From assembly GCA_964372485.1 (NCBI GenBank), contig CAYJQI010000001.1, forward strand, positions 128,001-192,000: a stretch of DNA of 64,000 bases. Direction: 5' to 3'. The stretch is from an uncultured archaeon. Its GTDB lineage: Archaea; Aenigmatarchaeota; Aenigmatarchaeia; CG10238-14; SCSR01. The translations under genes and the position numbers were made by a program. Positions 1 to 64,000 of this stretch are shown here, piece by piece; position 1 is the first letter of the stretch; the number at the start of each line of letters is the position of its first letter. The notes beneath the pieces were generated by a model that saw only the letters and a program-made list of their open reading frames with translations, had not been told where the DNA came from and made no database searches.

Positions 1-631
1 TTCCTTTCAATGGAACAAACACAACTGGTAATATTTCCTCTTTGATTATTTCTCCGGATTTAGATTTTGATACCTTAATGAGTTCCTGTCCATCTGAGGT
101 TTTCATAACCATCAACATGAATCCATTTGAGTTGAGTTGTTTTATTAATGGTCGCGGTATATCTCGTCCGGATGCACTTACAACAATTTTATCATATGGT
201 GCATATCTAGAATATCCTAAAGATCCGTCACCATGTTTCAAAACTACATCACCATATCCAGTATGTTCTAAATTTGCTTTACCAAAGTTGTATGTTGATT
301 TTTTGAATTCAATCCCAACTACAGTACCTTTTTCACCAACTATTTCTCTCATGTATGCAAGTAGTATTCCAGAACCTGAACCAACTTCTAAAACTCGATC
401 ACCTTCTTTTAGACTCAATTCCGATAAAATGATAGCATGCATATGTGGTGCGCTAATTGTTTGTCCACCAGGGATTGGTAGTGGTGTATCGTTATAAGAT
501 TGCCCGTAATATTCTTCTGGAACGAATAATTCCCGCGGAACATTTACCATTGCTCTTTTAACGGGAGGAGTTTTAATATGGCCGGAATTAAGAAGAGACC
601 GGATTAGATTTTTCCTACGTTCAAATGTCAT
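1..631 (-). CDS. pcm: protein-L-isoaspartate O-methyltransferase (partial; C-terminus lies off the window)
   Basis: Not in the ORF track because it runs off the 5' edge. My minus-strand translation from the ATG at 631 gives MTFERRKNLIRSLLNSGHIKTPPVKRAMVNVPRELFVPEEYYGQSYNDTPLPIPGGQTISAPHMHAIILSEL..GDRVLEVGSGSGILLAYM.., the PIMT pattern with SAM motif I. The + ORF 42..497 is its antisense shadow. Confidence 0.85.
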   Translation of the reverse strand, partial: MTFERRKNLIRSLLNSGHIKTPPVKRAMVNVPRELFVPEEYYGQSYNDTPLPIPGGQTISAPHMHAIILSELSLKEGDRVLEVGSGSGILLAYMREIVGEKGTVVGIEFKKSTYNFGKANLEHTGYGDVVLKHGDGSLGYSRYAPYDKIVVSASGRDIPRPLIKQLNSNGFMLMVMKTSDGQELIKVSKSKSGEIIKEEILPVVFVPLKG

Positions 632-670
632 GTATTATATTTGTTGAAAGAAAGAAAAAGGTGAGGAAAC

Positions 671-964
671 TCACTTGGTTATTGAAATGTTTATTGTGGA
701 CACGTTGATTTTCTGTCCGTTTTCAAGTTCTCTTTCCTCTGTTCCAATATCAATTCTAGAAACTCTAGCATCTTGGACAAATTTTCTTCTAACTATTTCA
801 GCAACGTCAACAGCCTTTGAAATTGACCGTCCTCGAGCTTTAACGAAGACTTCTTTCTGACCATTGGACAATTGCGTTACTACACCTAAGACATATGCCA
901 TAGATGGTTTTTGTCCGACGAATACTACGTTTTCTGGTAGTTTTTCTTGTGCTTGTTCAGCCAT
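671..964 (-). CDS. albA: Alba DNA/RNA-binding chromatin protein
   Basis: 97 aa; NVVFVGQKPSMAYVLGVVTQL..VFVKARGRSISKAVDVAEIVRRKF matches the conserved Alba core. Confidence 0.9.
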   Translation of the reverse strand: MAEQAQEKLPENVVFVGQKPSMAYVLGVVTQLSNGQKEVFVKARGRSISKAVDVAEIVRRKFVQDARVSRIDIGTEERELENGQKINVSTINISITK

Positions 965-1081
965 TGTTTTAACCTCCTTGTAATTGAGTTGTAATTGTTA
1001 TTGGAAGTTAGATTTTTAAAGATTCTATGTTTGAAAGTGATAATGATTTAAGTTTTACTGTCATCACATAAATAGATTAAC

Positions 1082-2074
1082 ATGCCAAGAAGTGAAGAAT
1101 TGTATGGACAACATTTGATAACACCTTTTAGAAGATTTATTTTAGGTACCACTACACCATATTTCGTCGTTCCAAGAAATACTTTAACTGGACAGTATTC
1201 ACTACACCCTTTCGGTATTTATTATTCTAATTCAGAATTGATTCCACATCCTTTCAAAGCTAGTGGTTATGTTGTTAATTTGGGTGATGTGCGTAGAGGA
1301 TTCAATATACCTAGACTTGCCTACAAAGATTCGATAGGAGAGGGGGAAGTGGAGATGTTCTTCCGTATATATGTTGATGACGTCTTGGGGATAGAAAATA
1401 GAGGAAATTTATCCCCAGAAGATGCAGCACATCAAAGATTCATGGCATATAGAAACAAACAATTAGCTAGAAATATAAGAGTGAGAGATCGGGTAATAAA
1501 TTTAATTACAAGATTCAGAGAAGTCAATGGTGAAACTGAAGCAGTGGAATTCTTAAGAGAAAAATTGGAGTTACTTATACGTGCTCGTGCAAATCAACTT
1601 GATTACGATCAAGCTGCAGTATATCTCAATCCATTAGTAAGTTTGGATATACCCAAGATTAACGATGGGTATTATATAAAAACAAATCCTCCTGATGTTT
1701 TATCTGAACAAGATTTTGGAAGTAAAAGTATTGAAGAGCAAAGAGCTTATACAAGGCATCATGGTTCAAGAGAAGATCTTTATTTAGAAATAACATCAGT
1801 TGCTGTTAATCCTAGATTAAATCAAGAAGGAGAAGCTGCAAGAAATAGACTTTTTCTAACTTTACAAAGCGCACTAGGTGAGCGTGTACAATTAGAGCAA
1901 AGGGGAGAAGGTCTAAAAAAACTTGCTGAAGGTGAGAAAGAATTATCAAGACAAAGAATACAAGCTCTCACAGAAGCCGGTCTATCACCAGAACAAATTG
2001 CACAAGTGGAAAAAATGCGGGCATTAGGAAATGATGATGACGTAATCTTCGCCGAAATTAGACCCTCACGATAA
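1082..2074 (+). CDS. hypothetical protein (orphan, charged alpha-helical C-terminal half)
   Basis: 330-aa ORF with no competing frame. No motif I recognise. Confidence 0.5.
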   Translation: MPRSEELYGQHLITPFRRFILGTTTPYFVVPRNTLTGQYSLHPFGIYYSNSELIPHPFKASGYVVNLGDVRRGFNIPRLAYKDSIGEGEVEMFFRIYVDDVLGIENRGNLSPEDAAHQRFMAYRNKQLARNIRVRDRVINLITRFREVNGETEAVEFLREKLELLIRARANQLDYDQAAVYLNPLVSLDIPKINDGYYIKTNPPDVLSEQDFGSKSIEEQRAYTRHHGSREDLYLEITSVAVNPRLNQEGEAARNRLFLTLQSALGERVQLEQRGEGLKKLAEGEKELSRQRIQALTEAGLSPEQIAQVEKMRALGNDDDVIFAEIRPSR

Positions 2075-2123
2075 ATTTCTGAAAGTTACTTATTGAAGAA
2101 AATCGAATCTAAAATAAGATATA

Positions 2124-4718
2124 ATGCCCCAATGTAGATTATGTGGACGAGATTATGAAAGTGCTAAATCTCATAGAGACTTACTTCATCCGGACAGAGA
2201 TGTTGTAGAAATTAGTGGTGAACCTCAGGAAATTGTTGCAAGAGTACCTGGTGGATTTGGTGGTAAACTACCTACTATAACACAACCCCCACCACAAAGA
2301 GAACCTGATCTTGGAAAGATTAGAGGTGTAATTAAAGACAAAACTACTAAGAAAGCATTAGAAGATCCAGCAAGTGTATCTGCAATATCACCACTTTTAG
2401 GGAATCCGCTTACTGTACCTACGGATAAAGATTCAATTTATGAAATTGATGTACCAGCTAAAGAGGGTGGAATTTCATATACTGTAATCGCATCAGCAAC
2501 AGGGTATAAACAACCCAGAGCACAAAGAATTGTTGTTCAACCTGGTCAAACTGTTTCTCTTGATTTTGAATTAGAACCTGAAAAAACGAAACTAGGTGAA
2601 AATGTAAAGAAACATGCTCCTATTCTCAGTGGCAATCTACCTGGTCTTAATCCACGAACGTGGTTAAGAATTTTAAATTTCGAATGGTTTACGAAAAATT
2701 TGATAAGAATTGCATTGGCCTTAGGATTGACATTGCTCATATATTTTGCGATTTATAGGCCTATTTTCAGTGCAGCAGGTCAAAACCTTGGATTTGTAAA
2801 CTGGATGATACCAGTTTTGCTTTTTTTCATTCTGTTCTTTACTCTTCCGAAATCCACTGATACTACGAATTTAGCACCCTTTATATTAGCAAGCGGATTT
2901 GCGATTGGAACATGGATAGCGCTTACATTTTTCACGAAGGGAGTAGGTAGAGCTAGTTTCATACAGTGGGGAATACCGATGGCTGTTTATCTGATAACGT
3001 ATTTTACAGCAAAAAAAGAACATGGTACAAGAACTGTTTTAATTGCAATACTTCCACTCCTTTTATTGATTGGGGGAATATTGTTGTTTGTTAATCTATT
3101 TACTAATGGATCATTAACCAATATGGAAACGTATCTCAAACCTATAGATGGTCTGAGATTATTTGGAGTACCTCAAGATAACATAGACGATATAAAAGAT
3201 GGAATACGTCAAATGTTGAGTTGGTTAGGGTTTATTGGAAGTAAACCTTCTACACCTATAGCAGAAAAAATTGGCGGATTTGAAGCCATACAATTAAAAT
3301 TCGGTAGTAAATTCAATGATTTCACATTACCTACATTATTTGCAAGATTAGATTACACACTTCCTGTAACCGTTATCAATCCGAACAAGTTTGACACCAA
3401 ATTAGTTGTAAGAGATTTTACACTTGACGATATTTTCTTGTTGAATAAAAGTACTGAAAGGATATTGTGTGGGTCTGCACCGAGTGAAACCACTCCAAAT
3501 GTTCAAACGGGAATTATAAATCTGCGAGATATAAATCCCGAAGAGGAAAAAATCATTACAATTGATTTCAAGGGTAAAAGTACTAATGGTATATCAGATA
3601 CTATAACTGATTGTAGAAATGTTTTGAATTACAAAAACAGACCTCCTAATTCAATGTTCCCAGCCACAGTTTTGATACCGATGAGTGAAAGCGACTCTAT
3701 AAAATGTAAAGATACAAATGAAGGCGCATGTATTGAAGTACTTGATAAATTCTATATAGACTTTGGTATAACTTCGCAAGCGACTTCAACTGATGTCGAA
3801 GCTAGATATCTCAATAATCAAGGTGCATGCGAGTGTAAAGTTAATCGATATCATAATATTCTAGATAATCTTTGTTTCTTTAGCAACGATAATGCAGAGG
3901 TAACAGTAACATCGAACTATAGTTTTGTTGTGCAGGGAACAGGAGAATTAATTCTAGTTAGAACGGAATCTGATATAAAGAATGCACCAGACCCTAAGAT
4001 CACAAGTAGTGCAGGGCCATTAACAATTACAACATATTTTGTTTCAGATGCTCATGTCCCTCAACCTCCGAGCGCACCAAAAACTAGAACGATATTTATA
4101 CAGGTGAATAATGATGGTGAAGGAACTGCTAGAATATCATCATTAAAAATAAACAATGATCAACCGTTTGATGGGATAACAGTTTCAAACTGTTCACCTA
4201 ATCCCAACAACATAATTATCAGAGAACAAGCAACAACAATTACATGTGGAGTTAATATTCCTAGTTCAGTTGAATTAACAGGACCGTACAAAACTATACC
4301 AATAATTGTAGATGTTAATTACACATATTCACAGGCTCATAAAACAACAATAAAGGTGAATAAGGAATTTATATCTGATAGTGTAAATGATCAACAAAGT
4401 CAAGAACTTGATGAGGCATTTAAGGGATTACCATATTATTGTCCGGGGCCAAGATCTTCATTAGGTGCGTTAAAAATTTATGATCCATCAAATGTAATTG
4501 TATCATCTCAATACACTAACTGTAAAGATAAAATTGATAAAGGATTGGGAAAATGTGGCAATGCCGAAGGTGGATGTACAGATACTGATGAATGTAATAC
4601 AAATGCAGTTAGTGGAACTGGTACAAAATTATCATGTAGAGATGTTGGAGCAGAAGTAAAAGTATGTTGTTGGAGTGACTCGACTAACCAAGATTGTAAG
4701 AATGCTTTTGAAAATTAG
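2124..4718 (+). CDS. large polytopic membrane protein with a C2H2-like N-terminus, a CarboxypepD_reg-like beta domain and a Cys-rich extracellular C-terminal region
   Basis: 864 aa. N-terminus is CRLCGRDYESAKSHRDLLH (CxxC..H..H). 'YTVIASATGYKQPRAQRIVVQPGQTVSLDFELEP' resembles a carboxypeptidase-regulatory-like fold. About 6 hydrophobic helices lie between aa 190 and 330, and the last ~100 aa contain many Cys. Confidence 0.6.
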   Translation: MPQCRLCGRDYESAKSHRDLLHPDRDVVEISGEPQEIVARVPGGFGGKLPTITQPPPQREPDLGKIRGVIKDKTTKKALEDPASVSAISPLLGNPLTVPTDKDSIYEIDVPAKEGGISYTVIASATGYKQPRAQRIVVQPGQTVSLDFELEPEKTKLGENVKKHAPILSGNLPGLNPRTWLRILNFEWFTKNLIRIALALGLTLLIYFAIYRPIFSAAGQNLGFVNWMIPVLLFFILFFTLPKSTDTTNLAPFILASGFAIGTWIALTFFTKGVGRASFIQWGIPMAVYLITYFTAKKEHGTRTVLIAILPLLLLIGGILLFVNLFTNGSLTNMETYLKPIDGLRLFGVPQDNIDDIKDGIRQMLSWLGFIGSKPSTPIAEKIGGFEAIQLKFGSKFNDFTLPTLFARLDYTLPVTVINPNKFDTKLVVRDFTLDDIFLLNKSTERILCGSAPSETTPNVQTGIINLRDINPEEEKIITIDFKGKSTNGISDTITDCRNVLNYKNRPPNSMFPATVLIPMSESDSIKCKDTNEGACIEVLDKFYIDFGITSQATSTDVEARYLNNQGACECKVNRYHNILDNLCFFSNDNAEVTVTSNYSFVVQGTGELILVRTESDIKNAPDPKITSSAGPLTITTYFVSDAHVPQPPSAPKTRTIFIQVNNDGEGTARISSLKINNDQPFDGITVSNCSPNPNNIIIREQATTITCGVNIPSSVELTGPYKTIPIIVDVNYTYSQAHKTTIKVNKEFISDSVNDQQSQELDEAFKGLPYYCPGPRSSLGALKIYDPSNVIVSSQYTNCKDKIDKGLGKCGNAEGGCTDTDECNTNAVSGTGTKLSCRDVGAEVKVCCWSDSTNQDCKNAFEN

Positions 4719-4727
4719 ATCTTACCA

Positions 4728-5369
4728 TTATTGTTCAGGTACAATAGTAAGTTGTTTCCTAACTGGAAATCTTTCAACAACATCTGCATCTATACCATCG
4801 AAGAAAATCACATGATCTTTATCTGCTACCACTCTCCATACATTATCTTCTAATGTTCCAACCACTGAATAATCATCAGCGCTACGAGGTCCTACTGGAG
4901 ATGGATATTGATTTATTCTATTTACAGGTTGTTTCAAAACTACAGCAGAATGTTTATACAAGTTTTCTTTTACTGCGTCGACTTCATTAGCTGTTAAAAA
5001 TGGTATTGTTATTTCCATTCTTGCTTCTTCACAATCATCTCTATATTTACGTAGAGTATCTTCACGATTTTCTCCTAGTTTAGGCAATCTTTGATCGCAT
5101 TTTGGAATATTCTTAACTGAATAAGTATTGAAGATTATACTTCCTGTAACAGGATCAAGAGTTATAAGATTCAATCCTTTGTCAAGAAGTGCACGATCAA
5201 TTACTAAAGGTCTACCAAAAGTTATAGCTTCTGGAGTTCTTTCATTGCCTACGGCATAAGGTAAATTTTTGATTGTACCTGGAATTTGATATACACCATA
5301 CAGTGCAGCTCCTCCTAAAACAGTACCAAGTATTACATTTCTTACACTTCTCAATGTTGGCATTTGCAT
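4728..5369 (-). CDS. membrane-anchored hypothetical protein, last gene of the pilus-like operon
   Basis: 213 aa with one N-terminal hydrophobic helix (VILGTVLGGAALYGVY). Same strand as the upstream pilin-like genes, 53 nt downstream of them. Confidence 0.5.
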   Translation of the reverse strand: MQMPTLRSVRNVILGTVLGGAALYGVYQIPGTIKNLPYAVGNERTPEAITFGRPLVIDRALLDKGLNLITLDPVTGSIIFNTYSVKNIPKCDQRLPKLGENREDTLRKYRDDCEEARMEITIPFLTANEVDAVKENLYKHSAVVLKQPVNRINQYPSPVGPRSADDYSVVGTLEDNVWRVVADKDHVIFFDGIDADVVERFPVRKQLTIVPEQ

Positions 5370-5422
5370 ACTAATAGGAGGGCAGTAAACTATTTAAGCT
5401 TTTTGTCATTTATAAGTGGTAA

Positions 5423-7114
5423 CTAATTCTTGGAAAGAATGTAAAATTTAAGTTGTAAATTCTTGAGATCATCTTGATTTTCTATGTAATCGTAAATAGG
5501 ATATTTTTCGTTGCTTTTAACATTTACAAGAGTTGCAACATCTGCCTTATACTCATATTGACATTGCTTAGTGTAAAGATTCTCTCGTAAAGTACATTCT
5601 GGTACAGATTTCAAACTGGAGTAACATCTACCTGTATTTTGGAATTCTTCTGTACCTGATGGGCATTGTTTATCTTCGTATTTAACACATACATCATTTC
5701 CTATATCGAAATCGTATCCATTTGGACAGTTTGGAGAAGCTTTGTATATGTTAACATTTCCATTCTCAATTTCACAATTGTGTGAAGAATCTATCTCATA
5801 CACATTAGACGATGGGCATCCTATTTCACGCGGACATCCTTGATCATAGTAACATGAATTAGTTAATGTATCGTATACAGCAGATGAACAGCTAGAACCA
5901 GTAGATGGGCAAATAGGAGATGCTTTGACGACACATCTACCATTTTCTTCACTTCCTTCCAAACATAACTTGTCTGTATATTGTTCACAAAGTTCTGTTG
6001 AACCACTTCCTGTTATTATAGATGTGCAAGGAACACATATGTCATTTTGATTAGCTATTCTACCATTCAATTCGACTGTTCTTTGCGAATCACCTAATTT
6101 AACAGGATGGGATCCAATACATTTTTGTTCTATGCACCCACATTCTAAGCTACTTATTGAACTTTGCACTAAACAGGTATCTTCATTTTCAAATTCTATG
6201 TTGGTTTTGATATTGGATAGGGTAACATCTGTAGATAATTCGACTAATGAATCAACAAAATTAATTGTTTCGATATTGTTTGTTAATTTTGAAATGAATT
6301 CTGTTTTACAAGTTTCAGGAAACATCTCTCTTTTTGTGGGGTAAGTAAATTTGGAATTAGGACTATAACATCCATCGTAACGAATCATTTCACAATTTCC
6401 TGAAAGGTTATCATTATTTAATTTAGTTTTAACATCTACCATTCTCATTTGAGAAGCAGATAAAACTATTTTATCATCTATAGGATCATCAGTTCCTAGG
6501 AAAATTTCTTTTGCATTATCAATTAAACTATTTACAATAACTGATACTGTTTTCTCGATAGATGCATCTGTAGAAATTTCTAGATTAGTATTCTGAAATT
6601 TTATTTTATTATTAGTAACATCAGATGTAAAAACTGCAAAAATTTTATTTTTGTTTATCGTGAGGAATGGAACTGAAAATTCAGGCACTTCTAATTGCGG
6701 ATAAAGGTCTCTCATTGATTTAACATATTCAAAGAATAAAAGTGGTAATTTTTGTTGAAGTTTCAGCTGAATTAGATCTATTTGATTCTCGATACATATT
6801 TCATCATAAACTCTCCAATATGGAAGATCAGTTGGAAAATCTACAAGTTGATCTGAATCACAATTTCCTTCATAGTTTTCTACATAACTTCCTGTTTTTA
6901 GTACATCATAAATTCCATGATAGATTGAAAATAATGCGGCAATTGAAAATGTATTTTTAATGGAATTTATTTGATTCATAGATTCGATTATATTTCTTTC
7001 ATTAACACCTTTGGAAATGGATTGAACCTGATAAGCAAAATTAAATGATATTACACCTATCACAACTACGGTGCTAACAGCTGCAATAACTGCAATGTTT
7101 ATAGCTGCCTTCAT
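5423..7114 (-). CDS. large pilin-like / adhesin-like secreted protein, Cys-rich
   Basis: 563 aa. N-terminus MKAAINIAVIAAVSTVVVIGVISF is class III signal-like. The C-terminal ~330 aa are very Cys-rich (e.g. CPSTGSSCSS..CYYDQGCPREIGCPSS). 4-nt ATGA overlap with the upstream gene. Confidence 0.6.
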   Translation of the reverse strand: MKAAINIAVIAAVSTVVVIGVISFNFAYQVQSISKGVNERNIIESMNQINSIKNTFSIAALFSIYHGIYDVLKTGSYVENYEGNCDSDQLVDFPTDLPYWRVYDEICIENQIDLIQLKLQQKLPLLFFEYVKSMRDLYPQLEVPEFSVPFLTINKNKIFAVFTSDVTNNKIKFQNTNLEISTDASIEKTVSVIVNSLIDNAKEIFLGTDDPIDDKIVLSASQMRMVDVKTKLNNDNLSGNCEMIRYDGCYSPNSKFTYPTKREMFPETCKTEFISKLTNNIETINFVDSLVELSTDVTLSNIKTNIEFENEDTCLVQSSISSLECGCIEQKCIGSHPVKLGDSQRTVELNGRIANQNDICVPCTSIITGSGSTELCEQYTDKLCLEGSEENGRCVVKASPICPSTGSSCSSAVYDTLTNSCYYDQGCPREIGCPSSNVYEIDSSHNCEIENGNVNIYKASPNCPNGYDFDIGNDVCVKYEDKQCPSGTEEFQNTGRCYSSLKSVPECTLRENLYTKQCQYEYKADVATLVNVKSNEKYPIYDYIENQDDLKNLQLKFYILSKN

Positions 7115-7539
7115 CCTGTTTCAATCCTCACAAGTTTTATTTGAGATGATGAATCTGGATTGTAAGGTAATGCGATAGAGGTTGTAAAAATATACTTCTT
7201 TTCACATTGGCCATTTTCTGCTATTGTTTCATATGAATCTGGTAATCCTATTTTCAAAGAATAACAATCGGATATTTTATCTAATTCGATTTTTATAAAA
7301 CTGAGATCTACACTATCATATTCACTCTCTGATATTATTTGAGAAACTGTTTTGCCATTGTGAGTAGAAGATAACAATGAAAATAGTGTATACTGTGCAT
7401 TTTCATATTCGTATGTAAGTGATAGTTCACTATCAAGAACTGTTTTAACTATTGAAGGAGGTAATATTCCAAATGCAACTATTGTTGCCGTTGCTATCAA
7501 ACCGATAACTGGTATATCTGCAATTGTTTGTCCTTTCAT
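7111..7539 (-). CDS. pilin-like protein (class III signal peptide)
   Basis: 142 aa starting MKGQTIADIPVIGLIATATIVAFGIL. 4-nt overlaps on both sides. Confidence 0.55.
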   Translation of the reverse strand: MKGQTIADIPVIGLIATATIVAFGILPPSIVKTVLDSELSLTYEYENAQYTLFSLLSSTHNGKTVSQIISESEYDSVDLSFIKIELDKISDCYSLKIGLPDSYETIAENGQCEKKYIFTTSIALPYNPDSSSQIKLVRIETG

Positions 7540-8084
7540 TCAATCACTGTAACTTTTAACATGGCGATATGAACACTCCCATCTGGGTATCGTATGTTTA
7601 CAGGAAAACTATTTCTATCGAATATTGATGTAAACCTTTTAGAACATGCTTCGTATGACTGATCCGTTTGCACGAGCATACAACTTACAAAATCTTTTAC
7701 TCTCTGACTACTATCATTTTTCAGATAGAAACTGTAAGTAGGTGCGATGATACTTTTGTCTTCAATTGTAACCAAAGCAATTGTATCGGGATAGTGAACA
7801 CCAACTTTGGATGTATCAGAATTCACACCACTAGATATTGAATCTAATTTTGTTTTATCAAAAATTCCAATTTCATGTAAACCATCATTTGAATATAATA
7901 AATTTTCATTTCGCATTAGAGAGTTGGCTAGAATTATTGCTTTATTTTCCAATTCAATAGCGTCGATATGCGGAGTGACTTTTATTGCATTTGCAGGTAT
8001 CATTGTTGGCAAAACGATTCCAGCTAATACACCTGTCATCAATAGAGAAAATAATCCGACAACAGATTCTTGACCTTTTTTCAT
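7536..8084 (-). CDS. pilin-like protein (class III signal peptide)
   Basis: 182 aa starting MKKGQESVVGLFSLLMTGVLAGIVL. Abuts the upstream gene with no spacer. Confidence 0.55.
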   Translation of the reverse strand: MKKGQESVVGLFSLLMTGVLAGIVLPTMIPANAIKVTPHIDAIELENKAIILANSLMRNENLLYSNDGLHEIGIFDKTKLDSISSGVNSDTSKVGVHYPDTIALVTIEDKSIIAPTYSFYLKNDSSQRVKDFVSCMLVQTDQSYEACSKRFTSIFDRNSFPVNIRYPDGSVHIAMLKVTVIE

Positions 8085-8450
8085 TTACTCGACCTTTTCT
8101 ATGGAAGATTTAGATATCAATATGGAACTAACTGCATCAGGGCCAAAGTTAATTAATGAAGTTGTTTTTGATATGGCCCATTCTTCTTCTGTACTGACAT
8201 TTACATAACCACCACTTGCAGAAAGTTTGTAATTGACTTCTTCTGGAAATCTATAACTAATCTTAACATCATCTGAGTTAGCAATACTCATCAAATCTGC
8301 TACTTCTGCAGCCTTTTCTATGACTGAAGTTTTGGAAAGAACTAATTGTATATCTTCTATCATTCCTGGAATTCTAGATACAGTTAAAGCCCCAATAACA
8401 GCAAAACCTATTATTGTAATTGTACTTGTAACTGCACTACCTTTGAGCAT
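8085..8450 (-). CDS. pilin-like protein (class III signal peptide)
   Basis: 121 aa starting MLKGSAVTSTITIIGFAVIGALTV. Confidence 0.55.
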   Translation of the reverse strand: MLKGSAVTSTITIIGFAVIGALTVSRIPGMIEDIQLVLSKTSVIEKAAEVADLMSIANSDDVKISYRFPEEVNYKLSASGGYVNVSTEEEWAISKTTSLINFGPDAVSSILISKSSIEKVE

Positions 8451-8473
8451 AATAATAGTTTGTTTCCGTTAAA

Positions 8474-8758
8474 TTAATTGCGACATTTAGAACTTATGAA
8501 TCCTTGTTCGCAACAAGAATCGATACTGTCGGGTTTGAAAATTTTGTATTCAGTACATCCATCATTCCATTCAGAAGAAGGTCGTGTACCACTATTCAAT
8601 GCACTACAATAACTGATGAGACTTGCTTTACAAGAAGCTTGACTTGTTGTAAACTTTGTTGTATCTATCCAACCCCAGAAAATAGCGATTATGAAAAATA
8701 GAGAAATAGCGATCACACCTATAAGAAAAACGGCATGGACTGCAATTCCCTTTAACAT
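8474..8758 (-). CDS. small Cys-rich pilin-like protein
   Basis: 94 aa starting MLKGIAVHAVFLIGVIAISLFFIIAIF. Six Cys, including the C-x6-Y-C motif (SCKASLISYC) shared with three other small pilins in the operon. Confidence 0.55.
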   Translation of the reverse strand: MLKGIAVHAVFLIGVIAISLFFIIAIFWGWIDTTKFTTSQASCKASLISYCSALNSGTRPSSEWNDGCTEYKIFKPDSIDSCCEQGFISSKCRN

Positions 8759-8781
8759 AGTATAGAATTAAAAATTACAGT

Positions 8782-9021
8782 CTATAAGCTTTTACAGATT
8801 TCATCAGTTACAAGATCACATCCTTCTGGATAGGAAGCTGGTTTCGCTGGTTGTGTACTTGTATATGGTGATCCCCATTGATCACACCACGCTTCTTGAG
8901 CAGCTTTACATTCTGCCTCTGGAATTCTTCCACCGGCAACAAATAACCAATATCCGATCAAACCGATAACAGCAACACCAAGAAGAATTGCTATAATATA
9001 AGGAACTGCTACACCTTTCAT
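8782..9021 (-). CDS. small Cys-rich pilin-like protein (MKGVA.PY family)
   Basis: 79 aa. MKGVAVPYIIAILLGVAVIGLIGYWL is nearly identical to the N-termini of 13135..13428 and 13425..13787. Contains ECKAAQEAWC (C-x6-W-C). Confidence 0.6.
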   Translation of the reverse strand: MKGVAVPYIIAILLGVAVIGLIGYWLFVAGGRIPEAECKAAQEAWCDQWGSPYTSTQPAKPASYPEGCDLVTDEICKSL

Positions 9022-9059
9022 AGAAATAATTTGATTTGGACAGTATTTAAATATTACAA

Positions 9060-10772
9060 TTATTTAACAGTCAAACCATCTATCCATAATTTTTTTGCAC
9101 TAGTTAGAGAAGGTGTGTAATCCACTTCTTCAAAATGTATTTCACTTACGGAATTCCAATCGAATGCTGAGTTTTTACTAAATTCATCTTTATTGATACT
9201 TAATGGGGTATTTTGGAAACTTGTAGTAACACCTGTGATTAATTTCTGTACTTGGTCTCCCCCAAAGTCTCTGAGTATGACTTTGACATCTGTACTTACA
9301 TCAGATTTAATCAAAACTAATAATTCACTTAAGGCAAATGGATTTTGAGACGTGTACACCATATAAACATCATTACTTTCACCTCTGATAGAAAAGTAAC
9401 CCATTATTCTATCACTGGAATCAAGATAAACTGCAGTATTTCTCCCGCTCCATCTATCAATTGATTCAGTTATTGGTTCCGATAATGAACTTCGCATAGG
9501 AAGTGTAACTGTTTTTATCTCTGTTACTTTATATGACCCGGTTGAATCAAATGCAATTCCTTGGAAAGCGTAAGTTGATTCTATTGTATTACATATTATT
9601 GAAAACTTGGTTGAACACGCTACACCTTCGTTTGAACAATCATATTCACCTACTTTTTGACGATCATCAATTGTTTGTTTCGGTATGTCAACATCTTGTA
9701 AGAGACAATAATTCTTATTTCCTTGATGATCCAGGTTCAAATAAAGTGATTTTAGGTCACCATTATCATCTTCTGCTGTAAAGGATATTTCAAATAATTC
9801 ACCTAAATCAACTGATCCTTTAACTTGAAGGTTAGCAGATTTGGGTGGTTGTTGGATTGGAGAAATGTCTGGACCGGTTTTTGTCCATATACCAACATCT
9901 CCGTTAAAATCACAATCCGCTTCTCCAAAATCACTTTCGGCTGAATTTTTACATGTATGCCATACTCCATCTGACCCACATAATACACCATATTTTATTT
10001 TATAACCTCTCAAACCTTTGTTATTTTCCAATGCAGATCTATCTAATAAATTACAAAGGTCACCTTTGGCGCAGGGATCATGAGCTAGTAGAGTTTCGTC
10101 ATCGAAAGGAATACTTAAAACAAAATTGTTTTGAATACAACCAATTCTATCCACAAGATCTAAAAATGTAACTTCCCCATAACAGTTCACATAAGCATTA
10201 GGACCTGCGCAACGTTCACCACCTTGGCAAATAGTTGATACATCCCCTCTCACACATTTATCTCCTTCACCAGCTTTGGTTATTCTTTTGGGAATACAAA
10301 CAGGATTAGGATCTATTAATTTCGATTTTATACATTCGTAAGGTGATGAACATGTATCATCAATCTTAGCACCTGGATAGACATAATAATAACCACCATT
10401 GTCAACAGCTTCATTCGCACTTCCTAAAGATCCTTCATCATTTACGAATAAAACACATCTATCAGTGGGCAATTCTCCTGGAAAGAAAAATGGATTTGTT
10501 CCAAAACCTTCATCGTGTGCAGAGTGATGAACAGCATCTTGTCTTTTTTCTATCAATTCAAATGCCCATATTTCACCGGATGGATCAGCTTCATCACCTT
10601 TCACATGAATTGCGTAACCTTTGTCAGGGATGTCGAATCCTCCAAACATATTCTGTAACCATCCCAACAAATCAACACCAAAAGCTTTTGTAAGAAAAGC
10701 CATTCCAACAATAATAACAGCAACCATCAAGAAAATTTTCATGATCGCTTCTATAGCCATTGCCTTTGACAT
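9060..10772 (-). CDS. large pilin-like / adhesin-like secreted protein
   Basis: 570 aa. N-terminus MSKAMAIEAIMKIFLMVAVIIVGMAFL is class III signal-like. Cys-rich middle region and beta-rich C-terminus. Confidence 0.6.
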   Translation of the reverse strand: MSKAMAIEAIMKIFLMVAVIIVGMAFLTKAFGVDLLGWLQNMFGGFDIPDKGYAIHVKGDEADPSGEIWAFELIEKRQDAVHHSAHDEGFGTNPFFFPGELPTDRCVLFVNDEGSLGSANEAVDNGGYYYVYPGAKIDDTCSSPYECIKSKLIDPNPVCIPKRITKAGEGDKCVRGDVSTICQGGERCAGPNAYVNCYGEVTFLDLVDRIGCIQNNFVLSIPFDDETLLAHDPCAKGDLCNLLDRSALENNKGLRGYKIKYGVLCGSDGVWHTCKNSAESDFGEADCDFNGDVGIWTKTGPDISPIQQPPKSANLQVKGSVDLGELFEISFTAEDDNGDLKSLYLNLDHQGNKNYCLLQDVDIPKQTIDDRQKVGEYDCSNEGVACSTKFSIICNTIESTYAFQGIAFDSTGSYKVTEIKTVTLPMRSSLSEPITESIDRWSGRNTAVYLDSSDRIMGYFSIRGESNDVYMVYTSQNPFALSELLVLIKSDVSTDVKVILRDFGGDQVQKLITGVTTSFQNTPLSINKDEFSKNSAFDWNSVSEIHFEEVDYTPSLTSAKKLWIDGLTVK

Positions 10773-10807
10773 TAATAGTAATTAAATTAGGAAAAATAAA
10801 TAACTGG

Positions 10808-10993
10808 TCAGCATGGACCCGGTATATTACCACCAGGTATAAGTGCACAAACAAAATTCTTCAACCCTTCCAATAATACTCCACTAAAGAACGATGTTAT
10901 CTTTTCGTGAAAGATCCAGATCAGAATTAAAGCCGTTAATGCAAATATGACCGACGTTACAATCCACAATACATCTCCTATAGCTTTTGCCAT
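10808..10993 (-). CDS. small pilin-like membrane protein
   Basis: 61 aa starting MAKAIGDVLWIVTSVIFALTALILIWIF. Its ATG shares one base with the stop codon of the upstream micro-ORF (TAATG). Confidence 0.45.
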   Translation of the reverse strand: MAKAIGDVLWIVTSVIFALTALILIWIFHEKITSFFSGVLLEGLKNFVCALIPGGNIPGPC

Positions 10994-11106
10994 TAGCTAC
11001 CTCCTGTTTTTTTCCATATATTGAATGCAGCAAGTAGAATTAATAATGTGAAAACTAGCATTATCAAAAACCAAAATATATACCCCGTCATGGCCCCCTT
11101 TTTCAT
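10993..11106 (-). CDS. micro-ORF, 37-aa pilin-like membrane peptide (below the ORF-track cutoff)
   Basis: My translation is MKKGAMTGYIFWFLIMLVFTLLILLAAFNIWKKTGGS*. It starts 17 nt after the platform gene, ends in a TAATG overlap with the next gene, and has the same M-K-K-G plus hydrophobic pattern as its neighbours. Confidence 0.35.
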   Translation of the reverse strand: MKKGAMTGYIFWFLIMLVFTLLILLAAFNIWKKTGGS

Positions 11107-11122
11107 ATTTATACATTGAATT

Positions 11123-13102
11123 TTAGACTAATAACTTCTCTAGTGAAATGACAGATGTGAAGAGATAATATGTAAACAAGAGTGTGAATACATACACAAT
11201 ACTACTGTAAAGAAGAGTTTTAGAAATAGTAAGACGTTTTAGAAGACTTTCTTCACCATTCGTGATTGCGCTTACGGTAAATGCGATGATTGCAACTATT
11301 TCCACCAGATAAATCCCAACAAGTAATTGAAAACCGTGGATTGGAATAATATCACTGATATTAACTATTGAAGAAACGACTCCTGTACCAACACCACCCA
11401 CAGGTCCTAAAGCAGATCCTATTGTATTGTAAACTTGATCAAATGCTTCTCCAAGGAAAAGATTAAGTCGTGTCATTACTGCAGTCATTGTTACAACAAC
11501 CCCCGCACTTAACGGAGCAAGAAGTACACTTTGGATATTCATAGTCGATGTAACTTCATCCATCATATTTTTCAGTTCTTCACCTACTTGATGCATATCT
11601 TTCATGTATCGTGAGATAATTACCATGGATTTGGATGCACTTTGCATTCCTTTTTTAGAAGTTTCAACTATAACACGCATGGCAGAGTCTATTATACTCG
11701 ATGGGTAATAGTTAATTGCACCATATTTTTTATCGAAAATCGCATTTTCAAATGTCATTCCAAAAGTTTCAATATTATAGAGTATTTTTTGGAAGAAATT
11801 TGATATTTTTAGATTTTTAATATCGCCTTTCATTCTTCTTAATGCAGTTTCCAATGGGATTCCTCGTAATAACATACTACCGAGTTGGAATAATGCCTCG
11901 GAGAATTCAGTTTCAATTTCTCCAATTTCTTTTCTGAGTTTAATTTTTCTTTTAGTAGAGAAATAAAAATATGTAATAAACCCACCAGCCAATCCAAGCG
12001 TTATTAACATTGATGAGAAGAGTAACTTGAAACTAATTATATTTTCATCACCCACTATACCAAATACACCTAATGCAATCAACGGAAACGAAATCAATAA
12101 GGGAATTATATAAGGTTTCTCATAAAACTTTGTTACATAAAAATCAGGATGTCTACTTAGATCAGGTTGTCGTAAACTGTACGGTCTTTTCTCCAGATAA
12201 CTATTCATGAAAAGGTAAACAATAAGAGGCAGGAAGAAATCATAACCTACAGCAAGGAAGATAGGTTTTATTAAATCTGGTAAAAATCCACTCAAGATTG
12301 GGAAGAAAATTAATCCTATTATCGGCAAAAGAATTCCGAAAGCATTTAGAATAGTAACAGGTTCCTTTAATTGTCTCGAATATTGACGCATTCTATCTTT
12401 AGTTCCATCAAGCATAACAGATACTGCTTCATCCAGAAATCTTTCGCGTTTCTCTTGTGATTCAGCACCAGAATTCTTTATAAGATATATTGCTTCTGAA
12501 AATTCCTTACTATCCCGTTTCCACTTTTCTATAAAAGAATCCAAAGCGTCTTCAATCTTATCATATTTCCTTGTGTAAACTCCCCATAGCAATTCTCGTA
12601 AATCAGTAGACAGTGCACCTTTCAAATTTCTGGATGCAAATCTGACTGCATTTTCCAAATTAGGAGACAAATGCATTGATATACTCATGTAAATCGATGC
12701 AAGGACCATTTCAGATGAAGCGTTTATACGAAATACTGTTGCATAATGATTCGGATAATTTATTAGAAAATAAAATGCAATACCAGTCAATAAAAGAGAA
12801 AAAATTACAGACGAAGGGGTTAACAAGCCTGAACCAGATAGTGAATTAAGAAAGATGAAAATGATTATTGTTGTTAGAAAAACTAATAATGTTCCTATTA
12901 CAGCAAGAGAAAAGGCACCTTTAGGCGTTATCTTGAGATGTGAAAATGTTATAGATTCGGCATATTTTTCTTTCAAACTTTTGAAAGGTTGCAACGGAAA
13001 TATTTTTTCTGAAATATTAGCTAGTTTTTCATATTTAGATAGTTTTTTAGCTAATTTTTCTTCTTTTAGAAATTCTTGATATTCACGCGAAACTACTGGC
13101 AT
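11123..13102 (-). CDS. type IV pilus / archaellum-type platform membrane protein (FlaJ/TadC, T2SS-F family)
   Basis: 659 aa and polytopic. Two cytoplasmic helical T2SSF-like domains (..LSTDLRELLWGVY..; ..FSEALFQLGSMLLRGIPLETALRRM..) are each followed by TM clusters. It lies next to the secretion ATPase. Confidence 0.8.
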   Translation of the reverse strand: MPVVSREYQEFLKEEKLAKKLSKYEKLANISEKIFPLQPFKSLKEKYAESITFSHLKITPKGAFSLAVIGTLLVFLTTIIIFIFLNSLSGSGLLTPSSVIFSLLLTGIAFYFLINYPNHYATVFRINASSEMVLASIYMSISMHLSPNLENAVRFASRNLKGALSTDLRELLWGVYTRKYDKIEDALDSFIEKWKRDSKEFSEAIYLIKNSGAESQEKRERFLDEAVSVMLDGTKDRMRQYSRQLKEPVTILNAFGILLPIIGLIFFPILSGFLPDLIKPIFLAVGYDFFLPLIVYLFMNSYLEKRPYSLRQPDLSRHPDFYVTKFYEKPYIIPLLISFPLIALGVFGIVGDENIISFKLLFSSMLITLGLAGGFITYFYFSTKRKIKLRKEIGEIETEFSEALFQLGSMLLRGIPLETALRRMKGDIKNLKISNFFQKILYNIETFGMTFENAIFDKKYGAINYYPSSIIDSAMRVIVETSKKGMQSASKSMVIISRYMKDMHQVGEELKNMMDEVTSTMNIQSVLLAPLSAGVVVTMTAVMTRLNLFLGEAFDQVYNTIGSALGPVGGVGTGVVSSIVNISDIIPIHGFQLLVGIYLVEIVAIIAFTVSAITNGEESLLKRLTISKTLLYSSIVYVFTLLFTYYLFTSVISLEKLLV

Positions 13103-13134
13103 TAATTAGATTTTGATTTGGAGGGAAATTAAGG

Positions 13135-13428
13135 TTACCTACATTCCGTAGGTGGATTTCCACCCGAGATTGTTTGACAAATAGGACATGCATTGGTTTT
13201 CGGATCAAAACCTGTTCCACATGATCTTCCACAAACTTCTTTCATTGTTGTTTCTTTAGACTCATCTGGAGATGTACACCATGCAAATATCCTTGCGTTA
13301 CATTCGCCTTCTTTAGTAACACAATTTCCTGTTCCCCCACTTGAGATAAGCCAATAACCGATTATAGCTACAACAATGACTCCTATTATTAATGCTATTA
13401 TGTAAGGTATGGCCACTCCTTTCTTCAT
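13135..13428 (-). CDS. small Cys-rich pilin-like protein (MKGVA.PY family)
   Basis: 97 aa starting MKKGVAIPYIIALIIGVIVVAIIGYWL. Nine Cys, including ECNARIFAWC. 4-nt overlap with the upstream paralogue. Confidence 0.6.
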   Translation of the reverse strand: MKKGVAIPYIIALIIGVIVVAIIGYWLISSGGTGNCVTKEGECNARIFAWCTSPDESKETTMKEVCGRSCGTGFDPKTNACPICQTISGGNPPTECR

Positions 13429-13787
13429 CTTTCACATCCGCCCCAAACACCATTCACACATTGTTGTATTCCAGATTCTGTAGGAGAAATTACACAATTA
13501 CGTGTTTGACCATTTGTACATTGTTGAGATCCTGATGGGGTAGTGTAAGAAGGTGTTTCGATGCATTTACCTGTAGAATCTTTTTCTGGTTTAAGCCCTG
13601 GGCATTTAGTTTCATCGAAATTTGATGTAAATCCATTACAATAATTGAAAGCCATTGTATCACATTCTGCTTTATTTCCTACAATAATTGTTTTTCCTCC
13701 TTGGAAAATTAACCAATATCCGATTAAACCAATTATAATTACACCAAGTACAAGCGCAATAACATATGGAATGGCCACGCCTTTCAT
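13425..13787 (-). CDS. small Cys-rich pilin-like protein (MKGVA.PY family)
   Basis: 120 aa starting MKGVAIPYVIALVLGVIIIGLIGYWL. Eight Cys, including ECDTMAFNYC. Confidence 0.6.
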   Translation of the reverse strand: MKGVAIPYVIALVLGVIIIGLIGYWLIFQGGKTIIVGNKAECDTMAFNYCNGFTSNFDETKCPGLKPEKDSTGKCIETPSYTTPSGSQQCTNGQTRNCVISPTESGIQQCVNGVWGGCER

Positions 13788-13806
13788 AGAAATAATTTGA
13801 TTTACT

Positions 13807-16044
13807 TTAACTAATTCTTTTCTTAAACCATTCCAACCATTTGTCGTAAATCATTTTCGAGTCCAAGGCACCAACTTCCTGCCTGACTTGCTCGGAAATT
13901 AGATGGAACATTGCATTCGATTCAACGACATAATCTGCTTCGAGGGATGTATCTCTTCCTGTAGTTGCGGCAAGATTGACCATCGTTTCCTTAATCTTGG
14001 CTCTCAAAAGAATATTATCCCAGACCAAATCCCATTGGCCATGCCATTCCCTGACTCTGCTTGATATTTCATTCAATAATTCAGACTCACCATCTATCAA
14101 AGTAGCGGTAGGTTTTAGTTTGTCTTCTTTTGCAGAATATTCCATGAGATTAATAAATCCTCCTTCATCCATTGGATCGTTCTTCCAATGTTTTCTTACT
14201 TCAGTCAATTCAGTAACTCGCCTAAATCTATGAAGACCATCGGATGATTTCAATTGATTACAAACTGTGATTAGATCCAATGCTTTGAAACTAGTTGGTG
14301 GAACACCTAAATCATGAACCACTCTATCATAAACACCATAAGCAGATTCACCATGAATTGTACCTGCAACGACATTTGCTAATGCACCAATTCTCATCGC
14401 CTCATAGAGTGCAAGTGATTCAACAGATCTTACTTCACCAATAATGAGAACAGAATCTCCCAATCTTAATGCAGTTCGCAAGGCTTCGTCTGCTGGTAAT
14501 TCAGTTTCAACACGAGTAATAACAGAACGTGATTTCATTCTTTCGATATTATATCCTAATTGTCGTAATGAAGTCATTGGAAGTTCGAGTGTATCTTCGA
14601 CAGAAATAATTCTGAACTTCGGCATTATTTCCAACATTAATGATCCGAGAACAGATGTTTTTCCTGATCCACGTCCACCCGCTACAAGTAATGCTCTTCC
14701 ACCATCGATAATAAAACTCATCAGCCCTGCATACAATGGATCGAACATTTTATTTTTAACAAATAATGGAAATGTCCAAGGTTTTTCTCTGTGTCTTCTA
14801 AATGCAAAGGCAAGTCCTTCGGGTGATAATGATTTTGTTATAGCTGCAACTCTTGCTCTTCCCCCAGGGACAAACAATTCAGTATCAAGAACAGGATTTG
14901 ATTCATCTAATGGTCTACCGGAATACAATCTGAATCTCGTTGCCCATGATTCTGCATCTTCGTTTGTAGGAATTAAATTTGTTTCACATTCTTCAAAATC
15001 TCCATGAGTAATGTATATAGGTATTAATCCTATAGGTGCGTTAATGTAGACGTCTTGAATTCTTTCATCTGATAATAATAATTCTAAAATTCCAAATCCT
15101 GCTGTGTAACGTGATAGAATTGTTGCGAGTTCTTCTATCTCAGCTGAAGTTAAATTTACTCCCATGTTTCTTGATATATCACGGATAAGATCTCTTCCAA
15201 GATTTTTGAAAAGTTCTCTAGATTTTTCTGGTTCGACGGATTCTGCTTCTGTTGGACGATGCGCGGCAAGATATCTTCTCGCAGAATCGAGTATTGTATA
15301 TTTTTCATCGCTTAGAACAAATTCTTTTGGAGTTATATGATAAAGATGACGAACTTTTGTTGGAAGTTTGTATATTTCCACATCTGCACCTACCATTGAA
15401 TATTTTTCAACTAATCGTGCTCCTTTCGGAATTGAGAGCATGAATCGGGTGAGCATAAAATTTGGACGGGTTGTTGGTGAAAATAATTCTCTGTATATAT
15501 CTCTACTCCCAAGTTGGTAACTCTGTAGAATCGGCATTGCTTTTTGGATTAATGTACAACCTTCAAGAATATTTTTCATCGGAATTAATGCACTATCAAG
15601 ATATTGACTGAAACAAACTTTCTGTTCTATTGGTGCGGTACCTTCGAGAACTTTATTTGCATTAACCATCTTCACAATTCTCAAATAAGCTCCGATTGGA
15701 TCTTTTCTTAGAACCTCCATTGTTAAAAATTGTAAATCTGCTAATCTTTTTGCGAAAAGTTTTTCACATTGTGTAGGACCGAAGTTTTTGATACTGATTA
15801 TTTTGTCGATATTCAAAATCCTATTGTAAGCATCTGCAATTTCACGTAACATTTTAGTTTGTTCAACATCATATTCATTTTCACGAGCTTCGATTAGAAC
15901 AACTCTGTTAGCTTCCCGAGCTTCAAGTAATTTATCGATAACTACGGCCATTGTTGCATCAGAATCTTCTACACTTGGAGGTATGGCCCAATTCATGCAG
16001 TTTATTCTAAGAGCTCCATCTACCACTTCATACTGTATAGCCAA
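13807..16044 (-). CDS. type II/IV secretion-system ATPase (FlaI / GspE / VirB11 superfamily), first gene of the pilus-like operon
   Basis: 745 aa. Walker A is LVAGGRGSGKTSVLGSL, the Walker B / Asp box region is SVLIIGEVRSVE, and the His box is VAGTIHGES. The N-terminal region is long compared with typical FlaI. Confidence 0.9.
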   Translation of the reverse strand: MAIQYEVVDGALRINCMNWAIPPSVEDSDATMAVVIDKLLEAREANRVVLIEARENEYDVEQTKMLREIADAYNRILNIDKIISIKNFGPTQCEKLFAKRLADLQFLTMEVLRKDPIGAYLRIVKMVNANKVLEGTAPIEQKVCFSQYLDSALIPMKNILEGCTLIQKAMPILQSYQLGSRDIYRELFSPTTRPNFMLTRFMLSIPKGARLVEKYSMVGADVEIYKLPTKVRHLYHITPKEFVLSDEKYTILDSARRYLAAHRPTEAESVEPEKSRELFKNLGRDLIRDISRNMGVNLTSAEIEELATILSRYTAGFGILELLLSDERIQDVYINAPIGLIPIYITHGDFEECETNLIPTNEDAESWATRFRLYSGRPLDESNPVLDTELFVPGGRARVAAITKSLSPEGLAFAFRRHREKPWTFPLFVKNKMFDPLYAGLMSFIIDGGRALLVAGGRGSGKTSVLGSLMLEIMPKFRIISVEDTLELPMTSLRQLGYNIERMKSRSVITRVETELPADEALRTALRLGDSVLIIGEVRSVESLALYEAMRIGALANVVAGTIHGESAYGVYDRVVHDLGVPPTSFKALDLITVCNQLKSSDGLHRFRRVTELTEVRKHWKNDPMDEGGFINLMEYSAKEDKLKPTATLIDGESELLNEISSRVREWHGQWDLVWDNILLRAKIKETMVNLAATTGRDTSLEADYVVESNAMFHLISEQVRQEVGALDSKMIYDKWLEWFKKRIS

Positions 16045-16091
16045 GAATTCACCTAATTAATTTATTTGCGTAGTTAAACAAATCTTTTATA

Positions 16092-16520
16092 ATGGACATC
16101 CCTAACCTTCCGCAATTGCCCTTTGAAAGACACGATGAGGAAGTTTCAAAAATAGTCACAGAGCTTGTTAAAAGAGTGAATGAGGATGTGAGGAGAATAA
16201 GAGTTGTGGAGCAGAGAATTGATAGGTTGGAAAGTTCTGTTGAATCAATTCAAGAAGATACATTGACTCAGTTGAATGATTTGAAAATTGGATTGGAAAA
16301 GATTAACAACAAAATAGTTTCTGTTTCTGAAAAGTTGATGAACATCGAGGGCGAGATTTTAAGATTAAGCAAAGAATTGTCAAAAACCGCAACTAGAAGG
16401 GAATTGAAACAGATAGAAACTTTTATTGATTTGATAAATCCTGTTACAGCGAAATTTGTTACGAAAGAAGAAGTAGAAAAAGCGATTGAAGATAAAGTTC
16501 ATAGATTCAAGAAATCATGA
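16092..16520 (+). CDS. coiled-coil protein, function unknown
   Basis: 142 aa with heptad-rich sequence (RIRVVEQRIDRLESSVESIQEDTLTQLNDLKIGLEKINNKI..). Divergent from the pilus ATPase gene across a 47-nt spacer. Confidence 0.5.
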   Translation: MDIPNLPQLPFERHDEEVSKIVTELVKRVNEDVRRIRVVEQRIDRLESSVESIQEDTLTQLNDLKIGLEKINNKIVSVSEKLMNIEGEILRLSKELSKTATRRELKQIETFIDLINPVTAKFVTKEEVEKAIEDKVHRFKKS

Positions 16521-16922
16521 TTTTGGTAGAATTTGTAATGTTGCTTCAAGTTGAGGATGATCACCTTGGCTTCCTTCAGCACATGTTTTACAATAGATTT
16601 TAAATGAACCGACTTTAGATGCAACAAACTCGATCACATCAGGATTTGATGGTGATGTACTGGTAATCAATGTGTTTATTCCAAATTCGTCAATGGAAAT
16701 ACCATGATCATGTGTAGGTTCTGTTGTAATTGCAAGGAATTTTATTAAATCCCCCTCAGTTGCTGTGAATTTATTAGGTTGGTAACCTCCATGAGTTATA
16801 GCAATATCAAATTCTGTTGTATTTCCGGCAAAAGTTGTCTTACCAGGCATTCCAAAGAAGAATCCAGCGAATAAAATAACCGCTACAAGAAGAATGAGTA
16901 AATATAACTTATTTAATTTCAT
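16515..16922 (-). CDS. membrane-anchored cupredoxin-like domain protein
   Basis: 135 aa with an N-terminal TM helix. 'GGYQPNKFTATEGDLIKFLA..THDHGISIDEFG..GSFKIYCKTC..H' resembles the cupredoxin_1 / EfeO-type pattern (His, Cys, His ligand candidates). Confidence 0.5.
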   Translation of the reverse strand: MKLNKLYLLILLVAVILFAGFFFGMPGKTTFAGNTTEFDIAITHGGYQPNKFTATEGDLIKFLAITTEPTHDHGISIDEFGINTLITSTSPSNPDVIEFVASKVGSFKIYCKTCAEGSQGDHPQLEATLQILPKS

Positions 16923-16974
16923 GAGAAAAGCTTAGATTTATGTTCTCTTAAAGGAAAATAACTATAGTGAATTA

Positions 16975-17649
16975 ATGGCATTACCTTTTTTGAGAGGCGG
17001 AAAGGGCAAAGGCGCTATTCCTGTGGAAAGAGTCAAAGATTTGACCGCAAGAGGGTTTTCTGAAGTCGAAATTATAGATGTTTTGAGAAAAGAGGGTTAT
17101 TCTCCAGAAGAAATTGACACCGGATTGACACAATCTTTAAAATTTGCGGCTGCAAACCCAGCAACTCCACCAAATTTAGGATTACCACCAGAGCAACCTA
17201 AGGAAAGGGGTATGTTACCGACTTTGGATGATATTTTACCACGAGAACAACCTCAAACTGTGACTCCACAATTACCAGAAACATCTTTACCGCAAGAATA
17301 TTATCAACAAGACCATCAACAAGCATATCCAACTGAAGATTATGTAGATTATATTGTTCAGGCAAGAATGGGAGACATAAATCAAAAGATTACCGAGTTC
17401 TCAGTCAAGGCTACTGAAATAGAAAAAAGAGTGCAGGAAATAAGTGATAGAATAAGTGAGATTATGAATTTGAGAAATGCTGAACAAACACAGATTTTGA
17501 GTAAGATAGAAACTTTCAAAGAAGGTGTGACTGATATAGAAACTAGAATTAGTGGTTTGGAGAGGGCATTTAAGGAAACATTGCCTGCATTAATAGAATC
17601 TGTGAGGGCATTGACTGATCTTGTGCAAAGATTCAAGAGAGAAGCTTAA
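16975..17649 (+). CDS. coiled-coil protein with a small N-terminal helical domain and a Pro/Gln-rich linker
   Basis: 224 aa. N-terminus VERVKDLTARGFSEVEIIDVLRKEGYSPEEID, a P/Q-rich low-complexity middle, then a C-terminal ~100-aa heptad region similar in style to 16092..16520. Confidence 0.5.
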   Translation: MALPFLRGGKGKGAIPVERVKDLTARGFSEVEIIDVLRKEGYSPEEIDTGLTQSLKFAAANPATPPNLGLPPEQPKERGMLPTLDDILPREQPQTVTPQLPETSLPQEYYQQDHQQAYPTEDYVDYIVQARMGDINQKITEFSVKATEIEKRVQEISDRISEIMNLRNAEQTQILSKIETFKEGVTDIETRISGLERAFKETLPALIESVRALTDLVQRFKREA

Positions 17650-17672
17650 CTTTTCAAAAATAAATTATAATA

Positions 17673-18176
17673 ATGGCATTTGCAATTGAAAATTTTGTTT
17701 CTCAAGAACTAACTCAAATTCTTGTAACTGCGGTAATTCCATTTTTGATAATTTTTGCTGTCCTTTTGTTTGCGTTGAGACAAACTAGAGTTCTTGGAAG
17801 CAATAATTTGATTTATATTATATTATCAGCAGGATTCACGATCATGATTTATGCTGTCCGTCCAGAAACTTTTGCATTTCTTGCATCTTATCTAGTACAA
17901 CTGAGTGTAGCCGGTGCTATTATAGCTCTATTGGGTGTTTTCATAGTCATAGTTTTTTCTTTATTGAGACGTGGACAGAATATTACAGATATGTTCAAAT
18001 CCGAAGCAGACAAATTGAAAGCATTGGAAAAAGAAGAGATCAAATTAAGGAATCGATATCAATCTCGTGGATTTATGTCACCAAATATTGCTGAACGAGA
18101 AGAGATCGCAGGTAAATTAGAAAAAATAGAGCATGAAAAAAAATTCCTACTGGCCAAACTGAGAAGACTTCACTAG
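17673..18176 (+). CDS. membrane protein, paralogue 1 of a 4-gene tandem family (has a C-terminal coiled coil)
   Basis: 167 aa. ..LTQILVTAVIPFLIIFAVLLFALRQTRVLGS.. carries the family signature. The C-terminus is KSEADKLKALEKEEIKLRNRY.. Confidence 0.55.
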   Translation: MAFAIENFVSQELTQILVTAVIPFLIIFAVLLFALRQTRVLGSNNLIYIILSAGFTIMIYAVRPETFAFLASYLVQLSVAGAIIALLGVFIVIVFSLLRRGQNITDMFKSEADKLKALEKEEIKLRNRYQSRGFMSPNIAEREEIAGKLEKIEHEKKFLLAKLRRLH

Positions 18177-18215
18177 CCTTTAAATTTTTACTAAACTAAA
18201 TTAACAAAAGATATA

Positions 18216-18755
18216 ATGGTAAATGTTTTTGAGATTGCGGTTGAAAGGCTTAACGAGTTAGGATTTTACAATTTTCTACTTCCGTTCATATTATTTACTG
18301 CAATCGTATTTGCAGTTCTGAGGAAAACCCACATCTTAGGAGATTCGGTTTCGATCAATGCTGTTGTAGCAGTTTCAGCTGGATTGTTAGTTTTAGGTGC
18401 ACCAGTTCTATTGGGTGGAGATTTAATCCATCCTTTAACAGCATTCATGACGCAGTCACTAGTTGTTATGTTGGTAATTATAGTTGGTTTTATGTTAGCT
18501 AGTTTCTTCTATCCAAATATAACGGAAAAATTAGGGGAAATATTCAAGGCTCCTGGACCAGCGAACTGGCTTATTTGGGGAACTGTTGCACTTGCTGCGG
18601 TATTTGGATTGTTCACATTCATCGGCAAACCTATCGGAACTGCGATAAGTGGCGCTAAAATACCAAGTGAATTAATAAGTATGGTTGTAATAGTATTCAT
18701 AGTTATGATAATTTTACTTGTAGTAACGATAGGTGCAGGGAAGGAGGCTAAGTAA
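18216..18755 (+). CDS. membrane protein, paralogue 2 of the tandem family
   Basis: 179 aa starting MVNVFEIAVERLNELGFYNFLLPFILFTAIVFAVLRKTHILGD, followed by about 4 more TM helices. Confidence 0.6.
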   Translation: MVNVFEIAVERLNELGFYNFLLPFILFTAIVFAVLRKTHILGDSVSINAVVAVSAGLLVLGAPVLLGGDLIHPLTAFMTQSLVVMLVIIVGFMLASFFYPNITEKLGEIFKAPGPANWLIWGTVALAAVFGLFTFIGKPIGTAISGAKIPSELISMVVIVFIVMIILLVVTIGAGKEAK

Positions 18756-19300
18756 TGGTGTCGTTTTTTGAAAATGCAATTTTGAAACTTCAGGAGTTGG
18801 GATTTTTCCAATTCTTCTTACCATTCCTTTTAACAGCTGCTATAGTTTATGGTGGATTGAGAAGAGCGCAGTTGTTTGGAGATCCTGATAAGAATATCGC
18901 TGTGAATGGAATTGTTGCTTTTGTTATTAGTTTGTTTGTATGGGCAGCACCAATAATTCTTGGAGTGGATATAGAATCAAGATTGTCGGCATTTTTCATC
19001 CAAGGGATTAGTGTATCGTTGATAGTTTTATTTGGACTAATAATATCGAGTATGTTTTTCCCACCAGATTTGGCAAAGAACTTGAGTGATAGAGTCAAGA
19101 CACCGATTTTCTGGGGAGGGATTGTTATTGTGGCATTGATTATTTTCATTGTTATTCTGATATCGAGTGGGTTAGCATCTGTTTTGTTTCCACGAGGGGT
19201 AGGAGTTAGTATATCATCGGCAACATGGGGAACAATTGCAGCCATGGCAGCTCTTGTTATAAGTTTATTTATAGTAGTAAGAGCCGGAGGAGGCAAATAA
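18755..19300 (+). CDS. membrane protein, paralogue 3 of the tandem family
   Basis: 181 aa starting MVSFFENAILKLQELGFFQFFLPFLLTAAIVYGGLRRAQLFGD. TAATG overlap with paralogue 2. Confidence 0.6.
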   Translation: MVSFFENAILKLQELGFFQFFLPFLLTAAIVYGGLRRAQLFGDPDKNIAVNGIVAFVISLFVWAAPIILGVDIESRLSAFFIQGISVSLIVLFGLIISSMFFPPDLAKNLSDRVKTPIFWGGIVIVALIIFIVILISSGLASVLFPRGVGVSISSATWGTIAAMAALVISLFIVVRAGGGK

Positions 19301-19333
19301 TGTTTAAATCTTTAGAAAAGAAAATAGGGTTAG

Positions 19334-19981
19334 TTGAAAATGAAAAGTGAAATTACTTCTAAGATTGGATTGAGTTTTATTCTCAGTATTTTGATGTTTT
19401 CTACGATAACGTTTGCTCAAGGATTTGCAAACATTGTTGAGACATTGAAGGAAGTTGGTGTTTTCGAGTTCTATCTTCCTTTCTTATTGGTTTTTGCAGT
19501 TTTGTACGCTTTGTTGTTGAAAGCGGGTATTTTCGGTACACAAAAGCAGCTAGTCACTATTATCGCATTAGCTGCATCTGCATTCATAATGGTTTATGTA
19601 CCTGTAGGAATAACATTTGGACAGTTCTTAACTAATTTTGTAGGAAATGCTGTAACTGCAATATTGACTGTTCTTTTGTTTTTGATATTTATTGGTATGC
19701 TTCAAAGTGGTAAAATATTACCTGAATCTATGGCAGATGTTTTCAAAGGTAGTGTTCTATGGATAGTGCTTATTTTTATTTTATTGATCGCGTTTGGTGT
19801 GTTCATTTCAAGTGGAGGAACTTCAATATTCCCCGGTCTTAAGATATTTCCAACTCAATCATTTGGAGGCGTTGGGGGACTTGAACCATCTACAATTGCT
19901 ATAATTGTTTTGATTATTGGAACGGCTATTATCATTTTCCTATTTGCTAAAGGGGACAAAGCCGCAGCAGCAAAAACTTAG
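19334..19981 (+). CDS. membrane protein, paralogue 4 of the tandem family (extra signal-peptide-like N-terminus)
   Basis: 215 aa. ..FANIVETLKEVGVFEFYLPFLLVFAVLYALLLKAGIFG.. is preceded by KIGLSFILSILMFSTITFAQG. The track start is TTG at 19334; the ATG at 19340 is an equally plausible start. Confidence 0.6.
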   Translation: MKMKSEITSKIGLSFILSILMFSTITFAQGFANIVETLKEVGVFEFYLPFLLVFAVLYALLLKAGIFGTQKQLVTIIALAASAFIMVYVPVGITFGQFLTNFVGNAVTAILTVLLFLIFIGMLQSGKILPESMADVFKGSVLWIVLIFILLIAFGVFISSGGTSIFPGLKIFPTQSFGGVGGLEPSTIAIIVLIIGTAIIIFLFAKGDKAAAAKT

Positions 19982-20045
19982 GAGAAATTAACTACTTTTC
20001 AGTGTCTACACATAACTTTAAATGACTAGTCGTTAACTAATAATT

Positions 20046-20675
20046 ATGAGTGAATCTTTGGCAGTTTTAGCTACGCAATTAGATGAGCCTAAAATCGTTG
20101 TAGAACCTGGGGTGGACGCTTCTAGGGTTAACGAAATAAAAAATAATATTGTTAAAGCTGAACATGGATTGGCTCATTTTATGAGCAGATATATACCAAA
20201 TGCTCGAAGTTTCCTAAACAAAGGAACGTATTACATCAAACGTCTCGGAAGAGGACTTGGAGGTATATTCAATCCTGAAGATGATAGTTTGCAGATAAAT
20301 CCTGATCAACCAAGTTCTAATTTTAGAGATGAATCTACTGTTCATGAAAAGATACATTTCTATCAGAAAGTTGGTGGTGCATTAGGAAGATATTGGGATG
20401 GTCTTATTTCGAACTTGGGTGATTTTGGTGCAATGTTATACAAGCCAATCATAGAAGGTGGAGCATCTTATTTGACACAACTTTATAGAGGACAGAAAAG
20501 TGAAGATGCATATTCTCCATATAGAGCAGGTGCAGAGGAAGTTGCGCATAAGCATGGTGCAGGTGTTTTAGTCAATCCGCCTAAAGATTCAAGAAAACTT
20601 ATGCAAATAGCAGGAACTTTTATTGACGGAATGTCAAAGTACATCAGGAAAAATCCTAGAGTAGCATATGCCTAA
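20046..20675 (+). CDS. hypothetical protein with an HExxH motif (possible zinc metallopeptidase-like)
   Basis: 209 aa. The only recognisable motif is 'STVHEKIHFYQ' (HEKIH). Confidence 0.45.
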   Translation: MSESLAVLATQLDEPKIVVEPGVDASRVNEIKNNIVKAEHGLAHFMSRYIPNARSFLNKGTYYIKRLGRGLGGIFNPEDDSLQINPDQPSSNFRDESTVHEKIHFYQKVGGALGRYWDGLISNLGDFGAMLYKPIIEGGASYLTQLYRGQKSEDAYSPYRAGAEEVAHKHGAGVLVNPPKDSRKLMQIAGTFIDGMSKYIRKNPRVAYA

Positions 20676-21418
20676 ATTAGATATTCTTCTTCTGTGAAAT
20701 GAAGCTTTCCAGGAATAATTATTACGGCGGGTATATCTAATATTTCACGATTCATGATATTATTCACAGTGTCGTAAATTATTACAGGATTTTCACTACC
20801 AACTTTAGCAAAAACAATTATTTTTTCATCGCTGACAATTTCACCATCCAAAAGAACCTTCAATCCTTCGTTAACAGTCATGTATCTGTTTTCTTCAGCC
20901 ACAACATCAAGAAGACATAATGTATGGAGATCTCGTTTCTTGTTTTCTTGAATAACTTCGAAAACTGATTGGGGAGGATTATTTTTTGTTTTTTCCGGGA
21001 ATGGAATTGTAACGTATCTTCCGAATTTTTGAGAATGTAAACCGGTTTCTCCAAGAGCTGATAGAATTGAAGCATTGTGTATTATTTTGGTTTCTATCCC
21101 AAGTTTTTTCGCGTCAAACAAAAGTGAATAATGTGTTGTTTGTATGAGAGGATCTCCTTGGATTAAGATGGCTATTTTCTGATTTTTGGCTTCTTCGATT
21201 ATTTTTCTAGAATCTTCTTCTAGATCTTTTCTTTTCAATTCGAAGATTTTCTTTCCTATCAGATTTTCAAGATTGGTTAAATTTCCATACCATTTACCTG
21301 TATAAAGTTCGATGTAGATTTTATCGGAATTTTTGAGCTCGTCAACTGCTTTCAGAGACAAATCATTCTCATTATACAATCCCAACCCAATTAAATTCAA
21401 TGACATAAACAGAATCAA
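20672..21418 (-). CDS. dph5: diphthine synthase
   Basis: 248 aa. LNLIGLGLYNENDLSLKAVDELKNSDKIYIELYT.. and ..ILIQGDPLIQTTH.. match the diphthine synthase / tetrapyrrole-methylase fold pattern. Confidence 0.85.
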   Translation of the reverse strand: MILFMSLNLIGLGLYNENDLSLKAVDELKNSDKIYIELYTGKWYGNLTNLENLIGKKIFELKRKDLEEDSRKIIEEAKNQKIAILIQGDPLIQTTHYSLLFDAKKLGIETKIIHNASILSALGETGLHSQKFGRYVTIPFPEKTKNNPPQSVFEVIQENKKRDLHTLCLLDVVAEENRYMTVNEGLKVLLDGEIVSDEKIIVFAKVGSENPVIIYDTVNNIMNREILDIPAVIIIPGKLHFTEEEYLI

Positions 21419-21442
21419 TTACAAAACTTTAACTTGTTAATA

Positions 21443-21913
21443 TTACTTTACTGCATCTAATGAATCCATATACCATTTACCAATGCTTCTGCCATTCAAA
21501 AATTCTGTATTTTTAGGTATTCTTTTACCTCTTCCCCATAATCCATGATAAATGCCACCTAAACCGCTCAATATGCTTCCTACTACAGCACCTCCGAAAA
21601 GTACACCTAGAGGACCTAGAGCTAGTCCCATACTTCCGCCCATAATAGCCCCCAAAGCACCTAATCCTTTATATGGTTTTTGAACGAACCACTCGTCTGT
21701 TCTGTTATAAGCTCTTTTCGCATAATCTCCAATTCTAGAAATGTAACTTCTCTGACCAGATTGTCTTTCTTGGTATAATCTACCACTACCCATCTCTTTC
21801 TCACGAAGTTCATAGCGTCTCAAGTCTTCAATTGGGATTCTTTGAGCAGAAGCTCTATCTATTCTACCAAGTTGTTCATACAGTTGCAATGAAAGATTGT
21901 CCACTCTTGACAT
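21443..21913 (-). CDS. hypothetical protein with a glycine-zipper membrane segment
   Basis: 156 aa. GLGALGAIMGGSMGLALGPLGVLFGGAVVGSILSGLGGIYHGLWG. Confidence 0.45.
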   Translation of the reverse strand: MSRVDNLSLQLYEQLGRIDRASAQRIPIEDLRRYELREKEMGSGRLYQERQSGQRSYISRIGDYAKRAYNRTDEWFVQKPYKGLGALGAIMGGSMGLALGPLGVLFGGAVVGSILSGLGGIYHGLWGRGKRIPKNTEFLNGRSIGKWYMDSLDAVK

Positions 21914-21980
21914 ACTTATCTATTCACTACTTCTCAGTGATGGTATATAAGCTTTATTGTTCTGGAGAATATAATTCATT

Positions 21981-22349
21981 ATGGCAGAAGCTGTAATAGT
22001 GGCTATAATTTGGGTGATGGTAACACTTGTTCTGATGGGATTTATTTTCTATGTGTTTGGCTTTGAAATGCCCATATATCTCTTATTAATGGCAATCGGA
22101 TTTATGTCATATACATATTCAGACAATCCTGGTGTCAAATTCGTGGGTGGATTTATTGGAAGATTCTTCGCCACACTTTTCATAATAAGCATGATGTACT
22201 ATTTAGGAACGAAAACGTTCTTTCCCGCAGATCCATTTAATTTTAGATTTCTCTCAATAGGCATACAGTTCTCTGTAGACTTTTTTAATAACATCTCTAA
22301 TTTCATCGGAAGAATAGTTTTAAACTTGTTCAATAGTATTATACCATGA
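21981..22349 (+). CDS. small polytopic membrane protein
   Basis: 122 aa with 3-4 hydrophobic helices. 4-nt overlap with the downstream trm5. Confidence 0.45.
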   Translation: MAEAVIVAIIWVMVTLVLMGFIFYVFGFEMPIYLLLMAIGFMSYTYSDNPGVKFVGGFIGRFFATLFIISMMYYLGTKTFFPADPFNFRFLSIGIQFSVDFFNNISNFIGRIVLNLFNSIIP

Positions 22350-23185
22350 GACCACTGGCCAAAGTCTTGAAAGGAAAGATTTCTGATGAACAGTTGGAAC
22401 TTGTACCGCGTAGTTATGATATCATTGGTTCTGAAGAGAAGGCTGTGGCTGTAATAGAAATACCAGAAGGATTGGATAAGAAATTAATCGCAGAGTCGTT
22501 GATGGAAGTTAATAAGAATGTGAAATCTGTTCTCAATGAAACTTCTGGGAAAAAAGGGACATTTAGATTAAGTGATTTGGAATTAGTTGTAGGGGATAGC
22601 AATACTGAAGTTACACATAAGGAACATGGATATTTGTTGAGATTGGATCCTAGAAAAGTCTTCTTCTCACCAAGAGAAGCTACGGACAGACAAAGAATTG
22701 CGTCATTGGTTAAACCGGGTGAAAATGTGTGTGTATTTTTTTCAGGATGTGCACCCTATTCGATTGCGATTTCTAAAAAACAACCATTAGTTGAGAAAGT
22801 TTATTCGATAGAAATAAATCCTGATGCGCATTCATATGCACAAGAAAATGTTAGGATAAACAAACTCGCACATAAAATTATTTTGATAAATGATGATGTT
22901 AGAAAAGCTGCTGCAAGTTTGAAAATAAAATTTGATAGAATTGTGATGCCTATGGCGGTCGATGGAGAGAAGTATCTTAATGATGCGTTCAAAGTTGTGA
23001 AGCAGGGAGGGATTGTACATTTCTATTCGACTGGAGAGGAAGAGGATTTATTTTCGGAAGCTGAGAAACTAGTGATTAACAACGCGTTGAATAGTATGAA
23101 GAAGATAAAATTTGTTGGTAGAACCCGAATGTCGCCATTTGGTATAAGAAAATACAAGATTTGTTTGGATGTCCAAGTTAATTGA
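22346..23185 (+). CDS. trm5: tRNA (guanine37-N1)-methyltransferase, Trm5 / Met-10+ family
   Basis: 279 aa. ..FFSPREATDRQRIASLVKPGENVCVFFSGCAPYSIAI..YSIEINPDAHSYAQENVRINKL.. is the Met-10+ class I methyltransferase pattern. Confidence 0.75.
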   Translation: MRPLAKVLKGKISDEQLELVPRSYDIIGSEEKAVAVIEIPEGLDKKLIAESLMEVNKNVKSVLNETSGKKGTFRLSDLELVVGDSNTEVTHKEHGYLLRLDPRKVFFSPREATDRQRIASLVKPGENVCVFFSGCAPYSIAISKKQPLVEKVYSIEINPDAHSYAQENVRINKLAHKIILINDDVRKAAASLKIKFDRIVMPMAVDGEKYLNDAFKVVKQGGIVHFYSTGEEEDLFSEAEKLVINNALNSMKKIKFVGRTRMSPFGIRKYKICLDVQVN

Positions 23186-23189
23186 TCGT

Positions 23190-23287
23190 GCAGGGGTCGC
23201 ATAGTCTGGTCAGTTTAACAGAAAATTGCGCCGGGTTCAGGGCTCGGTCGGTTAGTCCGTACGAGAGTTCGAATCTCTCCTCCTGCA
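23190..23287 (+). tRNA. tRNA-Leu (anticodon CAG), class II, 98 nt, with an unusually long D-loop (about 25 nt)
   Basis: Folded by hand. Acceptor GCAGGGG (23190-96) pairs with CTCCTGC (23280-86, one G-U), discriminator A. Anticodon stem CCGGG/CTCGG with loop TTCAGGG (CAG at 23238-40, G37). Variable arm 23248-62 (CGG/CCG stem). T arm GAGAG-TTCGAAT-CTCTC. No encoded CCA. Confidence 0.75.
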
Positions 23288-23385
23288 TTTATATTACAAT
23301 TTTATATACGATTTTTAATAGTCTTGTAAAGATGATTTTCTAAGAAAATTCATAATCATTTCTTTTAGGAATTTTTCTTGAATTA

Positions 23386-24102
23386 TTAATGAAATTGTTT
23401 TTCAGATTTGCGATCTTCATATTGAATTTCTAATCCAACAAGTCCTCTTCCCAATCTAAATTTATCATCGAATGAAATTGTGTAAGGAAAAATACCTCTA
23501 TTCTCAAAAGACTGAGCAACCAATTTTGACACCTTCACACCTTCGATATTTTGCAAGTTTGCGGCAATTCCTTCTAAATCAATTTTGGTAAACTCTCTAG
23601 GTTGAGATAAATGCCCATTAGAGTATGGTTCATGTGATGTTAAAGTTATACAAGGTTCATTGTAAATTTCAATGGGTTGCTGATAAGGTATATGTTTATG
23701 GTGAATTATATTGCCTTCGTCATCAAATTTGTCATCGTCATACCATAAGCCAGATTTATCAAAATACAAGCCACTACAAGAGTTAGACAGTAAAGGATCA
23801 ATTCTACAGTCTTCTTCAAATTCCATCTTTACGTTTCGATTGGGTATTCTAACTCTTGCTCCTCTATTTACAGGATAAGAATGAATTATTGTAGTTAGAA
23901 AAACAGATGCCTGCATTTCTGGAGGTAAATCTGAAACATTGTCTAAATGTTGAAGGTAAAGTTTTTGTCCAATTGGTGTTTTGGGTAGATACGGATTAGA
24001 AGGAAATGTTTTTAAAAAATCGCCTACCAAATCTGCGGCTACTGCCATAATTTGACTATAGTCCCATAAATCGCCAGTTGCTTCTACAATCTGTGAATTC
24101 AT
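23386..24102 (-). CDS. hypothetical protein (orphan)
   Basis: 238-aa ORF, soluble-looking, with no motif I recognise. Confidence 0.45.
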   Translation of the reverse strand: MNSQIVEATGDLWDYSQIMAVAADLVGDFLKTFPSNPYLPKTPIGQKLYLQHLDNVSDLPPEMQASVFLTTIIHSYPVNRGARVRIPNRNVKMEFEEDCRIDPLLSNSCSGLYFDKSGLWYDDDKFDDEGNIIHHKHIPYQQPIEIYNEPCITLTSHEPYSNGHLSQPREFTKIDLEGIAANLQNIEGVKVSKLVAQSFENRGIFPYTISFDDKFRLGRGLVGLEIQYEDRKSEKQFH

Positions 24103-24242
24103 GTTTTTCTATTAACGGTAAATGATTTAAACGTTCTGAACTGCCAACGTACACGCTAATGTCATTCAAAGCTTATTGAGAGATTTGACTATACACTCCC
24201 CTGCATTAACTTAAAAAAACATTAAAACACAATAATGATGTT

Positions 24243-25397
24243 ATGGTAAGTTTAGAAATTGGATCCTTGCTGGTATTCTTGTTCATAGTTGCTGTGTTGG
24301 TTTACAAGGATAGGAAAAACATTTCTTTCAACTATGGATTAGTGATACGACGATGGGAGGGAGGAGTCAAAATAATTGATCGCTTGGTCAAAAAATATCC
24401 GACTTTTATAAGAAGACTGGGTAATGTAGGTGTTGCAATAGGAGTAATTGCCGGAATAGGGGGAATGATTATTTTAATTGCATTAACTGTGAAACTACAA
24501 CAAAGTTTTGCGCTTGTTCTACCAACTGCAGGAGGATATGAGATACCTGGACCTGTTTTTTCAGTTCCATTCTGGTATTGGTTTATAGCAATTTTCATTA
24601 TAGCTCTTACGCACGAAACTTTCCATGCGATTTTCATTAGATTAGAAAAAGTTCCATTGAAAAATTATGGCATAATGATGTTACTTCTATTGCCTATTGG
24701 TGCATTTGTTGATCCTGACAATAATAGAATCAAAAGATTGGCAATGATGAAAAAGTTAAGAATTTTTGCTGCAGGCAGTTTCATAAATTTCATTGTCGGT
24801 TTTCTCTCGATAGGTTTGTTTTTATTGAGTGTGTTAGCATTAGATGGATTAACAAATACAAGTGGTGTTGAAATTGCATCAGTAGATGTTGATTCTCCTG
24901 CCGATATGGTAAATCTACAAGGTAAGATACAGAAATTCAACGATGTTCAAATCACAAGCACTCAAGATTTTGTAAATGCAATGAATACAACTCAAGTTGG
25001 TGACCAAGTTATAATTGTTACAGATATAGGAAGTTATACAGTCATGCTTGAAGAACATCCTCAGATCGAGGACAGACCTTATATCGGAATTAAAATGCGT
25101 GAATTACTTGAATATAATTTGTTTGGAATGAAAGGTATCGTTCCATTAGGATTTTTAGAAATATTCTTTGTGGTATCATCATTTCTTAATTGGCTGTTCA
25201 TGATAAGTTTGGGTGTAGGTGTTGTAAATATGTTACCGGTAAAACCTTTGGATGGTGGATTATTCTTTGAAGAGATATTCGTAAAATATTTTGGTAACAA
25301 AGGAAAATTATTGATAAGAGCAACGACCATATTAATAGTCGGAATTCTGATTTTCAATCTTTTCATTGTTCCGTGGTTAAGAAGCCTTATTGGATAA
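24243..25397 (+). CDS. site-2 protease family (M50) intramembrane metalloprotease with an inserted PDZ-like domain
   Basis: 384 aa. HETFH (HExxH) sits in a TM helix, the second motif is NMLPVKPLDGG, and a soluble insert (..SGVEIASVDVDSPADMVNLQGKI..) lies between them. Confidence 0.85.
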   Translation: MVSLEIGSLLVFLFIVAVLVYKDRKNISFNYGLVIRRWEGGVKIIDRLVKKYPTFIRRLGNVGVAIGVIAGIGGMIILIALTVKLQQSFALVLPTAGGYEIPGPVFSVPFWYWFIAIFIIALTHETFHAIFIRLEKVPLKNYGIMMLLLLPIGAFVDPDNNRIKRLAMMKKLRIFAAGSFINFIVGFLSIGLFLLSVLALDGLTNTSGVEIASVDVDSPADMVNLQGKIQKFNDVQITSTQDFVNAMNTTQVGDQVIIVTDIGSYTVMLEEHPQIEDRPYIGIKMRELLEYNLFGMKGIVPLGFLEIFFVVSSFLNWLFMISLGVGVVNMLPVKPLDGGLFFEEIFVKYFGNKGKLLIRATTILIVGILIFNLFIVPWLRSLIG

Positions 25398-25941
25398 TTT
25401 CAGTTTTTCTAATTTCGAAATTTCGTATAGGATAAAGAACTCGTCCGGCTTTTAGAACTTTTGATTTCATTTCGTTTGAAAGCATTTTTTGTATGAATTC
25501 TTCAAGAGTAACGTCTTCAACTTCTTTCTTTATGACTTCACTAACAAAATCTTTTATTCTACCCGCAACACTTGTCTTTGCTTTTTTAGAAATAATAATC
25601 ATTCCTTTAATTCTGATAGTTACATTATCACTAGTTTTCAAATCTTGAACTGAATCGATTCTTCTAATTCTGTGTAAAACCATTCTTGATATGTAATCTT
25701 GCATGCATTCAGATCCATCAAATTTTGTGGATGCTTTATCACTATTTACAGAATCAATTTTGAATTTCAATTTGATGTAATATTTGTTTATGTCATTTGT
25801 TAGTTCTACTGCATTGACACTTATTGTTTTTCCCACCAATGTTTCAGGTGCAGTTGAAACTGTTTTTCCGATTTCTTTTTCACCAAAATATTTAGGAGCC
25901 AGAACTGTAAACCATTGTTTACCTTTGAGTTTTACTGCCAT
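25387..25941 (-). CDS. rps3ae: 30S ribosomal protein S3Ae (eS1)
   Basis: 184 aa. MAVKLKGKQWFTVLAPKYFGEKEIGKT.. is typical of archaeal S3Ae. Confidence 0.9.
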   Translation of the reverse strand: MAVKLKGKQWFTVLAPKYFGEKEIGKTVSTAPETLVGKTISVNAVELTNDINKYYIKLKFKIDSVNSDKASTKFDGSECMQDYISRMVLHRIRRIDSVQDLKTSDNVTIRIKGMIIISKKAKTSVAGRIKDFVSEVIKKEVEDVTLEEFIQKMLSNEMKSKVLKAGRVLYPIRNFEIRKTEIIQ

Positions 25942-25945
25942 CGAT

Positions 25946-26416
25946 TCACCATTTCTCTACAATCAATCTTGCCTGTTCAGGATCGTAGTTCCATGTCTTT
26001 GGCATTCTACCTGTTCGAACATAATATTTAGATAGTCTTCGTATTTTTGACTCGAGGTTTTCCAATCCTCTTTTAGAATGTCTGTCTTTTCTGTTACCCA
26101 GCATATGTCGTCTCAATTCAACAGCTTTTCGTAATAAAAACATTAGATCTTCAGGAAATTCAGGATATAATTTATTTTCTCTCATTATTTGAGTTATTGA
26201 TTTTCCAGTCACAAGCTCAGAATCTGTGATTCCGTGAGTATCTCTTAAAATTGTTCCTATAACAGCAGAAGTGTTCTTTTTTTCGGCAAGGTCTTTGATT
26301 AGTTTTTCCATGTCCTCTTTCTTGAGTTTGGACCATGTTGGCATCGTTTTTATCGGAGGCTTGTGGCTACCCGAAGCTCCTTTTTTGCCTGAATATACTC
26401 TTGCCATAATCTCCAC
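25946..26416 (-). CDS. rps15: 30S ribosomal protein S15 (uS15 / S13e type)
   Basis: 156 aa. MARVYSGKKGASGSHKP.. with ..LRRHMLGNRKDRHSKRGLENLESKIRRLSKYY. Confidence 0.9.
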   Translation of the reverse strand: MEIMARVYSGKKGASGSHKPPIKTMPTWSKLKKEDMEKLIKDLAEKKNTSAVIGTILRDTHGITDSELVTGKSITQIMRENKLYPEFPEDLMFLLRKAVELRRHMLGNRKDRHSKRGLENLESKIRRLSKYYVRTGRMPKTWNYDPEQARLIVEKW

Positions 26417-26443
26417 TATTGTATCAGAAAAGACTTATATTTC

Positions 26444-27124
26444 TTAAGTTTTTAAATATGCTATCCATCGTGTAGGTGAAAATATTCTACCTAAAAATGG
26501 TATTTTTTCTTTATATTTTTCCAATCCGCCTCGTGTAGCTACACAAGCAATCCATTCTCTTCTTAATCCGAACTTATTTGGCATATCAGTATTCTCAACA
26601 CCAACATACCCATTGTCCTTTTCTGGATCTAACTCGTATTTTTCGCTTATCAGACCAGCTCTGTGAATTTGTTCTTCACCTGCTATAACAAGCACACGAT
26701 CTGTTCTCAATCCATTAAATCCGGCTCGCATATCTTCTGTCGTGTTCGTACCATTGAAAGGAGGTAAACTATAAGGGACATTTTGATTATCCAAATGAGC
26801 CGACATTAAACTAACATCCTGAGGTGTACCTGTAAGCCTTATAGAAGAGAACATATTAGCTCTATATAAATCTACAGCTGTGTTTATTCGGGATTTTGTA
26901 TAGTCGAAAGCTGGATCATTAAAATCATTCGGCTTGGGTACAATCCCACCACTGATGATTACGGCTTCCTCATATCTTTGTCCGAGGGAGGCAAGGTCTA
27001 CTTTTGGACAATCTCCTACTCTTGCTGCATTTGCTATATAAACTGCACCAATTACACCCAGACCTGCACCTACACCACATCTTACCTTAGGGTTTTTTAA
27101 AAGTCGGGTAACTTTATTCGACAT
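26444..27124 (-). CDS. membrane-anchored DUF218 / SanA-YdcF-like protein (tentative)
   Basis: 226 aa with an N-terminal hydrophobic segment. 'AVIISGG..', '..RINTAVDLYRANMFSSIRLTG..' and '..DRVLVIAGEEQIHRA' resemble the DUF218 pattern. Weak call. Confidence 0.4.
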   Translation of the reverse strand: MSNKVTRLLKNPKVRCGVGAGLGVIGAVYIANAARVGDCPKVDLASLGQRYEEAVIISGGIVPKPNDFNDPAFDYTKSRINTAVDLYRANMFSSIRLTGTPQDVSLMSAHLDNQNVPYSLPPFNGTNTTEDMRAGFNGLRTDRVLVIAGEEQIHRAGLISEKYELDPEKDNGYVGVENTDMPNKFGLRREWIACVATRGGLEKYKEKIPFLGRIFSPTRWIAYLKT

Positions 27125-27189
27125 ATAAATTCACTCGATAATACATCATACTGATCAACAAGAAAACATTTAAACATTCCTAATAGACT

Positions 27190-27816
27190 TTATTCCCTAT
27201 TAGCGTATCTGGCTCGCTTCTCTATTTCTTTCAACTGACTTAGAACTTCATTGGGTCTATTGCAAATTTCTTCATATCCCAGAAGAATGTTTTCCCATAC
27301 CAAATCGAAAATTTGGAAATGAGTTGATTTTACAGCTCCTTTCAGTAATTTAAGGTCTATGGCTTTCTCTTCAATTCTTTGTGTGAATTCACCTAGACTA
27401 AAATCAATAAAATAAATCTCACCATTTTTCAAGATCATGTTGGAAGTTGTCAGATCTCCATGAATGATGTTATTGTTGTGTAATTTACCTATCTGTTTTC
27501 CCAGTTGAATGGACAAGGATTTCACATCGTTTTCTGAGATTGAATTAAGATGTTCTTTTAACCTTTGACCATTTATATTTTCCATTAAAATTTTACAATT
27601 CGTTTCATCCACCTGTAGGATTTTTGGTGTTGGTATCCCTATTGATCTAACATCTGTTAGAAGCTTGACTTCTTTTTTGGTGCGTTGTCTTCTTAATTCA
27701 TCATCCAATTGTTTGATTCGGTAACCTTTTGATATTCTCTCCTTAACTATAACATCCTGTCCATCTAACGTATCGAGATACACCTTACTCTCAGCTCCTT
27801 GGTATAAAACTTGCAT
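27190..27816 (-). CDS. bud32: Bud32 / PRPK atypical kinase (KEOPS subunit)
   Basis: 208 aa. GAESKVYL..VKERISKGYR..ELDDELRRQRTKKEVKLL..IIHGDLTTSNMIL..IYFIDFSLG. Confidence 0.85.
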   Translation of the reverse strand: MQVLYQGAESKVYLDTLDGQDVIVKERISKGYRIKQLDDELRRQRTKKEVKLLTDVRSIGIPTPKILQVDETNCKILMENINGQRLKEHLNSISENDVKSLSIQLGKQIGKLHNNNIIHGDLTTSNMILKNGEIYFIDFSLGEFTQRIEEKAIDLKLLKGAVKSTHFQIFDLVWENILLGYEEICNRPNEVLSQLKEIEKRARYANRE

Positions 27817-27847
27817 GAATTAAAACCTGTTGTAAGATATTTAAATA

Positions 27848-28378
27848 ATGAACATTGATTGGAAAACTTATTCTATAGTTGGAGGTTCTTTACTATTGAT
27901 AATAACTCTGTTCTTCCTGGAAAAAGTATTCTTCTTCTTTGTGATTACTATTGCCGCACTTTTACTTGCAGTTATACTAGGATTGTTCCCACCGTTAAAG
28001 TATGCGGGTTTAGAACTTGTAACTTCCTCTACGATACTAGTCGGGATAATTTATGGACCTGTTCTTGGTGGGATATACGGGTTTACGATGTTACTTGCGC
28101 ATCTAGTCATCGGACAATATTACATAGGACCTTATCTCACATGGGTTCTTCCTGAATTTATATTACTTGGAATATTTTCTGGTATTTTCAAGGGCTCTAT
28201 GATAGGTCCTGTGGGAGTGGCGTTTGTAATTGGTATAAATTTGATAAGCATGCTCTTTACGTTTCTTGTAGAAAAAGATAGAGTTGGAAAAGAACTTCCG
28301 TATGTTATAGGAAATGTTATGATAAACTCATTCTTGATAACTCAAGCATTCACTCCAATAATAAATTGGATCAACTAG
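27848..28378 (+). CDS. polytopic membrane protein, unknown function
   Basis: 176 aa with about 5 TM helices. The alternative-frame ORF 27859..28155 is rejected. Confidence 0.5.
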
Positions 28379-29321
28379 CATCAGTAAGCCCATTCTCTGT
28401 AACTTTGAAAACAGCTTCGCCTTCCTGAATGTTAGGTGCATCAATAACTTTACAAATTCTTGTTCCTTCTTTTCCTCTTCTGAGATAAAGACGATAAGTT
28501 GACATGTGTGCAAGAATATTTCCACCAACAGGGCGTGTTGGGTCACCAAATAACATAGCTGGATCTGACATGACTTGATTTGTGATATAGACTGCTATAT
28601 TGTATGCATCGGCGAGTCTCATTAATTGATGAAGATGACGATTAAGTTTTTGTTGTCTTCCTGCAAGTTCACCTCGTCCAACAAAATCAGATCTAAAGTG
28701 AGAAGTGAGTGAATCTATAATGATTAATTTGATTTTTTTCTCCTCAATCATTTCTGGAGCTTTCTCTACAAGTAAAATTTGATGTTCTGTATTGAATGCG
28801 CGAGCGACGAAAATATTTCTTAAAACTTTTTCTGGTTCTAATTTCAATCCTCGTGCTATCTGTACAATTCTTTCTGGTCGAAATGTATTTTCAGTATCAA
28901 TAAAGAGACAGGAACCATCCAAACCACCCTTCTCTTTTGGAAGTTGAACTGACACCGCAAGTTGAAATGCGAGTTGACTTTTTCCAGATCCAAATTGTCC
29001 ATAAGCTTCTGTTATTGCTTGAGTTTCAATTCCACCTTGTAGAAGAGTGTCGAGACTTTTACTTCCAGTTGTTATTTTTGCGACTGTAGTTCTCTTTTCT
29101 AAAAGTTTGTCAGCAGTCTCATAACCAATATCCAACTTTTCTCGTATAGTGCTAATTATTTTAGCCGCAGTTGCTTCTCCTATTTCAGCAATGTTTGCAA
29201 GTTCTGTTGGAGATGATACAGCAATAACCATCGGGTCGGAATAACCAATACTTTTCAACTTCTCGGCAGTCTTTTCACCAACTCCGGGAATATCTTCAAC
29301 GTTGATTTCTTTCTTAGCCAT
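28371..29321 (-). CDS. radA: DNA repair and recombination protein RadA
   Basis: 316 aa. N-terminal HhH ([13 protein letters not shown]), Walker [17 protein letters not shown], Walker [14 protein letters not shown]. Confidence 0.95.
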
Positions 29322-30334
29322 TATACACCAACCAGCGATTCCACTTCACTTAGTAATCTTTTACTCTCTTCCAAAGGATTTATACCTTTAGAATCATTAA
29401 CCATCATTTCTAATCTGTCAAAGAGATTATTTTTCTTTACTCTTCCTGACAAAACGAATTCTTTACCCGAGATTTTATCAGATATCATCTTGTATCGTGT
29501 TTCAGGATCATGATTAAACAATTCTTGCGCAGTAATTTCTGTAAATCTCTCAGCACTTTCACGGAATAATACACATCTCAAATCTCCTGTACCATCGTCA
29601 ATAACGAACGATACAACAAGTTGATGATTTGGAGTCACTTCACCATGATCAGGACATTTATTATTTTCTGTTTTATTATTGCACATTGAACAAACATCGA
29701 AAATAAAATTACCTTTGAAGATTTGAACTATAGTTCCTTTTATTTCAAAATTTCCACCTGATACTATATCGGATATAACAGTTCTTTCTGGTGAAACATT
29801 AAAACCAGTTTTTGATAATTGTTCCACAGAAGGTAATTCCACATAACCGTCTACAGTGTGAATAGAGCCGAATCTACCAACAGAAATTTCAACCTCTCCG
29901 AAAATATTTTCACGGGAAAATCCATTATTAACTTGAACTACATCACCAATTGAAAGAACATCTTCTTCAAGCAATTTTACCTGATCATCCCATAACGGAA
30001 TTCTTATTGATCCTGTGTTATCGCCTATGAAAATATTTGCAACCCGTCCAGCAGAACCATTTGATTTTGTAAACTCATTTATTTTGGATATACGGAAAAT
30101 CCTTCCTATGACACTTACATTTCTTAATCCAACTGCGATGCTCTTGATAGATGGTCCTGAACTAGTCTGTTCTGGTAGATCTATACCCATTTCTTTTGCA
30201 ACCAAATATAACGCACCTTCCTTTGTTATTAATTCACTCATTTCAGAATGTTTCTTGTCAACAAGATTTAGTATGTCGTTCTTTTTAAGGTTAGACTTGT
30301 TCTCAAACTCTGCAACAAGAAAATTAAAATCCAT
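29321..30334 (-). CDS. replication protein A-like ssDNA-binding protein (OB folds plus zinc ribbon)
   Basis: 337 aa. Repeated OB-like segments (..[16 protein letters not shown]..; ..[20 protein letters not shown]..) and [22 protein letters not shown]-type 1-nt overlap with the radA start. Confidence 0.65.
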
Positions 30335-30368
30335 GAAATTTGTATGTTATTTAATTCTAAAATAGATG

Positions 30369-30575
30369 TTATTTGTTTCTGGAAAGCCGAATGTCTTCGC
30401 CGATTATAGTTTTACGTCCTGCATGTTTGGCAAGTGCTGCAGCTTCTTTGGCAATATGCATCATTCTTTCTTCCATTATATTTGCAAATTCCTCCAATGC
30501 ATCTTGAGAAACTCGTTTAGCACCAACCTTTTTTAAAATTCTCTCGAAAGGAAGTTTCGGTAAAATATTTGCCAT
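30369..30575 (-). CDS. archaeal histone (HMf family)
   Basis: 68 aa. [58 protein letters not shown] aligns by eye to the HMfB histone fold. Confidence 0.9.
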
Positions 30576-30599
30576 AAGTAAGATTGAGATTGGTTAATA

Positions 30600-30851
30600 T
30601 TAAACTTTTTCAGTAGGTTCTTTTTCAAATTCTCTCATAATCCAAACTACGATTAGAGAAATTGTAGCTATAAAACTGACCAATGCACCAAAAATTGAAA
30701 ATATTGGACTAATTCCTCGTGTACTTATTATGTTGATGCCAATGCCAAGTGAAAGTATCATTGCACCTACAAAAATAACAAGTATTGAATAGTTTTCTGC
30801 AGTTTCTAACTTGTCTTTTCCTTTCAATTTTGATAAACTTAGAGACACCAT
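30600..30851 (-). CDS. small membrane protein (2 TM)
   Basis: 83 aa, starting 8 nt downstream of aglB on the same strand. Confidence 0.4.
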   Translation of the reverse strand: MVSLSLSKLKGKDKLETAENYSILVIFVGAMILSLGIGINIISTRGISPIFSIFGALVSFIATISLIVVWIMREFEKEPTEKV

Positions 30852-30858
30852 ATGATCA

Positions 30859-32991
30859 CTATATTTTTGCCTTGAATATCTTAACTTCTGGATTAGAATA
30901 CATTAAATCAAAATTACTTAAACCTTGTCCATCAAAGAAGAACATTCTTGTAAATATGGAATCTCGTATTTGCTGATCCATGAAAATAATTGTTCTAAAG
31001 CTTGGATCGATCCAAACCATTCCATCTATAGTTGCATTTGGAAATGTTGAATGCACTCTACCTGTTTCTGTATAAAATACAACATCACTCACCACCGCAT
31101 TACGAACTCCTTCAGATGGAACATTTACAACAGCTATCAAATCAGTTCCATTTTGTAATAATGTAGTTGTGAAACCGCCTTGTGTATAGATTGGTAAACC
31201 TTGTGCATCAAAGTTTGAAAATGGCACTTGAACATAATTTCTTCCATCACACTGCCATTTATCCCCGTGAGTAGTATTCCACAATTGCATATCAAAGTTA
31301 CCGAAACAACTCATCCAATAGTACTTTCCAATCAAATCACTAGTTGCTAGGACATAAACTTCTGAGACATCTTTACATGCATCATCGGGAACTTGAACAT
31401 TTGGGAAAGATTTCTTTGCAGTTTCACATTGTTCTTCGGTCAAGTGAGTATATTTTTTCAATAGATCTAATGACTCGTCCTCATTGCTAGTTGAAAATAT
31501 TTTACCCATATCTCTGATTCTAACATTATGATTGTACGGCGTACATCCCCCACAGTGAGCACCATCTGCATGAGCTTTCAATCCCGTATATCCGGTAATT
31601 ATGTGTCCTGGATCCCACCAAGTTGATATCAAAGAATCTTTATCAGCATTAACCTTCAACCAATCGAGTCCATCATACCAATTCTGACTTATTGCCAAAC
31701 CACTTCCTGATTTTCCTATTTGTATGGCGCCAGATATCAAAACAAAAGTGAATATAGATATTAACGCAAATACCGATGCAAACAACAAAATATTTTTGCC
31801 TTTAAGATAGTTATACAAATTGCCAATAACATAACCTGTGGAAACAGCATTGGATATCATGAAGAATAGAGAGAACCTTATACCTGTCGAAATTAAATAA
31901 AATGAAACTAGCCACCATATTGACAAAAATATTTCAACAAAACTGATTTTTTCCTTTTTGAAAAATTTATACGCCATTAATATTGGTAATCCGAAAAGTG
32001 ATAATGCCATTGGAAGAATTTGTAATGAACTAGATCCAACGGGTAAAAGAAAACCAACCCTTTCAGCAATAGTATGAAGCCCTGAAACAGAAAAAACATT
32101 TATTGTCTGCAATTCTGCAACTGAAATGTTAACAATCAGACGTTCACCGGCAATACCAGTAAATCCTAAACCGCCTATCAGTGCATGGAACATTGTGTTA
32201 AAATTCAGTAAATATCCTATGATGTTTGTAACTACAAAAATGATCACCAAAGGAATGAGAATCGCTTTAGTATCTGGAATTAAATTTTTGAAATGCAATC
32301 TAAACTTTTTCTGATGCCACATTTCCTCCAAAAGTCTGAAAATAACAAATGCGGGAATGAAAACTAGAAACAACAACAGTACAAACCAACCGCCTTCCCA
32401 ATTATAGACAAACAAAAGAGTACTAACTATCGCAAAAAGATAGTAAGGTATATTTTTGAGTTTCAGTGCAGAGTTTTTGAGTGCTAAAAATATGGCAAAC
32501 ACCGACAGGAACATGTAAAACACGGTAGGTGCATCTGTATCCAAATAACCAGCCATTGAAACACCAATGAAAATAGGAGCTGTTACTGCAAACAATCCTG
32601 TTAACAATCCACCAATATTATTTGATAGTAGTCGACCCAATAGAAATGCAGGTATTGGTATTAAGGCAACCAACAACAGTGGAGCAAGCTTACCTACGTC
32701 CATCATTTCAATACTACTTGAAAAACCATTCAGAATTTTGTACAAATATGCTATTGTATACGGCCACCCAACTGAAATTTGAACAGGTCTTCCCGGTGGG
32801 TAATATGTTAAACTATCCCATTCGGGTGTTTTGTAATCGTTTTGAACTATGTCTTCTGCATATCTGTAAAAATACCACGGATCATAGTCAAGAACTGTTG
32901 GCAAACTGAGTGTGCTACTTCGAATAAACACTCCCAAGAAAATTATAGCTCCCAAAGCAGCCGATAAGAGCAGGATATTCTTGATATTCAT
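30859..32991 (-). CDS. aglB: dolichyl-phosphooligosaccharide-protein glycotransferase (archaeal oligosaccharyltransferase, STT3 family)
   Basis: 710 aa with about 13 N-terminal TM helices. The catalytic-loop motif STWWDPGH is a WWDYG variant, followed by a soluble C-terminal domain. Confidence 0.85.
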   Translation of the reverse strand: MNIKNILLLSAALGAIIFLGVFIRSSTLSLPTVLDYDPWYFYRYAEDIVQNDYKTPEWDSLTYYPPGRPVQISVGWPYTIAYLYKILNGFSSSIEMMDVGKLAPLLLVALIPIPAFLLGRLLSNNIGGLLTGLFAVTAPIFIGVSMAGYLDTDAPTVFYMFLSVFAIFLALKNSALKLKNIPYYLFAIVSTLLFVYNWEGGWFVLLLFLVFIPAFVIFRLLEEMWHQKKFRLHFKNLIPDTKAILIPLVIIFVVTNIIGYLLNFNTMFHALIGGLGFTGIAGERLIVNISVAELQTINVFSVSGLHTIAERVGFLLPVGSSSLQILPMALSLFGLPILMAYKFFKKEKISFVEIFLSIWWLVSFYLISTGIRFSLFFMISNAVSTGYVIGNLYNYLKGKNILLFASVFALISIFTFVLISGAIQIGKSGSGLAISQNWYDGLDWLKVNADKDSLISTWWDPGHIITGYTGLKAHADGAHCGGCTPYNHNVRIRDMGKIFSTSNEDESLDLLKKYTHLTEEQCETAKKSFPNVQVPDDACKDVSEVYVLATSDLIGKYYWMSCFGNFDMQLWNTTHGDKWQCDGRNYVQVPFSNFDAQGLPIYTQGGFTTTLLQNGTDLIAVVNVPSEGVRNAVVSDVVFYTETGRVHSTFPNATIDGMVWIDPSFRTIIFMDQQIRDSIFTRMFFFDGQGLSNFDLMYSNPEVKIFKAKI

Positions 32992-33029
32992 TAGAAAACC
33001 TATCTAATTATTCGCTTAAATCTTTTTAA

Positions 33030-33758
33030 TTAGTCCCCTTTTCTGTAAAATAAATCGAATACTTGAGAAAAGAAGTTCAACGGTGTTATGCACAGGAGCT
33101 TGTCCATGAAATCCAGTGGTGCATAGAATTTATCGAATGATTTGCCTAGGTAATTGTTTACTCGACAAACTTGAGCTGGGATTAGGAAACGTCTTTTTAT
33201 TATAAAGTTGTTGATATCGTTCGATTTTAGCAAAATTTTCAGATCATTTCTTGTGTATTTTATTTCATGTGACCAAATTCCCACTTTGCTTGCCATAAAT
33301 TCATTTATAGAATATTTGTTGGGGATGTTGAAAATAAATGCAACTCCACCATCTTTTAAAACTCGGAGATTTTCCTTTATGAATTTCTGATCACTGGGGA
33401 CATGTTCGATTACACCAAATGAAACAACCATGTCAAATTCCTTATCCTTGAATTGTAAGTTTGTAGCGTCTCCGATGAAATACTTGATGTCGTGTTTCTG
33501 ATATTCATCCCATGAAGAAAATTTTTGTATATCTATACCCGTAAGATCTGCTTTAGGATTAATTTTTTTAATCATGGCCGTTGTCATTCCTCGACCACAT
33601 CCTATATCTAAAATTTTAGAATCGTCTTTAATGAATTGACTTACTTCGCTAAGTTGCCGTTCGTATCTTCTCCAATTTAAGTTGCTTAGTACACCGCAAC
33701 CTTCAGTGTCAGTTTTTATAGACTCTAAAGAAATTTTTCTTATCGCGCTAAAATCCAT
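33030..33758 (-). CDS. class I SAM-dependent methyltransferase
   Basis: 242 aa. Motif I ILDIGCGRGMTTAMI, then ..FDMVVSFGVIEHV. Confidence 0.7.
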   Translation of the reverse strand: MDFSAIRKISLESIKTDTEGCGVLSNLNWRRYERQLSEVSQFIKDDSKILDIGCGRGMTTAMIKKINPKADLTGIDIQKFSSWDEYQKHDIKYFIGDATNLQFKDKEFDMVVSFGVIEHVPSDQKFIKENLRVLKDGGVAFIFNIPNKYSINEFMASKVGIWSHEIKYTRNDLKILLKSNDINNFIIKRRFLIPAQVCRVNNYLGKSFDKFYAPLDFMDKLLCITPLNFFSQVFDLFYRKGD

Positions 33759-33794
33759 AATAATACCTAATTTAAAAATTTAATAACTTGACTC

Positions 33795-34958
33795 CTATTT
33801 TAGATTTTTATTTTCTATAAGTTTGTTATAAATCTCCAAGTGGGCATTGACTGATTTTTCCCATGTGAATTGTTTAGAGTAATCGATAGAATTCTTTCCG
33901 AATTCCTCGCGAAGGGATTTGTTATTGTAAAGTTTAATAAGATTTTGTGAAAAACTTTCGGGGTCAGATGAAGATAACAATCCTGTGTTGTTAGTGATTA
34001 TTCTTTCTGGATGAGATCCGAGATTAGTACCGATAGTAGGTACACCGCATGCAGATGCTTCGGCTAACAAGAAACAAAATCCATCAGATAAAGCAGGACA
34101 TATTACAACATCGCATGCTTTGTAAAAGTTTTGTGTTTCATCATGAGGTATTTTACCAAGATAGATTACATTTTCTTGGATCTGAAGGTCATGAATAAGA
34201 GGAATAAGATCTTCGAACCCACTTCCGCCTAATACTAATCTGAGATTAGGTATTTGTTTTGCAGAAATGCTGATAGTTTTTAGAAGAGATTTGATGTTTT
34301 TAGCTTGAGTTGTTTTTTTAATGTTCAATCTTCCAAGATAACCAACTGTGAAATTGTCAGTTAGATTGAATTCTTTCCTATAATCTTTAGAATTGGGCGA
34401 CTTGAAATCAATTCCATGGGGGATGACTGTTATTTTGTTGCTTGGAGTGCCTTGGTTGATTAAACTTTGTTTTGAATATTCTGATGGGCATGCAAACCAA
34501 TCATAGGGAGCTCGTGCCATAGATTTTTCGAAAAGAGGATAAAGATTTTTCTCTACAAAGTTCTGTCCAACATTTTTCCATAGGGGACCATAGAGCTCAT
34601 GACAGAAGAGAAGTGAAGGTTTCCCAGCATATTTTGATATGAACCATCCAGAAAAGCCAGCCACTAGTGAGTTGGATTGAACTATATCCATTTTTTTAGC
34701 AATTTTTATTGCCGGTATTACAGATGTTGCAAAAAATGATTGTCTTCCTGGAAAAAGATATCGATTTGGATAGAAAATTGGAACGCGATGTATGTTGATT
34801 CCATCTAAAGTTTCGGAATTTGTTGTGTTGGGTATTTTTGCTGTAAGCCAGTGAACGTCATGTCCTTCTTTCACTAGTCTAGATCCTAAATTTAGGACAT
34901 AATTTTCAGCCCCACCCCAAACTGGAGGTGCCAAGTCAGAAATTATCATTATTTTCAT
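33795..34958 (-). CDS. glycosyltransferase, GT-B fold (GT4 / group 1)
   Basis: 387 aa. MKIMIISDLAPPVWGGAENYV.. and C-terminal ..FCFLLAEASACGVPTIGTNLGSHPERI (E-x7-E region). Confidence 0.8.
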   Translation of the reverse strand: MKIMIISDLAPPVWGGAENYVLNLGSRLVKEGHDVHWLTAKIPNTTNSETLDGINIHRVPIFYPNRYLFPGRQSFFATSVIPAIKIAKKMDIVQSNSLVAGFSGWFISKYAGKPSLLFCHELYGPLWKNVGQNFVEKNLYPLFEKSMARAPYDWFACPSEYSKQSLINQGTPSNKITVIPHGIDFKSPNSKDYRKEFNLTDNFTVGYLGRLNIKKTTQAKNIKSLLKTISISAKQIPNLRLVLGGSGFEDLIPLIHDLQIQENVIYLGKIPHDETQNFYKACDVVICPALSDGFCFLLAEASACGVPTIGTNLGSHPERIITNNTGLLSSSDPESFSQNLIKLYNNKSLREEFGKNSIDYSKQFTWEKSVNAHLEIYNKLIENKNLK

Positions 34959-34991
34959 GAAATCTTGTATACTAGGTTAAAACAGAATTAT

Positions 34992-35954
34992 TTATAATAC
35001 ACTGGACCAGTGTTGAATGGATCGTTGAAGACCATCATCTAACGACACTTTCGGTTCCCATCCCAATTTATTTTTGATTTTGTTCGAGTCGAGTAATATG
35101 AAAGGTTGGTCAGATACTAATGGTCTGTATGGGTAATCTGGTGGGTAGGATCCGAAAACTAATTTGCTTTGATCAAAGCCTATTTTTTGAGCAATTTTCA
35201 GTGTAAGCTCCTTGTTTGTAAGACCAACACCTGTACTAACATTGAAAACTTCTCTCTGAGATGCTAAATTTTCTACGGCTAGGACATAAGCGTTGACATG
35301 ATCATCAACATACATGTAATCTCGTATCGAATCAGGTGCACCGACGTAGATTTTGTTGCCTTTCAACATTTCTGTCACAAGATATTCAACAACAAAACTT
35401 TTGTCAAACTTTCTCCCGAAAGAATTTGTTGCTCTCATGATAGTTGCATTCAATCCATAACTATCAATCATCATTCGAAGGTACATATCGGCTGCGACTT
35501 TGGAGATTGCATATGGACTGGATGGATTTAATGTGGCTTCTTCTGTTATAGGTTGAACTTTTTGTATTCCATAAACTTCAGCAGTAGATGCTGTAATTAA
35601 TCTGCGATTTTTAAAGTCTGGAAGTTCGAGAAGTGAATAAGCAATATTCATCGTGCCTATCAAATTTGCCTGCATATACTCGAAAGGTCGTTCGAAAGAA
35701 AGCCTAACAGGCGATAATGCAGCTAAATGCACTACAACATCGGGGTTGACCGATTTCAATGCGTTCAATGTTGACAAAAAGTTTGTCATATCGCCATTGA
35801 CCAATGAAACATCTGATAAAAAGTTTTTGAAAATCCTTACATCCCTGCTTGGAACGTGTTTAACTAGTCCGAAAACTTCATGATTTCGTTTAACAAGTTC
35901 TGATGCAAGATGACTTCCTATGAATCCTGTTACACCCGTAATTAGAATTTTCAT
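34992..35954 (-). CDS. NAD-dependent nucleotide-sugar epimerase/dehydratase/reductase (extended SDR)
   Basis: 320 aa. MKILITGVTGFIGSHL with catalytic SPYAISKVAAD (YxxxK). Confidence 0.8.
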   Translation of the reverse strand: MKILITGVTGFIGSHLASELVKRNHEVFGLVKHVPSRDVRIFKNFLSDVSLVNGDMTNFLSTLNALKSVNPDVVVHLAALSPVRLSFERPFEYMQANLIGTMNIAYSLLELPDFKNRRLITASTAEVYGIQKVQPITEEATLNPSSPYAISKVAADMYLRMMIDSYGLNATIMRATNSFGRKFDKSFVVEYLVTEMLKGNKIYVGAPDSIRDYMYVDDHVNAYVLAVENLASQREVFNVSTGVGLTNKELTLKIAQKIGFDQSKLVFGSYPPDYPYRPLVSDQPFILLDSNKIKNKLGWEPKVSLDDGLQRSIQHWSSVL

Positions 35955-36676
35955 TATTGATCAAATCCCATAAGTTTGAATTCTTCGTCTGCTCTCATTA
36001 TATCTTTAACCGTGTTGACTGTGATCCATCTCTCGTTTGAATTAATTTTGTATGCTTTCAAAGCACTCATATCAGCAAGTTGTGGAAACGTAATTTTTTC
36101 TATGTGACCTTTTTCTGGAAGGTACTTTAAGATATTTTTATTGAAAACATAAATTCCTGTGCTGACGAATTTGTCTGTTATAATTGGTTTTTCTTTAAAT
36201 CCCACTATGTTGTCTTCCCAAAGTTCTATAATTCCAAAGGGTGATTTTAGTGGTGAGATTGCAATTGTTGCGACAGATTTGTTGTTCAGATGGAATTCTA
36301 TCATTTTTGATAAATTCATATTTGTAATCTCATCTCCATTCATTGCAACAAAATTTTCGTCTTTAACGTGTCGTTCAATAGCAAGTCTAAAGCCTTCACC
36401 AGTCTCTCCGTCGACTGTATGTTCGCTTATTAGGATGTTTAAACCAAAATTATCGTTTTTAACATAATCTATAACCATTTCTTTTTTGTAAGCAACACCT
36501 AGGACAACATTTTTGATGCCGTGACTCTTTAGCCAGTTCAAAATCCAGTACAAAATAGGCTTACCACCCACTTCTATCATACATTTCGGTCTTTCATTAG
36601 TCAAAGGTTGCATACGTAAAGAAGCCCCACCCACAAGTAAAACAGCTGTTTCAACATTATTCTGCATATGAACCAA
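35954..36676 (-). CDS. sugar-phosphate nucleotidyltransferase
   Basis: 240 aa. AVLLVGGASLRMQPLTNERPKCMIEVGGKPIL is the G-x-G-x-R..P-K signature. Its stop shares one base with the start of the next gene. Confidence 0.8.
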   Translation of the reverse strand: MVHMQNNVETAVLLVGGASLRMQPLTNERPKCMIEVGGKPILYWILNWLKSHGIKNVVLGVAYKKEMVIDYVKNDNFGLNILISEHTVDGETGEGFRLAIERHVKDENFVAMNGDEITNMNLSKMIEFHLNNKSVATIAISPLKSPFGIIELWEDNIVGFKEKPIITDKFVSTGIYVFNKNILKYLPEKGHIEKITFPQLADMSALKAYKINSNERWITVNTVKDIMRADEEFKLMGFDQ

Positions 36677-36780
36677 AAGAAAATTAACAAATATAAAGCT
36701 TTATACTTTCCTAAGGAAGTTCCGATTGAAATTATAAAAAGGCTTATTGTTTAGTTTAATTGAGAGATGTGATGTTATAG

Positions 36781-37860
36781 ATGAAACGGAAGCCTAGAAT
36801 CCTATATCTAGGGAATTTTTCAGATCCAAAATTTGAAGGATTAATGACAATTGTGGGAAGTTTGGTATCAAATTTGAAAGTAGGTAAAATTTACACGAAT
36901 GATGAATCTAAATTGGATCAAGTGGATTTAATAAATATCCATTCATCGGGATTTTTTGAAGGGTGGTCTCATCGAAATACCAAAGGAACGAAAATTTATT
37001 CACTGCATGCAAACATAATACCTCTTTACTGGTCACGGATCAGGGATTATATTCAATGGTTAATGTTTGTTTATGATAAGAGATCTGATAATTCATCCTT
37101 TCGACTCAGAATGACAAAGATTATGGCAAATATAATAAGTAATTTTACTCCGCTCTTTGTGAAAAGGATTATTTTGAGTAAAATGGATGTTGTAGTTGTT
37201 CCAACTTTTTGGCTAATGGATAAACTGAAATTAAAAAATAGCTATTTGATACGTCATGGTATTGATGTAGATAAATTCAGGGGATATAGTAGTAAGAAAA
37301 TTGGGGAAAAGATTGTTGTTAGTTATTTTGGTCACCCGGATTCGGAGAAAGGTATATTTGAATTGATTCATGCATTCTCAAAATTGGATGGGAAATTTGA
37401 AAAGAGAATGTTTTTCACAGAAAAAAGTCAGAAATTAGAAAATTTTATCCGTAAAAAAGATGGGGCGATAAAAGTTTTTGGATTTGTGAAGAATATAGTT
37501 GACGAATACAATGCATCGGATATAGTTGTTCTTCCGTATCGTCATGCTTTAGGTGGAATTGCAACACCTCTTGTACTATTAGAGGCTATGGCATGCGGGA
37601 AGGCAATTATTACAACTGATCTACCACATTTGAGAGAAATTTGCACTGATTCTGCTGTATATGTGAAACCAAATTCACCGAAAAGTATAGTTGAAGCAAT
37701 TAGGAAACTTCAAAGTGATCCTGAGATGATAGAGTTGTTAGGGAAAAGAGCGCGAGAAAGAGCTGTCAAGTATTATGACCAGGAAAAAATGTTTTTTGAG
37801 TATAGAAAATTATACGAAACTGTCATTGCTTCTGTACAACGACGAACAAATGCCGCCTGA
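36781..37860 (+). CDS. glycosyltransferase, GT-B fold (group 1)
   Basis: 359 aa. ..GIATPLVLLEAMACGKAIITTDLPHLREI.. Confidence 0.75.
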   Translation: MKRKPRILYLGNFSDPKFEGLMTIVGSLVSNLKVGKIYTNDESKLDQVDLINIHSSGFFEGWSHRNTKGTKIYSLHANIIPLYWSRIRDYIQWLMFVYDKRSDNSSFRLRMTKIMANIISNFTPLFVKRIILSKMDVVVVPTFWLMDKLKLKNSYLIRHGIDVDKFRGYSSKKIGEKIVVSYFGHPDSEKGIFELIHAFSKLDGKFEKRMFFTEKSQKLENFIRKKDGAIKVFGFVKNIVDEYNASDIVVLPYRHALGGIATPLVLLEAMACGKAIITTDLPHLREICTDSAVYVKPNSPKSIVEAIRKLQSDPEMIELLGKRARERAVKYYDQEKMFFEYRKLYETVIASVQRRTNAA

Positions 37861-38542
37861 AAAAGAGTGGTAATGGTACAAATCGTTCCAAGAATGCAAC
37901 TATTGATCGTAGGATTGGAATTTTGTAGAAAGTACGCGCGTAGGAAAATAATCCGATGGTTTCATGTTTGTAAGGTTTGAAAAATTCTTCCAATTCTCCT
38001 ATAGTGAATAATCGAGTCCTTTCGGCATTTGGACTGGTCAATAAAGAAAGTTTTGTCCATGGGGAATTCTTGTGTGGAAAGTCACATATCACAACTCCGC
38101 CTTTTTTTGTAACTCTATACATTTCTTTGAAAGCTTTTTTGTAATCTGGCAAGTGCATCAAAACATGCATTGTATAGGTACAGTCGAAAGTATTCGCGTC
38201 GTATTGTATATTTTCTATATCGCCTTCTTTCAGATTGACTTTAACATTCAGATTCTTCAATTTTCTTTTGAATTCTGCAAGCATGTTCTTTGAAGGATCA
38301 ATTCCATAACATTCAAGACCGTTTAATGCCAGATACATCAATATTCTTCCTGTTCCGCATCCGGCTTCCAAGATTTTTTGAGAATTATTCTTCTTTATGA
38401 TTTTATGAATCAGTTTTCTCTGCATCTCGTCCATTAATTTTCCTTCAAAGTTTCCTGATCTATCAGAATCATATTCATTTGCAGTTTTTTCGTATTCTTT
38501 TAGAACTTCTTCCTTAGTTCTAAACTTCAATTTCGGTTGCAT
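37823..38542 (-). CDS. class I SAM-dependent methyltransferase
   Basis: 239 aa. ILEAGCGTGRILMYL..FDCTYTMHVLMHL. Its 3' end overlaps the convergent glycosyltransferase gene by 38 nt. Confidence 0.75.
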   Translation of the reverse strand: MQPKLKFRTKEEVLKEYEKTANEYDSDRSGNFEGKLMDEMQRKLIHKIIKKNNSQKILEAGCGTGRILMYLALNGLECYGIDPSKNMLAEFKRKLKNLNVKVNLKEGDIENIQYDANTFDCTYTMHVLMHLPDYKKAFKEMYRVTKKGGVVICDFPHKNSPWTKLSLLTSPNAERTRLFTIGELEEFFKPYKHETIGLFSYARTFYKIPILRSIVAFLERFVPLPLFFRRHLFVVVQKQ

Positions 38543-38609
38543 ATTACCATTATATGGGATTTTAAAGATAGTTAATCTTTTAATGTTTCTTAACTTTATC
38601 TAATGGTAT

Positions 38610-39032
38610 ATGAATATGCCCAACGAAAACATCGAACGTGTTGAGGTTAATGGGGAATTACTGGCTATAGTTGTCAGGAACTCTTATAACGTGATGGGAA
38701 TTAATTTTCTTACTCCTGACGATCTGACACTCCAATTTGGCATACATAATAGGGAATCTGGTGAGCAGTCAAAAGCACACAAACATTTTGTTATACCTGA
38801 ATTATCGGATATACCCATTTTGGAAGTTTTTCACATCGTCGAAGGTAAGGCTAAAGTTACTTTTTTTGATGATAATACGAAGGAATTAAGTAATGTTATC
38901 CTAAACGTCGGAGATTCTCTCATTAATACGGGATTGAGAATGCATTCTGTAGATTATATGGAAAAAACTAAGATGATCGAGATAAAACAAGGTCCTTACA
39001 GAGGAAAAGAGAAGGACAAAATGGCGCAATGA
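38610..39032 (+). CDS. cupin-fold protein (possible sugar isomerase/epimerase accessory)
   Basis: 140 aa. ..GEQSKAHKHFV..EVFHIVEGKAKVTFFDD..GDSLINTGLRMHSV.. resembles a small cupin barrel. Weak call. Confidence 0.4.
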   Translation: MNMPNENIERVEVNGELLAIVVRNSYNVMGINFLTPDDLTLQFGIHNRESGEQSKAHKHFVIPELSDIPILEVFHIVEGKAKVTFFDDNTKELSNVILNVGDSLINTGLRMHSVDYMEKTKMIEIKQGPYRGKEKDKMAQ

Positions 39033-39079
39033 GAAAGTTATTTAAAAGTGTTACCTTTCTATTTATTTAGAGGCGCTGC

Positions 39080-39421
39080 ATGGAAGACAATTTGGTTGAA
39101 GAAATTAGACGACATATAATTTCGAGTAGGATAGAGAAAAGGTCTTTGAACACAGAATTTTTCACGAAATCTGGATTTACACACGTTGAGAAGGATAATC
39201 TAAATTCAGGTGAGTTGGCCAATAGTTGGAAAAAGTCAATTGGAAATAAAGAGATTTCAATCATTCACAGTGTTAAAAGTGAAGAAGGATTGATCATGCC
39301 TGTGCCTGATAAAGTTAGGGTAAGTTTGATAATTAAGAATACTGAAACCAACGAGGAACATAAAGAGGAATATGTTTGGAATGAAAGAGCATCCCCATTG
39401 TCTAAGGAGGAAATATTATAA
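39080..39421 (+). CDS. hypothetical protein
   Basis: 113-aa ORF ending 8 nt before gmd. No motif I recognise. Confidence 0.35.
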   Translation: MEDNLVEEIRRHIISSRIEKRSLNTEFFTKSGFTHVEKDNLNSGELANSWKKSIGNKEISIIHSVKSEEGLIMPVPDKVRVSLIIKNTETNEEHKEEYVWNERASPLSKEEIL

Positions 39422-39429
39422 GTGATGTT

Positions 39430-40485
39430 ATGAAAACTGCGTTGATAACAGGAGTCACAGGTCAAGATGGTGCATATTTGGCTGATTTTCTATTAAAGAA
39501 AGGGTATAGTGTATTTGGAACGTACAGACGTGTATCAACTCCTAACTTTTGGAGATTACAATCAATGAATGTTTTTGATAAAATCGATTTGATACCAGTA
39601 GATTTGGTAGATACGGGATCTATTTTGGAAGCCATAAAAATCTCCAATCCTGATGAAGTCTATCATTTGGCAGCACAAAGTTTTGTTGGTGCGTCATTCG
39701 AACAACCTATATCAACTGGAATGGTTACAGGATTGGGAACCGTTAGACTCCTTGAAGCAATACGAGTATTCAATCAAAAAATTAAATTCTATAACGCAAC
39801 TACAAGTGAACTTTATGGAACTGTAAAATCAGAACCGCAAAATGAGAATACACCATTTTATCCAGCGAGCCCATATGCTACAGCGAAATTGTATTCATTC
39901 TGGACAACATCAAACTACAGAAATGGATATGGAATTTTTGCAAGCAATGGAATTTTGTTCAATCATGAATCTCCTATGAGAGGATTGGAATTTATTACAA
40001 GAAAAATTTCTAATAGTGTTGCGAAAATAAAACTTGGGATAGAAACCAAACTTGAGATTGGTAATTTAGAAGCGAAAAGGGATTGGGGATATGCTCCAGA
40101 ATATGTTGAAGGGATGTGGAATATACTTCAACATGACACTCCAGATGATTTTGTTTTGGCGACTAATGAAACTCATTCCGTAAAAGAATTTGCGCAACAT
40201 GCATTCGAGGCTGTTGGATTAAATTGGGAAGAGTATGTTCAGATCAATAAAAGATTCAAACGACCTTTGGAAACTGGTACTTTGAGGGGAGATGCTTCAA
40301 AAGCAAAACAGAAATTGGGATGGGAACCGAAAACGAAATTTGCGAATTTGGTAAAAATAATGGTTGAAGAAGATCTCAAAAGATGGAAAATGTGGCAAGA
40401 AGGAAAAGCATTTCCATGGGATGCTCCAAATTATCCTAATGAGTCAAGAATTTTATCAAGATCTATGACTCTGGAAAAGGTATAA
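39430..40485 (+). CDS. gmd: GDP-mannose 4,6-dehydratase
   Basis: 351 aa. ALITGVTGQDGAYLADFLLKKGY.V.GTYRR.S..NFWRL.., SPYATAKLY, ..LFNHESPMRG..FITRKI.. are characteristic GMD blocks. Confidence 0.9.
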   Translation: MKTALITGVTGQDGAYLADFLLKKGYSVFGTYRRVSTPNFWRLQSMNVFDKIDLIPVDLVDTGSILEAIKISNPDEVYHLAAQSFVGASFEQPISTGMVTGLGTVRLLEAIRVFNQKIKFYNATTSELYGTVKSEPQNENTPFYPASPYATAKLYSFWTTSNYRNGYGIFASNGILFNHESPMRGLEFITRKISNSVAKIKLGIETKLEIGNLEAKRDWGYAPEYVEGMWNILQHDTPDDFVLATNETHSVKEFAQHAFEAVGLNWEEYVQINKRFKRPLETGTLRGDASKAKQKLGWEPKTKFANLVKIMVEEDLKRWKMWQEGKAFPWDAPNYPNESRILSRSMTLEKV

Positions 40486-40496
40486 GCTGTGATTTT

Positions 40497-41597
40497 GTGA
40501 AAGTCGCTCTGGTAAATAATTACCATCCATTTTCAGGAGCAGGTAAATACGCATTCAATTTGTTAACGAATTTTAGAAAATTTGATAAAAATGTTAAAAT
40601 GTTTTACTTGGAAACAAAGGATAACAAAATTGGAAATGTAAATGGGGTTCAGAAAATTCAAAAAGATCTTTTTTTTACGGAAATAAACAAAAGTATTCTT
40701 CCATATTTCTGGTTTACACAAAATGTGCCATCGGGTTTCGATATTTATCACGCCACAAATCAATTCCTAGCAAGGGTAGCCAAGTATCATAAAAACAGTA
40801 TAATCACTCACATGGATATTCGACCAATAGCATTTCCATACGACTTTAGAATGAGATTAGTTGGTGTAATGTTGAAACGTTTGATGAAATATTATAAACA
40901 CGCCGCAAAAATTCTCGCACTTTCACAAGTTGTCAAAGATGAAATTGTTGAAATGAAAATAGTAGAAGAAGATAAGGTGGATGTTGTTTATCCTGGATAT
41001 GATCCTAAAACTTACAAACCAATTTCAAAAATTAAAGCCAGACAAAAACTTGGACTACCTCAAAATGCAAAGATTGTTATAAATGTTGGGAGTGAAGAAC
41101 CAGTAAAAAATATTCCGATGCTTATGAATGCTATATCCGAAATACAGAAAGATTTGCCAGAAATAATGTTAGTTAGAATTGGTGGAAGTAAGGAATCTGG
41201 GAAATACTGGAAAGAAGAATCAGATACACGAGATAAAATAAATGTCAGACAATTCCAGAAGATACCAGAGTCAGAGATGCATCTGTATTATAATGCAGCA
41301 GATGTGTGCGTAACTCCGGTTTTGTATGGTGAAGGGTTTCTCTTTCCTCCATTAGAAGCGATGGCATGTGGTGTACCATCAATAGTATCGGATGAATTGA
41401 AAGTTTTTGAGAAAGGTAGTATAGTTGTTGGGAAGAATGATGAAAAAGAGTTGAAAGAATCCATTCATGATGTCTTAACCAATCGTTTGTTAAGTAAAAA
41501 ACTTTCTCGGAAAGGTTTGGTAGAAGCAAAGAACTTTACTTTGGAGAAGAATGTACAAAAAACATATAAAGCATATGAAGAAGTTATGAGAGGTTAA
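40497..41597 (+). CDS. glycosyltransferase, GT-B fold (group 1)
   Basis: 366 aa with a GTG start. ..EGFLFPPLEAMACGVPSIVSDELKVFE.. Confidence 0.75.
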   Translation: MKVALVNNYHPFSGAGKYAFNLLTNFRKFDKNVKMFYLETKDNKIGNVNGVQKIQKDLFFTEINKSILPYFWFTQNVPSGFDIYHATNQFLARVAKYHKNSIITHMDIRPIAFPYDFRMRLVGVMLKRLMKYYKHAAKILALSQVVKDEIVEMKIVEEDKVDVVYPGYDPKTYKPISKIKARQKLGLPQNAKIVINVGSEEPVKNIPMLMNAISEIQKDLPEIMLVRIGGSKESGKYWKEESDTRDKINVRQFQKIPESEMHLYYNAADVCVTPVLYGEGFLFPPLEAMACGVPSIVSDELKVFEKGSIVVGKNDEKELKESIHDVLTNRLLSKKLSRKGLVEAKNFTLEKNVQKTYKAYEEVMRG

Positions 41598-41636
41598 CAA
41601 GATTAAATTAGTTAAAAATTATTTAGGATTGATGAA

Positions 41637-42746
41637 ATGATAAAAATACCAGTATCAGAACCACTTTTGAGCGGAAATGAAGCAAAGTATGTTGAAGATT
41701 GCGTAAAAACAGGTTGGATATCATCAGGTGGAAAGTACATAGGAGAATTTGAAAATAGTTTTGCGAAGTATGTAAATTCAAAACACGCTATAACATCTTC
41801 CAATGGAACAACCGCGTTACATTTAGCAATGTTGGCATTAGGAATAGGAAATAAGGATGAAGTAATCGTACCTAATTTCACAATGATCGCGAGTGTGAAT
41901 TCTGTAGTATACACAGGTGCAAAACCAGTTTTTGTCGATGTAGAGCCTCGAACGTGGACTATCGACGTAAGTAAGATTGAAGAAAAAATAACCGAGTCAA
42001 CGAAAGCTATAATGCCTGTTCACATTTTCGGACATCCGTGTGATATGGATCCTATATTGGATATTGCGAAAGAACATGATCTTTTTGTAATTGAAGATGC
42101 AGCAGAAGCAATTGGTGCAGAGTATAAAGGAAAAATAGTTGGGTGTCTTGGTGATGTAGGTGCATTCAGTTTCTATGGCAATAAAAATATTACAACAGGA
42201 GAAGGTGGAATGACTGTAACAAATAATGATGAGTTAGCAGAGTTGATGAAATCATTCAAAAATCATTGGTTTGATAAAGAAAGAACGTACGTACACAAAA
42301 AAGTTGGATTTAATTATCGAATGACAAATATACAAGCTGCAATTGGATTAGCACAACTTGAGAATGTGAATAAACATGTGGAACTTAAACGAAAAATGGG
42401 GCAGACTTACAATAAATTATTAGAAAATGTTACTGGTGTTAGAATTCCTATAGAAGAAAAATGGGCGAAAAATGTTTATTGGATGTATTCGATTTTACTG
42501 CAAAATAGTTTCGGAAAAACTAGAGATTTTGTAAGAGCAGAATTGGAAAAAATGGGTGTTGACACCAGACTTTTGTTTTTTCCAATGAATTCACAACCAT
42601 GTTACAAATTTTTGAATGATACAGATAGTTATCCTGTATCTGAAGAACTATATAAGACTGGATTCTATCTTCCATCAGGATTAACACTAAAAAATGAAGA
42701 TATTGAATTTGTTGTTGATTGCTTACAGAAAATAAAATCATTGTAG
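41637..42746 (+). CDS. DegT/DnrJ/EryC1-family PLP aminotransferase, GDP-perosamine synthase-like
   Basis: 369 aa. IPVSEPLLSGNEAKYVEDCVKTGWISSGGKYIGEFENSFAKYV..KHAITSSNGTTALHLAM resembles the RfbE/Per N-terminus. ..SFYGNKNITTGEGG.. is the PLP-lysine region. gmd lies 1.1 kb upstream. Confidence 0.8.
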   Translation: MIKIPVSEPLLSGNEAKYVEDCVKTGWISSGGKYIGEFENSFAKYVNSKHAITSSNGTTALHLAMLALGIGNKDEVIVPNFTMIASVNSVVYTGAKPVFVDVEPRTWTIDVSKIEEKITESTKAIMPVHIFGHPCDMDPILDIAKEHDLFVIEDAAEAIGAEYKGKIVGCLGDVGAFSFYGNKNITTGEGGMTVTNNDELAELMKSFKNHWFDKERTYVHKKVGFNYRMTNIQAAIGLAQLENVNKHVELKRKMGQTYNKLLENVTGVRIPIEEKWAKNVYWMYSILLQNSFGKTRDFVRAELEKMGVDTRLLFFPMNSQPCYKFLNDTDSYPVSEELYKTGFYLPSGLTLKNEDIEFVVDCLQKIKSL

Positions 42747-42755
42747 AGTGTAATT

Positions 42756-43835
42756 ATGAAAATCGGAATGATAGGCAGATTTCCTCCGGAAAATATTCCA
42801 TTCGCAAGCTACTTGAAGAATCTAGTGGATAATCTTGAAGAAGAATGCGAAGTCGTCACAATAGGTTTGCGTGAATCTGATTGTGATTATGTGTTAAATG
42901 TAAATAAAAATTTCACGAAAGAACTTGAAAATATTGTTCAAAAAGAAAAATTAGATATTTTACACATCCAATACATTGCAAGTAGTGATTATTTTGCGCA
43001 GAATAGTAGGTTCTCTGTGAAAAATTATGTTAACACAATACGCGCGACTCTGAAATTATCAAAAGTTATGAAAAAATTAAAAATCCCTAAAGTTACTACG
43101 CTCCACGAGTTGAATATATATTCTGAAAATATGAAACAATCGATGGTTAGGTGGCTTGAACAAAAAATTATTTCGAAATCAGATATAATATTAGTTCATT
43201 CAAATCGACAAAAGAAAATTTTAACGAATAGAAAAATAAATGTAGAATCCGTGAGATTTGGTCTTATACCAGTAAATCTTGAGAAGAAAGTTGGGAAGAA
43301 CCTTTTATATCTCGCAACAATCTATCCCTCAAGAGGAGTAGAATACTTGATAAGAGCGATGAAGTTTTTACCAGATTATAATTTAGTTATAAAAGGCCCT
43401 ATAATGGATGAAGCTTATGCGCAACTTTTGAAAGACGAAATAAAAAATAATGATTTGAAAAATGTGAGTTTAGGATTTGACTGGGGAAATAAAAAAGATA
43501 GAGATAAGTTGTATAGAAAGGCGAATATTGTTGTACTACCGTATTTGTGGGCCCCGAATCAATCCGCTGCTTTACACGATGCATTTTCTTACAAGACACC
43601 AGTTGTAGTCACAAATACTAATGGGCCTATAGATGAAACGGTTAAAGAATTTGGATGTGGGGTGGTTGTAGAGAAGAAAGATCCACAAATGTTAGCAGAA
43701 GGTGTTCAAGAAGTGTATAAAAATTATAAAAAATACATGAAAGGCATTGAAGACTACAGAAAAATTTCAAATTGGCGTTCTGTAGCCGAGTCACATATAA
43801 AAATCTATAAAAAACTTTTGAAAGTGAGTAATTAA
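42756..43835 (+). CDS. glycosyltransferase, GT-B-like
   Basis: 359 aa. MKIGMIGRFPP.. and ..AALHDAFSYKTPVVVTNTNGPIDETV.. Divergent member. Confidence 0.65.
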   Translation: MKIGMIGRFPPENIPFASYLKNLVDNLEEECEVVTIGLRESDCDYVLNVNKNFTKELENIVQKEKLDILHIQYIASSDYFAQNSRFSVKNYVNTIRATLKLSKVMKKLKIPKVTTLHELNIYSENMKQSMVRWLEQKIISKSDIILVHSNRQKKILTNRKINVESVRFGLIPVNLEKKVGKNLLYLATIYPSRGVEYLIRAMKFLPDYNLVIKGPIMDEAYAQLLKDEIKNNDLKNVSLGFDWGNKKDRDKLYRKANIVVLPYLWAPNQSAALHDAFSYKTPVVVTNTNGPIDETVKEFGCGVVVEKKDPQMLAEGVQEVYKNYKKYMKGIEDYRKISNWRSVAESHIKIYKKLLKVSN

Positions 43836-44650
43836 TGTCTTTCCTAAAGAAAATTTTTGTTTTCGTAACCAATTTCAGATATGGATCTACAATAGCTGAT
43901 AAAATAAAAATATTTTTACATAATTTTTTGTTTATGGTAACATATCCCTTAAATCGGATATCATTTTTATTACTGAAAAGAAATTTGTTTCATCCCAAAA
44001 TACTTTTCAGACAGTTTAAGGTGCGAAACTCTGATGGAGTTTTCATTTGTCGAGATAATGTAGATGTAGATATTGTTTCAGAGAGCTTTGAAAAAGAGAT
44101 AAGAAATGTGTTTAAGGATTTTAAAGAAGGTGTTTTCGTAGATATTGGAGCAAACATAGGAAAATATACCGTAATGATTGGAAATCAAATGAAAGGGAAG
44201 GGAAAAATAATTTCAGTAGAGCCTCATCCGAGTAATTTTGAGATCTTGAAGAAGAATGTTGAATTGAACAAATGTGATAATGTAACATTGGTAAATGCCG
44301 CATGTTGGAATACAAAAAGTACTTTGAAATTATTCAGTCATGAGACTCATCCGTTATTAGCTTCTGCTGTAAAAGAATCCAAAGAGTTCATTACAGTGGA
44401 CAGTGAACCTCTCGATGATATTTTAGACAGAGTTGGTGTAAAGGATGTGGATTTGGTCAAAATAGATGTAGAAGGCGCTGAACCAAAGGTGATGGAAGGT
44501 ATGAAACGTCTACTTCAAACTAGTAAGCCTAAAATTATCTTTGAAGCGTGGGATGCAAGCTTTGTTGAAGCATGTAGAAAGGTTTTGGAGACGTACAATT
44601 ATAAAATAAATCAATTAAGCTCAATATATTGGGTAGGGACAAGCAATTGA
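43835..44650 (+). CDS. FkbM-family methyltransferase
   Basis: 271 aa. VFVDIGANIGKYTV..ISVEPHPSNFEILKKN..DLVKIDVEGAEPKVMEGM. Confidence 0.75.
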   Translation: MSFLKKIFVFVTNFRYGSTIADKIKIFLHNFLFMVTYPLNRISFLLLKRNLFHPKILFRQFKVRNSDGVFICRDNVDVDIVSESFEKEIRNVFKDFKEGVFVDIGANIGKYTVMIGNQMKGKGKIISVEPHPSNFEILKKNVELNKCDNVTLVNAACWNTKSTLKLFSHETHPLLASAVKESKEFITVDSEPLDDILDRVGVKDVDLVKIDVEGAEPKVMEGMKRLLQTSKPKIIFEAWDASFVEACRKVLETYNYKINQLSSIYWVGTSN

Positions 44651-44692
44651 TCTCTTTAAAAATTTTAGGTGTTAATATAACATATCTTACAA

Positions 44693-46294
44693 GTGAATAA
44701 AGTGAAAATAGACATAAACTCAAGGGACTTTATTTTGGTACTTCTAATCATAATCGGTATAGTATTCATTCTCGAGTCCAATCTCTCGCTAAAAAGTGAG
44801 ATTACTTTTGGGGACGAAGGTTTCCACGCTGGAACAATCAGATGGATAGCAGAGAATAAGGAATACCCTCAATGGGACCATCTCGGATATACGGATGTGT
44901 TTAAAACAAGTTACTCTAGACCGCCACTATTTCATTTTCTTGGCGCTGGATTTATGATGCTATCAGGAAATAGTGAGACGATTTTAAAAATTTTACCTCC
45001 TCTGATCAGTGCGTTAATAGGAATTACATTCTATCTACTCACCAAAAGATTATACAACAAAGAAATAGGTGCGATCGCAACATTAATTCTATTAGGACTA
45101 CCCTCTTTTGTTACATACACTGTACTAGTGCTTGATGAAATTCTCTTTACGTTCTACATGCTGATGTTTGTTTTCACATTCTTCCTTGCAATAAAGGAGA
45201 ACAGTAAAAAATATTGGATCTTATCAGCAATCTTTGCAGGATTATCAATATTAACGAAAAATGCGGGTCTGATAGTTTTCGTTTTCATGGGATTATCATT
45301 TTTATATATAGCCCTCAAGGAAAGAAAATACAAATATCATTTGAAACAATACGCTTCATTTGCTATAATAATTTTGCTAATAACTGGGTTCTACTTTTTG
45401 AGAAATCTTGCCTTTTTCGGAACACCGACATGTTATCCAATACCTCTTTTATCAGTTGATATAAGCGGGTGTGAGGTGAGAAATTTTGTAGATCAAAGGG
45501 AATTTGATGTAAGAACTTTGTCGGGTGGTAGTGAGAATAGTATATTGAACTTTGGTCTGATTAATTACATTAATTTTGCATATGGAAATTATTTGTTTGT
45601 ATTAATGGGACTCATCGGGGGATTAATTGTTTTCTTCAGAAAACCAGATAGTGTAACACCATTCTTTCTAATAATTTTAGTGTTGGGTGTAGTTGTTTTG
45701 TTGCAAACTGTACAGAGAACAGAAGATGCGGCAAGACAATTGATACCATGGGCAACTTTATTATCTGTAGTTAGTGCAAAATACTGGAATGAAATTTATA
45801 CATTCTTAGGAAAATATCTAAAATACTTGGGAATGATAGTTATAGTTGTTATTTTGTTTCTCGGTTATCATAGTGTCACTGACAAATTAGCAACGATGGA
45901 GAATGTAAAAAGATTTTCTCCATTATTCTTTGAAGATTGTAATTGGGTTAAAGCAAATCTAGCTGAAGACGTTAAGATATTGACATTCTGGGGATATAGA
46001 GCTGCATATAGTTGCGATAGAATCATAAGTCCGGCATGGGCAGATATACGTCTCAATGATAATCCAGATGATATTGTTAATATATCAAAGATGCATGGTA
46101 TAACACACTTTTTCATACAAAAATTCAGTCTTTCTCAACAACCATCTAGAGAAAGTTATTCGATTGCATTTGTACAGTTGCTTGAAAATAATCCTGAAAA
46201 GTTTGTAAAAGTACACGAGAGTGGTCCACTCTTGAATGATTGTATACAACAAGGTGGATGTGATGGGAATATAATTTATAAAGTCGCCTATTAA
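44693..46294 (+). CDS. GT-C fold glycosyltransferase (ArnT / PMT family 39/83-like)
   Basis: 533 aa with a GTG start. ..FGDEGFHAGTIRWIAE..YSRPPLFHFLGAGFMML.. followed by about 10 TM helices and a soluble C-terminal domain. Confidence 0.6.
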   Translation: MNKVKIDINSRDFILVLLIIIGIVFILESNLSLKSEITFGDEGFHAGTIRWIAENKEYPQWDHLGYTDVFKTSYSRPPLFHFLGAGFMMLSGNSETILKILPPLISALIGITFYLLTKRLYNKEIGAIATLILLGLPSFVTYTVLVLDEILFTFYMLMFVFTFFLAIKENSKKYWILSAIFAGLSILTKNAGLIVFVFMGLSFLYIALKERKYKYHLKQYASFAIIILLITGFYFLRNLAFFGTPTCYPIPLLSVDISGCEVRNFVDQREFDVRTLSGGSENSILNFGLINYINFAYGNYLFVLMGLIGGLIVFFRKPDSVTPFFLIILVLGVVVLLQTVQRTEDAARQLIPWATLLSVVSAKYWNEIYTFLGKYLKYLGMIVIVVILFLGYHSVTDKLATMENVKRFSPLFFEDCNWVKANLAEDVKILTFWGYRAAYSCDRIISPAWADIRLNDNPDDIVNISKMHGITHFFIQKFSLSQQPSRESYSIAFVQLLENNPEKFVKVHESGPLLNDCIQQGGCDGNIIYKVAY

Positions 46295-46299
46295 TTAGT

Positions 46300-47316
46300 A
46301 TGATTATACTAGCAGTGAGTGTATCAGTAGCTTTTTTTGTAACGTTATTTGTTACACCAATCATGATTCGATTTCTAAATAAAATTGGAATAGTTGGTAT
46401 TGACCAACATAAAAAAAATAAACCAGTTATAACATCTTCAGGCGGTATTTGTGTTGCTATAGGTGTTCTGAGTGGATTGTTGACATTTGTCGGATTGGAA
46501 ACATTTATTTCGGGTTATGATCCTTTTGTTGTAAATTTCTTAGCTATAATTTCATCTGTTTTGATTGCAACTCTCGTTGGTATTTTTGATGATTTGAATA
46601 TTGTTTCGCGAAAAGTTGTTACGAAAGGCGTTAAAGATATTAGAATTGGGTTACCTCAATGGGCAAAACCTTTGTTGACATTACCAGCAGCAATACCTTT
46701 GATGGTAATTAGTGCAGGAAATTCTGAGATAACTCTTCCATTGATAGGAATGATGGATGTTGGAATTCTTTATCCATTATTATTAATTCCAATCGGAGTT
46801 GTGGGAGCTAGTAATGCGGTTAATATGTTGGGTGGATTTAATGGACTTGAAGCAGGAATGGGGTTTGTATACATGTTTGGTATAGGACTTTTTGCATTGT
46901 TGTCACAAAATGAAATATCGGTTTTGTTTCTTGTCACTGCAGCTTGTTTACTTGCATTTCTTAAATTCAATTGGTTCCCGGCGAAAATACTACCCGGAGA
47001 TTCTTTAACATATTTGATGGGCGCGCTTCTTGCAGCTGGTGTCATTGTAGGAAATATGGAAAGAATAGGAGTGATAGTGATGATTCCGTTCTTCCTTGAA
47101 TTCTTTTTGAAAGCTCTATCAAGATTCAAAGCAAGTAGTCTAGGAAAACTTAGAAAAGATGGTACGATTGAGAATGTTTACGGGAAATACGCATTTAGTT
47201 TAACACATATTGTGATGATTTTGGGGAGGTTTAGGGAAAAACAAATAGCAGGAATTCTTATTCTTTCAGAAGTTTTGTTTGTTACGTTGGGATTTGTTCT
47301 TTATCTTTTCCAATAA
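46300..47316 (+). CDS. UDP-HexNAc:dolichyl-phosphate HexNAc-1-phosphate transferase (MraY/WecA/AglH family)
   Basis: 338 aa and polytopic. ..VGIFDDLN.. and ..ASNAVNMLGGFNGLEAG.. are the family motifs. Confidence 0.8.
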   Translation: MIILAVSVSVAFFVTLFVTPIMIRFLNKIGIVGIDQHKKNKPVITSSGGICVAIGVLSGLLTFVGLETFISGYDPFVVNFLAIISSVLIATLVGIFDDLNIVSRKVVTKGVKDIRIGLPQWAKPLLTLPAAIPLMVISAGNSEITLPLIGMMDVGILYPLLLIPIGVVGASNAVNMLGGFNGLEAGMGFVYMFGIGLFALLSQNEISVLFLVTAACLLAFLKFNWFPAKILPGDSLTYLMGALLAAGVIVGNMERIGVIVMIPFFLEFFLKALSRFKASSLGKLRKDGTIENVYGKYAFSLTHIVMILGRFREKQIAGILILSEVLFVTLGFVLYLFQ

Positions 47317-48807
47317 GATAGATTTAATTTTATTTGAATAATTGCTGATGGATGGAAATCTTTCTGAGATAAAGTCCAATACTTTTATTTCATTTTCATT
47401 GTAAAAGTTTAGGAAATACAGGACTATGAAATAAATTACTGTAAAGAATGCAGTTAAAATTCCACCCATTAGTAGATTAGGAACTTGGAATGAGAGAACG
47501 TATAAAATGTAAAAGGTTGCGAAGCTGCTTGTGAAGATTTTAAACAATCCCGGATAATCTACTTTGAATGCCATGTATTTTCCAAGGTAATACAAACTTA
47601 CAATAGTCATTAAAATTGTTGTTGATAGATACGCAAGAGATGTACCGAATGCGGAGAAGAAATATGTTAATGTTATTGAAGATATCAGATAGTAAATTGT
47701 AAACACTATCGAGATCATTTGAAATGTCATTGTTCTACCTATAGCATACAATGTTCGTGATAAGAGTGTGGCTACACCGAAAAATAATGAAGCAGTAACT
47801 AGAATTGGTACCATGCTTGCAGCGGGAAAGAAAGTAACTCTACCTATGAGGAATATTAATGGTTGTGGAAATATTGAAATGAAAAATAAAATCGGGAGAG
47901 ATATCAGAAATGAATATCTCAATGCAATATTTAGTAAACTGCGTTGTTGTTCTATAGAATTTTTATTTCCTGATAGTTTAGATGTTATAGGAAATAATGC
48001 ATCTGATATTATCCTTGGAATGTAGTAAATTTGACTTGCTAGAATCATTCCAACGGTAAAAAGGCCTGTTGCATAAGTGTCTTGCACTATTGTTATAATT
48101 AAATATTGTCCGCTTAGAAGCAACAACCAAAATATTTGAGTTGTAAACGATGGAATGGCATATTTCACAACTAATTTAATATCAGGCATTTTGAATTTTG
48201 TTACAATTTGTTTAATCACACCAATCCTAAGGAAGAATATTGAAAGAATTGAAACTGCATATCCTGTTAGAAATCCGAATATCTTAAAGCCGGCTACCAA
48301 AAGTGAACCAGACACTAGTAATTTGAGAAAATCACCTACTACTGCGGTAATTGAAAGATATCGCATATTCTGATATCCTCTAAGTATTCCTGCTAGGAAA
48401 AATGAAATTGAAAATGGAAGAAGAATTGAAACACTAAATAGAAAAACTGTGTGAGGGATTTTTAGTATACGAGTCATGTCGCTAGAAAATAACAACAAAC
48501 ATATGATTGCGATAATATTTAGGAAAATTGTGGTGAGCAAGAAAAACCATAGCACTGAATGAAGATAATTGTCTTTATTTTTTCCAGAATAGAAAGAAGT
48601 CAATCGTTGTGTTGTTTGCTCCATTCCAAAAACAAGTATGGATGCAAGGACGGCGCTGAAACTAATAGCTGTGCTCAATATTCCTAGTTCTTCCGGAAGT
48701 AAAGTCTTTGCAGCGAGTAATTGGAAAGTGAAATTAAGAATAATAGAGCCTATCCAACCTATTACTAGGTACAACGTGTTTGAAATTAATTTCCTACTTA
48801 CTTCCAC
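47266..48807 (-). CDS. oligosaccharide/polysaccharide flippase (Wzx / MOP superfamily)
   Basis: 513 aa with about 14 TM helices. N-terminus ..SNTLYLVIGWIGSIILNFTFQLLAAKTLLPEELG.. Its 3' end overlaps the convergent gene by 51 nt. Confidence 0.75.
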   Translation of the reverse strand: MEVSRKLISNTLYLVIGWIGSIILNFTFQLLAAKTLLPEELGILSTAISFSAVLASILVFGMEQTTQRLTSFYSGKNKDNYLHSVLWFFLLTTIFLNIIAIICLLLFSSDMTRILKIPHTVFLFSVSILLPFSISFFLAGILRGYQNMRYLSITAVVGDFLKLLVSGSLLVAGFKIFGFLTGYAVSILSIFFLRIGVIKQIVTKFKMPDIKLVVKYAIPSFTTQIFWLLLLSGQYLIITIVQDTYATGLFTVGMILASQIYYIPRIISDALFPITSKLSGNKNSIEQQRSLLNIALRYSFLISLPILFFISIFPQPLIFLIGRVTFFPAASMVPILVTASLFFGVATLLSRTLYAIGRTMTFQMISIVFTIYYLISSITLTYFFSAFGTSLAYLSTTILMTIVSLYYLGKYMAFKVDYPGLFKIFTSSFATFYILYVLSFQVPNLLMGGILTAFFTVIYFIVLYFLNFYNENEIKVLDFISERFPSISNYSNKIKSILLEKIKNKSQRNKQNF

Positions 48808-48819
48808 TATTCTCTACCT

Positions 48820-50343
48820 TCAATCGCTCCTCGGAATATGATCTATGATATAATTAAATTGCTTTTTAAAGATAGGTGATTTATTTGAAAAGTATCTTAC
48901 TATTTTAAGATCGTCCGAAGTTATGAATTTCAAAATTAAAAGAATCGAAACGTAAATTACACTACTCGCAACGGCAAATAAGATTTCTTCGAAAAAGTTT
49001 AGATTGCTTGGAATGACCAAAAGAAATCCGTAAGTTATGAGGCCTGAAATTATTATTTTTGCTAAACTTTCATAAGGTAATTGGAATTTCAAAAATTTCT
49101 TAATATTGTAAATACTGAATGTTATCAAAAGTACGGAATATATCAAATACGCATATGACATTCCATTAGCTGAGAAGAAATATGTTAATGGTATAGCCAA
49201 CAAAAGGAAAATTATAGAAGATATTATTGAAATGTTTCTTTGAATTTTAGGTTTACCGATTGCATATATGGTGCTGTTGAAAACCACACTTATTCCATAC
49301 AAAACTGCCGCTGCTGAAATTATAGGAATTAATTCAGATGCTGCCAAGTATTCTGGACCAGAGAATAATAAAATTAATTTGTCGGAAAACATGTTGAAAA
49401 ATATCAGAACGGGAATTGAAACAAATAATCCGTATTTCAGAACGAGATTGATAAAATATACTTGAGTTGTGTTTGATCCACTACGTGCAGATAATTGAGA
49501 TGTTATTGGAAAGAGTGCTCGACTCAAAATTCTAAACACCATAATGAGTACGTTGGACAGAATGAATGCTACTGAAAAAATACCAGTTACTTCAGGTGAT
49601 TTTATTAAACTGAGAATGGTAATTTGACCGTTTGTCAACAAAATTGTACTAATTGTAACTATAAAAGATGGAATAGCATACTCGAATAAAATGTTTTTCT
49701 TGTCAATATTCTTAACAGAGAGATCTAATTTGGGCAATAATCGAAATCGAAGCAATAAAACCAAAACAGTCCCAACACCAAATCCTATTATTGGACCTAA
49801 AAATTTGAATCCGAAGAACATGAGAACTATAGATAAACCGAGTTTTGCTGTGTTAGATATAAGATCGATGAAAAATAGACCTTTCATGTTCTGATAACCA
49901 GTTAAAATACTGAAAAATATTTGGGACAATGATGCAGAAATTACAATAGCTGATAAGAAATAAAATACATGCGCTGGAATTTCAAATAATTGGGATAGAA
50001 GTGGTGCACCAGCCACAAAAATTATTCCTATGATCAAACCTGAAAACAAAGATACTATTAGAGAGAACTTGATCAGCTCTTTGGCTTGTGTAAATTGTTT
50101 CTTTTCAAGATATTCTGGAAGAAGTTTTATGATCGCAATCGATAATCCTAGTCCAGACAGCCCAGAAAGCATGATTATCAAATTTATTGAAGTTGACGCT
50201 ACACCATAATCGGAAGGAAGTAGGAATTTACTTGCAGTAGACCAGAAAAATAATGACAGGGCTGAAAGAATGACATAATCTAATGACAGGAAAAAAGTAT
50301 TGGAGGCTAAGCGATGTTTAATCTTGTTGAGATCATTTCTCAT
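48820..50343 (-). CDS. oligosaccharide/polysaccharide flippase (Wzx / MOP superfamily), tandem paralogue
   Basis: 507 aa with about 14 TM helices. ..SNTFFLSLDYVILSALSLFFWSTASKFLLPSDYG.. is collinear with its neighbour. Confidence 0.75.
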   Translation of the reverse strand: MRNDLNKIKHRLASNTFFLSLDYVILSALSLFFWSTASKFLLPSDYGVASTSINLIIMLSGLSGLGLSIAIIKLLPEYLEKKQFTQAKELIKFSLIVSLFSGLIIGIIFVAGAPLLSQLFEIPAHVFYFLSAIVISASLSQIFFSILTGYQNMKGLFFIDLISNTAKLGLSIVLMFFGFKFLGPIIGFGVGTVLVLLLRFRLLPKLDLSVKNIDKKNILFEYAIPSFIVTISTILLTNGQITILSLIKSPEVTGIFSVAFILSNVLIMVFRILSRALFPITSQLSARSGSNTTQVYFINLVLKYGLFVSIPVLIFFNMFSDKLILLFSGPEYLAASELIPIISAAAVLYGISVVFNSTIYAIGKPKIQRNISIISSIIFLLLAIPLTYFFSANGMSYAYLIYSVLLITFSIYNIKKFLKFQLPYESLAKIIISGLITYGFLLVIPSNLNFFEEILFAVASSVIYVSILLILKFITSDDLKIVRYFSNKSPIFKKQFNYIIDHIPRSD

Positions 50344-50413
50344 AATAAGATAGAAACTAATTAATTTTTATGTTTTTGTACGTTATTTAAAGTGATCTGG
50401 CCAAGTGAAATAA

Positions 50414-51487
50414 ATGTATCCAAAAGTATCTTTACTCTGGGTGAACTATAACAGCTCGGAGTTCAAGAATGTCATCAAGGAATCTATTTCTAGCATTGAA
50501 AAGTTGAATTATCCTGATTTTGAACTGATTGTGATAGATGGTTGTTCAACAGATGATAGTCCAGATTATGTTTTGGGATTACTGAAGAAATCTAAATTAA
50601 AGTACAAGTTCATCAAACAGAAAAAAAATCTTGGATTACACAGTTCTTGGAATGTTGGTTATGAAGCGCTGAGTTCAAGGACAAAATATCTGATGCTGGT
50701 GAATAATGATGTTAAACTTTACCCGAATTCTGTGAAGGAGTTTGTTTCTAGAATGGAGAAGGACCCGAAAATAGGAGCTCTCAATGGAATAGAGTTTAGA
50801 TGGAATTCTAAAGTGGTTGATCATGCGGGAATGATGTTTGATGAGTTATTCACAACTACGCCATTGTCGCAGGGATATGAAGAAAAGGATTGTGAGAAGA
50901 AAGAACATGTGATATCAGTTGCTTCATCTGTTTTAGGGATGTTTAGAAGAAGTGCGACAGATAAATTGGGCAAGCCTTTGTTGGAAGAAAACATGGTCAG
51001 ACATTTTAATGAAACGATACTTGGAGCGAGAATTTGGAATGAAGGATATAAGATATTGTACGTTCCCATCAAAGTTGGGGAACATTATACAAGAATGATT
51101 AAGGAAAGTAGATCATTCAAAAGAATTTATTACGCCACACGAGGTTGGTTAACATTATTGTTCATATCAAACAGTCCTTACAAGAAATCTTTTCTACAAG
51201 ATTCATATTTAGCAAAGCAATTATTGAATCGCTTGATGAAAGGATTTGATTTCAAAAATTACAAGGAAGCAATAAGCTACTATAGAGAAGTTTCTAAAGA
51301 TGCTGAACAAAAGGCTGCAGGGTTGATGAAAAGGAAGATAAAAATCGACCTTTACAAAATACCTCACATAAAGGGATTTAGATATTATTGGGTATTTCCG
51401 AGAACTGTAACGAAAATGGTGCAGCCGAATAAAAAATTCACAGAATTGATGAAGAGCAAGTCGGTGTACATTCCAGAGGGAGTTTAA
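50414..51487 (+). CDS. glycosyltransferase family 2 (GT-A)
   Basis: 357 aa. VSLLWVNYNSSEF..NYPDFELIVIDGCSTDDS.. and ..LMLVNNDVKL.. Confidence 0.75.
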   Translation: MYPKVSLLWVNYNSSEFKNVIKESISSIEKLNYPDFELIVIDGCSTDDSPDYVLGLLKKSKLKYKFIKQKKNLGLHSSWNVGYEALSSRTKYLMLVNNDVKLYPNSVKEFVSRMEKDPKIGALNGIEFRWNSKVVDHAGMMFDELFTTTPLSQGYEEKDCEKKEHVISVASSVLGMFRRSATDKLGKPLLEENMVRHFNETILGARIWNEGYKILYVPIKVGEHYTRMIKESRSFKRIYYATRGWLTLLFISNSPYKKSFLQDSYLAKQLLNRLMKGFDFKNYKEAISYYREVSKDAEQKAAGLMKRKIKIDLYKIPHIKGFRYYWVFPRTVTKMVQPNKKFTELMKSKSVYIPEGV

Positions 51488-52365
51488 TTATTTCTCACAC
51501 AAAGTAAGTTAGTAACTCTACCTTTTTCAAATTTCTTTTTACCGGCGAGATAAGTTTTCAACAGATATTCTTTTGTTACTGGCTGTTTCTTTTCCCCATT
51601 AACATCATAGAATGTAAAATTATATTTTGACAACATTTCAAGATATTTTTCCGCATCAATGGCATATTGAAGTCTTTCTGGGAAGAATTCTGTGAGAATT
51701 TTCACGTTTTTATTTTTTGTAACGAGATTTTTCATCCCTTCGAGTGCTTTTCCTTCCGATCCTTCGATGTCCATTTTGATAAAATCAATGTGATTATCTT
51801 CATTTTTGAAGAAATCGTCCAAAGTTATCACATCCACTTCAATTGATTTGTCGCTCAGTGAAGAATCTACTATCTGACTGTTATCAGTATCTCCAGCAAG
51901 AAACAAATTGGTCTTGCCGGTCTTGTTTGAAACAGCTTTGTTCACACATATGATATTTTTGTATCCATTTTGATCGACATTCTTCTTTAGAATCTCAAAA
52001 TTACTTGGGTCTGGTTCGAATGCATAAACTTTACCAGATGGACCGACTAATTTTGCTGCCAATAATGTGTAATATCCTATGTGAGCTCCGAGGTCTATTA
52101 CCGTATTTCCGTTTTTAATTTCCGTTTTGAAAGTTTCAACCTCATTTTTCTCTCCCCAGCGGTTGAATAATGAAATATCATGACTAATATCACCTACATC
52201 GGTTTTAGGAAAGGAAATTTTATGACCTTCAAACTCGACATAATCCGGCTTTAGATTGGAAAAGAGGAATTTGTAGAATATACTTATTGGCCATATTCTG
52301 CTCAATCCTAATCCTGAAAATATTCTAACAAATCTCTTGAATATCTTGAACGATAAATTTCGCAT
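51484..52365 (-). CDS. FkbM-family methyltransferase
   Basis: 293 aa. VIDLGAHIGYYTL..YAFEPDPSNFEILKKN..IDFIKMDIEGSEGKALEGM. Confidence 0.8.
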   Translation of the reverse strand: MRNLSFKIFKRFVRIFSGLGLSRIWPISIFYKFLFSNLKPDYVEFEGHKISFPKTDVGDISHDISLFNRWGEKNEVETFKTEIKNGNTVIDLGAHIGYYTLLAAKLVGPSGKVYAFEPDPSNFEILKKNVDQNGYKNIICVNKAVSNKTGKTNLFLAGDTDNSQIVDSSLSDKSIEVDVITLDDFFKNEDNHIDFIKMDIEGSEGKALEGMKNLVTKNKNVKILTEFFPERLQYAIDAEKYLEMLSKYNFTFYDVNGEKKQPVTKEYLLKTYLAGKKKFEKGRVTNLLCVRNN

Positions 52366-52423
52366 AATAGATTAACTTCATAGCAAATATTAAAAAGATG
52401 TGACGTTTGCCAACAAACTGAAT

Positions 52424-52876
52424 CTATGAAGGTGCTTCTGGTGAATTTAAACTGTATGTCAATATTTTATATTCATTTGTTCCTTCCGGATTGAAAATTT
52501 CAAATGTATCTATAGATGAATAGTTGGTATATCTCACAAGATACTGCAATAAGATAAAGTCACCGCTTCCTATGGTACCTACTAATTGGTTATATTTGGT
52601 AACTTTCCAACCGATTAAATTATAGTTTTCTTCGTTCCCTAAAATCTCCTTAGAATCCGCCAATAGAGAAATCAATTGTTGCTTAGATGTTTCATTTGGA
52701 AGGGCTCTACTATCAAATAATTGTGATATAGCTTGATAGTCACCACTATTGTACTTAGTATAAAAGATATCTACGACTCCCATGGCGTTATCTTTTTGCA
52801 CATTAAATTGTTCGGAATCCACACATCCAGAAATGAAGATTATACCGATAATGGTAAATACATAAGCAAATCTCAC
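52424..52876 (-). CDS. putative lipoprotein, unknown function
   Basis: 150 aa. The signal-like N-terminus ends in the lipobox-like IFISGC. Confidence 0.45.
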   Translation of the reverse strand: MRFAYVFTIIGIIFISGCVDSEQFNVQKDNAMGVVDIFYTKYNSGDYQAISQLFDSRALPNETSKQQLISLLADSKEILGNEENYNLIGWKVTKYNQLVGTIGSGDFILLQYLVRYTNYSSIDTFEIFNPEGTNEYKILTYSLNSPEAPS

Positions 52877-53009
52877 ATTACTAAATGTGAAAACGATTTT
52901 AAATTTATTTATTACTGTTTCAAAACGACATTGACATACTATTTGCGATATTAAGGAATGATAGATAATTTCAATAAATATTTATAGTAGAAGTATCAAG
53001 TCTATTGGT

Positions 53010-53951
53010 ATGAAAATTCTTGTAACTGGAGCGGCCGGACACATCGGCAATCATATGACCCGATACTTGTTGAATCAAGGTCATGAGATAGTAGTCTTGG
53101 ATAATTTGTCTTTTGGATCTAGAGAAAATCTCAAGGATCTGGAAGGTAAGATAACATGGATACAAGGCGATATGAGAAAGATGGAAGATGTTATGAAGGC
53201 TATGGAAGGGGTGGATGTCGTTAACCACCAGGGAGGACCTTCTTCGATGCTGATGTATGTTGACGAACCTGTTGATAGAACTTATTCGACTGTCATCGGA
53301 TTTTTGAATATTTTGGAAGCAATGAGGAAGATGGATATTAAGAAAATTGTTTATGCAAGTTCGGGTGGAGTTTATGAAGGAAATCCTTGCCCTCATCATG
53401 AAAATTTACCTTTAAATCCTCCTGATTTGAAAGCTTTGGCAAAGAAATTTGTTGAAGATATGGCGAACTTGTACACAACTCAATATGGAATCAAGAGTGT
53501 TGGTATAAGACCATTCATGGTGTATGGTGATAATGAAAAATCTAAGGGTGAATATGCAAGTACAATTTCACTTTTTGTTTGGATGATGCTTAAGAAAGAA
53601 AATCCAACAGTTTGGGCTGATGGTAATCAGATGCGTGATTTCATTCATGTTGAGGATGTAGTTAGAGCATATGCACTTGCGATGGAGAAGGACTTTCCAA
53701 AGGCAGAAGTGTTTAATGCTGGTACTGGAGTTGAGACTAGCATGAATCAGGTGATTCAATACATCAACGAATATCTTGGAACAAACTACACTCCAATTTA
53801 CGTACCTCCAAAGTTACCTGTTTATACTAGAAGATCACTCGCAGATCCAACTAAAGCAGAAAAGGTTCTTGGATTCAAGGCAGAAATTCCTATCAAAGAA
53901 GGAATCGCACGAGTCATAAGAGCTAATGGTGGACCTGCTCAATCTGTGTAA
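53010..53951 (+). CDS. extended-SDR nucleotide-sugar epimerase-like protein (divergent active site)
   Basis: 313 aa. MKILVTGAAGHIGNHM is the Rossmann motif. At the position where I expect YxxxK the sequence reads KALAK. The antisense ORF 52971..53399 is rejected. Confidence 0.75.
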   Translation: MKILVTGAAGHIGNHMTRYLLNQGHEIVVLDNLSFGSRENLKDLEGKITWIQGDMRKMEDVMKAMEGVDVVNHQGGPSSMLMYVDEPVDRTYSTVIGFLNILEAMRKMDIKKIVYASSGGVYEGNPCPHHENLPLNPPDLKALAKKFVEDMANLYTTQYGIKSVGIRPFMVYGDNEKSKGEYASTISLFVWMMLKKENPTVWADGNQMRDFIHVEDVVRAYALAMEKDFPKAEVFNAGTGVETSMNQVIQYINEYLGTNYTPIYVPPKLPVYTRRSLADPTKAEKVLGFKAEIPIKEGIARVIRANGGPAQSV

Positions 53952-53994
53952 ATGGAAATAAGTTAAATATTACCCTAATCTATGCATCAACAAT

Positions 53995-54411
53995 CTACTC
54001 AAAAGTTATTTTACTGAGTATTCTATCGTCCTCACAATCCTTCTCAATTTTAAATATTAATGTATCGGGTAATTTCCCATTTTTCGGTATAACACCTTTT
54101 ATATCATATTCAAAATCAACATCCCATGCAATATTATATTTTTTTGCCAAATGTACCAAGGCTCTTATCCAAAATTCCGCATCAAGTAATATTCCACTAC
54201 TATCTTTAATGATATCTTCTTTTGCTCCAATTTTTGTCAAAAATTCGATTTTATTTTTGCCAAAATCACTCAAATTTCTTTTAATCGGTGGGGAAGGATT
54301 ATCATCATTCCAAAACCTTTTCAATTGAATTTTACCTATTTCATCGATCAATTTTTCTCTAAGATTATTTTCAGTGTGTCCTATTACTGTAAACCGTGCT
54401 ATTTGGGACAT
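53995..54411 (-). CDS. hypothetical protein
   Basis: 138-aa ORF with no motif I recognise. Confidence 0.4.
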   Translation of the reverse strand: MSQIARFTVIGHTENNLREKLIDEIGKIQLKRFWNDDNPSPPIKRNLSDFGKNKIEFLTKIGAKEDIIKDSSGILLDAEFWIRALVHLAKKYNIAWDVDFEYDIKGVIPKNGKLPDTLIFKIEKDCEDDRILSKITFE

Positions 54412-54450
54412 ATTACTTTCCTGAATTTATTAAATTCATCTGTTTATCTT

Positions 54451-55668
54451 TCATTCCACAACATGCGGTTCTGGATTAGGAACAATTATTTTTCCTGAAT
54501 ATCCTTTTGCTCTAAGTTTTGGTATAATATCATCCTTTATGTTCCAAGGCAGCAATAATGCATATTCTGGGTTGTCTTCGAACAATTTTGACTCGGGTAA
54601 TATTTTGATGTGCATTCCAGGTGAGTATTTACCGATTTTTAATTCACTAGTCTCTGCAAGATAATCGAGCATACTTGAATCAATCTTACAGAAATTCAAT
54701 AACGTTGTCCCTTTGGCTGGTGCTCCAATTCCCACTATTCGATGACCTTTAGATTTAGCATCGTGAAGTATCATTGTTAATTTCTTTCTGTTGTCATTAA
54801 CTCGTTTTCTAAAATTGTCAAAATTTTCATGAGAATTAAGATTCATTTGTTTTTCTTGTTCGAGTAATGACTTTACAGAATCTGAAATAGGATATGCGCC
54901 TTTCTTACAAGCAATTATACGAATTGATCCACCATGAGTTGGAATACGTTCTGCATGAAATACATCCATACCAAAACGATTGAAAAGATTCACAAGAGCT
55001 TCTACTGAATAATATCTGAGATGTTCATGATAAATGGCGTCGTACTGGAGTTTCTCTATCATATCAACAATGTAATGACATTCAGCTAGGAACACTCCCT
55101 TATCATCGAGAAGCAATTTCACTCCTTCAATTATTGAAGCTAGTTCCTTTGCATGAGGAATCAAACTTAATCCTGTTATCAATTTTGCTTTACCATGTTC
55201 ACGTAAGATTGATTGTGCAAGGTTTTCATTAAAGAAATCTTTGATCGTAGATATTCCATTCGCCATTGCAATATCAGCTACACTTGCTGGATCTACACCA
55301 AGAATTCTCATGTTTTGTTTTTTGAATTCCTGAAGTAATGCACCATCGTTGGATGCTATATCAATAACAAGATCTTTTTCAGTAAGAGTAAACTCTTTTA
55401 CAAATCTTTCAGCTAGAGATTTCATATGGACCAGAAGAGGTTTGTTGGAAGTGGACGTGTAAACATATTGGTCAGTGAAAAGAATTTTTGGATCGACTGC
55501 ATAACTAAGTTGAACGAGTTTACAATCTTCACAAAAGAATACTTTTAATGGATAGAATGTTTCGCTTTCGTTTAGTTTTTCTTCGGATAAGAATGCATCG
55601 CTCGGAGGTTGATGACCTAAATCGAGAACTTCATATGAATTAGAGCTCGAGCATATTTCACATTTCAT
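54451..55668 (-). CDS. NDP-hexose C-methyltransferase (TylCIII-like, N-terminal zinc ribbon plus class I methyltransferase)
   Basis: I start it at the internal Met (MKCEICSS..) because the track's extension to 55764 overlaps the upstream gene by 65 nt. MKCEICSSSNSYEVLDLGHQPPSDAFL..YPLKVFFCEDCKLVQL..LFTDQYVYTSTS matches the C-methyltransferase pattern. Confidence 0.75.
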   Translation of the reverse strand: MKCEICSSSNSYEVLDLGHQPPSDAFLSEEKLNESETFYPLKVFFCEDCKLVQLSYAVDPKILFTDQYVYTSTSNKPLLVHMKSLAERFVKEFTLTEKDLVIDIASNDGALLQEFKKQNMRILGVDPASVADIAMANGISTIKDFFNENLAQSILREHGKAKLITGLSLIPHAKELASIIEGVKLLLDDKGVFLAECHYIVDMIEKLQYDAIYHEHLRYYSVEALVNLFNRFGMDVFHAERIPTHGGSIRIIACKKGAYPISDSVKSLLEQEKQMNLNSHENFDNFRKRVNDNRKKLTMILHDAKSKGHRIVGIGAPAKGTTLLNFCKIDSSMLDYLAETSELKIGKYSPGMHIKILPESKLFEDNPEYALLLPWNIKDDIIPKLRAKGYSGKIIVPNPEPHVVE

Positions 55669-55699
55669 AGTATAAGTTGTGGGATGATAAATTCTTAAA

Positions 55700-56644
55700 T
55701 TAAACTGCTTGATGAGAATTATTTTTCTTAAACCATTCAATTGTCGAGTCCAATCCTTGTTCAAAACTTACTGTAGGCTCCCATCCTAGTAATTTCTTTG
55801 CAAAAGAGTTATCACCACACATTCTCATAGAACCGGGAATTTGTTTATTCAAAACTGAGAGTGGTGCGTCAAACCTTTCAGATATTTGTTTGGCTATATC
55901 GATTACTTTTATCTCACGTCCATATCCTATGTTGATAGGTCCTCCAACAAAATCAGTTTGAGCAGCTTTGATCAACGCATCTACAGCATCGTTAACAAAA
56001 ACAAAATCTCTAGTAGGTTTGTCTGTCCATATTTCAAGTTTTTTGTCCTTCATTGCTTGAGTTATTACGGTTGGTATGAAGAATCCTTCATTTTGTCTTG
56101 GTCCGAATATGTTGAAAAATCTGAAGAAAACAATTGGCATGTTGTGCTCTCGTATAAAAGTCATGCACATGTCTTCACCTAATTTTTTGGAAACTCGATA
56201 AATGTCACCAGTCTTGTAAACATCAACCACTTGAGTAGGATGTTTCTCGTCTATCGGAAGGTATTTTGGTTCGCCGTAGATTAATGCGGTTGACGTGAAT
56301 ACCAATTTTTTCAGAGATGCAATTTTCACCGCAGATTTCAGAACATTATAAGTTCCTAAAACATTTACTTTGAATGCAACATCATATTGTTCATTACTAA
56401 TAGAAGGAGATGTATATGCCGCTAGATGGAATATGTAATCAAAATCTCCTGGAAGTATAAAGTTGTATTCGGTTATGTCTTGTTTGATAAAAGATACCTT
56501 ACCTTCAAGATGTTGGATATTTTTTCCAAACTCTACATCAAGTACACTTACATTTGCACCCAATTCGAGCATTTTTTCAGCTAAGTGACTTCCTATGAAA
56601 CCCGATCCTCCAGTTATCAAAACTTTTTTATTTTGCCAATCCAT
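55700..56644 (-). CDS. NDP-sugar 4,6-dehydratase/epimerase (extended SDR)
   Basis: 314 aa. KVLITGGSGFIGSHL with catalytic IYRVSKKLGE (YxxxK). Adjacent to the thymidylyltransferase. Confidence 0.8.
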   Translation of the reverse strand: MDWQNKKVLITGGSGFIGSHLAEKMLELGANVSVLDVEFGKNIQHLEGKVSFIKQDITEYNFILPGDFDYIFHLAAYTSPSISNEQYDVAFKVNVLGTYNVLKSAVKIASLKKLVFTSTALIYGEPKYLPIDEKHPTQVVDVYKTGDIYRVSKKLGEDMCMTFIREHNMPIVFFRFFNIFGPRQNEGFFIPTVITQAMKDKKLEIWTDKPTRDFVFVNDAVDALIKAAQTDFVGGPINIGYGREIKVIDIAKQISERFDAPLSVLNKQIPGSMRMCGDNSFAKKLLGWEPTVSFEQGLDSTIEWFKKNNSHQAV

Positions 56645-56666
56645 ATTTAACTCTCTACTTTATCTT

Positions 56667-57758
56667 TTAAATTTTTACGAATGAGTGCTCTCCAACAACA
56701 AGCTGAACTATTTTCGAGGGTGTTCCTGACGCTTCTGAAATATTAACATTCTTTCCTATCAAACTATCAACAATTCTTTGCTTGCAGTTTATTTTCGAAT
56801 CTCCAATAACGATGCTTGATTCAATTTCTGCATTTTCGATTGTCGTATTGTCTCCGATTGATGTGTAAGGTCCGATGTATGCCGTACTTTCAATCACACA
56901 ATTCTTTCCGATGGCAGCTGGCCCTCTTACAGATGCTCCTTTCTTTATTACAGAACCTTCGTCTACATTCACTTTACCAATTATTGTTGCACCATCTTCA
57001 ATTGTACCTTTGTTAGAAGGTTTTAATTCATCCAACAAGAGTCTGTTAGCTTCCAAAATGCCTGAAGGGTCTCCAGGATCTTTCCACCATTCTGCATCTA
57101 CAATTTCATGATGAACATTCTTCCCTCTATCAATAACACCTTGTACTGCATCTGTAATTTCATATTCGTTTCTTGCCGAAGGTTGGAGATTTTCTATTGA
57201 TTCGAAAATTGAATTATTGAACATGTATATCCCGACCATTGCCAGATCACTTGGAGGAATTCGTGGTTTTTCAACCAGTCTTACAAGTTTTCCGTCTTTT
57301 ATTTCAGCAACACCGAATCTGTTTGGATTCTGAATGCTTTTTAGTAAAATTACGCTGTCTATACTGGGATCGGAAAATTTCTCAAGATATTTTTTGATAC
57401 CGCCTTTCACTATATTGTCACCAAGATGAACAACAAATTTACCATCGTTATTGTTAGATGTGAGAAATTCCTTTGCAACTTTTACTGCATGAGCCAAACC
57501 TTTTGGTGCATCTTGTTCGATATAAGTAACTTTGATATTGAATTGAGACCCATTGCCTATTGCATCTTTTATTTCTTGTATTCGTTGAGGTGTATGTCCG
57601 ACTATGATTCCTATATCAGTAATTCCAGCTTCCTTTAGAGTTTCTATCGGATAGAACAACATTGGTTTATTTGCTAAAGGTATCAAGTGTTTGTTTGAAG
57701 TGTGTGTTATGGGCCTCAAACGTGTTCCATGCCCCCCTGCCAGTATCAAACCTTTCAT
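56667..57758 (-). CDS. glucose-1-phosphate thymidylyl/nucleotidyl-transferase, long form with a C-terminal left-handed beta-helix
   Basis: 363 aa. MKGLILAGGHGTRLRPITHTSNKHLIPLANKPML.. with C-terminal hexapeptide-like repeats (..IGDNTTIENAEIESSIVIGDSKI..). Confidence 0.85.
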   Translation of the reverse strand: MKGLILAGGHGTRLRPITHTSNKHLIPLANKPMLFYPIETLKEAGITDIGIIVGHTPQRIQEIKDAIGNGSQFNIKVTYIEQDAPKGLAHAVKVAKEFLTSNNNDGKFVVHLGDNIVKGGIKKYLEKFSDPSIDSVILLKSIQNPNRFGVAEIKDGKLVRLVEKPRIPPSDLAMVGIYMFNNSIFESIENLQPSARNEYEITDAVQGVIDRGKNVHHEIVDAEWWKDPGDPSGILEANRLLLDELKPSNKGTIEDGATIIGKVNVDEGSVIKKGASVRGPAAIGKNCVIESTAYIGPYTSIGDNTTIENAEIESSIVIGDSKINCKQRIVDSLIGKNVNISEASGTPSKIVQLVVGEHSFVKI

Positions 57759-57826
57759 GAAATCATCTCTTTAAATCCCACACTTTACATATAAGCGTTA
57801 ATTTATTAAAGGTAATTGTTGGTTTG

Positions 57827-58957
57827 ATGATACCGCTGTTTAGACCATGGGTTGGTAAGGAAGAAGCTGATGCTGTAGCCGAAGTTATAAATTCTGGATG
57901 GCTGGGAATGGGTCCGAAGACGCAGGAATTTGAAGAAAAGTTCGCCAAGTATGTGGGAAGTGACTATGCAATATCTTTGAATTCTGGAACTGCTGCTCTG
58001 GATATTGCGGTGAAGGCTTTGGGGGTAAATTCTGGTGAAATACTTGTTCCTTCATTGACTTTTGCTGCTACAGCGAATGTTGCTTTATACAATAATGCCA
58101 AACCCGTGTTTGTGGATATTGAAAAAGATACTAATTGCATGAGTGTGGAGGATTTGAAAAAGAAAATAACATCTAAGACGAAAGCAATTATTCCTGTGCA
58201 TTATGGTGGGCATCCATGCGATATGGATGAGATTATGGAAATAGCGAAATCGAAGAATATTCCTGTCATAGACGATGCTGCGCATGCTGCTGGAGCTGAG
58301 TATAAGAATCGTAAGATAGGATCTGTGGGGGATGTTACTTGTTTTAGTTTCCATCCTGTTAAAAATCTCGCCACAAATGATGGGGGGATGGTTACTACAA
58401 ATGATCAAAAGATTTATGAGAAAATTAAGAAGTTGAGATGGTTCTGCATAAACAAATCTACATTCGAAAGAGCTGAGACGAAGAAATATTCTTGGTATTA
58501 TGAGATTGATGGACTAGGTTACAAGTCACATATGAATGATGTCACTGCTGCGATTGGACTGATGCAGTTGAAGAAGCTGGATGAAGGGAATGAATTGAGA
58601 AGAAAAATTGTTGAAGAGTATATGAAAGCTTTCAAAGATCTTAATTGGATGGAATTACCAGTGGAGAAGACACATGTAAAGAGTTCATGGCATATGTTTG
58701 TGCCTAAAGTGGAGAATAGAGATGGATTGATAGAACATTTGACTGGGATGGATATATCTGCTGGAGTACATTACCTTCCACTGCATCTGCAACCATTCTT
58801 TAGTGGTCTTATCAAGAAGAATGAGATAAAAAATGCTGATGTTCCAGTGACAGATGAAGTTTGGAAGAAGATAATTACGTTACCCGTATTTCCGGGGTTG
58901 ATGAAAGATGATTTGCAGAAGGTAATTGATGCTGTTAGAACATTCTCATCGAGTTAG
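57827..58957 (+). CDS. DegT/DnrJ/EryC1-family PLP-dependent sugar aminotransferase
   Basis: About 376 aa from the ATG at 57827 (the track starts at TTG 57824). MIPLFRPWVGKEEADAVAEVINSGWLGMGPKTQEFEEKFAKYVG..; ..FSFHPVKNLATNDGG.. is the PLP-lysine region. Confidence 0.85.
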   Translation: MIPLFRPWVGKEEADAVAEVINSGWLGMGPKTQEFEEKFAKYVGSDYAISLNSGTAALDIAVKALGVNSGEILVPSLTFAATANVALYNNAKPVFVDIEKDTNCMSVEDLKKKITSKTKAIIPVHYGGHPCDMDEIMEIAKSKNIPVIDDAAHAAGAEYKNRKIGSVGDVTCFSFHPVKNLATNDGGMVTTNDQKIYEKIKKLRWFCINKSTFERAETKKYSWYYEIDGLGYKSHMNDVTAAIGLMQLKKLDEGNELRRKIVEEYMKAFKDLNWMELPVEKTHVKSSWHMFVPKVENRDGLIEHLTGMDISAGVHYLPLHLQPFFSGLIKKNEIKNADVPVTDEVWKKIITLPVFPGLMKDDLQKVIDAVRTFSSS

Positions 58958-59097
58958 ATACTAAATTTTATTCTTTTACCATAGTCTTTGATTATTTTTT
59001 TGACAGCTTGCTTCTTATTTCGCAATTTATAAAAAATTTTTACAAGATTAACTATTCTACTTTCCTCATCGTCCAAGTCAAATTGCATTTTTGACAT
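58954..59097 (-). CDS. small ORF, 47 aa, ribbon-helix-helix-like (below the ORF-track cutoff)
   Basis: My translation is MSKMQFDLDDEESRIVNLVKIFYKLRNKKQAVKKIIKDYGKRIKFSI*. It looks like a short beta strand followed by two basic helices, like CopG/antitoxin-type small archaeal proteins. Divergent from the LamG/Rhs gene pair. Confidence 0.35.
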   Translation of the reverse strand: MSKMQFDLDDEESRIVNLVKIFYKLRNKKQAVKKIIKDYGKRIKFSI

Positions 59098-59120
59098 AAT
59101 AATAAATAGCATTTTATATT

Positions 59121-59171
59121 AAAAAGATATCTTTAAATATAAATAATATCTAAAAGATACTTAAAGATATA
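59121..59171 (+). promoter_or_regulatory. candidate promoter/operator upstream of the LamG-Rhs gene pair
   Basis: Three copies of AAAGATA(T/C) at 59123-30, 59153-60 and 59163-70. The first lies in the perfect palindrome AAAGATATCTTT. TATA-like TTTAAATATAAATA lies between copies. Confidence 0.25.
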
Positions 59172-61154
59172 ATGAAAGCTGTCGTAAAAGTAAGCCTTAT
59201 TGCTCTAGCGGTTGCTTTTTTAGTGATTTCTTTAGGATTTATCATACCATTTCTTTCAGAATCGACTATAGCAGATGGAATGCAGGCTGGAACTGAGAAT
59301 TTTAAAATAACATATAATGTCATAACAGAAGACGTGACAGGTACTGGGATAGTTTATACGCCTCAATGTTTCGAATGTCATCTACCAATTAATTTTTCTT
59401 ACTCTGGTTCCACTGCTCCAGACTCTGTGAATATTCCTCTTTCAAAGTTCACTCATACCTGGAATAAAATTAATCAAAGCGATGACATCAGCTTAACTGG
59501 GATAAGTATTTTGGTGAACAAAACATTTGTGAGTGAGTTCAATAACATAACAACCATATGTGAAAATCAGACTGCTGTCAATGAAACTAATTATAGCGAA
59601 TGTGTATATGAAAACAATCCATATCAAGTTCAGGGATGGAGATGGGAATGGGAATCTTTATCATCCGATTTGACTTTTGAGAAAAATAAATGGTATGTAA
59701 TCGATTATATTGCAGAAAGAACTCCGAGACTTGGTGGTTATGCGTCGGATCTTATACCCAGCATAAACTCCGTAGAGCTTAGTAATTTAGCATGGTTTAA
59801 TTCAAGTTACCATCAAAGAACAAATTTCACAGTTTTTGTACCTTCTAGTACTATAGCATATATTTCAGCAAATACGACAGTAGTGATCCCTATAAACTGG
59901 GATACTGCTACGGAAATTTCGGAAGGTCAGCTTAATAGTAATGGTTCGGATTTAACTATTGTAAATCAAAACAATACTCAGCTCAGTTGGACATGGTGTG
60001 AATATGGAAATCCAACATATGGAATAAATAAAGCGAATACTTGCATATTTGTTAAGGATGTGTTAAGAACAGACAACACAACTGTGATATCTTTCTACCA
60101 TGATAACCCAAACGACAATGTATTTGCTAATTCATCATTTAACAATACATTTTCGCTAAGAAACACCGTAAATCTAGTATCATTGATATATGGTGGGACA
60201 AATGGTACCCACATACCAGACAGAGAAGAAGATACCAGATGGGGTGGTGGAATATTCTCGAAAAGTGCGGGAAGCAATGTTAATAATGCGACTGGACTAA
60301 AGGTAACTGGTATTAATGTCACTGCCGGAACTACTACATATTTCATATCAAACGAAAGTGCAACATTCCCAAATAGTCCAATTAGTTTATATTACTGGTA
60401 TAGAACTCCGGCGAATGCCATAACAGCTTCGGCATATATTCTCACCACCACGGGGGAATCCTTCGGTGTGAGAACCAATGTAGCTGGCCAACCTATATAC
60501 TATTCATCCTCTTCTGCAACATCCTTGGGAAGCCAAACTACAAGTCAATGGTACTTTGGTGCTGTTCGCGATGATTCAGCAAATGGAATACGACTATCAG
60601 GGTTCGCAGATAATAGTTTTATCGGTTCGACAACGACGTCTGGAACAAATGGACATGGTGGACAGGTAATATTATTCGCTAAATCCGGTGGAACATTTGA
60701 TTTTTCAGGAATATTACAAATTTTAGCTATCTACAATGGTACTTTAACTGATAATGAAGTGAATGCGACATGGGCAGTGTGGAGCAATAATTCGCTTGTG
60801 GTAAAACAAGGTGAAGAAAATGTGGGGGTTTCCATAGGCGCGAATGAAACGGTCGGAAGGTCCGCAATTGAACAAGGTATAGGAAATTCTTCTATATCAG
60901 GAACTACAATCTACACAGATCAGCAAATTTATGTAAGATATGTAAATACAACCCAACAATTGGCGAGGTTTGACAAAGTAACCAAGTTCGGAAATCAAAT
61001 CTGGGCGTTCAACTATTTTTACAACACTAGTTCTTCTTTCACAAATATGCAGAATATAACACCATCGCTTTACATTCTGGAAATTGCAAATATGAGCGAA
61101 GCCTCTCTAAGAACTAGAATATCAACATTTATCAATCAGACAAATGTTTCATGA
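59172..61154 (+). CDS. secreted/anchored LamG (concanavalin A-like) domain protein, extremely rich in N-glycosylation sequons
   Basis: 660 aa. N-terminal hydrophobic helix VSLIALAVAFLVISLGFIIPF. ..SQWYFGAVRDD..IRLSGFADNSFIG..ILQILAIYNGTLTDNEVNATW is the LamG_3-type pattern. About 30 N-x-S/T sites counted by eye. Confidence 0.65.
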   Translation: MKAVVKVSLIALAVAFLVISLGFIIPFLSESTIADGMQAGTENFKITYNVITEDVTGTGIVYTPQCFECHLPINFSYSGSTAPDSVNIPLSKFTHTWNKINQSDDISLTGISILVNKTFVSEFNNITTICENQTAVNETNYSECVYENNPYQVQGWRWEWESLSSDLTFEKNKWYVIDYIAERTPRLGGYASDLIPSINSVELSNLAWFNSSYHQRTNFTVFVPSSTIAYISANTTVVIPINWDTATEISEGQLNSNGSDLTIVNQNNTQLSWTWCEYGNPTYGINKANTCIFVKDVLRTDNTTVISFYHDNPNDNVFANSSFNNTFSLRNTVNLVSLIYGGTNGTHIPDREEDTRWGGGIFSKSAGSNVNNATGLKVTGINVTAGTTTYFISNESATFPNSPISLYYWYRTPANAITASAYILTTTGESFGVRTNVAGQPIYYSSSSATSLGSQTTSQWYFGAVRDDSANGIRLSGFADNSFIGSTTTSGTNGHGGQVILFAKSGGTFDFSGILQILAIYNGTLTDNEVNATWAVWSNNSLVVKQGEENVGVSIGANETVGRSAIEQGIGNSSISGTTIYTDQQIYVRYVNTTQQLARFDKVTKFGNQIWAFNYFYNTSSSFTNMQNITPSLYILEIANMSEASLRTRISTFINQTNVS

Positions 61155-61161
61155 TGGTGAC

Positions 61162-64000
61162 ATGCATTTGAAACAGTTTAAAAATTATCAGAAGAAAACT
61201 CTGTTATTTGTATTTATTGTAACGTTGATTGGATTTGGATCAATTGTTGTCGCAGATGATAATTACAAACCATATATTCACAAAGCCAATGTACCAGACC
61301 ATCCAAAGATAAAATTATACGGAAGTTATCAAACAAATTTATTTCCCGGAGCTGCAACATATTCATATCCTATAGAAGTGCCTCAGGGAACAAATGGTCT
61401 ACAACCTTCAATATCAATATCATACAATAGTCAAACCGCAAAACAGAGACCTGGGATACTGGGTGCTGGATGGTCATTGACACAAAACTACATATACAGA
61501 GATGTTAATTCGACTCCAAGTAATACAACCGATGATGAATTCAAATTAATTCTGAATGGAGGTTTCTATGATCTGGTATATGACTCTTCAGATAGTTTAC
61601 ATCATACTAAAATAGAATCATTCTTTAGAATACAGAATTTAACTGGCGCACCTAATACATACGGAACGTATTGGGTCGTTACTACAAAAGAGGGAACACA
61701 ATTTAGATTTGGTTATAATACAGATTCAGAATTAGCATCAAATACAGGAAGAAATTACGCTTTGAGATGGAGTCTGGATCAAGTTCAGGATACGCATGAT
61801 AATAAGATATTCTATTCGTACTCAGAAAATCCCAATACAATGGACAATGGCACATCATATATTTCTCAAATTCTTTACAATAATGACCAGAAAAGAAAAG
61901 TTAGTTTTGTATACGAAACCTCTGTCAGACCTGATGTAAGGACTATATATGATCAAGGAAATTTGCTGAATGAAACTAGAAGACTCTCGGAAATTAGGAT
62001 TCTTGTGAATGACAGTTTGGTTAGAAAATATCAGTTTGAGTATTCAAACCTGACAGGAGAAAGATCTGTATCAGCATTATCGAAAATAAAGTTTATTGGT
62101 GCAGACAACTCCTCTATATTGCATCAGATTTTATTTGATTATCATGCAAGCACATCACAATACACGAATGCATCGAATTTATATGAACCACCTCCATCTC
62201 CTTACCTGTTTGACGCAATAGGTGCAATCGACGAAGGTGTAAGGCTTGTAGATTTCAATAACGACGGTTTTGTTGATATTGTAAAGGGAGACGCGTCATC
62301 ACCAGCCACGAAAAAATCATGGTTCAATAATAGAACTGGATGGAACGAAACTACTTCCTGGATATTGCCTGAATATATTGTGGATAGCAGTAACACGGAT
62401 AATGGAATAAGGTTTGTTGACTTTGATGGTGATGGTTTCTTAGACATACTTCGAGGTAACAATGGACTTAGGAATGCATGGAGGAATAACGGTACTGGAT
62501 GGGTGAACGCATCATCCGTATGGAATCCTCCAATTGATTTTTACACCGGTGGTGAGCTTGGGGTTGTGTTGATAGATTTCAACGGTGATGGTAGAACTGA
62601 TATCCTGAAAGCAAGTAACACACATGGCAACCAATCTTACATGAACAACGGAAACGGGTGGACAAATACAACTTCTCAATGGCAGTCGCCAGATTATTTT
62701 CTATTTGCAACCAATGATGCAGGCAGCAGAATTGAGGATGTCAATGCAGATGGTCTGCCTGATATTATCAGAGGATATGATAGGGAAGTTAATGTTAGAA
62801 AGACATGGCTGAATAACGGAAGTGGATGGACTCTGCATGATGTATGGAGTCCTCCTGTGGTGTTCACTTCGAATGCAAAAACTGATACAGGTGTAAGATT
62901 TTGGGATGTTAATGGAGACGGGCTTCCTGATCTTATTGAAGATTATGCAGATGCAACAGAAACTGTAACACATGCTTATATAAATAATGGCAACGGATGG
63001 ACTCAGAATGATTCCTGGGTATCTCCTGAACATTTCACTGTTAACGGCAGGAATTATGGCAGAAGGCTTGCTGATGCAAATGGTGATGGATTTGCAGATA
63101 TAATCATATCTTATACTGAAAGTGGTGTGACACAAAGGTACACTCAAGTGAAGAACTTTTCCACACCTTTCATGCTCAAGAGTATCACAAACGAACTGGG
63201 AGGTGTGACAACAATCTCCTATGGAAATTCCACATCATTCAACAATACAGGAAATGACTCGCTATCTGACATCGGCTTCAATGTCTTTGTGGTGAAGAAT
63301 ATCACATACAACAACTCATTGTCCGGTGCATTTAATTCACTCTTCAATTATTCCTACAATTATTCCGGGGGCAGGTATGACTACAATGATACCGACTTTA
63401 GGGGATTTGCTGTTGTAAATGAAACATTGCCGGATAGCTCTCTTATCATTCACCGGTTCCATCAGGATGACGCTCTTAAGGGCAGGGAATATCTTACAGA
63501 AGTTTACAATTCTTCCGGAAGTATTTTCTCCGAGGATGAAACCCTATTCAATTTCACAAATACAACTGTGAATGTTACGGGGAATTACTTTAAAGTTTTC
63601 ACTGCCGCGCAGATCAGCTACAGCCATGATGGAAGTTCGACAAATCCGAGAATAACCAATGTCACGTATGCTTACGATAGCTTTGGCAATGTCATCAGCA
63701 GAAGACTTCTTGGTGATGTGAATGCAAGCGGGGATGAAAAGTATGAGAATTACTCCTATGTGATTAACACGACGAACTGGATTGTTGACAAATTGAGTTT
63801 GTACAGATTATTCTCAGACAACTCCACGAAAGTTAAGGAGATTAAATATTCCTATGACGGGCAAGTATTCAATAAGAATGCAACGAAAGGCGATGTTACT
63901 GCTGTTGAACAGTGGAACAGCAACGGCACTCATCCGATTGCGAGATTTGAGTATGATGGGTTTGGAAATGTAATCAAGGAGATAGATCCTCTCGGAAGGC
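61162..64000 (+). CDS. Tc-toxin TcB/TcC-like / Rhs-family protein, 5' partial (SpvB N-domain, FG-GAP/VCBS propeller, TcdB-mid, YD repeats)
   Basis: Not in the ORF track because it has no stop in the window. My translation from ATG 61162 stays open for 946 codons: MHLKQFKNYQKKTLLFVFIVTLIGFGSIVVA.., ..YSYPIEVPQGTNGLQPSISISYNSQ..GAGWSL.., six D-x-N-x-DG-x-x-D loops, PFMLKSITNELGGVTTISY, DFRGFAVV, YAYDSFGNVISR, FEYDGFGNVIKEIDPLGR. Confidence 0.85.
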   Translation, partial: MHLKQFKNYQKKTLLFVFIVTLIGFGSIVVADDNYKPYIHKANVPDHPKIKLYGSYQTNLFPGAATYSYPIEVPQGTNGLQPSISISYNSQTAKQRPGILGAGWSLTQNYIYRDVNSTPSNTTDDEFKLILNGGFYDLVYDSSDSLHHTKIESFFRIQNLTGAPNTYGTYWVVTTKEGTQFRFGYNTDSELASNTGRNYALRWSLDQVQDTHDNKIFYSYSENPNTMDNGTSYISQILYNNDQKRKVSFVYETSVRPDVRTIYDQGNLLNETRRLSEIRILVNDSLVRKYQFEYSNLTGERSVSALSKIKFIGADNSSILHQILFDYHASTSQYTNASNLYEPPPSPYLFDAIGAIDEGVRLVDFNNDGFVDIVKGDASSPATKKSWFNNRTGWNETTSWILPEYIVDSSNTDNGIRFVDFDGDGFLDILRGNNGLRNAWRNNGTGWVNASSVWNPPIDFYTGGELGVVLIDFNGDGRTDILKASNTHGNQSYMNNGNGWTNTTSQWQSPDYFLFATNDAGSRIEDVNADGLPDIIRGYDREVNVRKTWLNNGSGWTLHDVWSPPVVFTSNAKTDTGVRFWDVNGDGLPDLIEDYADATETVTHAYINNGNGWTQNDSWVSPEHFTVNGRNYGRRLADANGDGFADIIISYTESGVTQRYTQVKNFSTPFMLKSITNELGGVTTISYGNSTSFNNTGNDSLSDIGFNVFVVKNITYNNSLSGAFNSLFNYSYNYSGGRYDYNDTDFRGFAVVNETLPDSSLIIHRFHQDDALKGREYLTEVYNSSGSIFSEDETLFNFTNTTVNVTGNYFKVFTAAQISYSHDGSSTNPRITNVTYAYDSFGNVISRRLLGDVNASGDEKYENYSYVINTTNWIVDKLSLYRLFSDNSTKVKEIKYSYDGQVFNKNATKGDVTAVEQWNSNGTHPIARFEYDGFGNVIKEIDPLGR

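Follow-up and report, generated by a model that had tools for sequence, protein, structure and literature searches.

A locus typical of the phylum Aenigmatarchaeota that probably encodes a non-archaellar type IV filament machine

What kind of machine is encoded when a secretion ATPase and a putative platform protein are followed by a string of small and large proteins with class-III-like N-termini, and is it an archaellum, a pilus or something else? We examined such a gene run on the minus strand (16044 to 4728, where a preliminary description had placed it; Table 1) of a 64,000-nucleotide stretch of a Candidatus Aenigmatarchaeota (DPANN) genome, the whole of which we call the window. The run consists of a T2SSE-family secretion ATPase, a 9-TM FlaJ/TadC-like protein, 11 class-III-like open reading frames (ORFs) and a non-fitting 14th gene. 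The locus is typical for the phylum, and we consider it likely that it specifies a type IV filament (TFF) machine of non-archaellar type, whose minor pilins are modular and which probably serves cell or surface contact. A role in attachment would be plausible.

Table 1. Features of the locus (window positions; a slash follows the K-[GA] motif)
Feature	Position	Strand	Description
m167, m179, m181, m215	17673-18176, 18216-18755, 18755-19300, 19334-19981	+	small polytopic paralogues, 5-TM
cc224	16975-17649	+	cytoplasmic; N-terminal small helical domain, Pro/Gln-rich linker, C-terminal coiled coil
cc142	16092-16520	+	cytoplasmic coiled-coil protein; divergent from ATPase, 47-nt intergenic region
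Secretion ATPase	13807-16044	-	T2SSE/VirB11 family; 745 aa; TTG start, AGGTGA ahead of start
ATPase N-terminal extension	15475-16044	-	residues 1 to ~190; lineage-specific
ATPase Walker A	14653-14679	-	GGRGSGKTS, residues 456-464
ATPase Asp box	14581-14613	-	
ATPase Walker B	14428-14457	-	
ATPase His box	14350-14367	-	
p120	13425-13787	-	small Cys-rich class-III, PY family; MKG/VAIPYVIALVLGVIIIGLIGYW...
p97	13135-13428	-	PY-family paralogue; MKKG/VAIPYIIAL...; 4-nt start overlap with p120 stop (ATGA)
Platform candidate	11123-13102	-	FlaJ/TadC-like; 659 aa; polytopic, ~9 TM segments
p37	10993-11106	-	37-aa helix-only class-III micro-protein; MKKG/AMTGYIFWFLIMLVF...
p61	10808-10993	-	61-aa helix-only class-III; MAKA/IGDVLWIVTSV...; 1-nt start overlap with p37 stop (TAATG)
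p570	9060-10772	-	large class-III, Cys-rich (18 Cys); MSKA/MAIEAIMKIFLMV...
p79	8782-9021	-	third PY-family paralogue; MKG/VAVPYIIAIL...
p94	8474-8758	-	small class-III, Cys-rich (6 Cys); MLKG/IAVHAVFLIG...
p121	8085-8450	-	class-III; MLKG/SAVTSTITIIG...; heads tightly coupled minor-pilin block
p182	7536-8084	-	class-III; MKKG/QESVVGLFSLL...; zero spacer to preceding p121
p142	7111-7539	-	class-III; MKG/QTIADIPVIGL...; overlaps p182 by 4 nt
p563	5423-7114	-	large class-III, Cys-rich (26 Cys); MKA/AINIAVIAAVS...; 4-nt overlap with p142
x213	4728-5369	-	starts MQMPTLRSVRNVILG...; N-terminal anchor; same strand, 53-nt gap before

The 14 genes had been read as one pilus-like operon forming a single translationally coupled unit. 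The run is present, with intergenic gaps of 19, -4, 32, 16, -1, 35, 38, 23, 23, 0, -4, -4 and 53 nt, and only 5 of its 13 junctions are overlaps or zero spacers, so that coupling holds for the blocks p120-p97, p37-p61 and p121-p182-p142-p563 and not for the run as a whole. The 14th gene, x213, lacks the K-[GA] motif, is without a homologue across 86 related loci, gave no match in Pfam and NCBIfam scans, and probably lies outside the conserved system.

The ATPase scores 59 bits with PF00437 (T2SSE; cut-off 24.9) and retains its Walker A, Asp box, Walker B and His box motifs. It falls below each NCBIfam cut-off, with 124 bits against 373 for TadA (its best score among the named families), 114.9 against 550 for FlaI and 48 against 1000 for BasE. 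Among solved relatives in the PDB, afGspE ranks first (1e-27), followed by CpaF (8e-20) and FlaI (9e-16). Relatives of the window ATPase share 55-88% identity with it, and nearly all of its 277 matches in GTDB species representatives are labelled Aenigmatarchaeota. A bona fide FlaI identity was tested and rejected, at 115 bits against 550 and with afGspE and CpaF closer.

Earlier genome surveys have nevertheless applied the label of archaellum, the swimming organelle, to these genes. Li et al. 2021 reported that most Aenigmarchaeota MAGs have FlaG, FlaI and FlaJ, with archaellum homologues beside them (PMC8407114), JGI names some of the ATPase homologues 'flagellar protein FlaI', and the neighbouring protein cc224 weakly matches FlaC_arch (E 0.009, in 10 of 30 orthologues). 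Against this label stand the missed FlaI equivalog cut-off, the position of FlaC_arch amid many equally weak coiled-coil matches, and Pfam scans of 47 window proteins, every multi-TM ORF included, that found no archaellin, FlaH, FlaF/G or A24 peptidase. We give the archaellum almost no credence, and the earlier reading of the locus as type IV pilus-like, with neither archaellum-specific genes nor an A24 peptidase in the window, stands.

The closest solved structure, GspE of Archaeoglobus fulgidus (afGspE, PDB 2OAP), aligns with query residues 226-642. It is 511 aa long and offers no counterpart to roughly the first 180-225 residues of the window ATPase (query 226 aligns with afGspE 47). To our knowledge, the biological system of afGspE is itself uncharacterised. 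An AF2 model of the ATPase (mean pLDDT 78.8, ~80-97 across residues 1-190) predicts that the N-terminal extension starts with a small alpha/beta domain (1-58) and continues as a five-helix bundle (60-175); a Foldseek search of the PDB returned nothing under E 0.5 and a Pfam scan no match. Only 216 representatives among 1.84 billion proteins matched the extension, every time N-terminally, and as judged by sequence it is family-restricted. The N-terminal domains of archaeal TFF ATPases are subsystem-specific and have been suggested as binding sites for accessory proteins (bioRxiv 10.64898/2026.04.22.720090).

The partners with which the ATPase is most consistently associated, two coiled-coil proteins and a 5-TM family, are found on the opposite strand, beyond the coordinates of the preliminary description, and together occupy positions 16092-19981. 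Cc142 adjoins the ATPase in 74 of 86 genome loci and cc224 is adjacent to it in 72 of 86; in metagenome loci cc142 stands beside cc224 in 65 of 67 cases and, when the search starts from cc224, 52 of the 53 with enough flanking DNA have the ATPase next to it. The ATPase-cc142-cc224 triad holds when searched in both directions. Cc142 has generic coiled-coil matches only, and cc224, whose C-terminal coiled coil bears the conserved motif LEKAFKETLPALIESVRAL, has only weak ones (RecX_HTH1, FlaC_arch, coiled-coil). The 5-TM paralogues (consensus GFFxFLLPFLLxxAIxYGLLxKxxIFG) occur near the ATPase in 54 of 86 loci, in one to five and mostly two to four copies per locus, with no consistent family in Pfam or NCBIfam. 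Exceptions are six distant loci that have the ATPase and the coiled-coil pair but no TadC or pilins nearby, and seven others with TadC but without the pair.

The platform candidate scores 17.7 bits against T2SSF, under the Pfam cut-off of 25.2. Four of seven orthologues do match T2SSF (best E 1.3e-5), no other family recurs among them, and 68 of 86 loci have a homologue downstream of the ATPase; a profile search of the PDB gave no match, and hhalign of its two halves found no significant internal repeat. The earlier assignment to the FlaJ/TadC type is retained on the strength of the ~9 TM segments and the orthologues, its own score being sub-threshold.

A FlaFind-like rule ([KR][GA] within 14 residues, then a 19-residue stretch whose mean Kyte-Doolittle hydropathy is 1.5 or more) picks out 10 ORFs of the operon, to which p37 was added by eye. 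The motif of these 11 ORFs is M-x(0-2)-K-[GA] followed by a hydrophobic helix. A class-III-like N-terminus is present in 11 of the 12 non-motor genes of the run compared with 2 of 73 other likely window genes (Fisher p = 4e-11) and 1 of 367 spurious window ORFs. Twelve such ORFs had been claimed, in a list that itself names 11; the size range of 37-570 aa is correct. Furthermore, among ORFs with a hydrophobic N-terminus in 83 related loci, taken without motif pre-selection, [KR][GA] abuts the helix in 233 of 373 downstream ORFs versus 31 of 292 elsewhere (p = 3e-45), with K (228 times) or R (5) at position -2 and G (199) or A (34) at -1.

These statistics bear on the possibility that the N-termini are uncleaved signal anchors or Sec signals, and the proteins membrane-anchored surface proteins beside an ATPase-TadC pair with another role. 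The window leaders are extremely short (2-3 residues ending in K-G or K-A, ahead of a helix with ~20 hydrophobic residues; the mode in the 83 loci is 3-4), the 11 proteins match none of the curated families of pilins or archaellins in Pfam or NCBIfam, and an AF2 model of p142 shows no structural match to pilins. In addition, searches of the window, of 1.4 Mb surrounding ATPase homologues and of 0.56 Mb from metagenome loci yielded no A24 prepilin peptidase. When FlaK, its sequence verified with PDB 3S0X, was compared by phmmer with the six-frame window translation, no match had an E value below 0.1. Prepilin peptidase genes are, however, often unlinked to pilin loci (PMC4858521), and throughout the phylum these proteins are encoded in tight clusters with the two TFF core genes. 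Moreover, a plain anchor would not need K at -2 and G/A at -1 next to the helix, and the conservation seen here argues against it. In both the window and the 83 loci the statistics favour class III signals, as first suggested, and we regard simple anchors as highly improbable.

On the preferred reading of a filament machine, two sets of small proteins could supply the major subunit. The first is the PY family, in which p120 has two operon paralogues at 46-53% identity as well as orthologues in relatives. It has no match in Pfam, NCBIfam or the PDB, a PDB profile search with the family giving generic TM helices only, and is a candidate major pilin. The second comprises the helix-only micro-proteins: p37 has homologues in 8 loci, and tiny class-III ORFs occupy its position after tadC in relatives, while p61 is a candidate for an alternative, Flp/Epd-like major pilin. 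Of the other small proteins, p94 has homologues in 22 loci.

The class-III proteins as a group are rich in cysteine and poor in N-glycosylation sequons, with none observed in p570 where 3.9 would be expected and one in p563 where 7.5 would be. Both large proteins lack a recognisable adhesin or enzyme domain in Pfam and PDB searches. The orthologues of p570 share only 22-34% identity and span 319-826 aa; those of related loci L001 and L003 carry a beta/gamma-crystallin or I36 domain, which in L001 lies outside the main aligned region. We regard p570 as a candidate modular pilin or adhesin and p563 as a candidate tip adhesin or effector, a protein at the position of the latter in L049 bearing an SLT-like motif. 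Fusions are also seen among orthologues of the tightly coupled block. The L018 orthologue of p121 is extended by an SLT_3 lysozyme-like domain (38.5 bits, cut-off 27), and GH5 is fused to the p142 orthologues of L001 (52.6 bits) and L018 (31.4 bits; cut-off 23.5). In the p142 family alignment C112 is invariant and C92 nearly so, and the AF2 model (mean pLDDT 73.8) predicts a long N-terminal helix (8-57) kinked at P27 and a four-stranded sheet. This layout and the cysteine pair were counted in favour of a filament; Foldseek returned no significant match to the model, with zero pilins in the top 50. Across relatives, the modules on class-III proteins comprise GH5, SLT, SLT_3, M23, C39_2, a GH2 TIM barrel, Laminin_G_3, Invasin_D3 and crystallin.

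Such modules raise the possibility of a pseudopilus- or bindosome-like scaffold, in which a short stub or mere anchoring would serve to present functional modules, hydrolases and lectins among them, on the cell surface. Many class-III proteins across the locus family are indeed large and modular, no clear single major pilin can be named, and a preprint of 2026 makes the case that class-III binding proteins widely 'functionalise' the TFF machines of archaea. The Sulfolobus bindosome (BasEF plus class-III sugar-binding proteins) likewise uses a TFF core machine to serve class-III proteins that function beyond filament building. BasE is nonetheless unmatched at 48 bits against 1000, a substrate-binding-protein domain occurs in none of the 66 surveyed large class-III proteins, no ABC transporter was found among the window proteins scanned, and the class-III genes lie inside the core locus and are not scattered as in the bindosome. 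The small conserved helix-dominated subunits (PY family, p37, p61) also resemble filament building blocks. We therefore think a scaffold rather unlikely, and it overlaps the preferred explanation instead of excluding it.

Another reading is a competence-type pilus that would take up DNA and feed nucleotides to an organism unable to make them. Com-type pili, like this locus, have one ATPase, one platform protein and several minor pilins. Aenigmarchaeota are also without de novo nucleotide synthesis (PMC8407114). The modules found are, however, aimed at glycans, murein or adhesion, and no DNA-binding or DNA-channel domain (ComEA/ComEC-like) occurs in 47 window proteins or 66 class-III proteins, leaving DNA uptake with next to no probability.

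A filament machine also has precedents among known systems. DPANN type IV pilus loci with 'dark-matter' pilins (Makarova, Wolf and Koonin 2019, Fig. 2A; PMC6393860) come from the same host group and likewise place a secretion ATPase and TadC before a string of unannotated signal-peptide proteins read as diverse pilins. That description is generic and without the ATPase N-terminal domain, the coiled-coil pair, the 5-TM paralogues, the enzyme-bearing class-III proteins and the sequon depletion, which are new here, as is the cysteine richness. The Epd pilus of Methanococcus maripaludis (clade 1 or 'system 1'; PMC4858521; bioRxiv 10.64898/2026.04.22.720090) is likewise encoded by a multi-gene locus, which holds candidate major pilins of small size (~70 aa), five or more minor pilins and two large adhesin-like class-III proteins, and the best NCBIfam family of the ATPase, TadA, is a bacterial lineage thought to derive from Epd-like systems. 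It differs in that its locus contains two genes for platform proteins and a peptidase of its own, EppA, where we find one 659-aa platform gene and no peptidase; its pilins have no detectable similarity to those of the window, and TadA itself reaches 124 bits against a cut-off of 373. Bacterial Tad/Flp pili resemble the locus in relying on one ATPase without a second one for retraction and in the very small, helix-dominated candidate subunits, and their CpaF is the second-best solved homologue (8e-20), but the window locus is without a TadB/TadC pair, TadZ, secretin or Flp motif, and its ATPase has an extra N-terminal domain of ~190 residues. Finally, the modular pilins PilB and PilC of Streptococcus sanguinis (PMC8179133, PMC9934059) join a pilin N-terminal module to a functional C-terminal one, as do relatives of the window locus with GH5, SLT and M23 hydrolases and ConA-like lectins. 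This likeness is one of function and does not extend to sequence; the fusions occur in relatives, with none in the window, and are only putatively built into a filament.

Gene order is conserved in relatives, and in the comparison with L006 the ATPase shares 88% identity, TadC 74% and the class-III proteins 29-58%; judged from these sequences, the motor is slow-evolving and the subunits are fast-evolving. The repertoire had been thought unusually large and diverse, but it is the norm for this locus across Aenigmatarchaeota and comparable to the Methanococcus Epd-type system.

We are now able to propose how the machine may work. A hexameric-type secretion ATPase, its nucleotide-binding motifs all intact, would be paired with the adjoining FlaJ/TadC-like polytopic protein. 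By established type IV pilus biology, class-III precursors would insert in the membrane, a prepilin peptidase encoded elsewhere would cleave them after G/A, and the ATPase, acting via the platform protein, would pull the mature subunits from the membrane to stack by their N-terminal helices into a surface filament. Either the Cys-rich PY proteins p120, p97 and p79 or the micro-proteins p37 and p61 would form its major subunit. The coupled block p121-p182-p142-p563, with p570, would form a priming or tip complex bearing functional, fast-evolving modules, these being the positions that in relatives bear GH5, SLT, M23, lectin-like or crystallin-like domains. Cc142 and cc224 may constitute a cytoplasmic accessory module, probably docking on the ATPase N-terminal domain, by analogy with FlaX/FlaCDE in the archaellum motor.

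Ultrasmall groundwater cells are known to bear pili-like appendages (PMC7906910). Overall, our analysis points to a machine of a familiar kind that takes a lineage-specific form and is conserved throughout the tiny symbiotic Aenigmatarchaeota. Its surface subunits evolve fast and are candidates for host contact by these cells.

The run of 14 minus-strand ORFs proposed in the preliminary description was recovered as claimed, in a window with a GC content of about 34%. Its first gene encodes a protein of the T2SSE/VirB11 family (PF00437 T2SSE, 59 bits against a cut-off of 24.9), which bears out the proposed secretion ATPase; the Walker A (GGRGSGKTS), Asp box, Walker B and His box motifs are all present within residues 456-565. 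The closest named relatives of this ATPase all carry the label "type II/IV secretion system ATPase subunit" from "Candidatus Aenigmatarchaeota archaeon". When one genome was scanned for each GTDB species, 277 relatives were found, the best 80 of which are 55-88% identical to the window protein and almost all labelled Aenigmatarchaeota. The window thus belongs to a DPANN archaeon, whose genome measures at least about 0.8 Mb. Five homologues (P0063, P0071, P0073, P0085 and P0098) are lengthened to 1263-1267 aa by inteins with a homing endonuclease (PF14528, PF14890), an insertion that the window gene does not carry.

Downstream of the ATPase, the fourth ORF encodes a candidate platform protein of the FlaJ/TadC type (TadC) with about nine TM segments. 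Its score against T2SSF is 17.7 bits, below the curated Pfam cut-off of 25.2, and T2SSF is the one family that recurs among its orthologues (four of seven, best E 1.3e-5). Comparison of its two halves with hhalign gave no significant internal duplication (probability 1%), the sole aligned stretch pairing PNLENAV...LKG with IPLETAL...IKN. Overlapping or zero-spacer joins, which had been described for the run, are found at five of its 13 junctions; the remaining genes lie 16-53 nt apart. A motif, AAATCAAA(T/A)T(A/C)T, stands 5-20 nt before the ATGs at 13787 (p120; class-III-like proteins of the run are named by their length in residues), 13102 (tadC) and 9021 (p79), and in weaker form at 8450. 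It is short and occupies the Shine-Dalgarno position, which in front of other genes in the run is filled by GGAGG or GGTGA-type sites; it could act in translation, in processing or as an internal promoter.

Positions of the features discussed in the text
Feature	Positions	Strand	Remarks
864-aa protein	2124-4718	+	convergent with the end of the run
Run of 14 ORFs	16044-4728	-	
14th gene of the run	4728-5369	-	
TadC, candidate platform protein	11123-13102	-	659 aa
ATPase	13807-16044	-	745 aa
cc142, cytoplasmic coiled-coil protein	16092-16520		divergent from ATPase, 47-nt spacer
Secreted cupredoxin-like protein	16515-16922	-	PF13473, 29.6 bits; between cc142 and cc224
cc224, cytoplasmic coiled-coil protein	16975-17649		same divergent side as cc142
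Four small paralogous membrane proteins (5-TM family)	17673-19981	+	167-215 aa, 3-6 predicted TM segments; adjoining cc142/cc224
AglB/STT3	30859-32991		
PMT_2/STT3-like protein	44693-46294		
GT4	46300-47316		
Two Wzx-type flippases	47266-50343		
660-aa protein	59172-61154	+	outside the run
Giant ORF	61111-64000	+	continues past the window end; more than 960 aa inside the window

Eleven ORFs of the run have an N-terminus of the form M-x(0-2)-K-[GA] that leads into a hydrophobic helix; twelve had been claimed, from a list that itself holds 11. The 14th gene, previously counted as a prepilin-like member, is without the motif and has no homologue in the related loci around ATPase homologues. Our own approximation of the FlaFind rule for class III signals, as distinct from the original program, flags ten of the 11 N-termini, the 37-aa ORF fitting by eye, and elsewhere in the window flags two of 73 other likely genes and one of 367 spurious ORFs (p = 4e-11). 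The pattern was then examined in 83 related loci among ORFs that had been selected beforehand for a hydrophobic N-terminus: [KR][GA] abuts the helix in 233 of 373 ORFs downstream of the ATPase and in 31 of 292 elsewhere (p = 3e-45). Within the 233, position -2 is K in 228 and R in 5, position -1 is G in 199 and A in 34, and the modal leader comprises 3-4 residues counting Met. The K-[GA]-helix pattern is the one needed at a class III signal peptidase site, and would be superfluous for a plain membrane anchor.

Searches of Pfam and NCBIfam at E-value limits from 0.1 to 10 assigned none of the 11 proteins to the curated archaeal pilin and archaellin families, which we take to be Pilin_N, Arch_flagellin and the archaeal flagellin N-terminal-like domain. 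Three of them, p120, p97 and p79, are paralogues (the PY family) that share a strongly conserved N-terminus, M-K-(K)-G followed by VA(I/V)PY(I/V)IAL..G...IGL.GYW; their tails are small, variable and Cys-rich, and contain an invariant Cys pair. Both p37 and p61 are essentially one helix each, a build like that of the Flp and Epd major pilins. Sequence and profile searches of the PDB with p563, p570, TadC, cc224 and the PY proteins returned noise, coiled coils or TM helices only, with no match at all for TadC and none beyond TM helices for the PY family. The homologue search for p120 found four proteins, too few for a useful alignment, and p142 was therefore modelled instead. The AF2 model of p142 (13 sequences, mean pLDDT 73.8) has a helix of about 50 residues (8-57), kinked at Pro27, followed by a four-stranded sheet with a conserved Cys pair. 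The modelled layout is that of pilins in general; Foldseek against the PDB, however, gave no match below E 0.1 and no pilin among the top 50.

We classed the ATPase by model cut-offs and by its ranking of PDB structures. The claim that the window holds no archaellum-specific genes stands, as no archaellin, FlaF, FlaG, FlaH, FlaCDE or FlaX was found among the 47 window proteins scanned. An archaellum would predict an ATPase of the FlaI type; the protein reaches 114.9 bits against the FlaI equivalog NF058587, far below the cut-off of 550, and solved structures rank in the order afGspE (1e-27), CpaF (8e-20) and FlaI (9e-16). We reject the archaellum on these grounds, and an earlier annotation of the locus as an "archaellum subset" is hereby corrected. 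The Tad/Flp pilus fares similarly, with 124 bits against TadA/CpaF TIGR03819 (cut-off 373). For the bindosome, the score is 48 bits against BasE NF053672 (cut-off 1000); its class-III substrate-binding proteins also have no counterpart here, no binding-protein family being present among 66 large class-III proteins from the related loci. The closest architecture is that of Epd or "system 1", in which small major pilins are accompanied by numerous minor ones and by two large proteins. Epd loci are defined by two platform genes and a dedicated EppA peptidase (PMC4858521; bioRxiv 10.64898/2026.04.22.720090), whereas the present locus has a single 659-aa platform gene and no in-locus peptidase. The general kind of system has already been described, both as DPANN type IV pilus loci with dark-matter pilins (PMC6393860) and as part of the diversity of archaeal type IV filament systems (PMC4858521; bioRxiv 10.64898/2026.04.22.720090). 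The features specific to this lineage are the ATPase's N-terminal domain, its reciprocal triad with two coiled-coil proteins, the 5-TM family, the enzyme-bearing class-III proteins of relatives and the depletion of sequons; our literature search found none of these five described.

Compared with afGspE or FlaI, the ATPase has about 230 additional residues. Its residues 1-290 were modelled with AF2 from an alignment of 16 sequences (mean pLDDT 78.8), which predicts with confidence a small alpha/beta domain (1-58) and a five-helix bundle (60-175), for which Foldseek found nothing in the PDB below E 0.5. An exhaustive HMMER search of 1.84 billion representatives recovered the domain in no more than 216 proteins, invariably at their N-terminus, and full-length matches measure about 760-800 aa, or more with inteins. 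Variable N-terminal domains of archaeal type IV filament ATPases are reported to track the subsystem and have been proposed to bind subsystem-specific accessory proteins (bioRxiv 10.64898/2026.04.22.720090). By inference from that preprint, the obvious candidate binders would be cc142 and cc224, the two coiled-coil proteins encoded divergently from the ATPase.

These two genes flank the ATPase at near-fixed distances in 74 (cc142) and 72 (cc224) of 86 genome loci, down to 55% ATPase identity. Housekeeping synteny (TP_methylase, TYW2, M50 peptidase and ribosomal proteins) is likewise kept among close relatives; we therefore did not count close-relative synteny as functional evidence and tested the link from the cc224 side. 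In metagenome contigs searched with a cc224 alignment, 65 of 67 loci have cc142 alongside, and 52 of the 53 with enough flanking DNA have the ATPase. The linkage evidence we rely on is this reciprocal test together with the loci at 55-60% ATPase identity. Generic coiled-coil matches were all that was found for either protein; a weak match of cc224 to FlaC_arch (E 0.009) stands among many others of this type. The cc224 protein begins with a small helical domain, which a Pro/Gln-rich linker joins to a coiled coil that ends in a highly conserved LEKAFKETLPALIESVRAL motif. The gap between the two genes is a variable insertion spot, holding the cupredoxin-like gene in the window and a PIN/MazE toxin-antitoxin pair (8813-9477) in the related locus L001.

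The arrangement comes apart in distant Aenigmatarchaeota, at 55-58% ATPase identity: six loci (L056, L061, L064, L068, L075 and L078), one of them on the closed chromosome CP070801.1, have the ATPase and the coiled-coil pair with no TadC or pilins within 10 kb, and seven (L053, L057, L070, L072, L081, L082 and L084) have the ATPase and TadC with no coiled-coil pair. A rearrangement, or the existence of two paralogous systems, could account for the split.

The membrane proteins that adjoin the coiled-coil pair form a family with the consensus GFFxFLLPFLLxxAIxYGLLxKxxIFG, which has no match in Pfam or NCBIfam and lies near the ATPase in 54 of 86 loci, where the copy number ranges from one to five and is mostly two to four. 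Neither a conserved Asp pair nor a GxGD motif is present in these proteins, and because of the missing Asp pair we do not take them for a cryptic prepilin peptidase. An A24 peptidase had been reported as lacking from the window, and this holds in a Pfam scan of 47 proteins, including all multi-TM ones. The same result came from phmmer with Methanococcus maripaludis FlaK, whose sequence we checked against PDB 3S0X (100% identity over 160 aa): no A24 peptidase was detected in the six-frame window or in the related 86 genome and 80 metagenome loci (together about 2 Mb), a search of limited sensitivity with its one distant seed.

The gene order is the same on five long contigs of relatives whose ATPases are 67-88% identical: ATPase, zero to two small pilin-like genes, tadC, one to four tiny class-III ORFs, a large class-III protein, several proteins about 90-120 aa long, others of about 120-220 aa and, last, a second large protein. 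Identity to the relative L006 is 88% for the ATPase and 74% for TadC, and falls to 32-58% for the small and 29-34% for the large class-III proteins; the large ones also differ in length by hundreds of residues. The motor is thus slow-evolving and the subunits are fast-evolving. Beyond the end of the run, the convergent 864-aa protein has a Cys-containing N-terminus (MPQCRLCGRDY...), a Cys-rich C-terminal region, at least four TM segments and a CarboxypepD_reg-like domain just under the cut-off (29.9 against 32.3 bits). The corresponding place holds a homologue in L004 (25% identity, E 1e-21) and a CarboxypepD_reg-domain gene on the opposite strand in L006.

In relatives, proteins at the minor-pilin positions repeatedly carry recognisable functional modules. 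Orthologues of p142 are extended by GH5 in L001 (52.6 bits) and L018 (31.4 bits; cut-off 23.5), the p121 orthologue of L018 has an SLT_3 lysozyme-like domain (38.5 bits against 27), and p570 orthologues in L001 and L003 have beta/gamma-crystallin or I36 domains. Our survey of the 66 large class-III proteins from related loci found Laminin_G_3, Cellulase (GH5), SLT and Crystallin/I36 in two proteins each, and SLT_3, Peptidase_M23, Peptidase_C39_2, a GH2 TIM barrel and Invasin_D3 in one each. Motif inspection further revealed SLT and M23 signatures together in a 373-aa class-III protein of L045, and an SLT signature in a 928-aa protein at the p563 position of L049. Most of the surveyed proteins, and p563 and p570 of the window itself, have no recognisable domain; the notion of enzyme cartridges is thus drawn from the relatives and not from this window. 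Pili and pilins go unmentioned in a 2025 survey of peptidoglycan hydrolases in archaea, which took Sec and Tat signals into account.

The class-III proteins are also set apart by composition. Those of the window contain three N-glycosylation sequons (N-x-S/T), where their composition predicts 16.9 (Poisson p = 4e-5); all other window proteins together contain 125, where 113.6 are expected. Across 83 loci, class-III proteins have 144 sequons where 324 are expected, and the remaining proteins have 1566 where 1710 are expected. Cys makes up 3.46% of class-III residues versus 1.17% elsewhere. Set against the other proteins of the same loci, class-III proteins are depleted in sequons about 2.3-fold and enriched in Cys about 3-fold. 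An AglB/STT3 gene is present in the same window.

From about 30.8 to 58.9 kb the window holds a large protein-glycosylation or polysaccharide cluster, including several methyltransferases. The 660-aa protein beyond it has a class-III-like N-terminus (MKA followed by VVKVSLIALAV...) and, opposite to the proteins of the run, is strongly enriched in sequons, with 30 where 14.8 are expected; Pfam and NCBIfam gave no match for it, and it could be an S-layer or other glycoprotein. The giant ORF that follows has the domains SpvB, TcdB_toxin_midN, FG-GAP and RHS-repeat and resembles a surface protein of the Tc/Rhs polymorphic-toxin type, here in a DPANN genome. tRNA and Rfam scans of the window returned nothing.

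By analogy with type IV pilus biology, the observed and conserved components would work together as follows. Precursors would be inserted into the membrane and cut after K-G or K-A by an unlinked peptidase, and the ATPase and platform protein would extrude the subunits into a filament. PY-family or helix-only proteins would form the shaft. Priming or capping would fall to the coupled block p121-p182-p142-p563 with p570, which would bear the variable functional modules, and cc142 and cc224 would form a cytoplasmic accessory module on the ATPase's N-terminal domain.

Only tentatively, and as a rather improbable whole, can the locus be read as a phylum-wide device for breaching the host envelope and not just as an adhesive pilus. 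Its minor-pilin or tip positions would then be interchangeable cartridges bearing enzymes that degrade cell walls (SLT, M23, GH5) or lectins, and the two coiled-coil proteins would dock on the ATPase N-terminal domain, possibly with the 5-TM proteins, as a new cytoplasmic motor module. Disulfides would stabilise the subunits, which would be kept free of N-glycans; their processing would perhaps need no canonical A24 peptidase.

Here a conserved motor is combined with rapidly diverging surface subunits, the signature expected of a host-interaction organelle, and the locus is present in essentially every sampled lineage of Aenigmatarchaeota. Our literature search found no named host or cultured representative of this phylum, and we know of none. 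Pili-like appendages joining ultrasmall, taxonomically unassigned cells to hosts have been imaged in a groundwater system that is also the source of several of the related genomes (PMC7906910).

Little is known about the ways in which DPANN archaea locate, hold on to and exploit their hosts. The present analysis redraws the limits of the system by adding six genes from the opposite strand, and makes testable which subunit forms the filament, the job of the coiled-coil pair and the murein and glycan hydrolase fusions of relatives as a clue to host type. If the cartridge reading is true, the type of module would reveal the kind of host, with murein hydrolases pointing to bacterial hosts; and if the pilins that bear hydrolases do belong to the filament, "modular pilins" would be a concept that extends to archaeal symbionts.

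Follow-up and report, generated by a model that had tools for sequence, protein, structure and literature searches.

Archaeal type IV pilins, among them the PF07790 proteins, MMP1685/EpdE of Methanococcus maripaludis and the Aap and Ups pilins of Sulfolobus, have a short basic leader ending in K-[GA] and a hydrophobic helix some 25 residues long; several paralogous subunits per locus are encoded together with a FlaI/PilB-type ATPase and a TadC-type platform protein, and the genome has an A24 peptidase. Some of the known archaeal pilins are very small. The solved structure of a type IV pilin from Pyrobaculum arsenaticum contains a single disulfide, Cys80-Cys139 (PMC7347861), and multi-Cys components of type IV pili were predicted in Thermoproteales by Makarova et al. 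in 2016 (PMC4858521), so Cys-rich components of archaeal pili had been proposed before. DPANN archaea need physical contact with the cells of their hosts. Their pilus loci contain undetectable 'dark matter' pilins, and the surface structures with which these organisms contact their hosts are almost unknown since their components escape annotation (Makarova et al., PMC6393860); a genome paper on the Aenigmarchaeota mentions pili merely in passing (PMC8407114). Here we analyse four small Cys-rich proteins encoded in a 64,000-nucleotide stretch (hereafter the window) of an Aenigmatarchaeota (DPANN) genome of 812 kb that is about 90% complete. They share the leader, the helix and the type of gene neighbourhood of archaeal type IV pilins, and we consider it likely that they are slot-specific subunits of one pilus, belonging to a lineage-specific Aenigmatarchaeota family of small type IV pilins whose heads are built on a scaffold of four cysteines.

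The gene run at 5423-16044 of the window lies on a single strand (the minus strand, as do all features of the window given below) and constitutes a type IV pilus operon with an ATPase, a platform protein, about eight prepilin-like ORFs and two large Cys-rich proteins. Its first gene (13807..16044) encodes a 745-aa pilus assembly ATPase of the FlaI/TadA/PilB type, which matches Pfam T2SSE at E 4e-16 and scores best in NCBIfam against the TadA family (E 8e-36; FlaI, E 4e-33), both matches lying under the equivalog cut-offs. A polytopic membrane protein of 659 aa (11123..13102) is a TadC/PilC-like platform protein, with a weak, below-cut-off match to Pfam T2SSF (E 0.004) and a conserved position adjacent to the ATPase. 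It is followed by a 37-aa ORF read from the sequence, MKKGAMTGYIFWF... (10993..11106), possibly a headless prepilin-like micro-protein, and by a single-helix membrane protein of 61 aa (10808..10993), whose orthologues (38-62% identical) occupy the corresponding place in every genus locus. The first of the large Cys-rich proteins (9060..10772; 570 aa, 18 Cys) has an N-terminal hydrophobic helix, a conserved position and 24-35% identity to its counterparts; no domain was found in a Pfam scan, and it is a candidate large minor pilin or adhesin. Downstream lie three prepilin-like genes for proteins of 121, 182 and 142 aa (8085-8450, 7536-8084 and 7111-7539), with an M-x-K-G plus hydrophobic start and an order conserved in the genus, which are likely minor pilins outside the Cys-rich family. 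The operon closes with a 563-aa Cys-rich protein (5423..7114; 26 Cys) that likewise has an N-terminal hydrophobic helix and is a candidate adhesin. All small ORFs of the operon start with M-x(0-1)-K-G and continue into a hydrophobic stretch. A cupredoxin-like gene adjoins the operon.

This layout is maintained across the genus. The gene order runs ATPase, one to three family pilins, platform, 61-aa protein and 570-aa protein, and continues with one family pilin, the 94-, 121-, 182- and 142-aa proteins and the 563-aa protein. We refer to the place between ATPase and platform, where the number of genes (1-3) varies between species, as slot A, and to the place after the 570-aa protein as slot B; the latter holds one pilin with four cysteines, or with 6-8 in a few relatives. 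The synteny of ATPase and platform is kept in every genus locus that spans the region, and identities amount to 84-88% for the ATPase, 70-75% for the platform and 24-67% for the exported proteins. A prepilin peptidase of the Peptidase_A24 family (PF01478) is encoded elsewhere in the same genome, with a match of 41.6 bits, above the cut-off, at C1:626915-627256 in genome coordinates (Pfam E 3e-10; ORF of 294 aa). Because the genome also encodes two further ATPase paralogues and at least one classical Pilin_N (PF07790) protein, the operon is one among several type IV filament-like loci.

Two of the four pilin genes lie in slot A. Pilin 1 (13425..13787; p1-type, 120 aa, 8 Cys) starts MKG/VAIPY, the slash marking the presumed cleavage site, and has the motif C42-x7-C50 and a Cys-paired C-terminal extension; the start of pilin 2 (13135..13428; p2-type, 97 aa, 8 Cys) overlaps the pilin 1 stop by 4 nt. 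Pilin 3 (8782..9021; slot B, 79 aa) is the minimal family member, with four cysteines at C38, C46, C68 and C76, and pilin 4 (8474..8758; 94 aa, 6 Cys) is a divergent one that starts MLKG/IAVHAV. The N-termini of pilin 1 (MKGVAIPYVIALVLGVIIIGLIGYWL), pilin 2 (MKKGVAIPYIIALIIGVIVVAIIGYWL) and pilin 3 (MKGVAVPYIIAILLGVAVIGLIGYWL) share the near-identical MK(K)GVA[IV]PY[IV]IA...GYWL start, just as the preliminary description of this locus had it, with the coordinates and minus strand correct, and C-x6-[WY]-C is present just past the helix in all four proteins (ECDTMAFNYC, ECNARIFAWC, ECKAAQEAWC and, in pilin 4, SCKASLISYC). Its cysteine counts of 8, 9 and 4 for pilins 1, 2 and 3 need one correction, since pilin 2 has 8 and not 9. 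Every member of the family has a class III-like leader, MKG/VAIPYVIALVLGVIIIGLIGYWLIF or an equivalent, with an almost invariant K at -2 and G/A at -1, followed by the hydrophobic helix of about 25 residues. Together with the conserved operon and the A24 peptidase in the genome, these features bear out the earlier assignment of the proteins to the pilin type.

The membership of pilin 4 is supported by a comparison with a family alignment from which it had been excluded (hhalign probability 95.8%, E 8e-9), and orthologues 40-67% identical to it occur at the equivalent position in the genus. The neighbouring 121-aa protein (8085-8450) was also considered as a family member and rejected, as it matches over its first 23 residues only, a signal-peptide-like start. 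Slot-B orthologues of pilin 3 are present in all genus loci. Upstream of the slot-B pilin, most of the genus loci examined have a TATA-like box with the consensus ATATTTAAATAC (1-2 changes in some), which in the window lies at 9043..9054, about 22-33 nt ahead of the ATG of pilin 3. We infer that this box is a promoter, and because it is conserved, the slot-B pilin is a candidate for an independently transcribed subunit; pilin 3 may be the major pilin. No run containing the pilin genes was found among RNA runs.

A word-indexed search with pilin 1 returned three other clusters only, and a six-frame search of the relatives' genomes found up to nine family copies per genome. A family profile built from 47 members was then searched against 1.84 billion representatives and matched 553 metagenome clusters at E <= 1e-3 and 290 at E <= 1e-10. 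Among 301 genomes of the phylum, 78 have the family, in 1-10 copies each; these belong mostly to the window's own family and order, and the matches in other orders are weak. Named relatives with family genes are all Ca. Aenigmatarchaeota or 'uncultured archaeon', several of them groundwater MAGs. The mature N-terminal signature VA[IV]PY is invariant, and P+4, Y+5, G+12 and GYW are conserved across hundreds of clusters. Mean pairwise identity is about 56% in the helices and about 20% in the heads.

None of the described families that we compared accommodates these proteins. Pfam pilin models (PF07790, PF04021 and others) matched none of the 47 members at E <= 0.1, the window proteins matched no Pfam or NCBIfam pilin model at E <= 1, and eight Cys-rich relatives matched no NCBIfam pilin model. 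Another protein of the same genome does match PF07790. A sequence-profile search of the PDB gave only chance matches of transmembrane helices and no solved pilin. A likeness of some inserts (CGNG...EECDPP) to the Myxococcus Cys-rich repeat was also considered, but NCBIfam did not support it. Judged by sequence, pilins 1-4 belong to an undescribed pilin family of the Aenigmatarchaeota, and the statement of the preliminary description that no described family fits them holds for Pfam, NCBIfam, PDB sequences and, as set out below, predicted folds. The family differs from the archaeal type IV pilins in its own VA[IV]PY signature, in the lack of a match to their models and in a head that has no predicted beta-sheet and is built on the four-Cys scaffold.

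Bacterial pilins provide two further comparisons. The Flp/Tad pilins are likewise very small with little or no globular head, and the ATPase of our operon scores best against the TadA family. The Flp motif is G/xxxxEY, which G/VAIPY loosely resembles. However, the family has no Glu at +5, its Tyr is at +5 and not at +6, Flp pilins lack the Cys scaffold, and the window proteins did not match Pfam Flp_Fap at E <= 1. The type IVa pilins have F1/E5 and a C-terminal D-region disulfide loop, whereas the mature proteins of our family begin V-A-I-P-Y without Glu at +5 and their Cys scaffold begins on the helix itself, not in a C-terminal loop.

The absence of a matching pilin model also raises the question of whether the proteins form a filament at all. 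They might instead be small Cys-rich surface proteins, membrane-anchored or secreted, that merely use a prepilin-type signal, perhaps as adhesin anchors or docking partners of the two large Cys-rich proteins. Class III signals do serve non-pilus proteins in archaea; the sugar-binding proteins of the Sulfolobus bindosome use them without being pilins, and the ATPase of the operon weakly matches BasE (E 6e-13). The tiny heads and a predicted fold that matches nothing would also suit such a role. Yet the family contains no substrate-binding domains, several small paralogous subunits beside an ATPase and a platform are a typical pilus layout, and the strict conservation extends over the whole helix (P+4, Y+5, G+12 and GYW) in hundreds of clusters. 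A mere anchor would account for this less well than helices that pack against each other in a polymer, and we regard a non-filament role as unlikely.

The cysteines of the family follow a regular pattern. We inspected 152 family proteins, namely the best profile hits and the word-search hits, pilin 1 of the window included. C-x7-C occurs in 151 of them, with an aromatic residue before the second cysteine in 140 of these 151 (93%), which is far beyond chance. The number of cysteines ranges from 4 to 18 and is even in 150 of the 152; of the two odd cases, one has a mis-called start and the other is a fragment running out into foreign-looking sequence, which we take to be read adapter. In all 57 four-Cys members the first two cysteines (C1 and C2) are separated by exactly 7 residues, C2 and C3 by 8-37 and C3 and C4 by 5-26. 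Family alignments accordingly contain four conserved cysteine columns, around which the heads vary mostly in loop length and in extra Cys-paired inserts. An alignment of homologues had been proposed as a check on the earlier description, and conserved cysteine positions are what it found. The picture of hypervariable heads on a conserved helix holds in so far as the heads are small, Cys-rich and fast-evolving, but they are not free-form, since the four-Cys scaffold is conserved.

Even counts point to pairing. Since totals of 6, 10 and 14 cysteines are common and are not multiples of four, the cysteines would form pairs, that is disulfides, and not four-ligand metal sites. The same tendency is seen genome-wide in exported proteins: those with one N-terminal hydrophobic segment contain 1.61% Cys and have an even number in 77 of 98 cases (44 of 51 with at least four Cys), and cytoplasmic proteins of the same genome contain 0.83% Cys, with an even number in 199 of 464. 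That the cysteines bind a metal or cofactor instead (Zn, Fe-S or haem, for example in a redox-active or conductive filament) is suggested by their high density, by C-x7-C-x2-C, which some subgroups carry, and by the neighbouring cupredoxin-like gene. Against this, the four scaffold cysteines are the only conserved ones, the spacing of C3 and C4 is highly variable, unlike that of a metal site, and neither CxxCH nor a conserved His turned up among the conserved alignment columns or in the members inspected by eye. We therefore consider metal or cofactor binding very improbable.

The lack of classical Dsb and VKOR genes would also speak for metal binding. Searches of the genome found neither VKOR (PF07884) nor the DsbA-type Thioredoxin_4 (PF13462), nor a protein with a [WFY]CxxC motif and a signal. 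The genome does encode a protein anchored in the membrane that carries two thioredoxin-fold units with CxxC (C1:474829-475629 in genome coordinates; Pfam Thioredoxin_3, E 4e-7), and 9 of the other 10 genomes of the genus conserve it. A MauE-family gene adjoins its gene, the pair lying at C1:473696-475629. We considered MauE as a general partner in oxidation and rejected it, as it is present in just 2 of 41 relatives.

AlphaFold2 was run with family alignments on pilins 1 and 3. The pilin 1 model (mean pLDDT 69.6) has a helix at residues 7-56 that covers C42 and C50 and then low-confidence coil; the pilin 3 model (mean pLDDT 76.3) has helices at 6-30, 35-49 (with C38 and C46) and 73-78 (with C76). 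The motif cysteines C42/C50 and C38/C46 thus lie inside continuous helices, with a local pLDDT of about 75-79. In the canonical pilin fold the C-terminal half of a long N-terminal helix packs against a globular domain with an antiparallel beta-sheet. Such a helix is predicted here with confidence; neither model shows a beta-sheet, but the pLDDT of the heads is only 51-71. A Foldseek search of the PDB with both models found no similar fold. Counted from C1, residues 0, +4/+5, +7, +8 and +11 are conserved or hydrophobic, which fits one face of an amphipathic helix, and in rare C-x3-C variants about one helical turn is deleted and the phase is kept. Because C1 and C2 are eight residues apart in a helix, they are too distant to bond with one another, so each would bond C3 or C4 and thereby staple the tail onto the helix. 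We infer that these bonds pin the C-terminal loop onto the helix, probably by the pairing C1-C4 and C2-C3.

Such an arrangement recalls, by analogy only, the twin CX3C/CX9C hairpins of the small Tims and the CHCH domain, in which two cysteines whole turns apart on one face of a helix bond partners on a returning segment. Those are unrelated proteins of the mitochondrial intermembrane space, and in our family the spacing of the partner cysteines varies between 5 and 26 residues, so the returning segment would not be a matching helix. Another likeness is to the Pyrobaculum pilin and the Thermoproteales components, in which, as predicted here, intramolecular disulfides (known or predicted) tie a C-terminal extension to the pilin body. 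Those proteins, however, come from hyperthermophiles and have full globular heads, with one bond in the solved structure, whereas 2-9 predicted bonds would make up nearly the whole head of the Aenigmatarchaeota proteins, which come from small-genome DPANN archaea. The profile search revealed no relationship in sequence to any solved pilin.

The preliminary description had likened the pilins to a set that varies for antigenicity or receptor specificity, and this could take the form of programmed or population-level variation, in which interchangeable pilins are swapped or selected for antigenic properties or host-receptor specificity. The heads do diverge far faster than the rest of the operon, with a dN of 0.21-0.45 vs 0.06 for the ATPase and only 27-40% identity to the best homologue; the best match of the pilin 2 head, for example, is a slot-A pilin of the relative G004 with an equal number of cysteines and 40% head identity. 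The copy number of slot A also varies (1-3), some relatives have orphan family copies outside the operon, and pilins 1 and 3 share a 5' repeat of 113 nt, which includes 16 identical nt ahead of the ATG and might allow recombination. However, fast-evolving heads are usual for type IV pilins (PMC6393860), and synonymous sites are too saturated for a dN/dS ratio even in the closest orthologue pairs (pS 0.75-0.83 by the Nei-Gojobori method, G002 vs G003).

The relationships among the paralogues argue against interchangeability. In a maximum-likelihood tree, pilins from the same operon slot of different species group together, and the paralogues of one genome do not, with support of 99/91 for the p1-type (pilin 1 with its G002 and G003 orthologues), 94/89 for the p2-type and 96/90 for a clade of orphan copies; the slot-B group is weakly supported (86/50). 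Clustering by slot across species means that the paralogues are ancient, non-interchangeable lineages. The window genome has exactly four family copies, all in the operon and full-length with their own starts, and no truncated or silent cassettes were seen among them. No long inverted repeats flank the pilin genes, and no recombinase was recognised in the operon, whose proteins contain no such Pfam domain. The hallmarks of pilE/pilS-type antigenic variation, silent cassettes and invertible or recombinase-driven switching, were not seen at the locus. Contigs from four metagenome runs showed zero differences over the parts of the pilin genes that they cover, which is weak negative evidence, as contigs drop rare variants. 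Taken together, these results speak for distinct structural subunits and against interchangeable members of a variation set; we judge the latter reading improbable and do not retain this part of the earlier description.

The following picture of a pilus with slot-specific subunits would be consistent with these observations. Motif and gene context suggest that the A24 prepilin peptidase cleaves the 3-4-residue leader behind its K-[GA], and that the FlaI/TadA-type ATPase and the TadC-like platform lift the subunits from the membrane into the filament. The invariant hydrophobic helix, VA[IV]PY[IV]IA..G...GYW, would form the filament core, leaving an unusually small exposed part of about 45-130 residues built on the four-Cys scaffold. 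Where the N-terminal helix continues as an amphipathic one, C1 and C2 sit on its hydrophobic side, as sequence periodicity and the two AlphaFold models show, and C3 and C4 are in a C-terminal loop and short helix. The staple of tail to helix would stand in for the beta-sheet head of canonical pilins, and longer members have further cysteines in pairs, on inserts or C-terminal extensions. The slot paralogues most likely serve one adhesive pilus as its different structural subunits, major or minor, and this host-dependent archaeon would plausibly use the pilus to attach to other cells. We extend this only tentatively, and with more doubt than conviction, to a distinct class of pilins in mesophilic DPANN archaea, in which minimal helix-plus-loop heads, stapled to the polymerisation helix by two or more disulfides and fitted with extra Cys-paired modules, would have replaced the beta-sheet globular domain. 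The heads would be folded by the double-thioredoxin protein acting as an oxidase, and several slot-specific paralogues would co-assemble into a thin, oxidatively cross-linked pilus for host attachment.

To conclude, the family provides one DPANN phylum with a widely distributed set of candidate pilus subunits (553 clusters; 78 of 301 genomes), and its simple sequence signature could become an annotation model. As far as can be read from sequence, it is a distinct structural variant of the archaeal type IV pilins with a strongly conserved disulfide scaffold, and it offers a testable structural idea, that of a pilin head pared down to a loop stapled by disulfides. The scaffold of the family, taken with the genome-wide bias of exported proteins towards even numbers of cysteines, suggests a central role for extracellular disulfide chemistry at the surface of these archaea, even though the classical Dsb and VKOR enzymes are absent.

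Immediately 5' of their ATG codons, pilin 1 (13425..13787, minus strand) and pilin 3 (8782..9021, minus strand) carry the same 16-nt leader, AAATCAAATTATTTCT, identical at 16 of 16 nucleotides (13788-13803 and 9022-9037, respectively, both on the minus strand); this leader belongs to a longer direct repeat, 113 nt in length, whose copies are 77% identical. Because the slot-B pilins of relatives, which likewise follow the 570-aa protein, have a different and longer leader, that of pilin 3 may be a small conversion tract whose source was slot A, the place between the ATPase and platform genes. Across the genus the four-cysteine pilin of slot B is preceded by a TATA-like box, ATATTTAAATAC, which lies at 9043-9054 (minus strand) 5' of pilin 3 and is conserved at relatives' loci L029, L030, L034, L035, L036, L041 and L045, suggesting that this pilin has a promoter of its own.

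Also read from the sequence of the operon was a 37-aa ORF, MKKGAMTGYIFWFLIMLVFTLLILLAAFNIWKKTGGS (10993-11106, minus strand), which apparently begins as a prepilin does and lacks a head; the start of the gene for the 61-aa membrane protein overlaps the stop of this ORF. Divergent from the pilus ATPase gene, a cupredoxin-like gene with a signal-anchor (16515-16922, minus strand) is flanked by two coiled-coil genes; only some relatives within the genus have this cupredoxin-like gene at the corresponding position.

Outside the pilus operon, genomes G001-G003 of relatives encode 'orphan' family pilins of at most 161 aa with 4-14 cysteines (loci L040, L043, L044, L046, L049 and L051), a separate clade with no member in the present genome, G000. 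On contig C1, G000 has two more FlaI/PilB-type ATPase paralogues (611012-611875 and 313509-314804; 25-31% identical) and classical Pilin_N-type pilin genes near 523080; its type IV filament systems therefore number more than one.

Beyond the limits of the window, G000 encodes a membrane-anchored protein that contains two CxxC thioredoxin-fold units (C1:474829-475629, minus strand). This protein, a candidate for an extracytoplasmic disulfide oxidoreductase, is conserved in the genus and encoded close to a fusion of a heavy-metal-binding domain with MauE (C1:473696-474289, minus strand). Throughout G000, even cysteine counts occur in 77 of 98 exported proteins (cysteine content 1.61%) and in 199 of 464 cytoplasmic ones (0.83%). 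This strong even-cysteine bias among exported proteins indicates that extracellular disulfide bonding is general in this archaeon, despite the absence of VKOR and DsbA-type genes from its genome.

What the first reader, a model, noticed from the sequence alone, without database searches (positions are those of the whole stretch)
17673..19981. Four tandem paralogues of an unrecognised membrane protein family
Four consecutive + strand genes encode 167-215 aa polytopic proteins. They share an N-terminal signature visible directly in the translations: 'ERLNELGFYNFLLPFILFTAIVFAVLRKTHILGD', 'LKLQELGFFQFFLPFLLTAAIVYGGLRRAQLFGD', 'ETLKEVGVFEFYLPFLLVFAVLYALLLKAGIFG' and 'QELTQILVTAVIPFLIIFAVLLFALRQTRVLGS'. 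The pattern is a short amphipathic helix, then a (F/Y)-x-F-(L/F)-LPF-(I/L)-L TM helix, a basic residue and (I/L/V)-(L/F)-G. Paralogues 2 and 3 are joined by a TAATG overlap. Paralogue 4 adds a signal-peptide-like extension, and paralogue 1 replaces the distal TM helices with a cytoplasmic coiled coil. Four diverged copies in a row suggest a hetero-oligomeric membrane complex. I cannot place it in any known transporter, pilus or secretion family. The block lies 1.6 kb from the pilus ATPase promoter, directly after two coiled-coil proteins.
Basis: seen in the sequence. Interest (0 to 1): 0.65.

Follow-up and report, generated by a model that had tools for sequence, protein, structure and literature searches.

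The report
DPANN pilus-locus tandem membrane protein family
Four neighbouring genes encode related five-helix membrane proteins of an undescribed family; in two phyla of tiny symbiotic (DPANN) archaea this family always lies beside the motor genes of a type IV pilus-like machine, so it is probably an unknown membrane part of that machine.

Summary
Four + strand genes are real paralogues: A 17673-18176, B 18216-18755, C 18755-19300, D 19340-19981. B, C and D are full-length five-helix proteins. A keeps helices 1-3 and adds a cytoplasmic coiled coil.

No Pfam, NCBIfam, PHROG, PDB-sequence or Foldseek match reaches significance, so the family is undescribed. It is large: 2446 representative clusters in a deep profile search.

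In Aenigmatarchaeota, the window's phylum, it forms arrays of 2-5 copies. These fall into four orthologous clades in a fixed order (A)-B-C-(D), with B and C in essentially all complete arrays. The array usually starts 22-52 bp after two conserved coiled-coil genes, which lie head-to-head with a 745-aa TadA/FlaI-type ATPase and its platform gene.

Nanoarchaeota/Woesearchaeota keep the same five gene families as neighbours in a different order and orientation.

Best explanation (confidence about 0.55): a hetero-oligomeric membrane accessory complex of a DPANN-specific type IV filament machine, linked to the ATPase through the coiled-coil proteins. Direct interaction is not tested. Novelty: a new accessory module of a known kind of machine. 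Interest is moderate.

The parts
17673..18176 (+). Paralogue A (167 aa): family helices 1-3 plus a C-terminal cytoplasmic coiled coil. Divergent clade, present only in 3-5-copy arrays.
   Evidence: ORF and sequence. Family HMM hit 1.7e-8. hhalign probability 98.3%. A-clade genes are first in the array in 21 of 23 cases.
18216..18755 (+). Paralogue B (179 aa): full five-helix member. The B clade is the first gene of every two-copy array.
   Evidence: Clade and position statistics.
18755..19300 (+). Paralogue C (181 aa): full five-helix member and the best conserved clade. Its start overlaps the B stop (TAATG), with GGAGG upstream.
   Evidence: AF2 model pLDDT 77 with five transmembrane helices.
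19340..19981 (+). Paralogue D (213 aa from ATG 19340; the mechanical ORF starts at TTG 19334): signal-peptide-like N-extension plus a five-helix body. The D clade is the last gene in 45 of 54 cases.
16975..17649 (+). cc224: conserved cytoplasmic partner. It has an N-terminal three-helix bundle, a disordered P/Q linker with a conserved LPTLE...PETSLPQEYY motif, and a 104-residue helix ending in LEKAFKETLPALIESVRAL.
   Evidence: 417 homologues. Alignment. AF2 model. Its stop lies 22-52 bp before the array in about 50 loci.
16092..16520 (+). cc142: conserved coiled-coil protein, head-to-head with the ATPase gene in both phyla.
13807..16044 (-). 745-aa secretion ATPase (T2SSE domain; TadA/FlaI-like) with a roughly 290-aa N-terminal extension.
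   Evidence: Pfam T2SSE 4e-16. NCBIfam TadA 8e-36 and FlaI 4e-33, both below their cut-offs. Conserved neighbour of the array.
11123..13102 (-). 659-aa polytopic platform protein (faint T2SSF signal).
   Evidence: Pfam T2SSF 0.0037, sub-threshold. Conserved partner of the ATPase.
13135..13787 (-). Two small pilin-like genes (97 and 120 aa) with N-termini MKKGVAIPY... and MKGVAIPY..., lying between the platform and ATPase genes.
   Evidence: Sequences. Conserved in close relatives. The class III signal is inferred from sequence only.
5423..10772 (-). Further pilin-like and large Cys-rich secreted proteins of the same minus-strand operon. N-termini include MLKGIAV, MLKGSAV, MKKGQES, MKGQTIA and MSKAMAIEA.
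   Evidence: Sequences. No Pfam or NCBIfam hit.

Best explanation
A-D are subunits of a hetero-oligomeric membrane complex that acts as an accessory module of a DPANN-specific type IV filament (TFF) machine.

Topology. Each full subunit has its N-terminus outside the cell. A short amphipathic helix lies on the outer face and is followed by five transmembrane helices, with the C-terminus in the cytoplasm.

Composition. B and C form the obligatory core. D, and the truncated A with its cytoplasmic coiled coil, are lineage-specific additions.

Proposed mechanism. The complex sits beside or around the platform protein. It is tied to the hexameric ATPase by the two cytoplasmic coiled-coil proteins cc142 and cc224, and by the coiled coil of A. 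In this it would act as a scaffold, collar or stator, as ArlX/ArlCDE do for the archaellum and PilMNO/GspLM do for bacterial systems.

Status of each step.
- Shown: homology, clade structure, gene order, cross-phylum neighbourhood, predicted fold.
- Inferred: topology.
- Inferred and untested: physical assembly and contact with the TFF core.
For: 1. The neighbourhood survives rearrangement. In about 50 Aenigmatarchaeota loci the array follows cc224 by 22-52 bp on the same strand, and cc142 is divergent from the ATPase. In Woesearchaeota, Nanoarchaeia and other divergent lineages (L095, L099-L104) the order is [2-3 family genes +][cc224-like -, cc142-like -][ATPase +, platform +]. There the flanking genes differ and all five families were confirmed by HMM.

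2. The subunits are non-redundant. There are four orthologous clades in a fixed order. B is first and C second in 31 of 31 two-copy loci.

3. The genes are tightly coupled. Stops and starts overlap or lie 0-4 nt apart in many loci.

4. Topology is consistent across the family. Loops 1 and 3 carry 2.1-2.2 K+R on average, against 0.04 for loop 2. Sporadic signal peptides occur in all clades. This topology puts the coiled coil of A in the cytoplasm together with cc142 and cc224.

5. A structural role fits the sequence. The invariant and near-invariant columns listed for the alignments are Gly, Pro, Phe, Leu and one loop Lys (plus the start Met); none is an acidic residue.

6. There is a hint of oligomerisation. 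A natural D-type gene is fused to a Peptidase_S74 trimerisation/autocleavage domain.

7. Where the array is detached from the ATPase (L034), it abuts a DUF2341 adhesin gene, a domain tied to archaeal T4P in PMC4858521.
Against: There is no direct evidence of interaction or co-transcription.

Gene order in these phyla is generally conservative. The unrelated dph5 and TYW2 genes are also syntenic with the array, even in L103, so synteny alone is weak evidence.

In about 14 loci 2-5 kb of other genes separate cc224 from the array. In L034 and L067 no ATPase lies within 7.6-8.9 kb upstream.

In the window a reverse-strand cupredoxin gene splits cc142 from cc224.

The monomer model has pTM of only 0.50.

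The Nanoarchaeota paralogues do not map one-to-one onto B, C and D.
Confidence: 0.55

Rival explanations
1. The array is an independent envelope or membrane-housekeeping complex, for example for membrane organisation, S-layer anchoring or lipid handling. It lies near the TFF genes only because gene order is conserved in these small genomes.
For: dph5 and TYW2 are functionally unrelated to pili yet equally syntenic. Insertions separate the array from cc224 in about 14 loci, and in L034 and L067 the array is away from the ATPase.
Against: Five gene families stay together across two phyla despite an inverted orientation and different flanks. In most loci the array starts 22-52 bp after cc224. The cytoplasmic coiled coil of A parallels cc142 and cc224.
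Confidence: 0.25
2. The proteins form a channel or transporter, for example a mechanosensitive-type channel or a lipid or solute conduit. It could be used for exchange with the host, with the coiled-coil proteins acting as regulators.
For: The proteins are polytopic, with five helices and an N-terminal amphipathic helix before helix 1, as in MscL (recalled from memory). One JGI record is named 'small-conductance mechanosensitive channel'. Weak hits to PhoLip_ATPase_C and TIGR01652 were seen.
Against: All these hits are below their cut-offs, and PF16212 is hit by only 1 of 40 members. No Pfam channel or transporter family matches. Foldseek finds nothing with E below 2.4. No acidic residue is among the invariant or near-invariant columns. 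In the inferred topology the amphipathic helix is outside the cell, unlike in MscL.
Confidence: 0.12
3. The proteins are unusual substrates or filament-associated subunits of the TFF machine, that is, pilin-like cargo, rather than machine parts.
For: The genes lie in a pilus locus. Some members carry cleavable-looking signal peptides.
Against: Five transmembrane helices with a cytoplasmic C-terminus are incompatible with extraction into a filament. There is no class III signal motif. The signal peptides are Sec-like and sporadic.
Confidence: 0.04
4. The similarity is a chance product of hydrophobic composition, or the ORFs are not genes.
For: Transmembrane proteins can give inflated scores.
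Against: Composition-corrected E-values reach 2e-18. 897 clusters match at E<=1e-10. Orthologues are conserved from 87% to about 20% identity with conserved length and position.
Confidence: 0.01

Closest known systems
ArlX / ArlCDE (FlaX / FlaCDE) accessory proteins of the archaellum
   Same: They are accessory proteins of an archaeal TFF machine and are encoded with the ATPase and platform. ArlX combines a membrane anchor with a cytoplasmic coiled coil, as paralogue A does. ArlCDE are cytoplasmic helical proteins, as cc142 and cc224 are (established knowledge; PMC4858521).
   Different: There is no significant sequence relationship: FlaC_arch scores E 0.0094 and 16.8 bits against a 27.8-bit cut-off. 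ArlX has one transmembrane helix, not three to five. The archaellum has no tandem polytopic paralogues. No ArlH, ArlF or ArlG homologue was noticed in the locus.
PilM/N/O and GspL/M alignment or assembly subcomplexes of bacterial T4P and T2SS
   Same: Paralogous membrane proteins (PilN/PilO, GspL/GspM) with coiled coils form hetero-oligomers that connect the cytoplasmic ATPase side to the envelope (established knowledge).
   Different: They are bitopic, with one transmembrane helix and periplasmic ferredoxin-like domains. The present family is polytopic and has almost no extramembrane mass. No sequence or fold similarity was found.
TadB/TadC and PilC/FlaJ platform proteins (T2SSF)
   Same: They are polytopic membrane proteins of TFF machines and often occur as adjacent paralogous pairs.
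   Different: hhalign of the family against the locus's own platform protein gives probability 0.2%. There is no T2SSF hit and no cytoplasmic helical bundle.
arCOG07564 coiled-coil protein of subclade 4F T4P loci
   Same: It is a cytoplasmic coiled-coil protein specific to one archaeal T4P subclade, whose ATPase type was also reported in nanoarchaea (PMC4858521).
   Different: Homology to cc142 or cc224 could not be tested because no arCOG07564 sequence was at hand. No polytopic partner family is described for 4F.

Membership tests
The undescribed DPANN five-helix tandem family itself | N-terminal amphipathic helix; G-[FY]-x-[FV]-x-LPF at the start of helix 1; K/R after helix 1; [ILV][LF]G; a P...G turn between helices 2 and 3; length about 170-215 aa | tested here: met
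   Alignments A3 and A4 list G16, F20, P23, F24, L35, K37, G42, P66 and G70 among the invariant or near-invariant columns. All four window proteins hit the family HMM.
The undescribed DPANN five-helix tandem family itself | Tandem array of two or more paralogues next to cc142-type, cc224-type, long T2SSE ATPase and platform genes | tested here: met
T2SSF platform (PilC/FlaJ/TadC) | T2SSF domain: cytoplasmic helical bundle plus transmembrane helices | tested here: not met
   No Pfam hit at E<=1. hhalign against the locus platform gives probability 0.2%.
Prepilin peptidase (Peptidase_A24; PibD/FlaK/EppA) | Two catalytic aspartates, one in a GxGD-type motif, within a polytopic body | tested here: not met
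   No A24 hit at E<=1 or among 40 members. No Asp is among the invariant or near-invariant columns.
Type IV pilin / archaellin (class III signal peptide proteins) | Short positively charged leader ending in G, a single hydrophobic N-terminal helix, then a globular domain | tested here: not met
   Five transmembrane helices. N-termini lack the motif, and where an extension exists it is Sec-like, for example ...AFAQG.
Mechanosensitive channels (MscS/MscL) | Pfam MS_channel or MscL domain; a cytoplasmic beta domain in MscS | tested here: not met
   No Pfam or NCBIfam hit. The only pointer is one automatic JGI name.
P4-ATPase C-terminal membrane domain (PhoLip_ATPase_C) | Score above the Pfam gathering cut-off, as part of a P-type ATPase | tested here: not met
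   22.8 bits against a 28.3-bit cut-off for C only. Only 1 of 40 members matches.
Archaellum accessory proteins ArlX / ArlC (FlaC_arch) | FlaC_arch or ArlX domain, encoded in an operon with ArlH, ArlF and ArlG | tested here: inconclusive
   cc224 hits FlaC_arch at E 0.0094, below the cut-off, which is likely generic coiled-coil similarity. ArlH, ArlF and ArlG were not searched for systematically.
Type IV filament system (as an accessory component) | Physical association with the ATPase/platform core and a requirement for filament assembly | not testable with these tools
   Only genomic association is available.

The most novel reading that the evidence does not exclude
The tandem paralogues, with cc142 and cc224, form a previously unseen class of membrane-embedded ring or collar in a DPANN-specific type IV filament machine, possibly with three-fold symmetry. 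It would replace the stator or alignment complexes of other systems. It could even act as a gated conduit coupling the pilus motor to attachment to, or exchange with, the host cell.
Probability: 0.15. Interest if true: 0.8.

Novelty: new variant of a known kind. Interest (0 to 1): 0.5.

Why it matters
DPANN archaea are obligate episymbionts, and their pili are prime candidates for host contact. Yet their TFF loci are largely made of 'hypothetical' genes, and the surveys read here (PMC4858521, PMC6393860, bioRxiv 10.64898/2026.04.22.720090) do not describe this module.

This work defines a five-family module conserved across two phyla: a long ATPase, a platform protein, two coiled-coil proteins and two to five polytopic paralogues. 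That gives concrete targets for cryo-ET, AlphaFold-multimer and co-purification work. It would also improve annotation of thousands of proteins now labelled hypothetical.

If the complex is a new kind of stator or scaffold, it broadens the known ways in which TFF motors are anchored in a membrane that has no outer envelope layers.

Tried and rejected
- Family libraries: Pfam, NCBIfam and PHROGs scans of A-D and their neighbours gave nothing above cut-off. A Pfam scan of 40 diverse members gave only scattered sub-threshold hydrophobic hits (DUF2070, DUF350) and one real C-terminal fusion domain.
- Solved structures: a PDB sequence search with the family profile found nothing. Foldseek of the AF2 model of C against PDB and BFVD had a best E of 2.4-2.8.
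- cc224: the PDB profile search gave generic coiled-coil hits only. Foldseek of its model showed the N-domain weakly resembling PEX14-NTD, RecX and HTH bundles, with E>=0.8, which is not significant.
- Profile comparisons: hhalign of the family against the platform and the ATPase found no relation. cc142 against cc224 gave 54% probability, which is ambiguous coiled-coil similarity.
- Failed scans: two attempts to scan genome contigs with the broad alignments failed because no stretch was conserved enough. The C-clade alignment worked, but it is biased towards Aenigmatarchaeota.
- Literature: searches found no description of the family.
- Not attempted: sigma-70 promoter scanning, because it does not apply to archaea.
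- Ideas rejected: prepilin peptidase, pilin, MscS/MscL and flippase-domain readings (see the membership tests).
Full report
**Observation**

The region 17673-19981 holds four consecutive + strand ORFs: A (167 aa), B (179 aa), C (181 aa) and D (215 aa from TTG 19334). The database entry for D starts at ATG 19340 and is 213 aa, so that is the likelier start. B and C share a TAATG stop/start overlap, and a GGAGG lies upstream of the C start.

Composition-corrected BLASTP gives B-C 2e-18, C-D 3e-12, B-D 4e-9 and A-D 1.7e-6. An HMM built without any A-type sequence hits A at 1.7e-8. Profile-profile comparison with the A clade gives 98.3% probability over 98 columns. B, C and D are therefore clear paralogues. 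A is a genuine but truncated member, with helices 1-3 plus a coiled-coil tail.

**Is the family known?**

No Pfam, NCBIfam or PHROG model reaches its cut-off for any of the four proteins or for 40 diverse relatives. A family profile finds nothing among PDB sequences.

AlphaFold2 on a 30-sequence alignment gives a model of C with pLDDT 77 and pTM 0.50. It shows a short N-terminal helix (4-14), five long helices (17-38, 48-68, 73-101, 117-144, 155-178) and a short loop helix. Foldseek finds no similar structure in PDB or BFVD; the best E-values are 2.4-2.8.

The weak PhoLip_ATPase_C hit of C (22.8 bits against a 28.3-bit cut-off) is seen in 1 of 40 members and is dismissed. The TFF surveys read here do not describe the family.

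**Size and range**

A word-indexed search found 139 relatives. Those carrying a source name are all labelled hypothetical proteins of Aenigmatarchaeota (Aenigmarchaeota). An exhaustive profile search found 2446 representative clusters at E<=1e-3 and 897 at E<=1e-10. Nearly all of those listed are 170-215 aa.

A search seeded with the most divergent members found relatives named Candidatus Nanoarchaeia, Woesearchaeota and Nanoarchaeota. The family therefore spans at least two DPANN phyla.

**Anatomy of the arrays**

In 87 loci, mostly Aenigmatarchaeota, the order is nearly invariant:
- platform (-) and ATPase (-);
- cc142 (+), cc224 (+), then [A] B C [D] (+);
- dph5 (-) and TYW2 (+).

Copy number ranges from 2 to 5. 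The array begins 22-52 bp after the cc224 stop in about 50 loci. About 14 loci have 2-5.4 kb inserted at that point. L034 and L067 lack the ATPase within 7.6-8.9 kb upstream.

A neighbour-joining tree of 243 members resolves four clades that track position in the array. B is first and C second in 31 of 31 two-copy loci. D is last in 45 of 54 cases. A is first in 21 of 23 cases and occurs only in 3-5-copy arrays. Adjacent genes overlap or lie 0-4 nt apart in many loci. Ancient, positionally fixed, translationally coupled paralogues point to non-redundant subunits of one complex. This is an inference.

**Link to the pilus machine**

The minus-strand operon encodes:
- a 745-aa T2SSE ATPase, with TadA/FlaI-like NCBIfam hits below their cut-offs;
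- a 659-aa platform protein;
- many proteins with class III-like N-termini, and large Cys-rich secreted proteins.

Synteny within one phylum is weak evidence, because the unrelated dph5 and TYW2 genes are equally syntenic. The decisive observation comes from divergent lineages. In L095, L099/L100 (Woesearchaeota), L101/L102 (Nanoarchaeia), L103 and L104 the arrangement is [2-3 family genes +][cc224-like -, cc142-like -][long ATPase +, platform +]. The flanks there are otherwise different. HMM checks confirmed all five families in L095 and L099-L102. The same five gene families therefore stay neighbours although order and orientation changed. That is the classical signature of a functional module.

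In L034, where the array is detached from the ATPase, its immediate convergent neighbour is a Laminin_G_3 + DUF2341 protein. PMC4858521 ties the DUF2341 domain to archaeal pilus adhesins.

**Partners**

cc224 is better conserved than the membrane proteins: about 50% identity across hundreds of homologues. It is not a generic coiled coil. It has:
- a three-helix N-domain (residues 16-60);
- a disordered P/Q linker with an invariant LP...PE...Y motif;
- one 104-residue helix ending in a near-invariant LEKAFKETLPALIESVRAL.

The Nanoarchaeota versions lack the N-domain. No significant structural or sequence relative was found.

**Topology**

Loops 1 and 3 carry on average 2.1-2.2 K+R, against 0.04 for loop 2. 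Sec-type signal-like extensions occur sporadically in all four clades. Both observations indicate an N-out, C-in topology. This places the coiled coil of A in the cytoplasm with cc142 and cc224.

The invariant and near-invariant columns reported for the alignments are Gly, Pro, Phe, Leu and one loop Lys (plus the start Met); none is an acidic residue. This argues for a structural role rather than a catalytic or ion-conducting one.

A natural D-position gene (P0234, found on 7 contigs) carries a C-terminal Peptidase_S74 domain (8e-17), a known trimerisation/autocleavage module. This hints at trimeric symmetry.

**Conclusion**

The best-supported reading, with confidence about 0.55, is a hetero-oligomeric membrane accessory complex of a DPANN-specific TFF machine. 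It would be functionally analogous to ArlX/ArlCDE or PilMNO, but not homologous to them.

The rivals are:
- an independent envelope complex that is merely syntenic (0.25);
- a channel or transporter (0.12);
- pilin-like cargo (0.04);
- an artefact (0.01).

The finding is real and undescribed. It is best classed as a new accessory module of a known kind of machine, and its interest is moderate.

Noticed in passing
window 16515-16922 (-): A cupredoxin-like gene (Pfam Cupredoxin_1, 7e-7) lies on the opposite strand between cc142 and cc224. Its end overlaps the cc142 stop. It is absent from the close relatives L001-L003, so it looks like a lineage-specific insertion that splits the presumed operon.
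   Followed up: partly
L092 8001-8954 (protein P0234): The D-position paralogue of a related Aenigmatarchaeota genome is fused to a C-terminal Peptidase_S74 (intramolecular chaperone/autocleavage) domain. The same gene was seen on 7 contigs.
   Followed up: partly
L092 4998-5662: A MazE/PIN toxin-antitoxin pair is inserted between cc142 and cc224, the same spot where the window carries the cupredoxin gene.
   Followed up: no
L034 9290-11710 (-): Where the array is not next to the ATPase, an 806-aa Laminin_G_3 + DUF2341 (PilY-like adhesin domain) gene converges on it.
   Followed up: partly
L095 2734-6576; L100 12116-17485: The orthologous TFF ATPase genes in Nanoarchaeota/Woesearchaeota lineages are interrupted by one or two inteins with LAGLIDADG homing endonucleases.
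   Followed up: no
window 20046-20675 (+): The 209-aa soluble protein just downstream of D contains an HExxH motif (HEKIH) but has no family match. phmmer detects it in only a few relatives (L009, L010). Other loci have unrelated or undetected genes of 228-322 aa at this position.
   Followed up: partly
L099 8057-8353; L101 7052-7435: A PRC-barrel domain gene sits just upstream of the family array in both Nanoarchaeota-type loci examined. It may be a further lineage-specific component.
   Followed up: no
window 20672-23185; L103 2714-4619: The dph5 (TP_methylase) and TYW2 methyltransferase genes flank the array in nearly all Aenigmatarchaeota loci. They also lie about 4-5 kb from it in the divergent L103. 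This shows unusually deep conservation of gene order for functionally unrelated genes.
   Followed up: partly
window 2124-4718 (+): An 864-aa protein has an N-terminal CxxC...H...H zinc-finger-like motif, a multi-helix membrane region and a very Cys-rich C-terminal part. It lies next to the pilin operon.
   Followed up: no
window 21443-21913 (-): A 156-aa protein has a glycine-zipper-like hydrophobic segment (GLGALGAIMGGSMGLALGPLGVLFGG). It has no family match.
   Followed up: no
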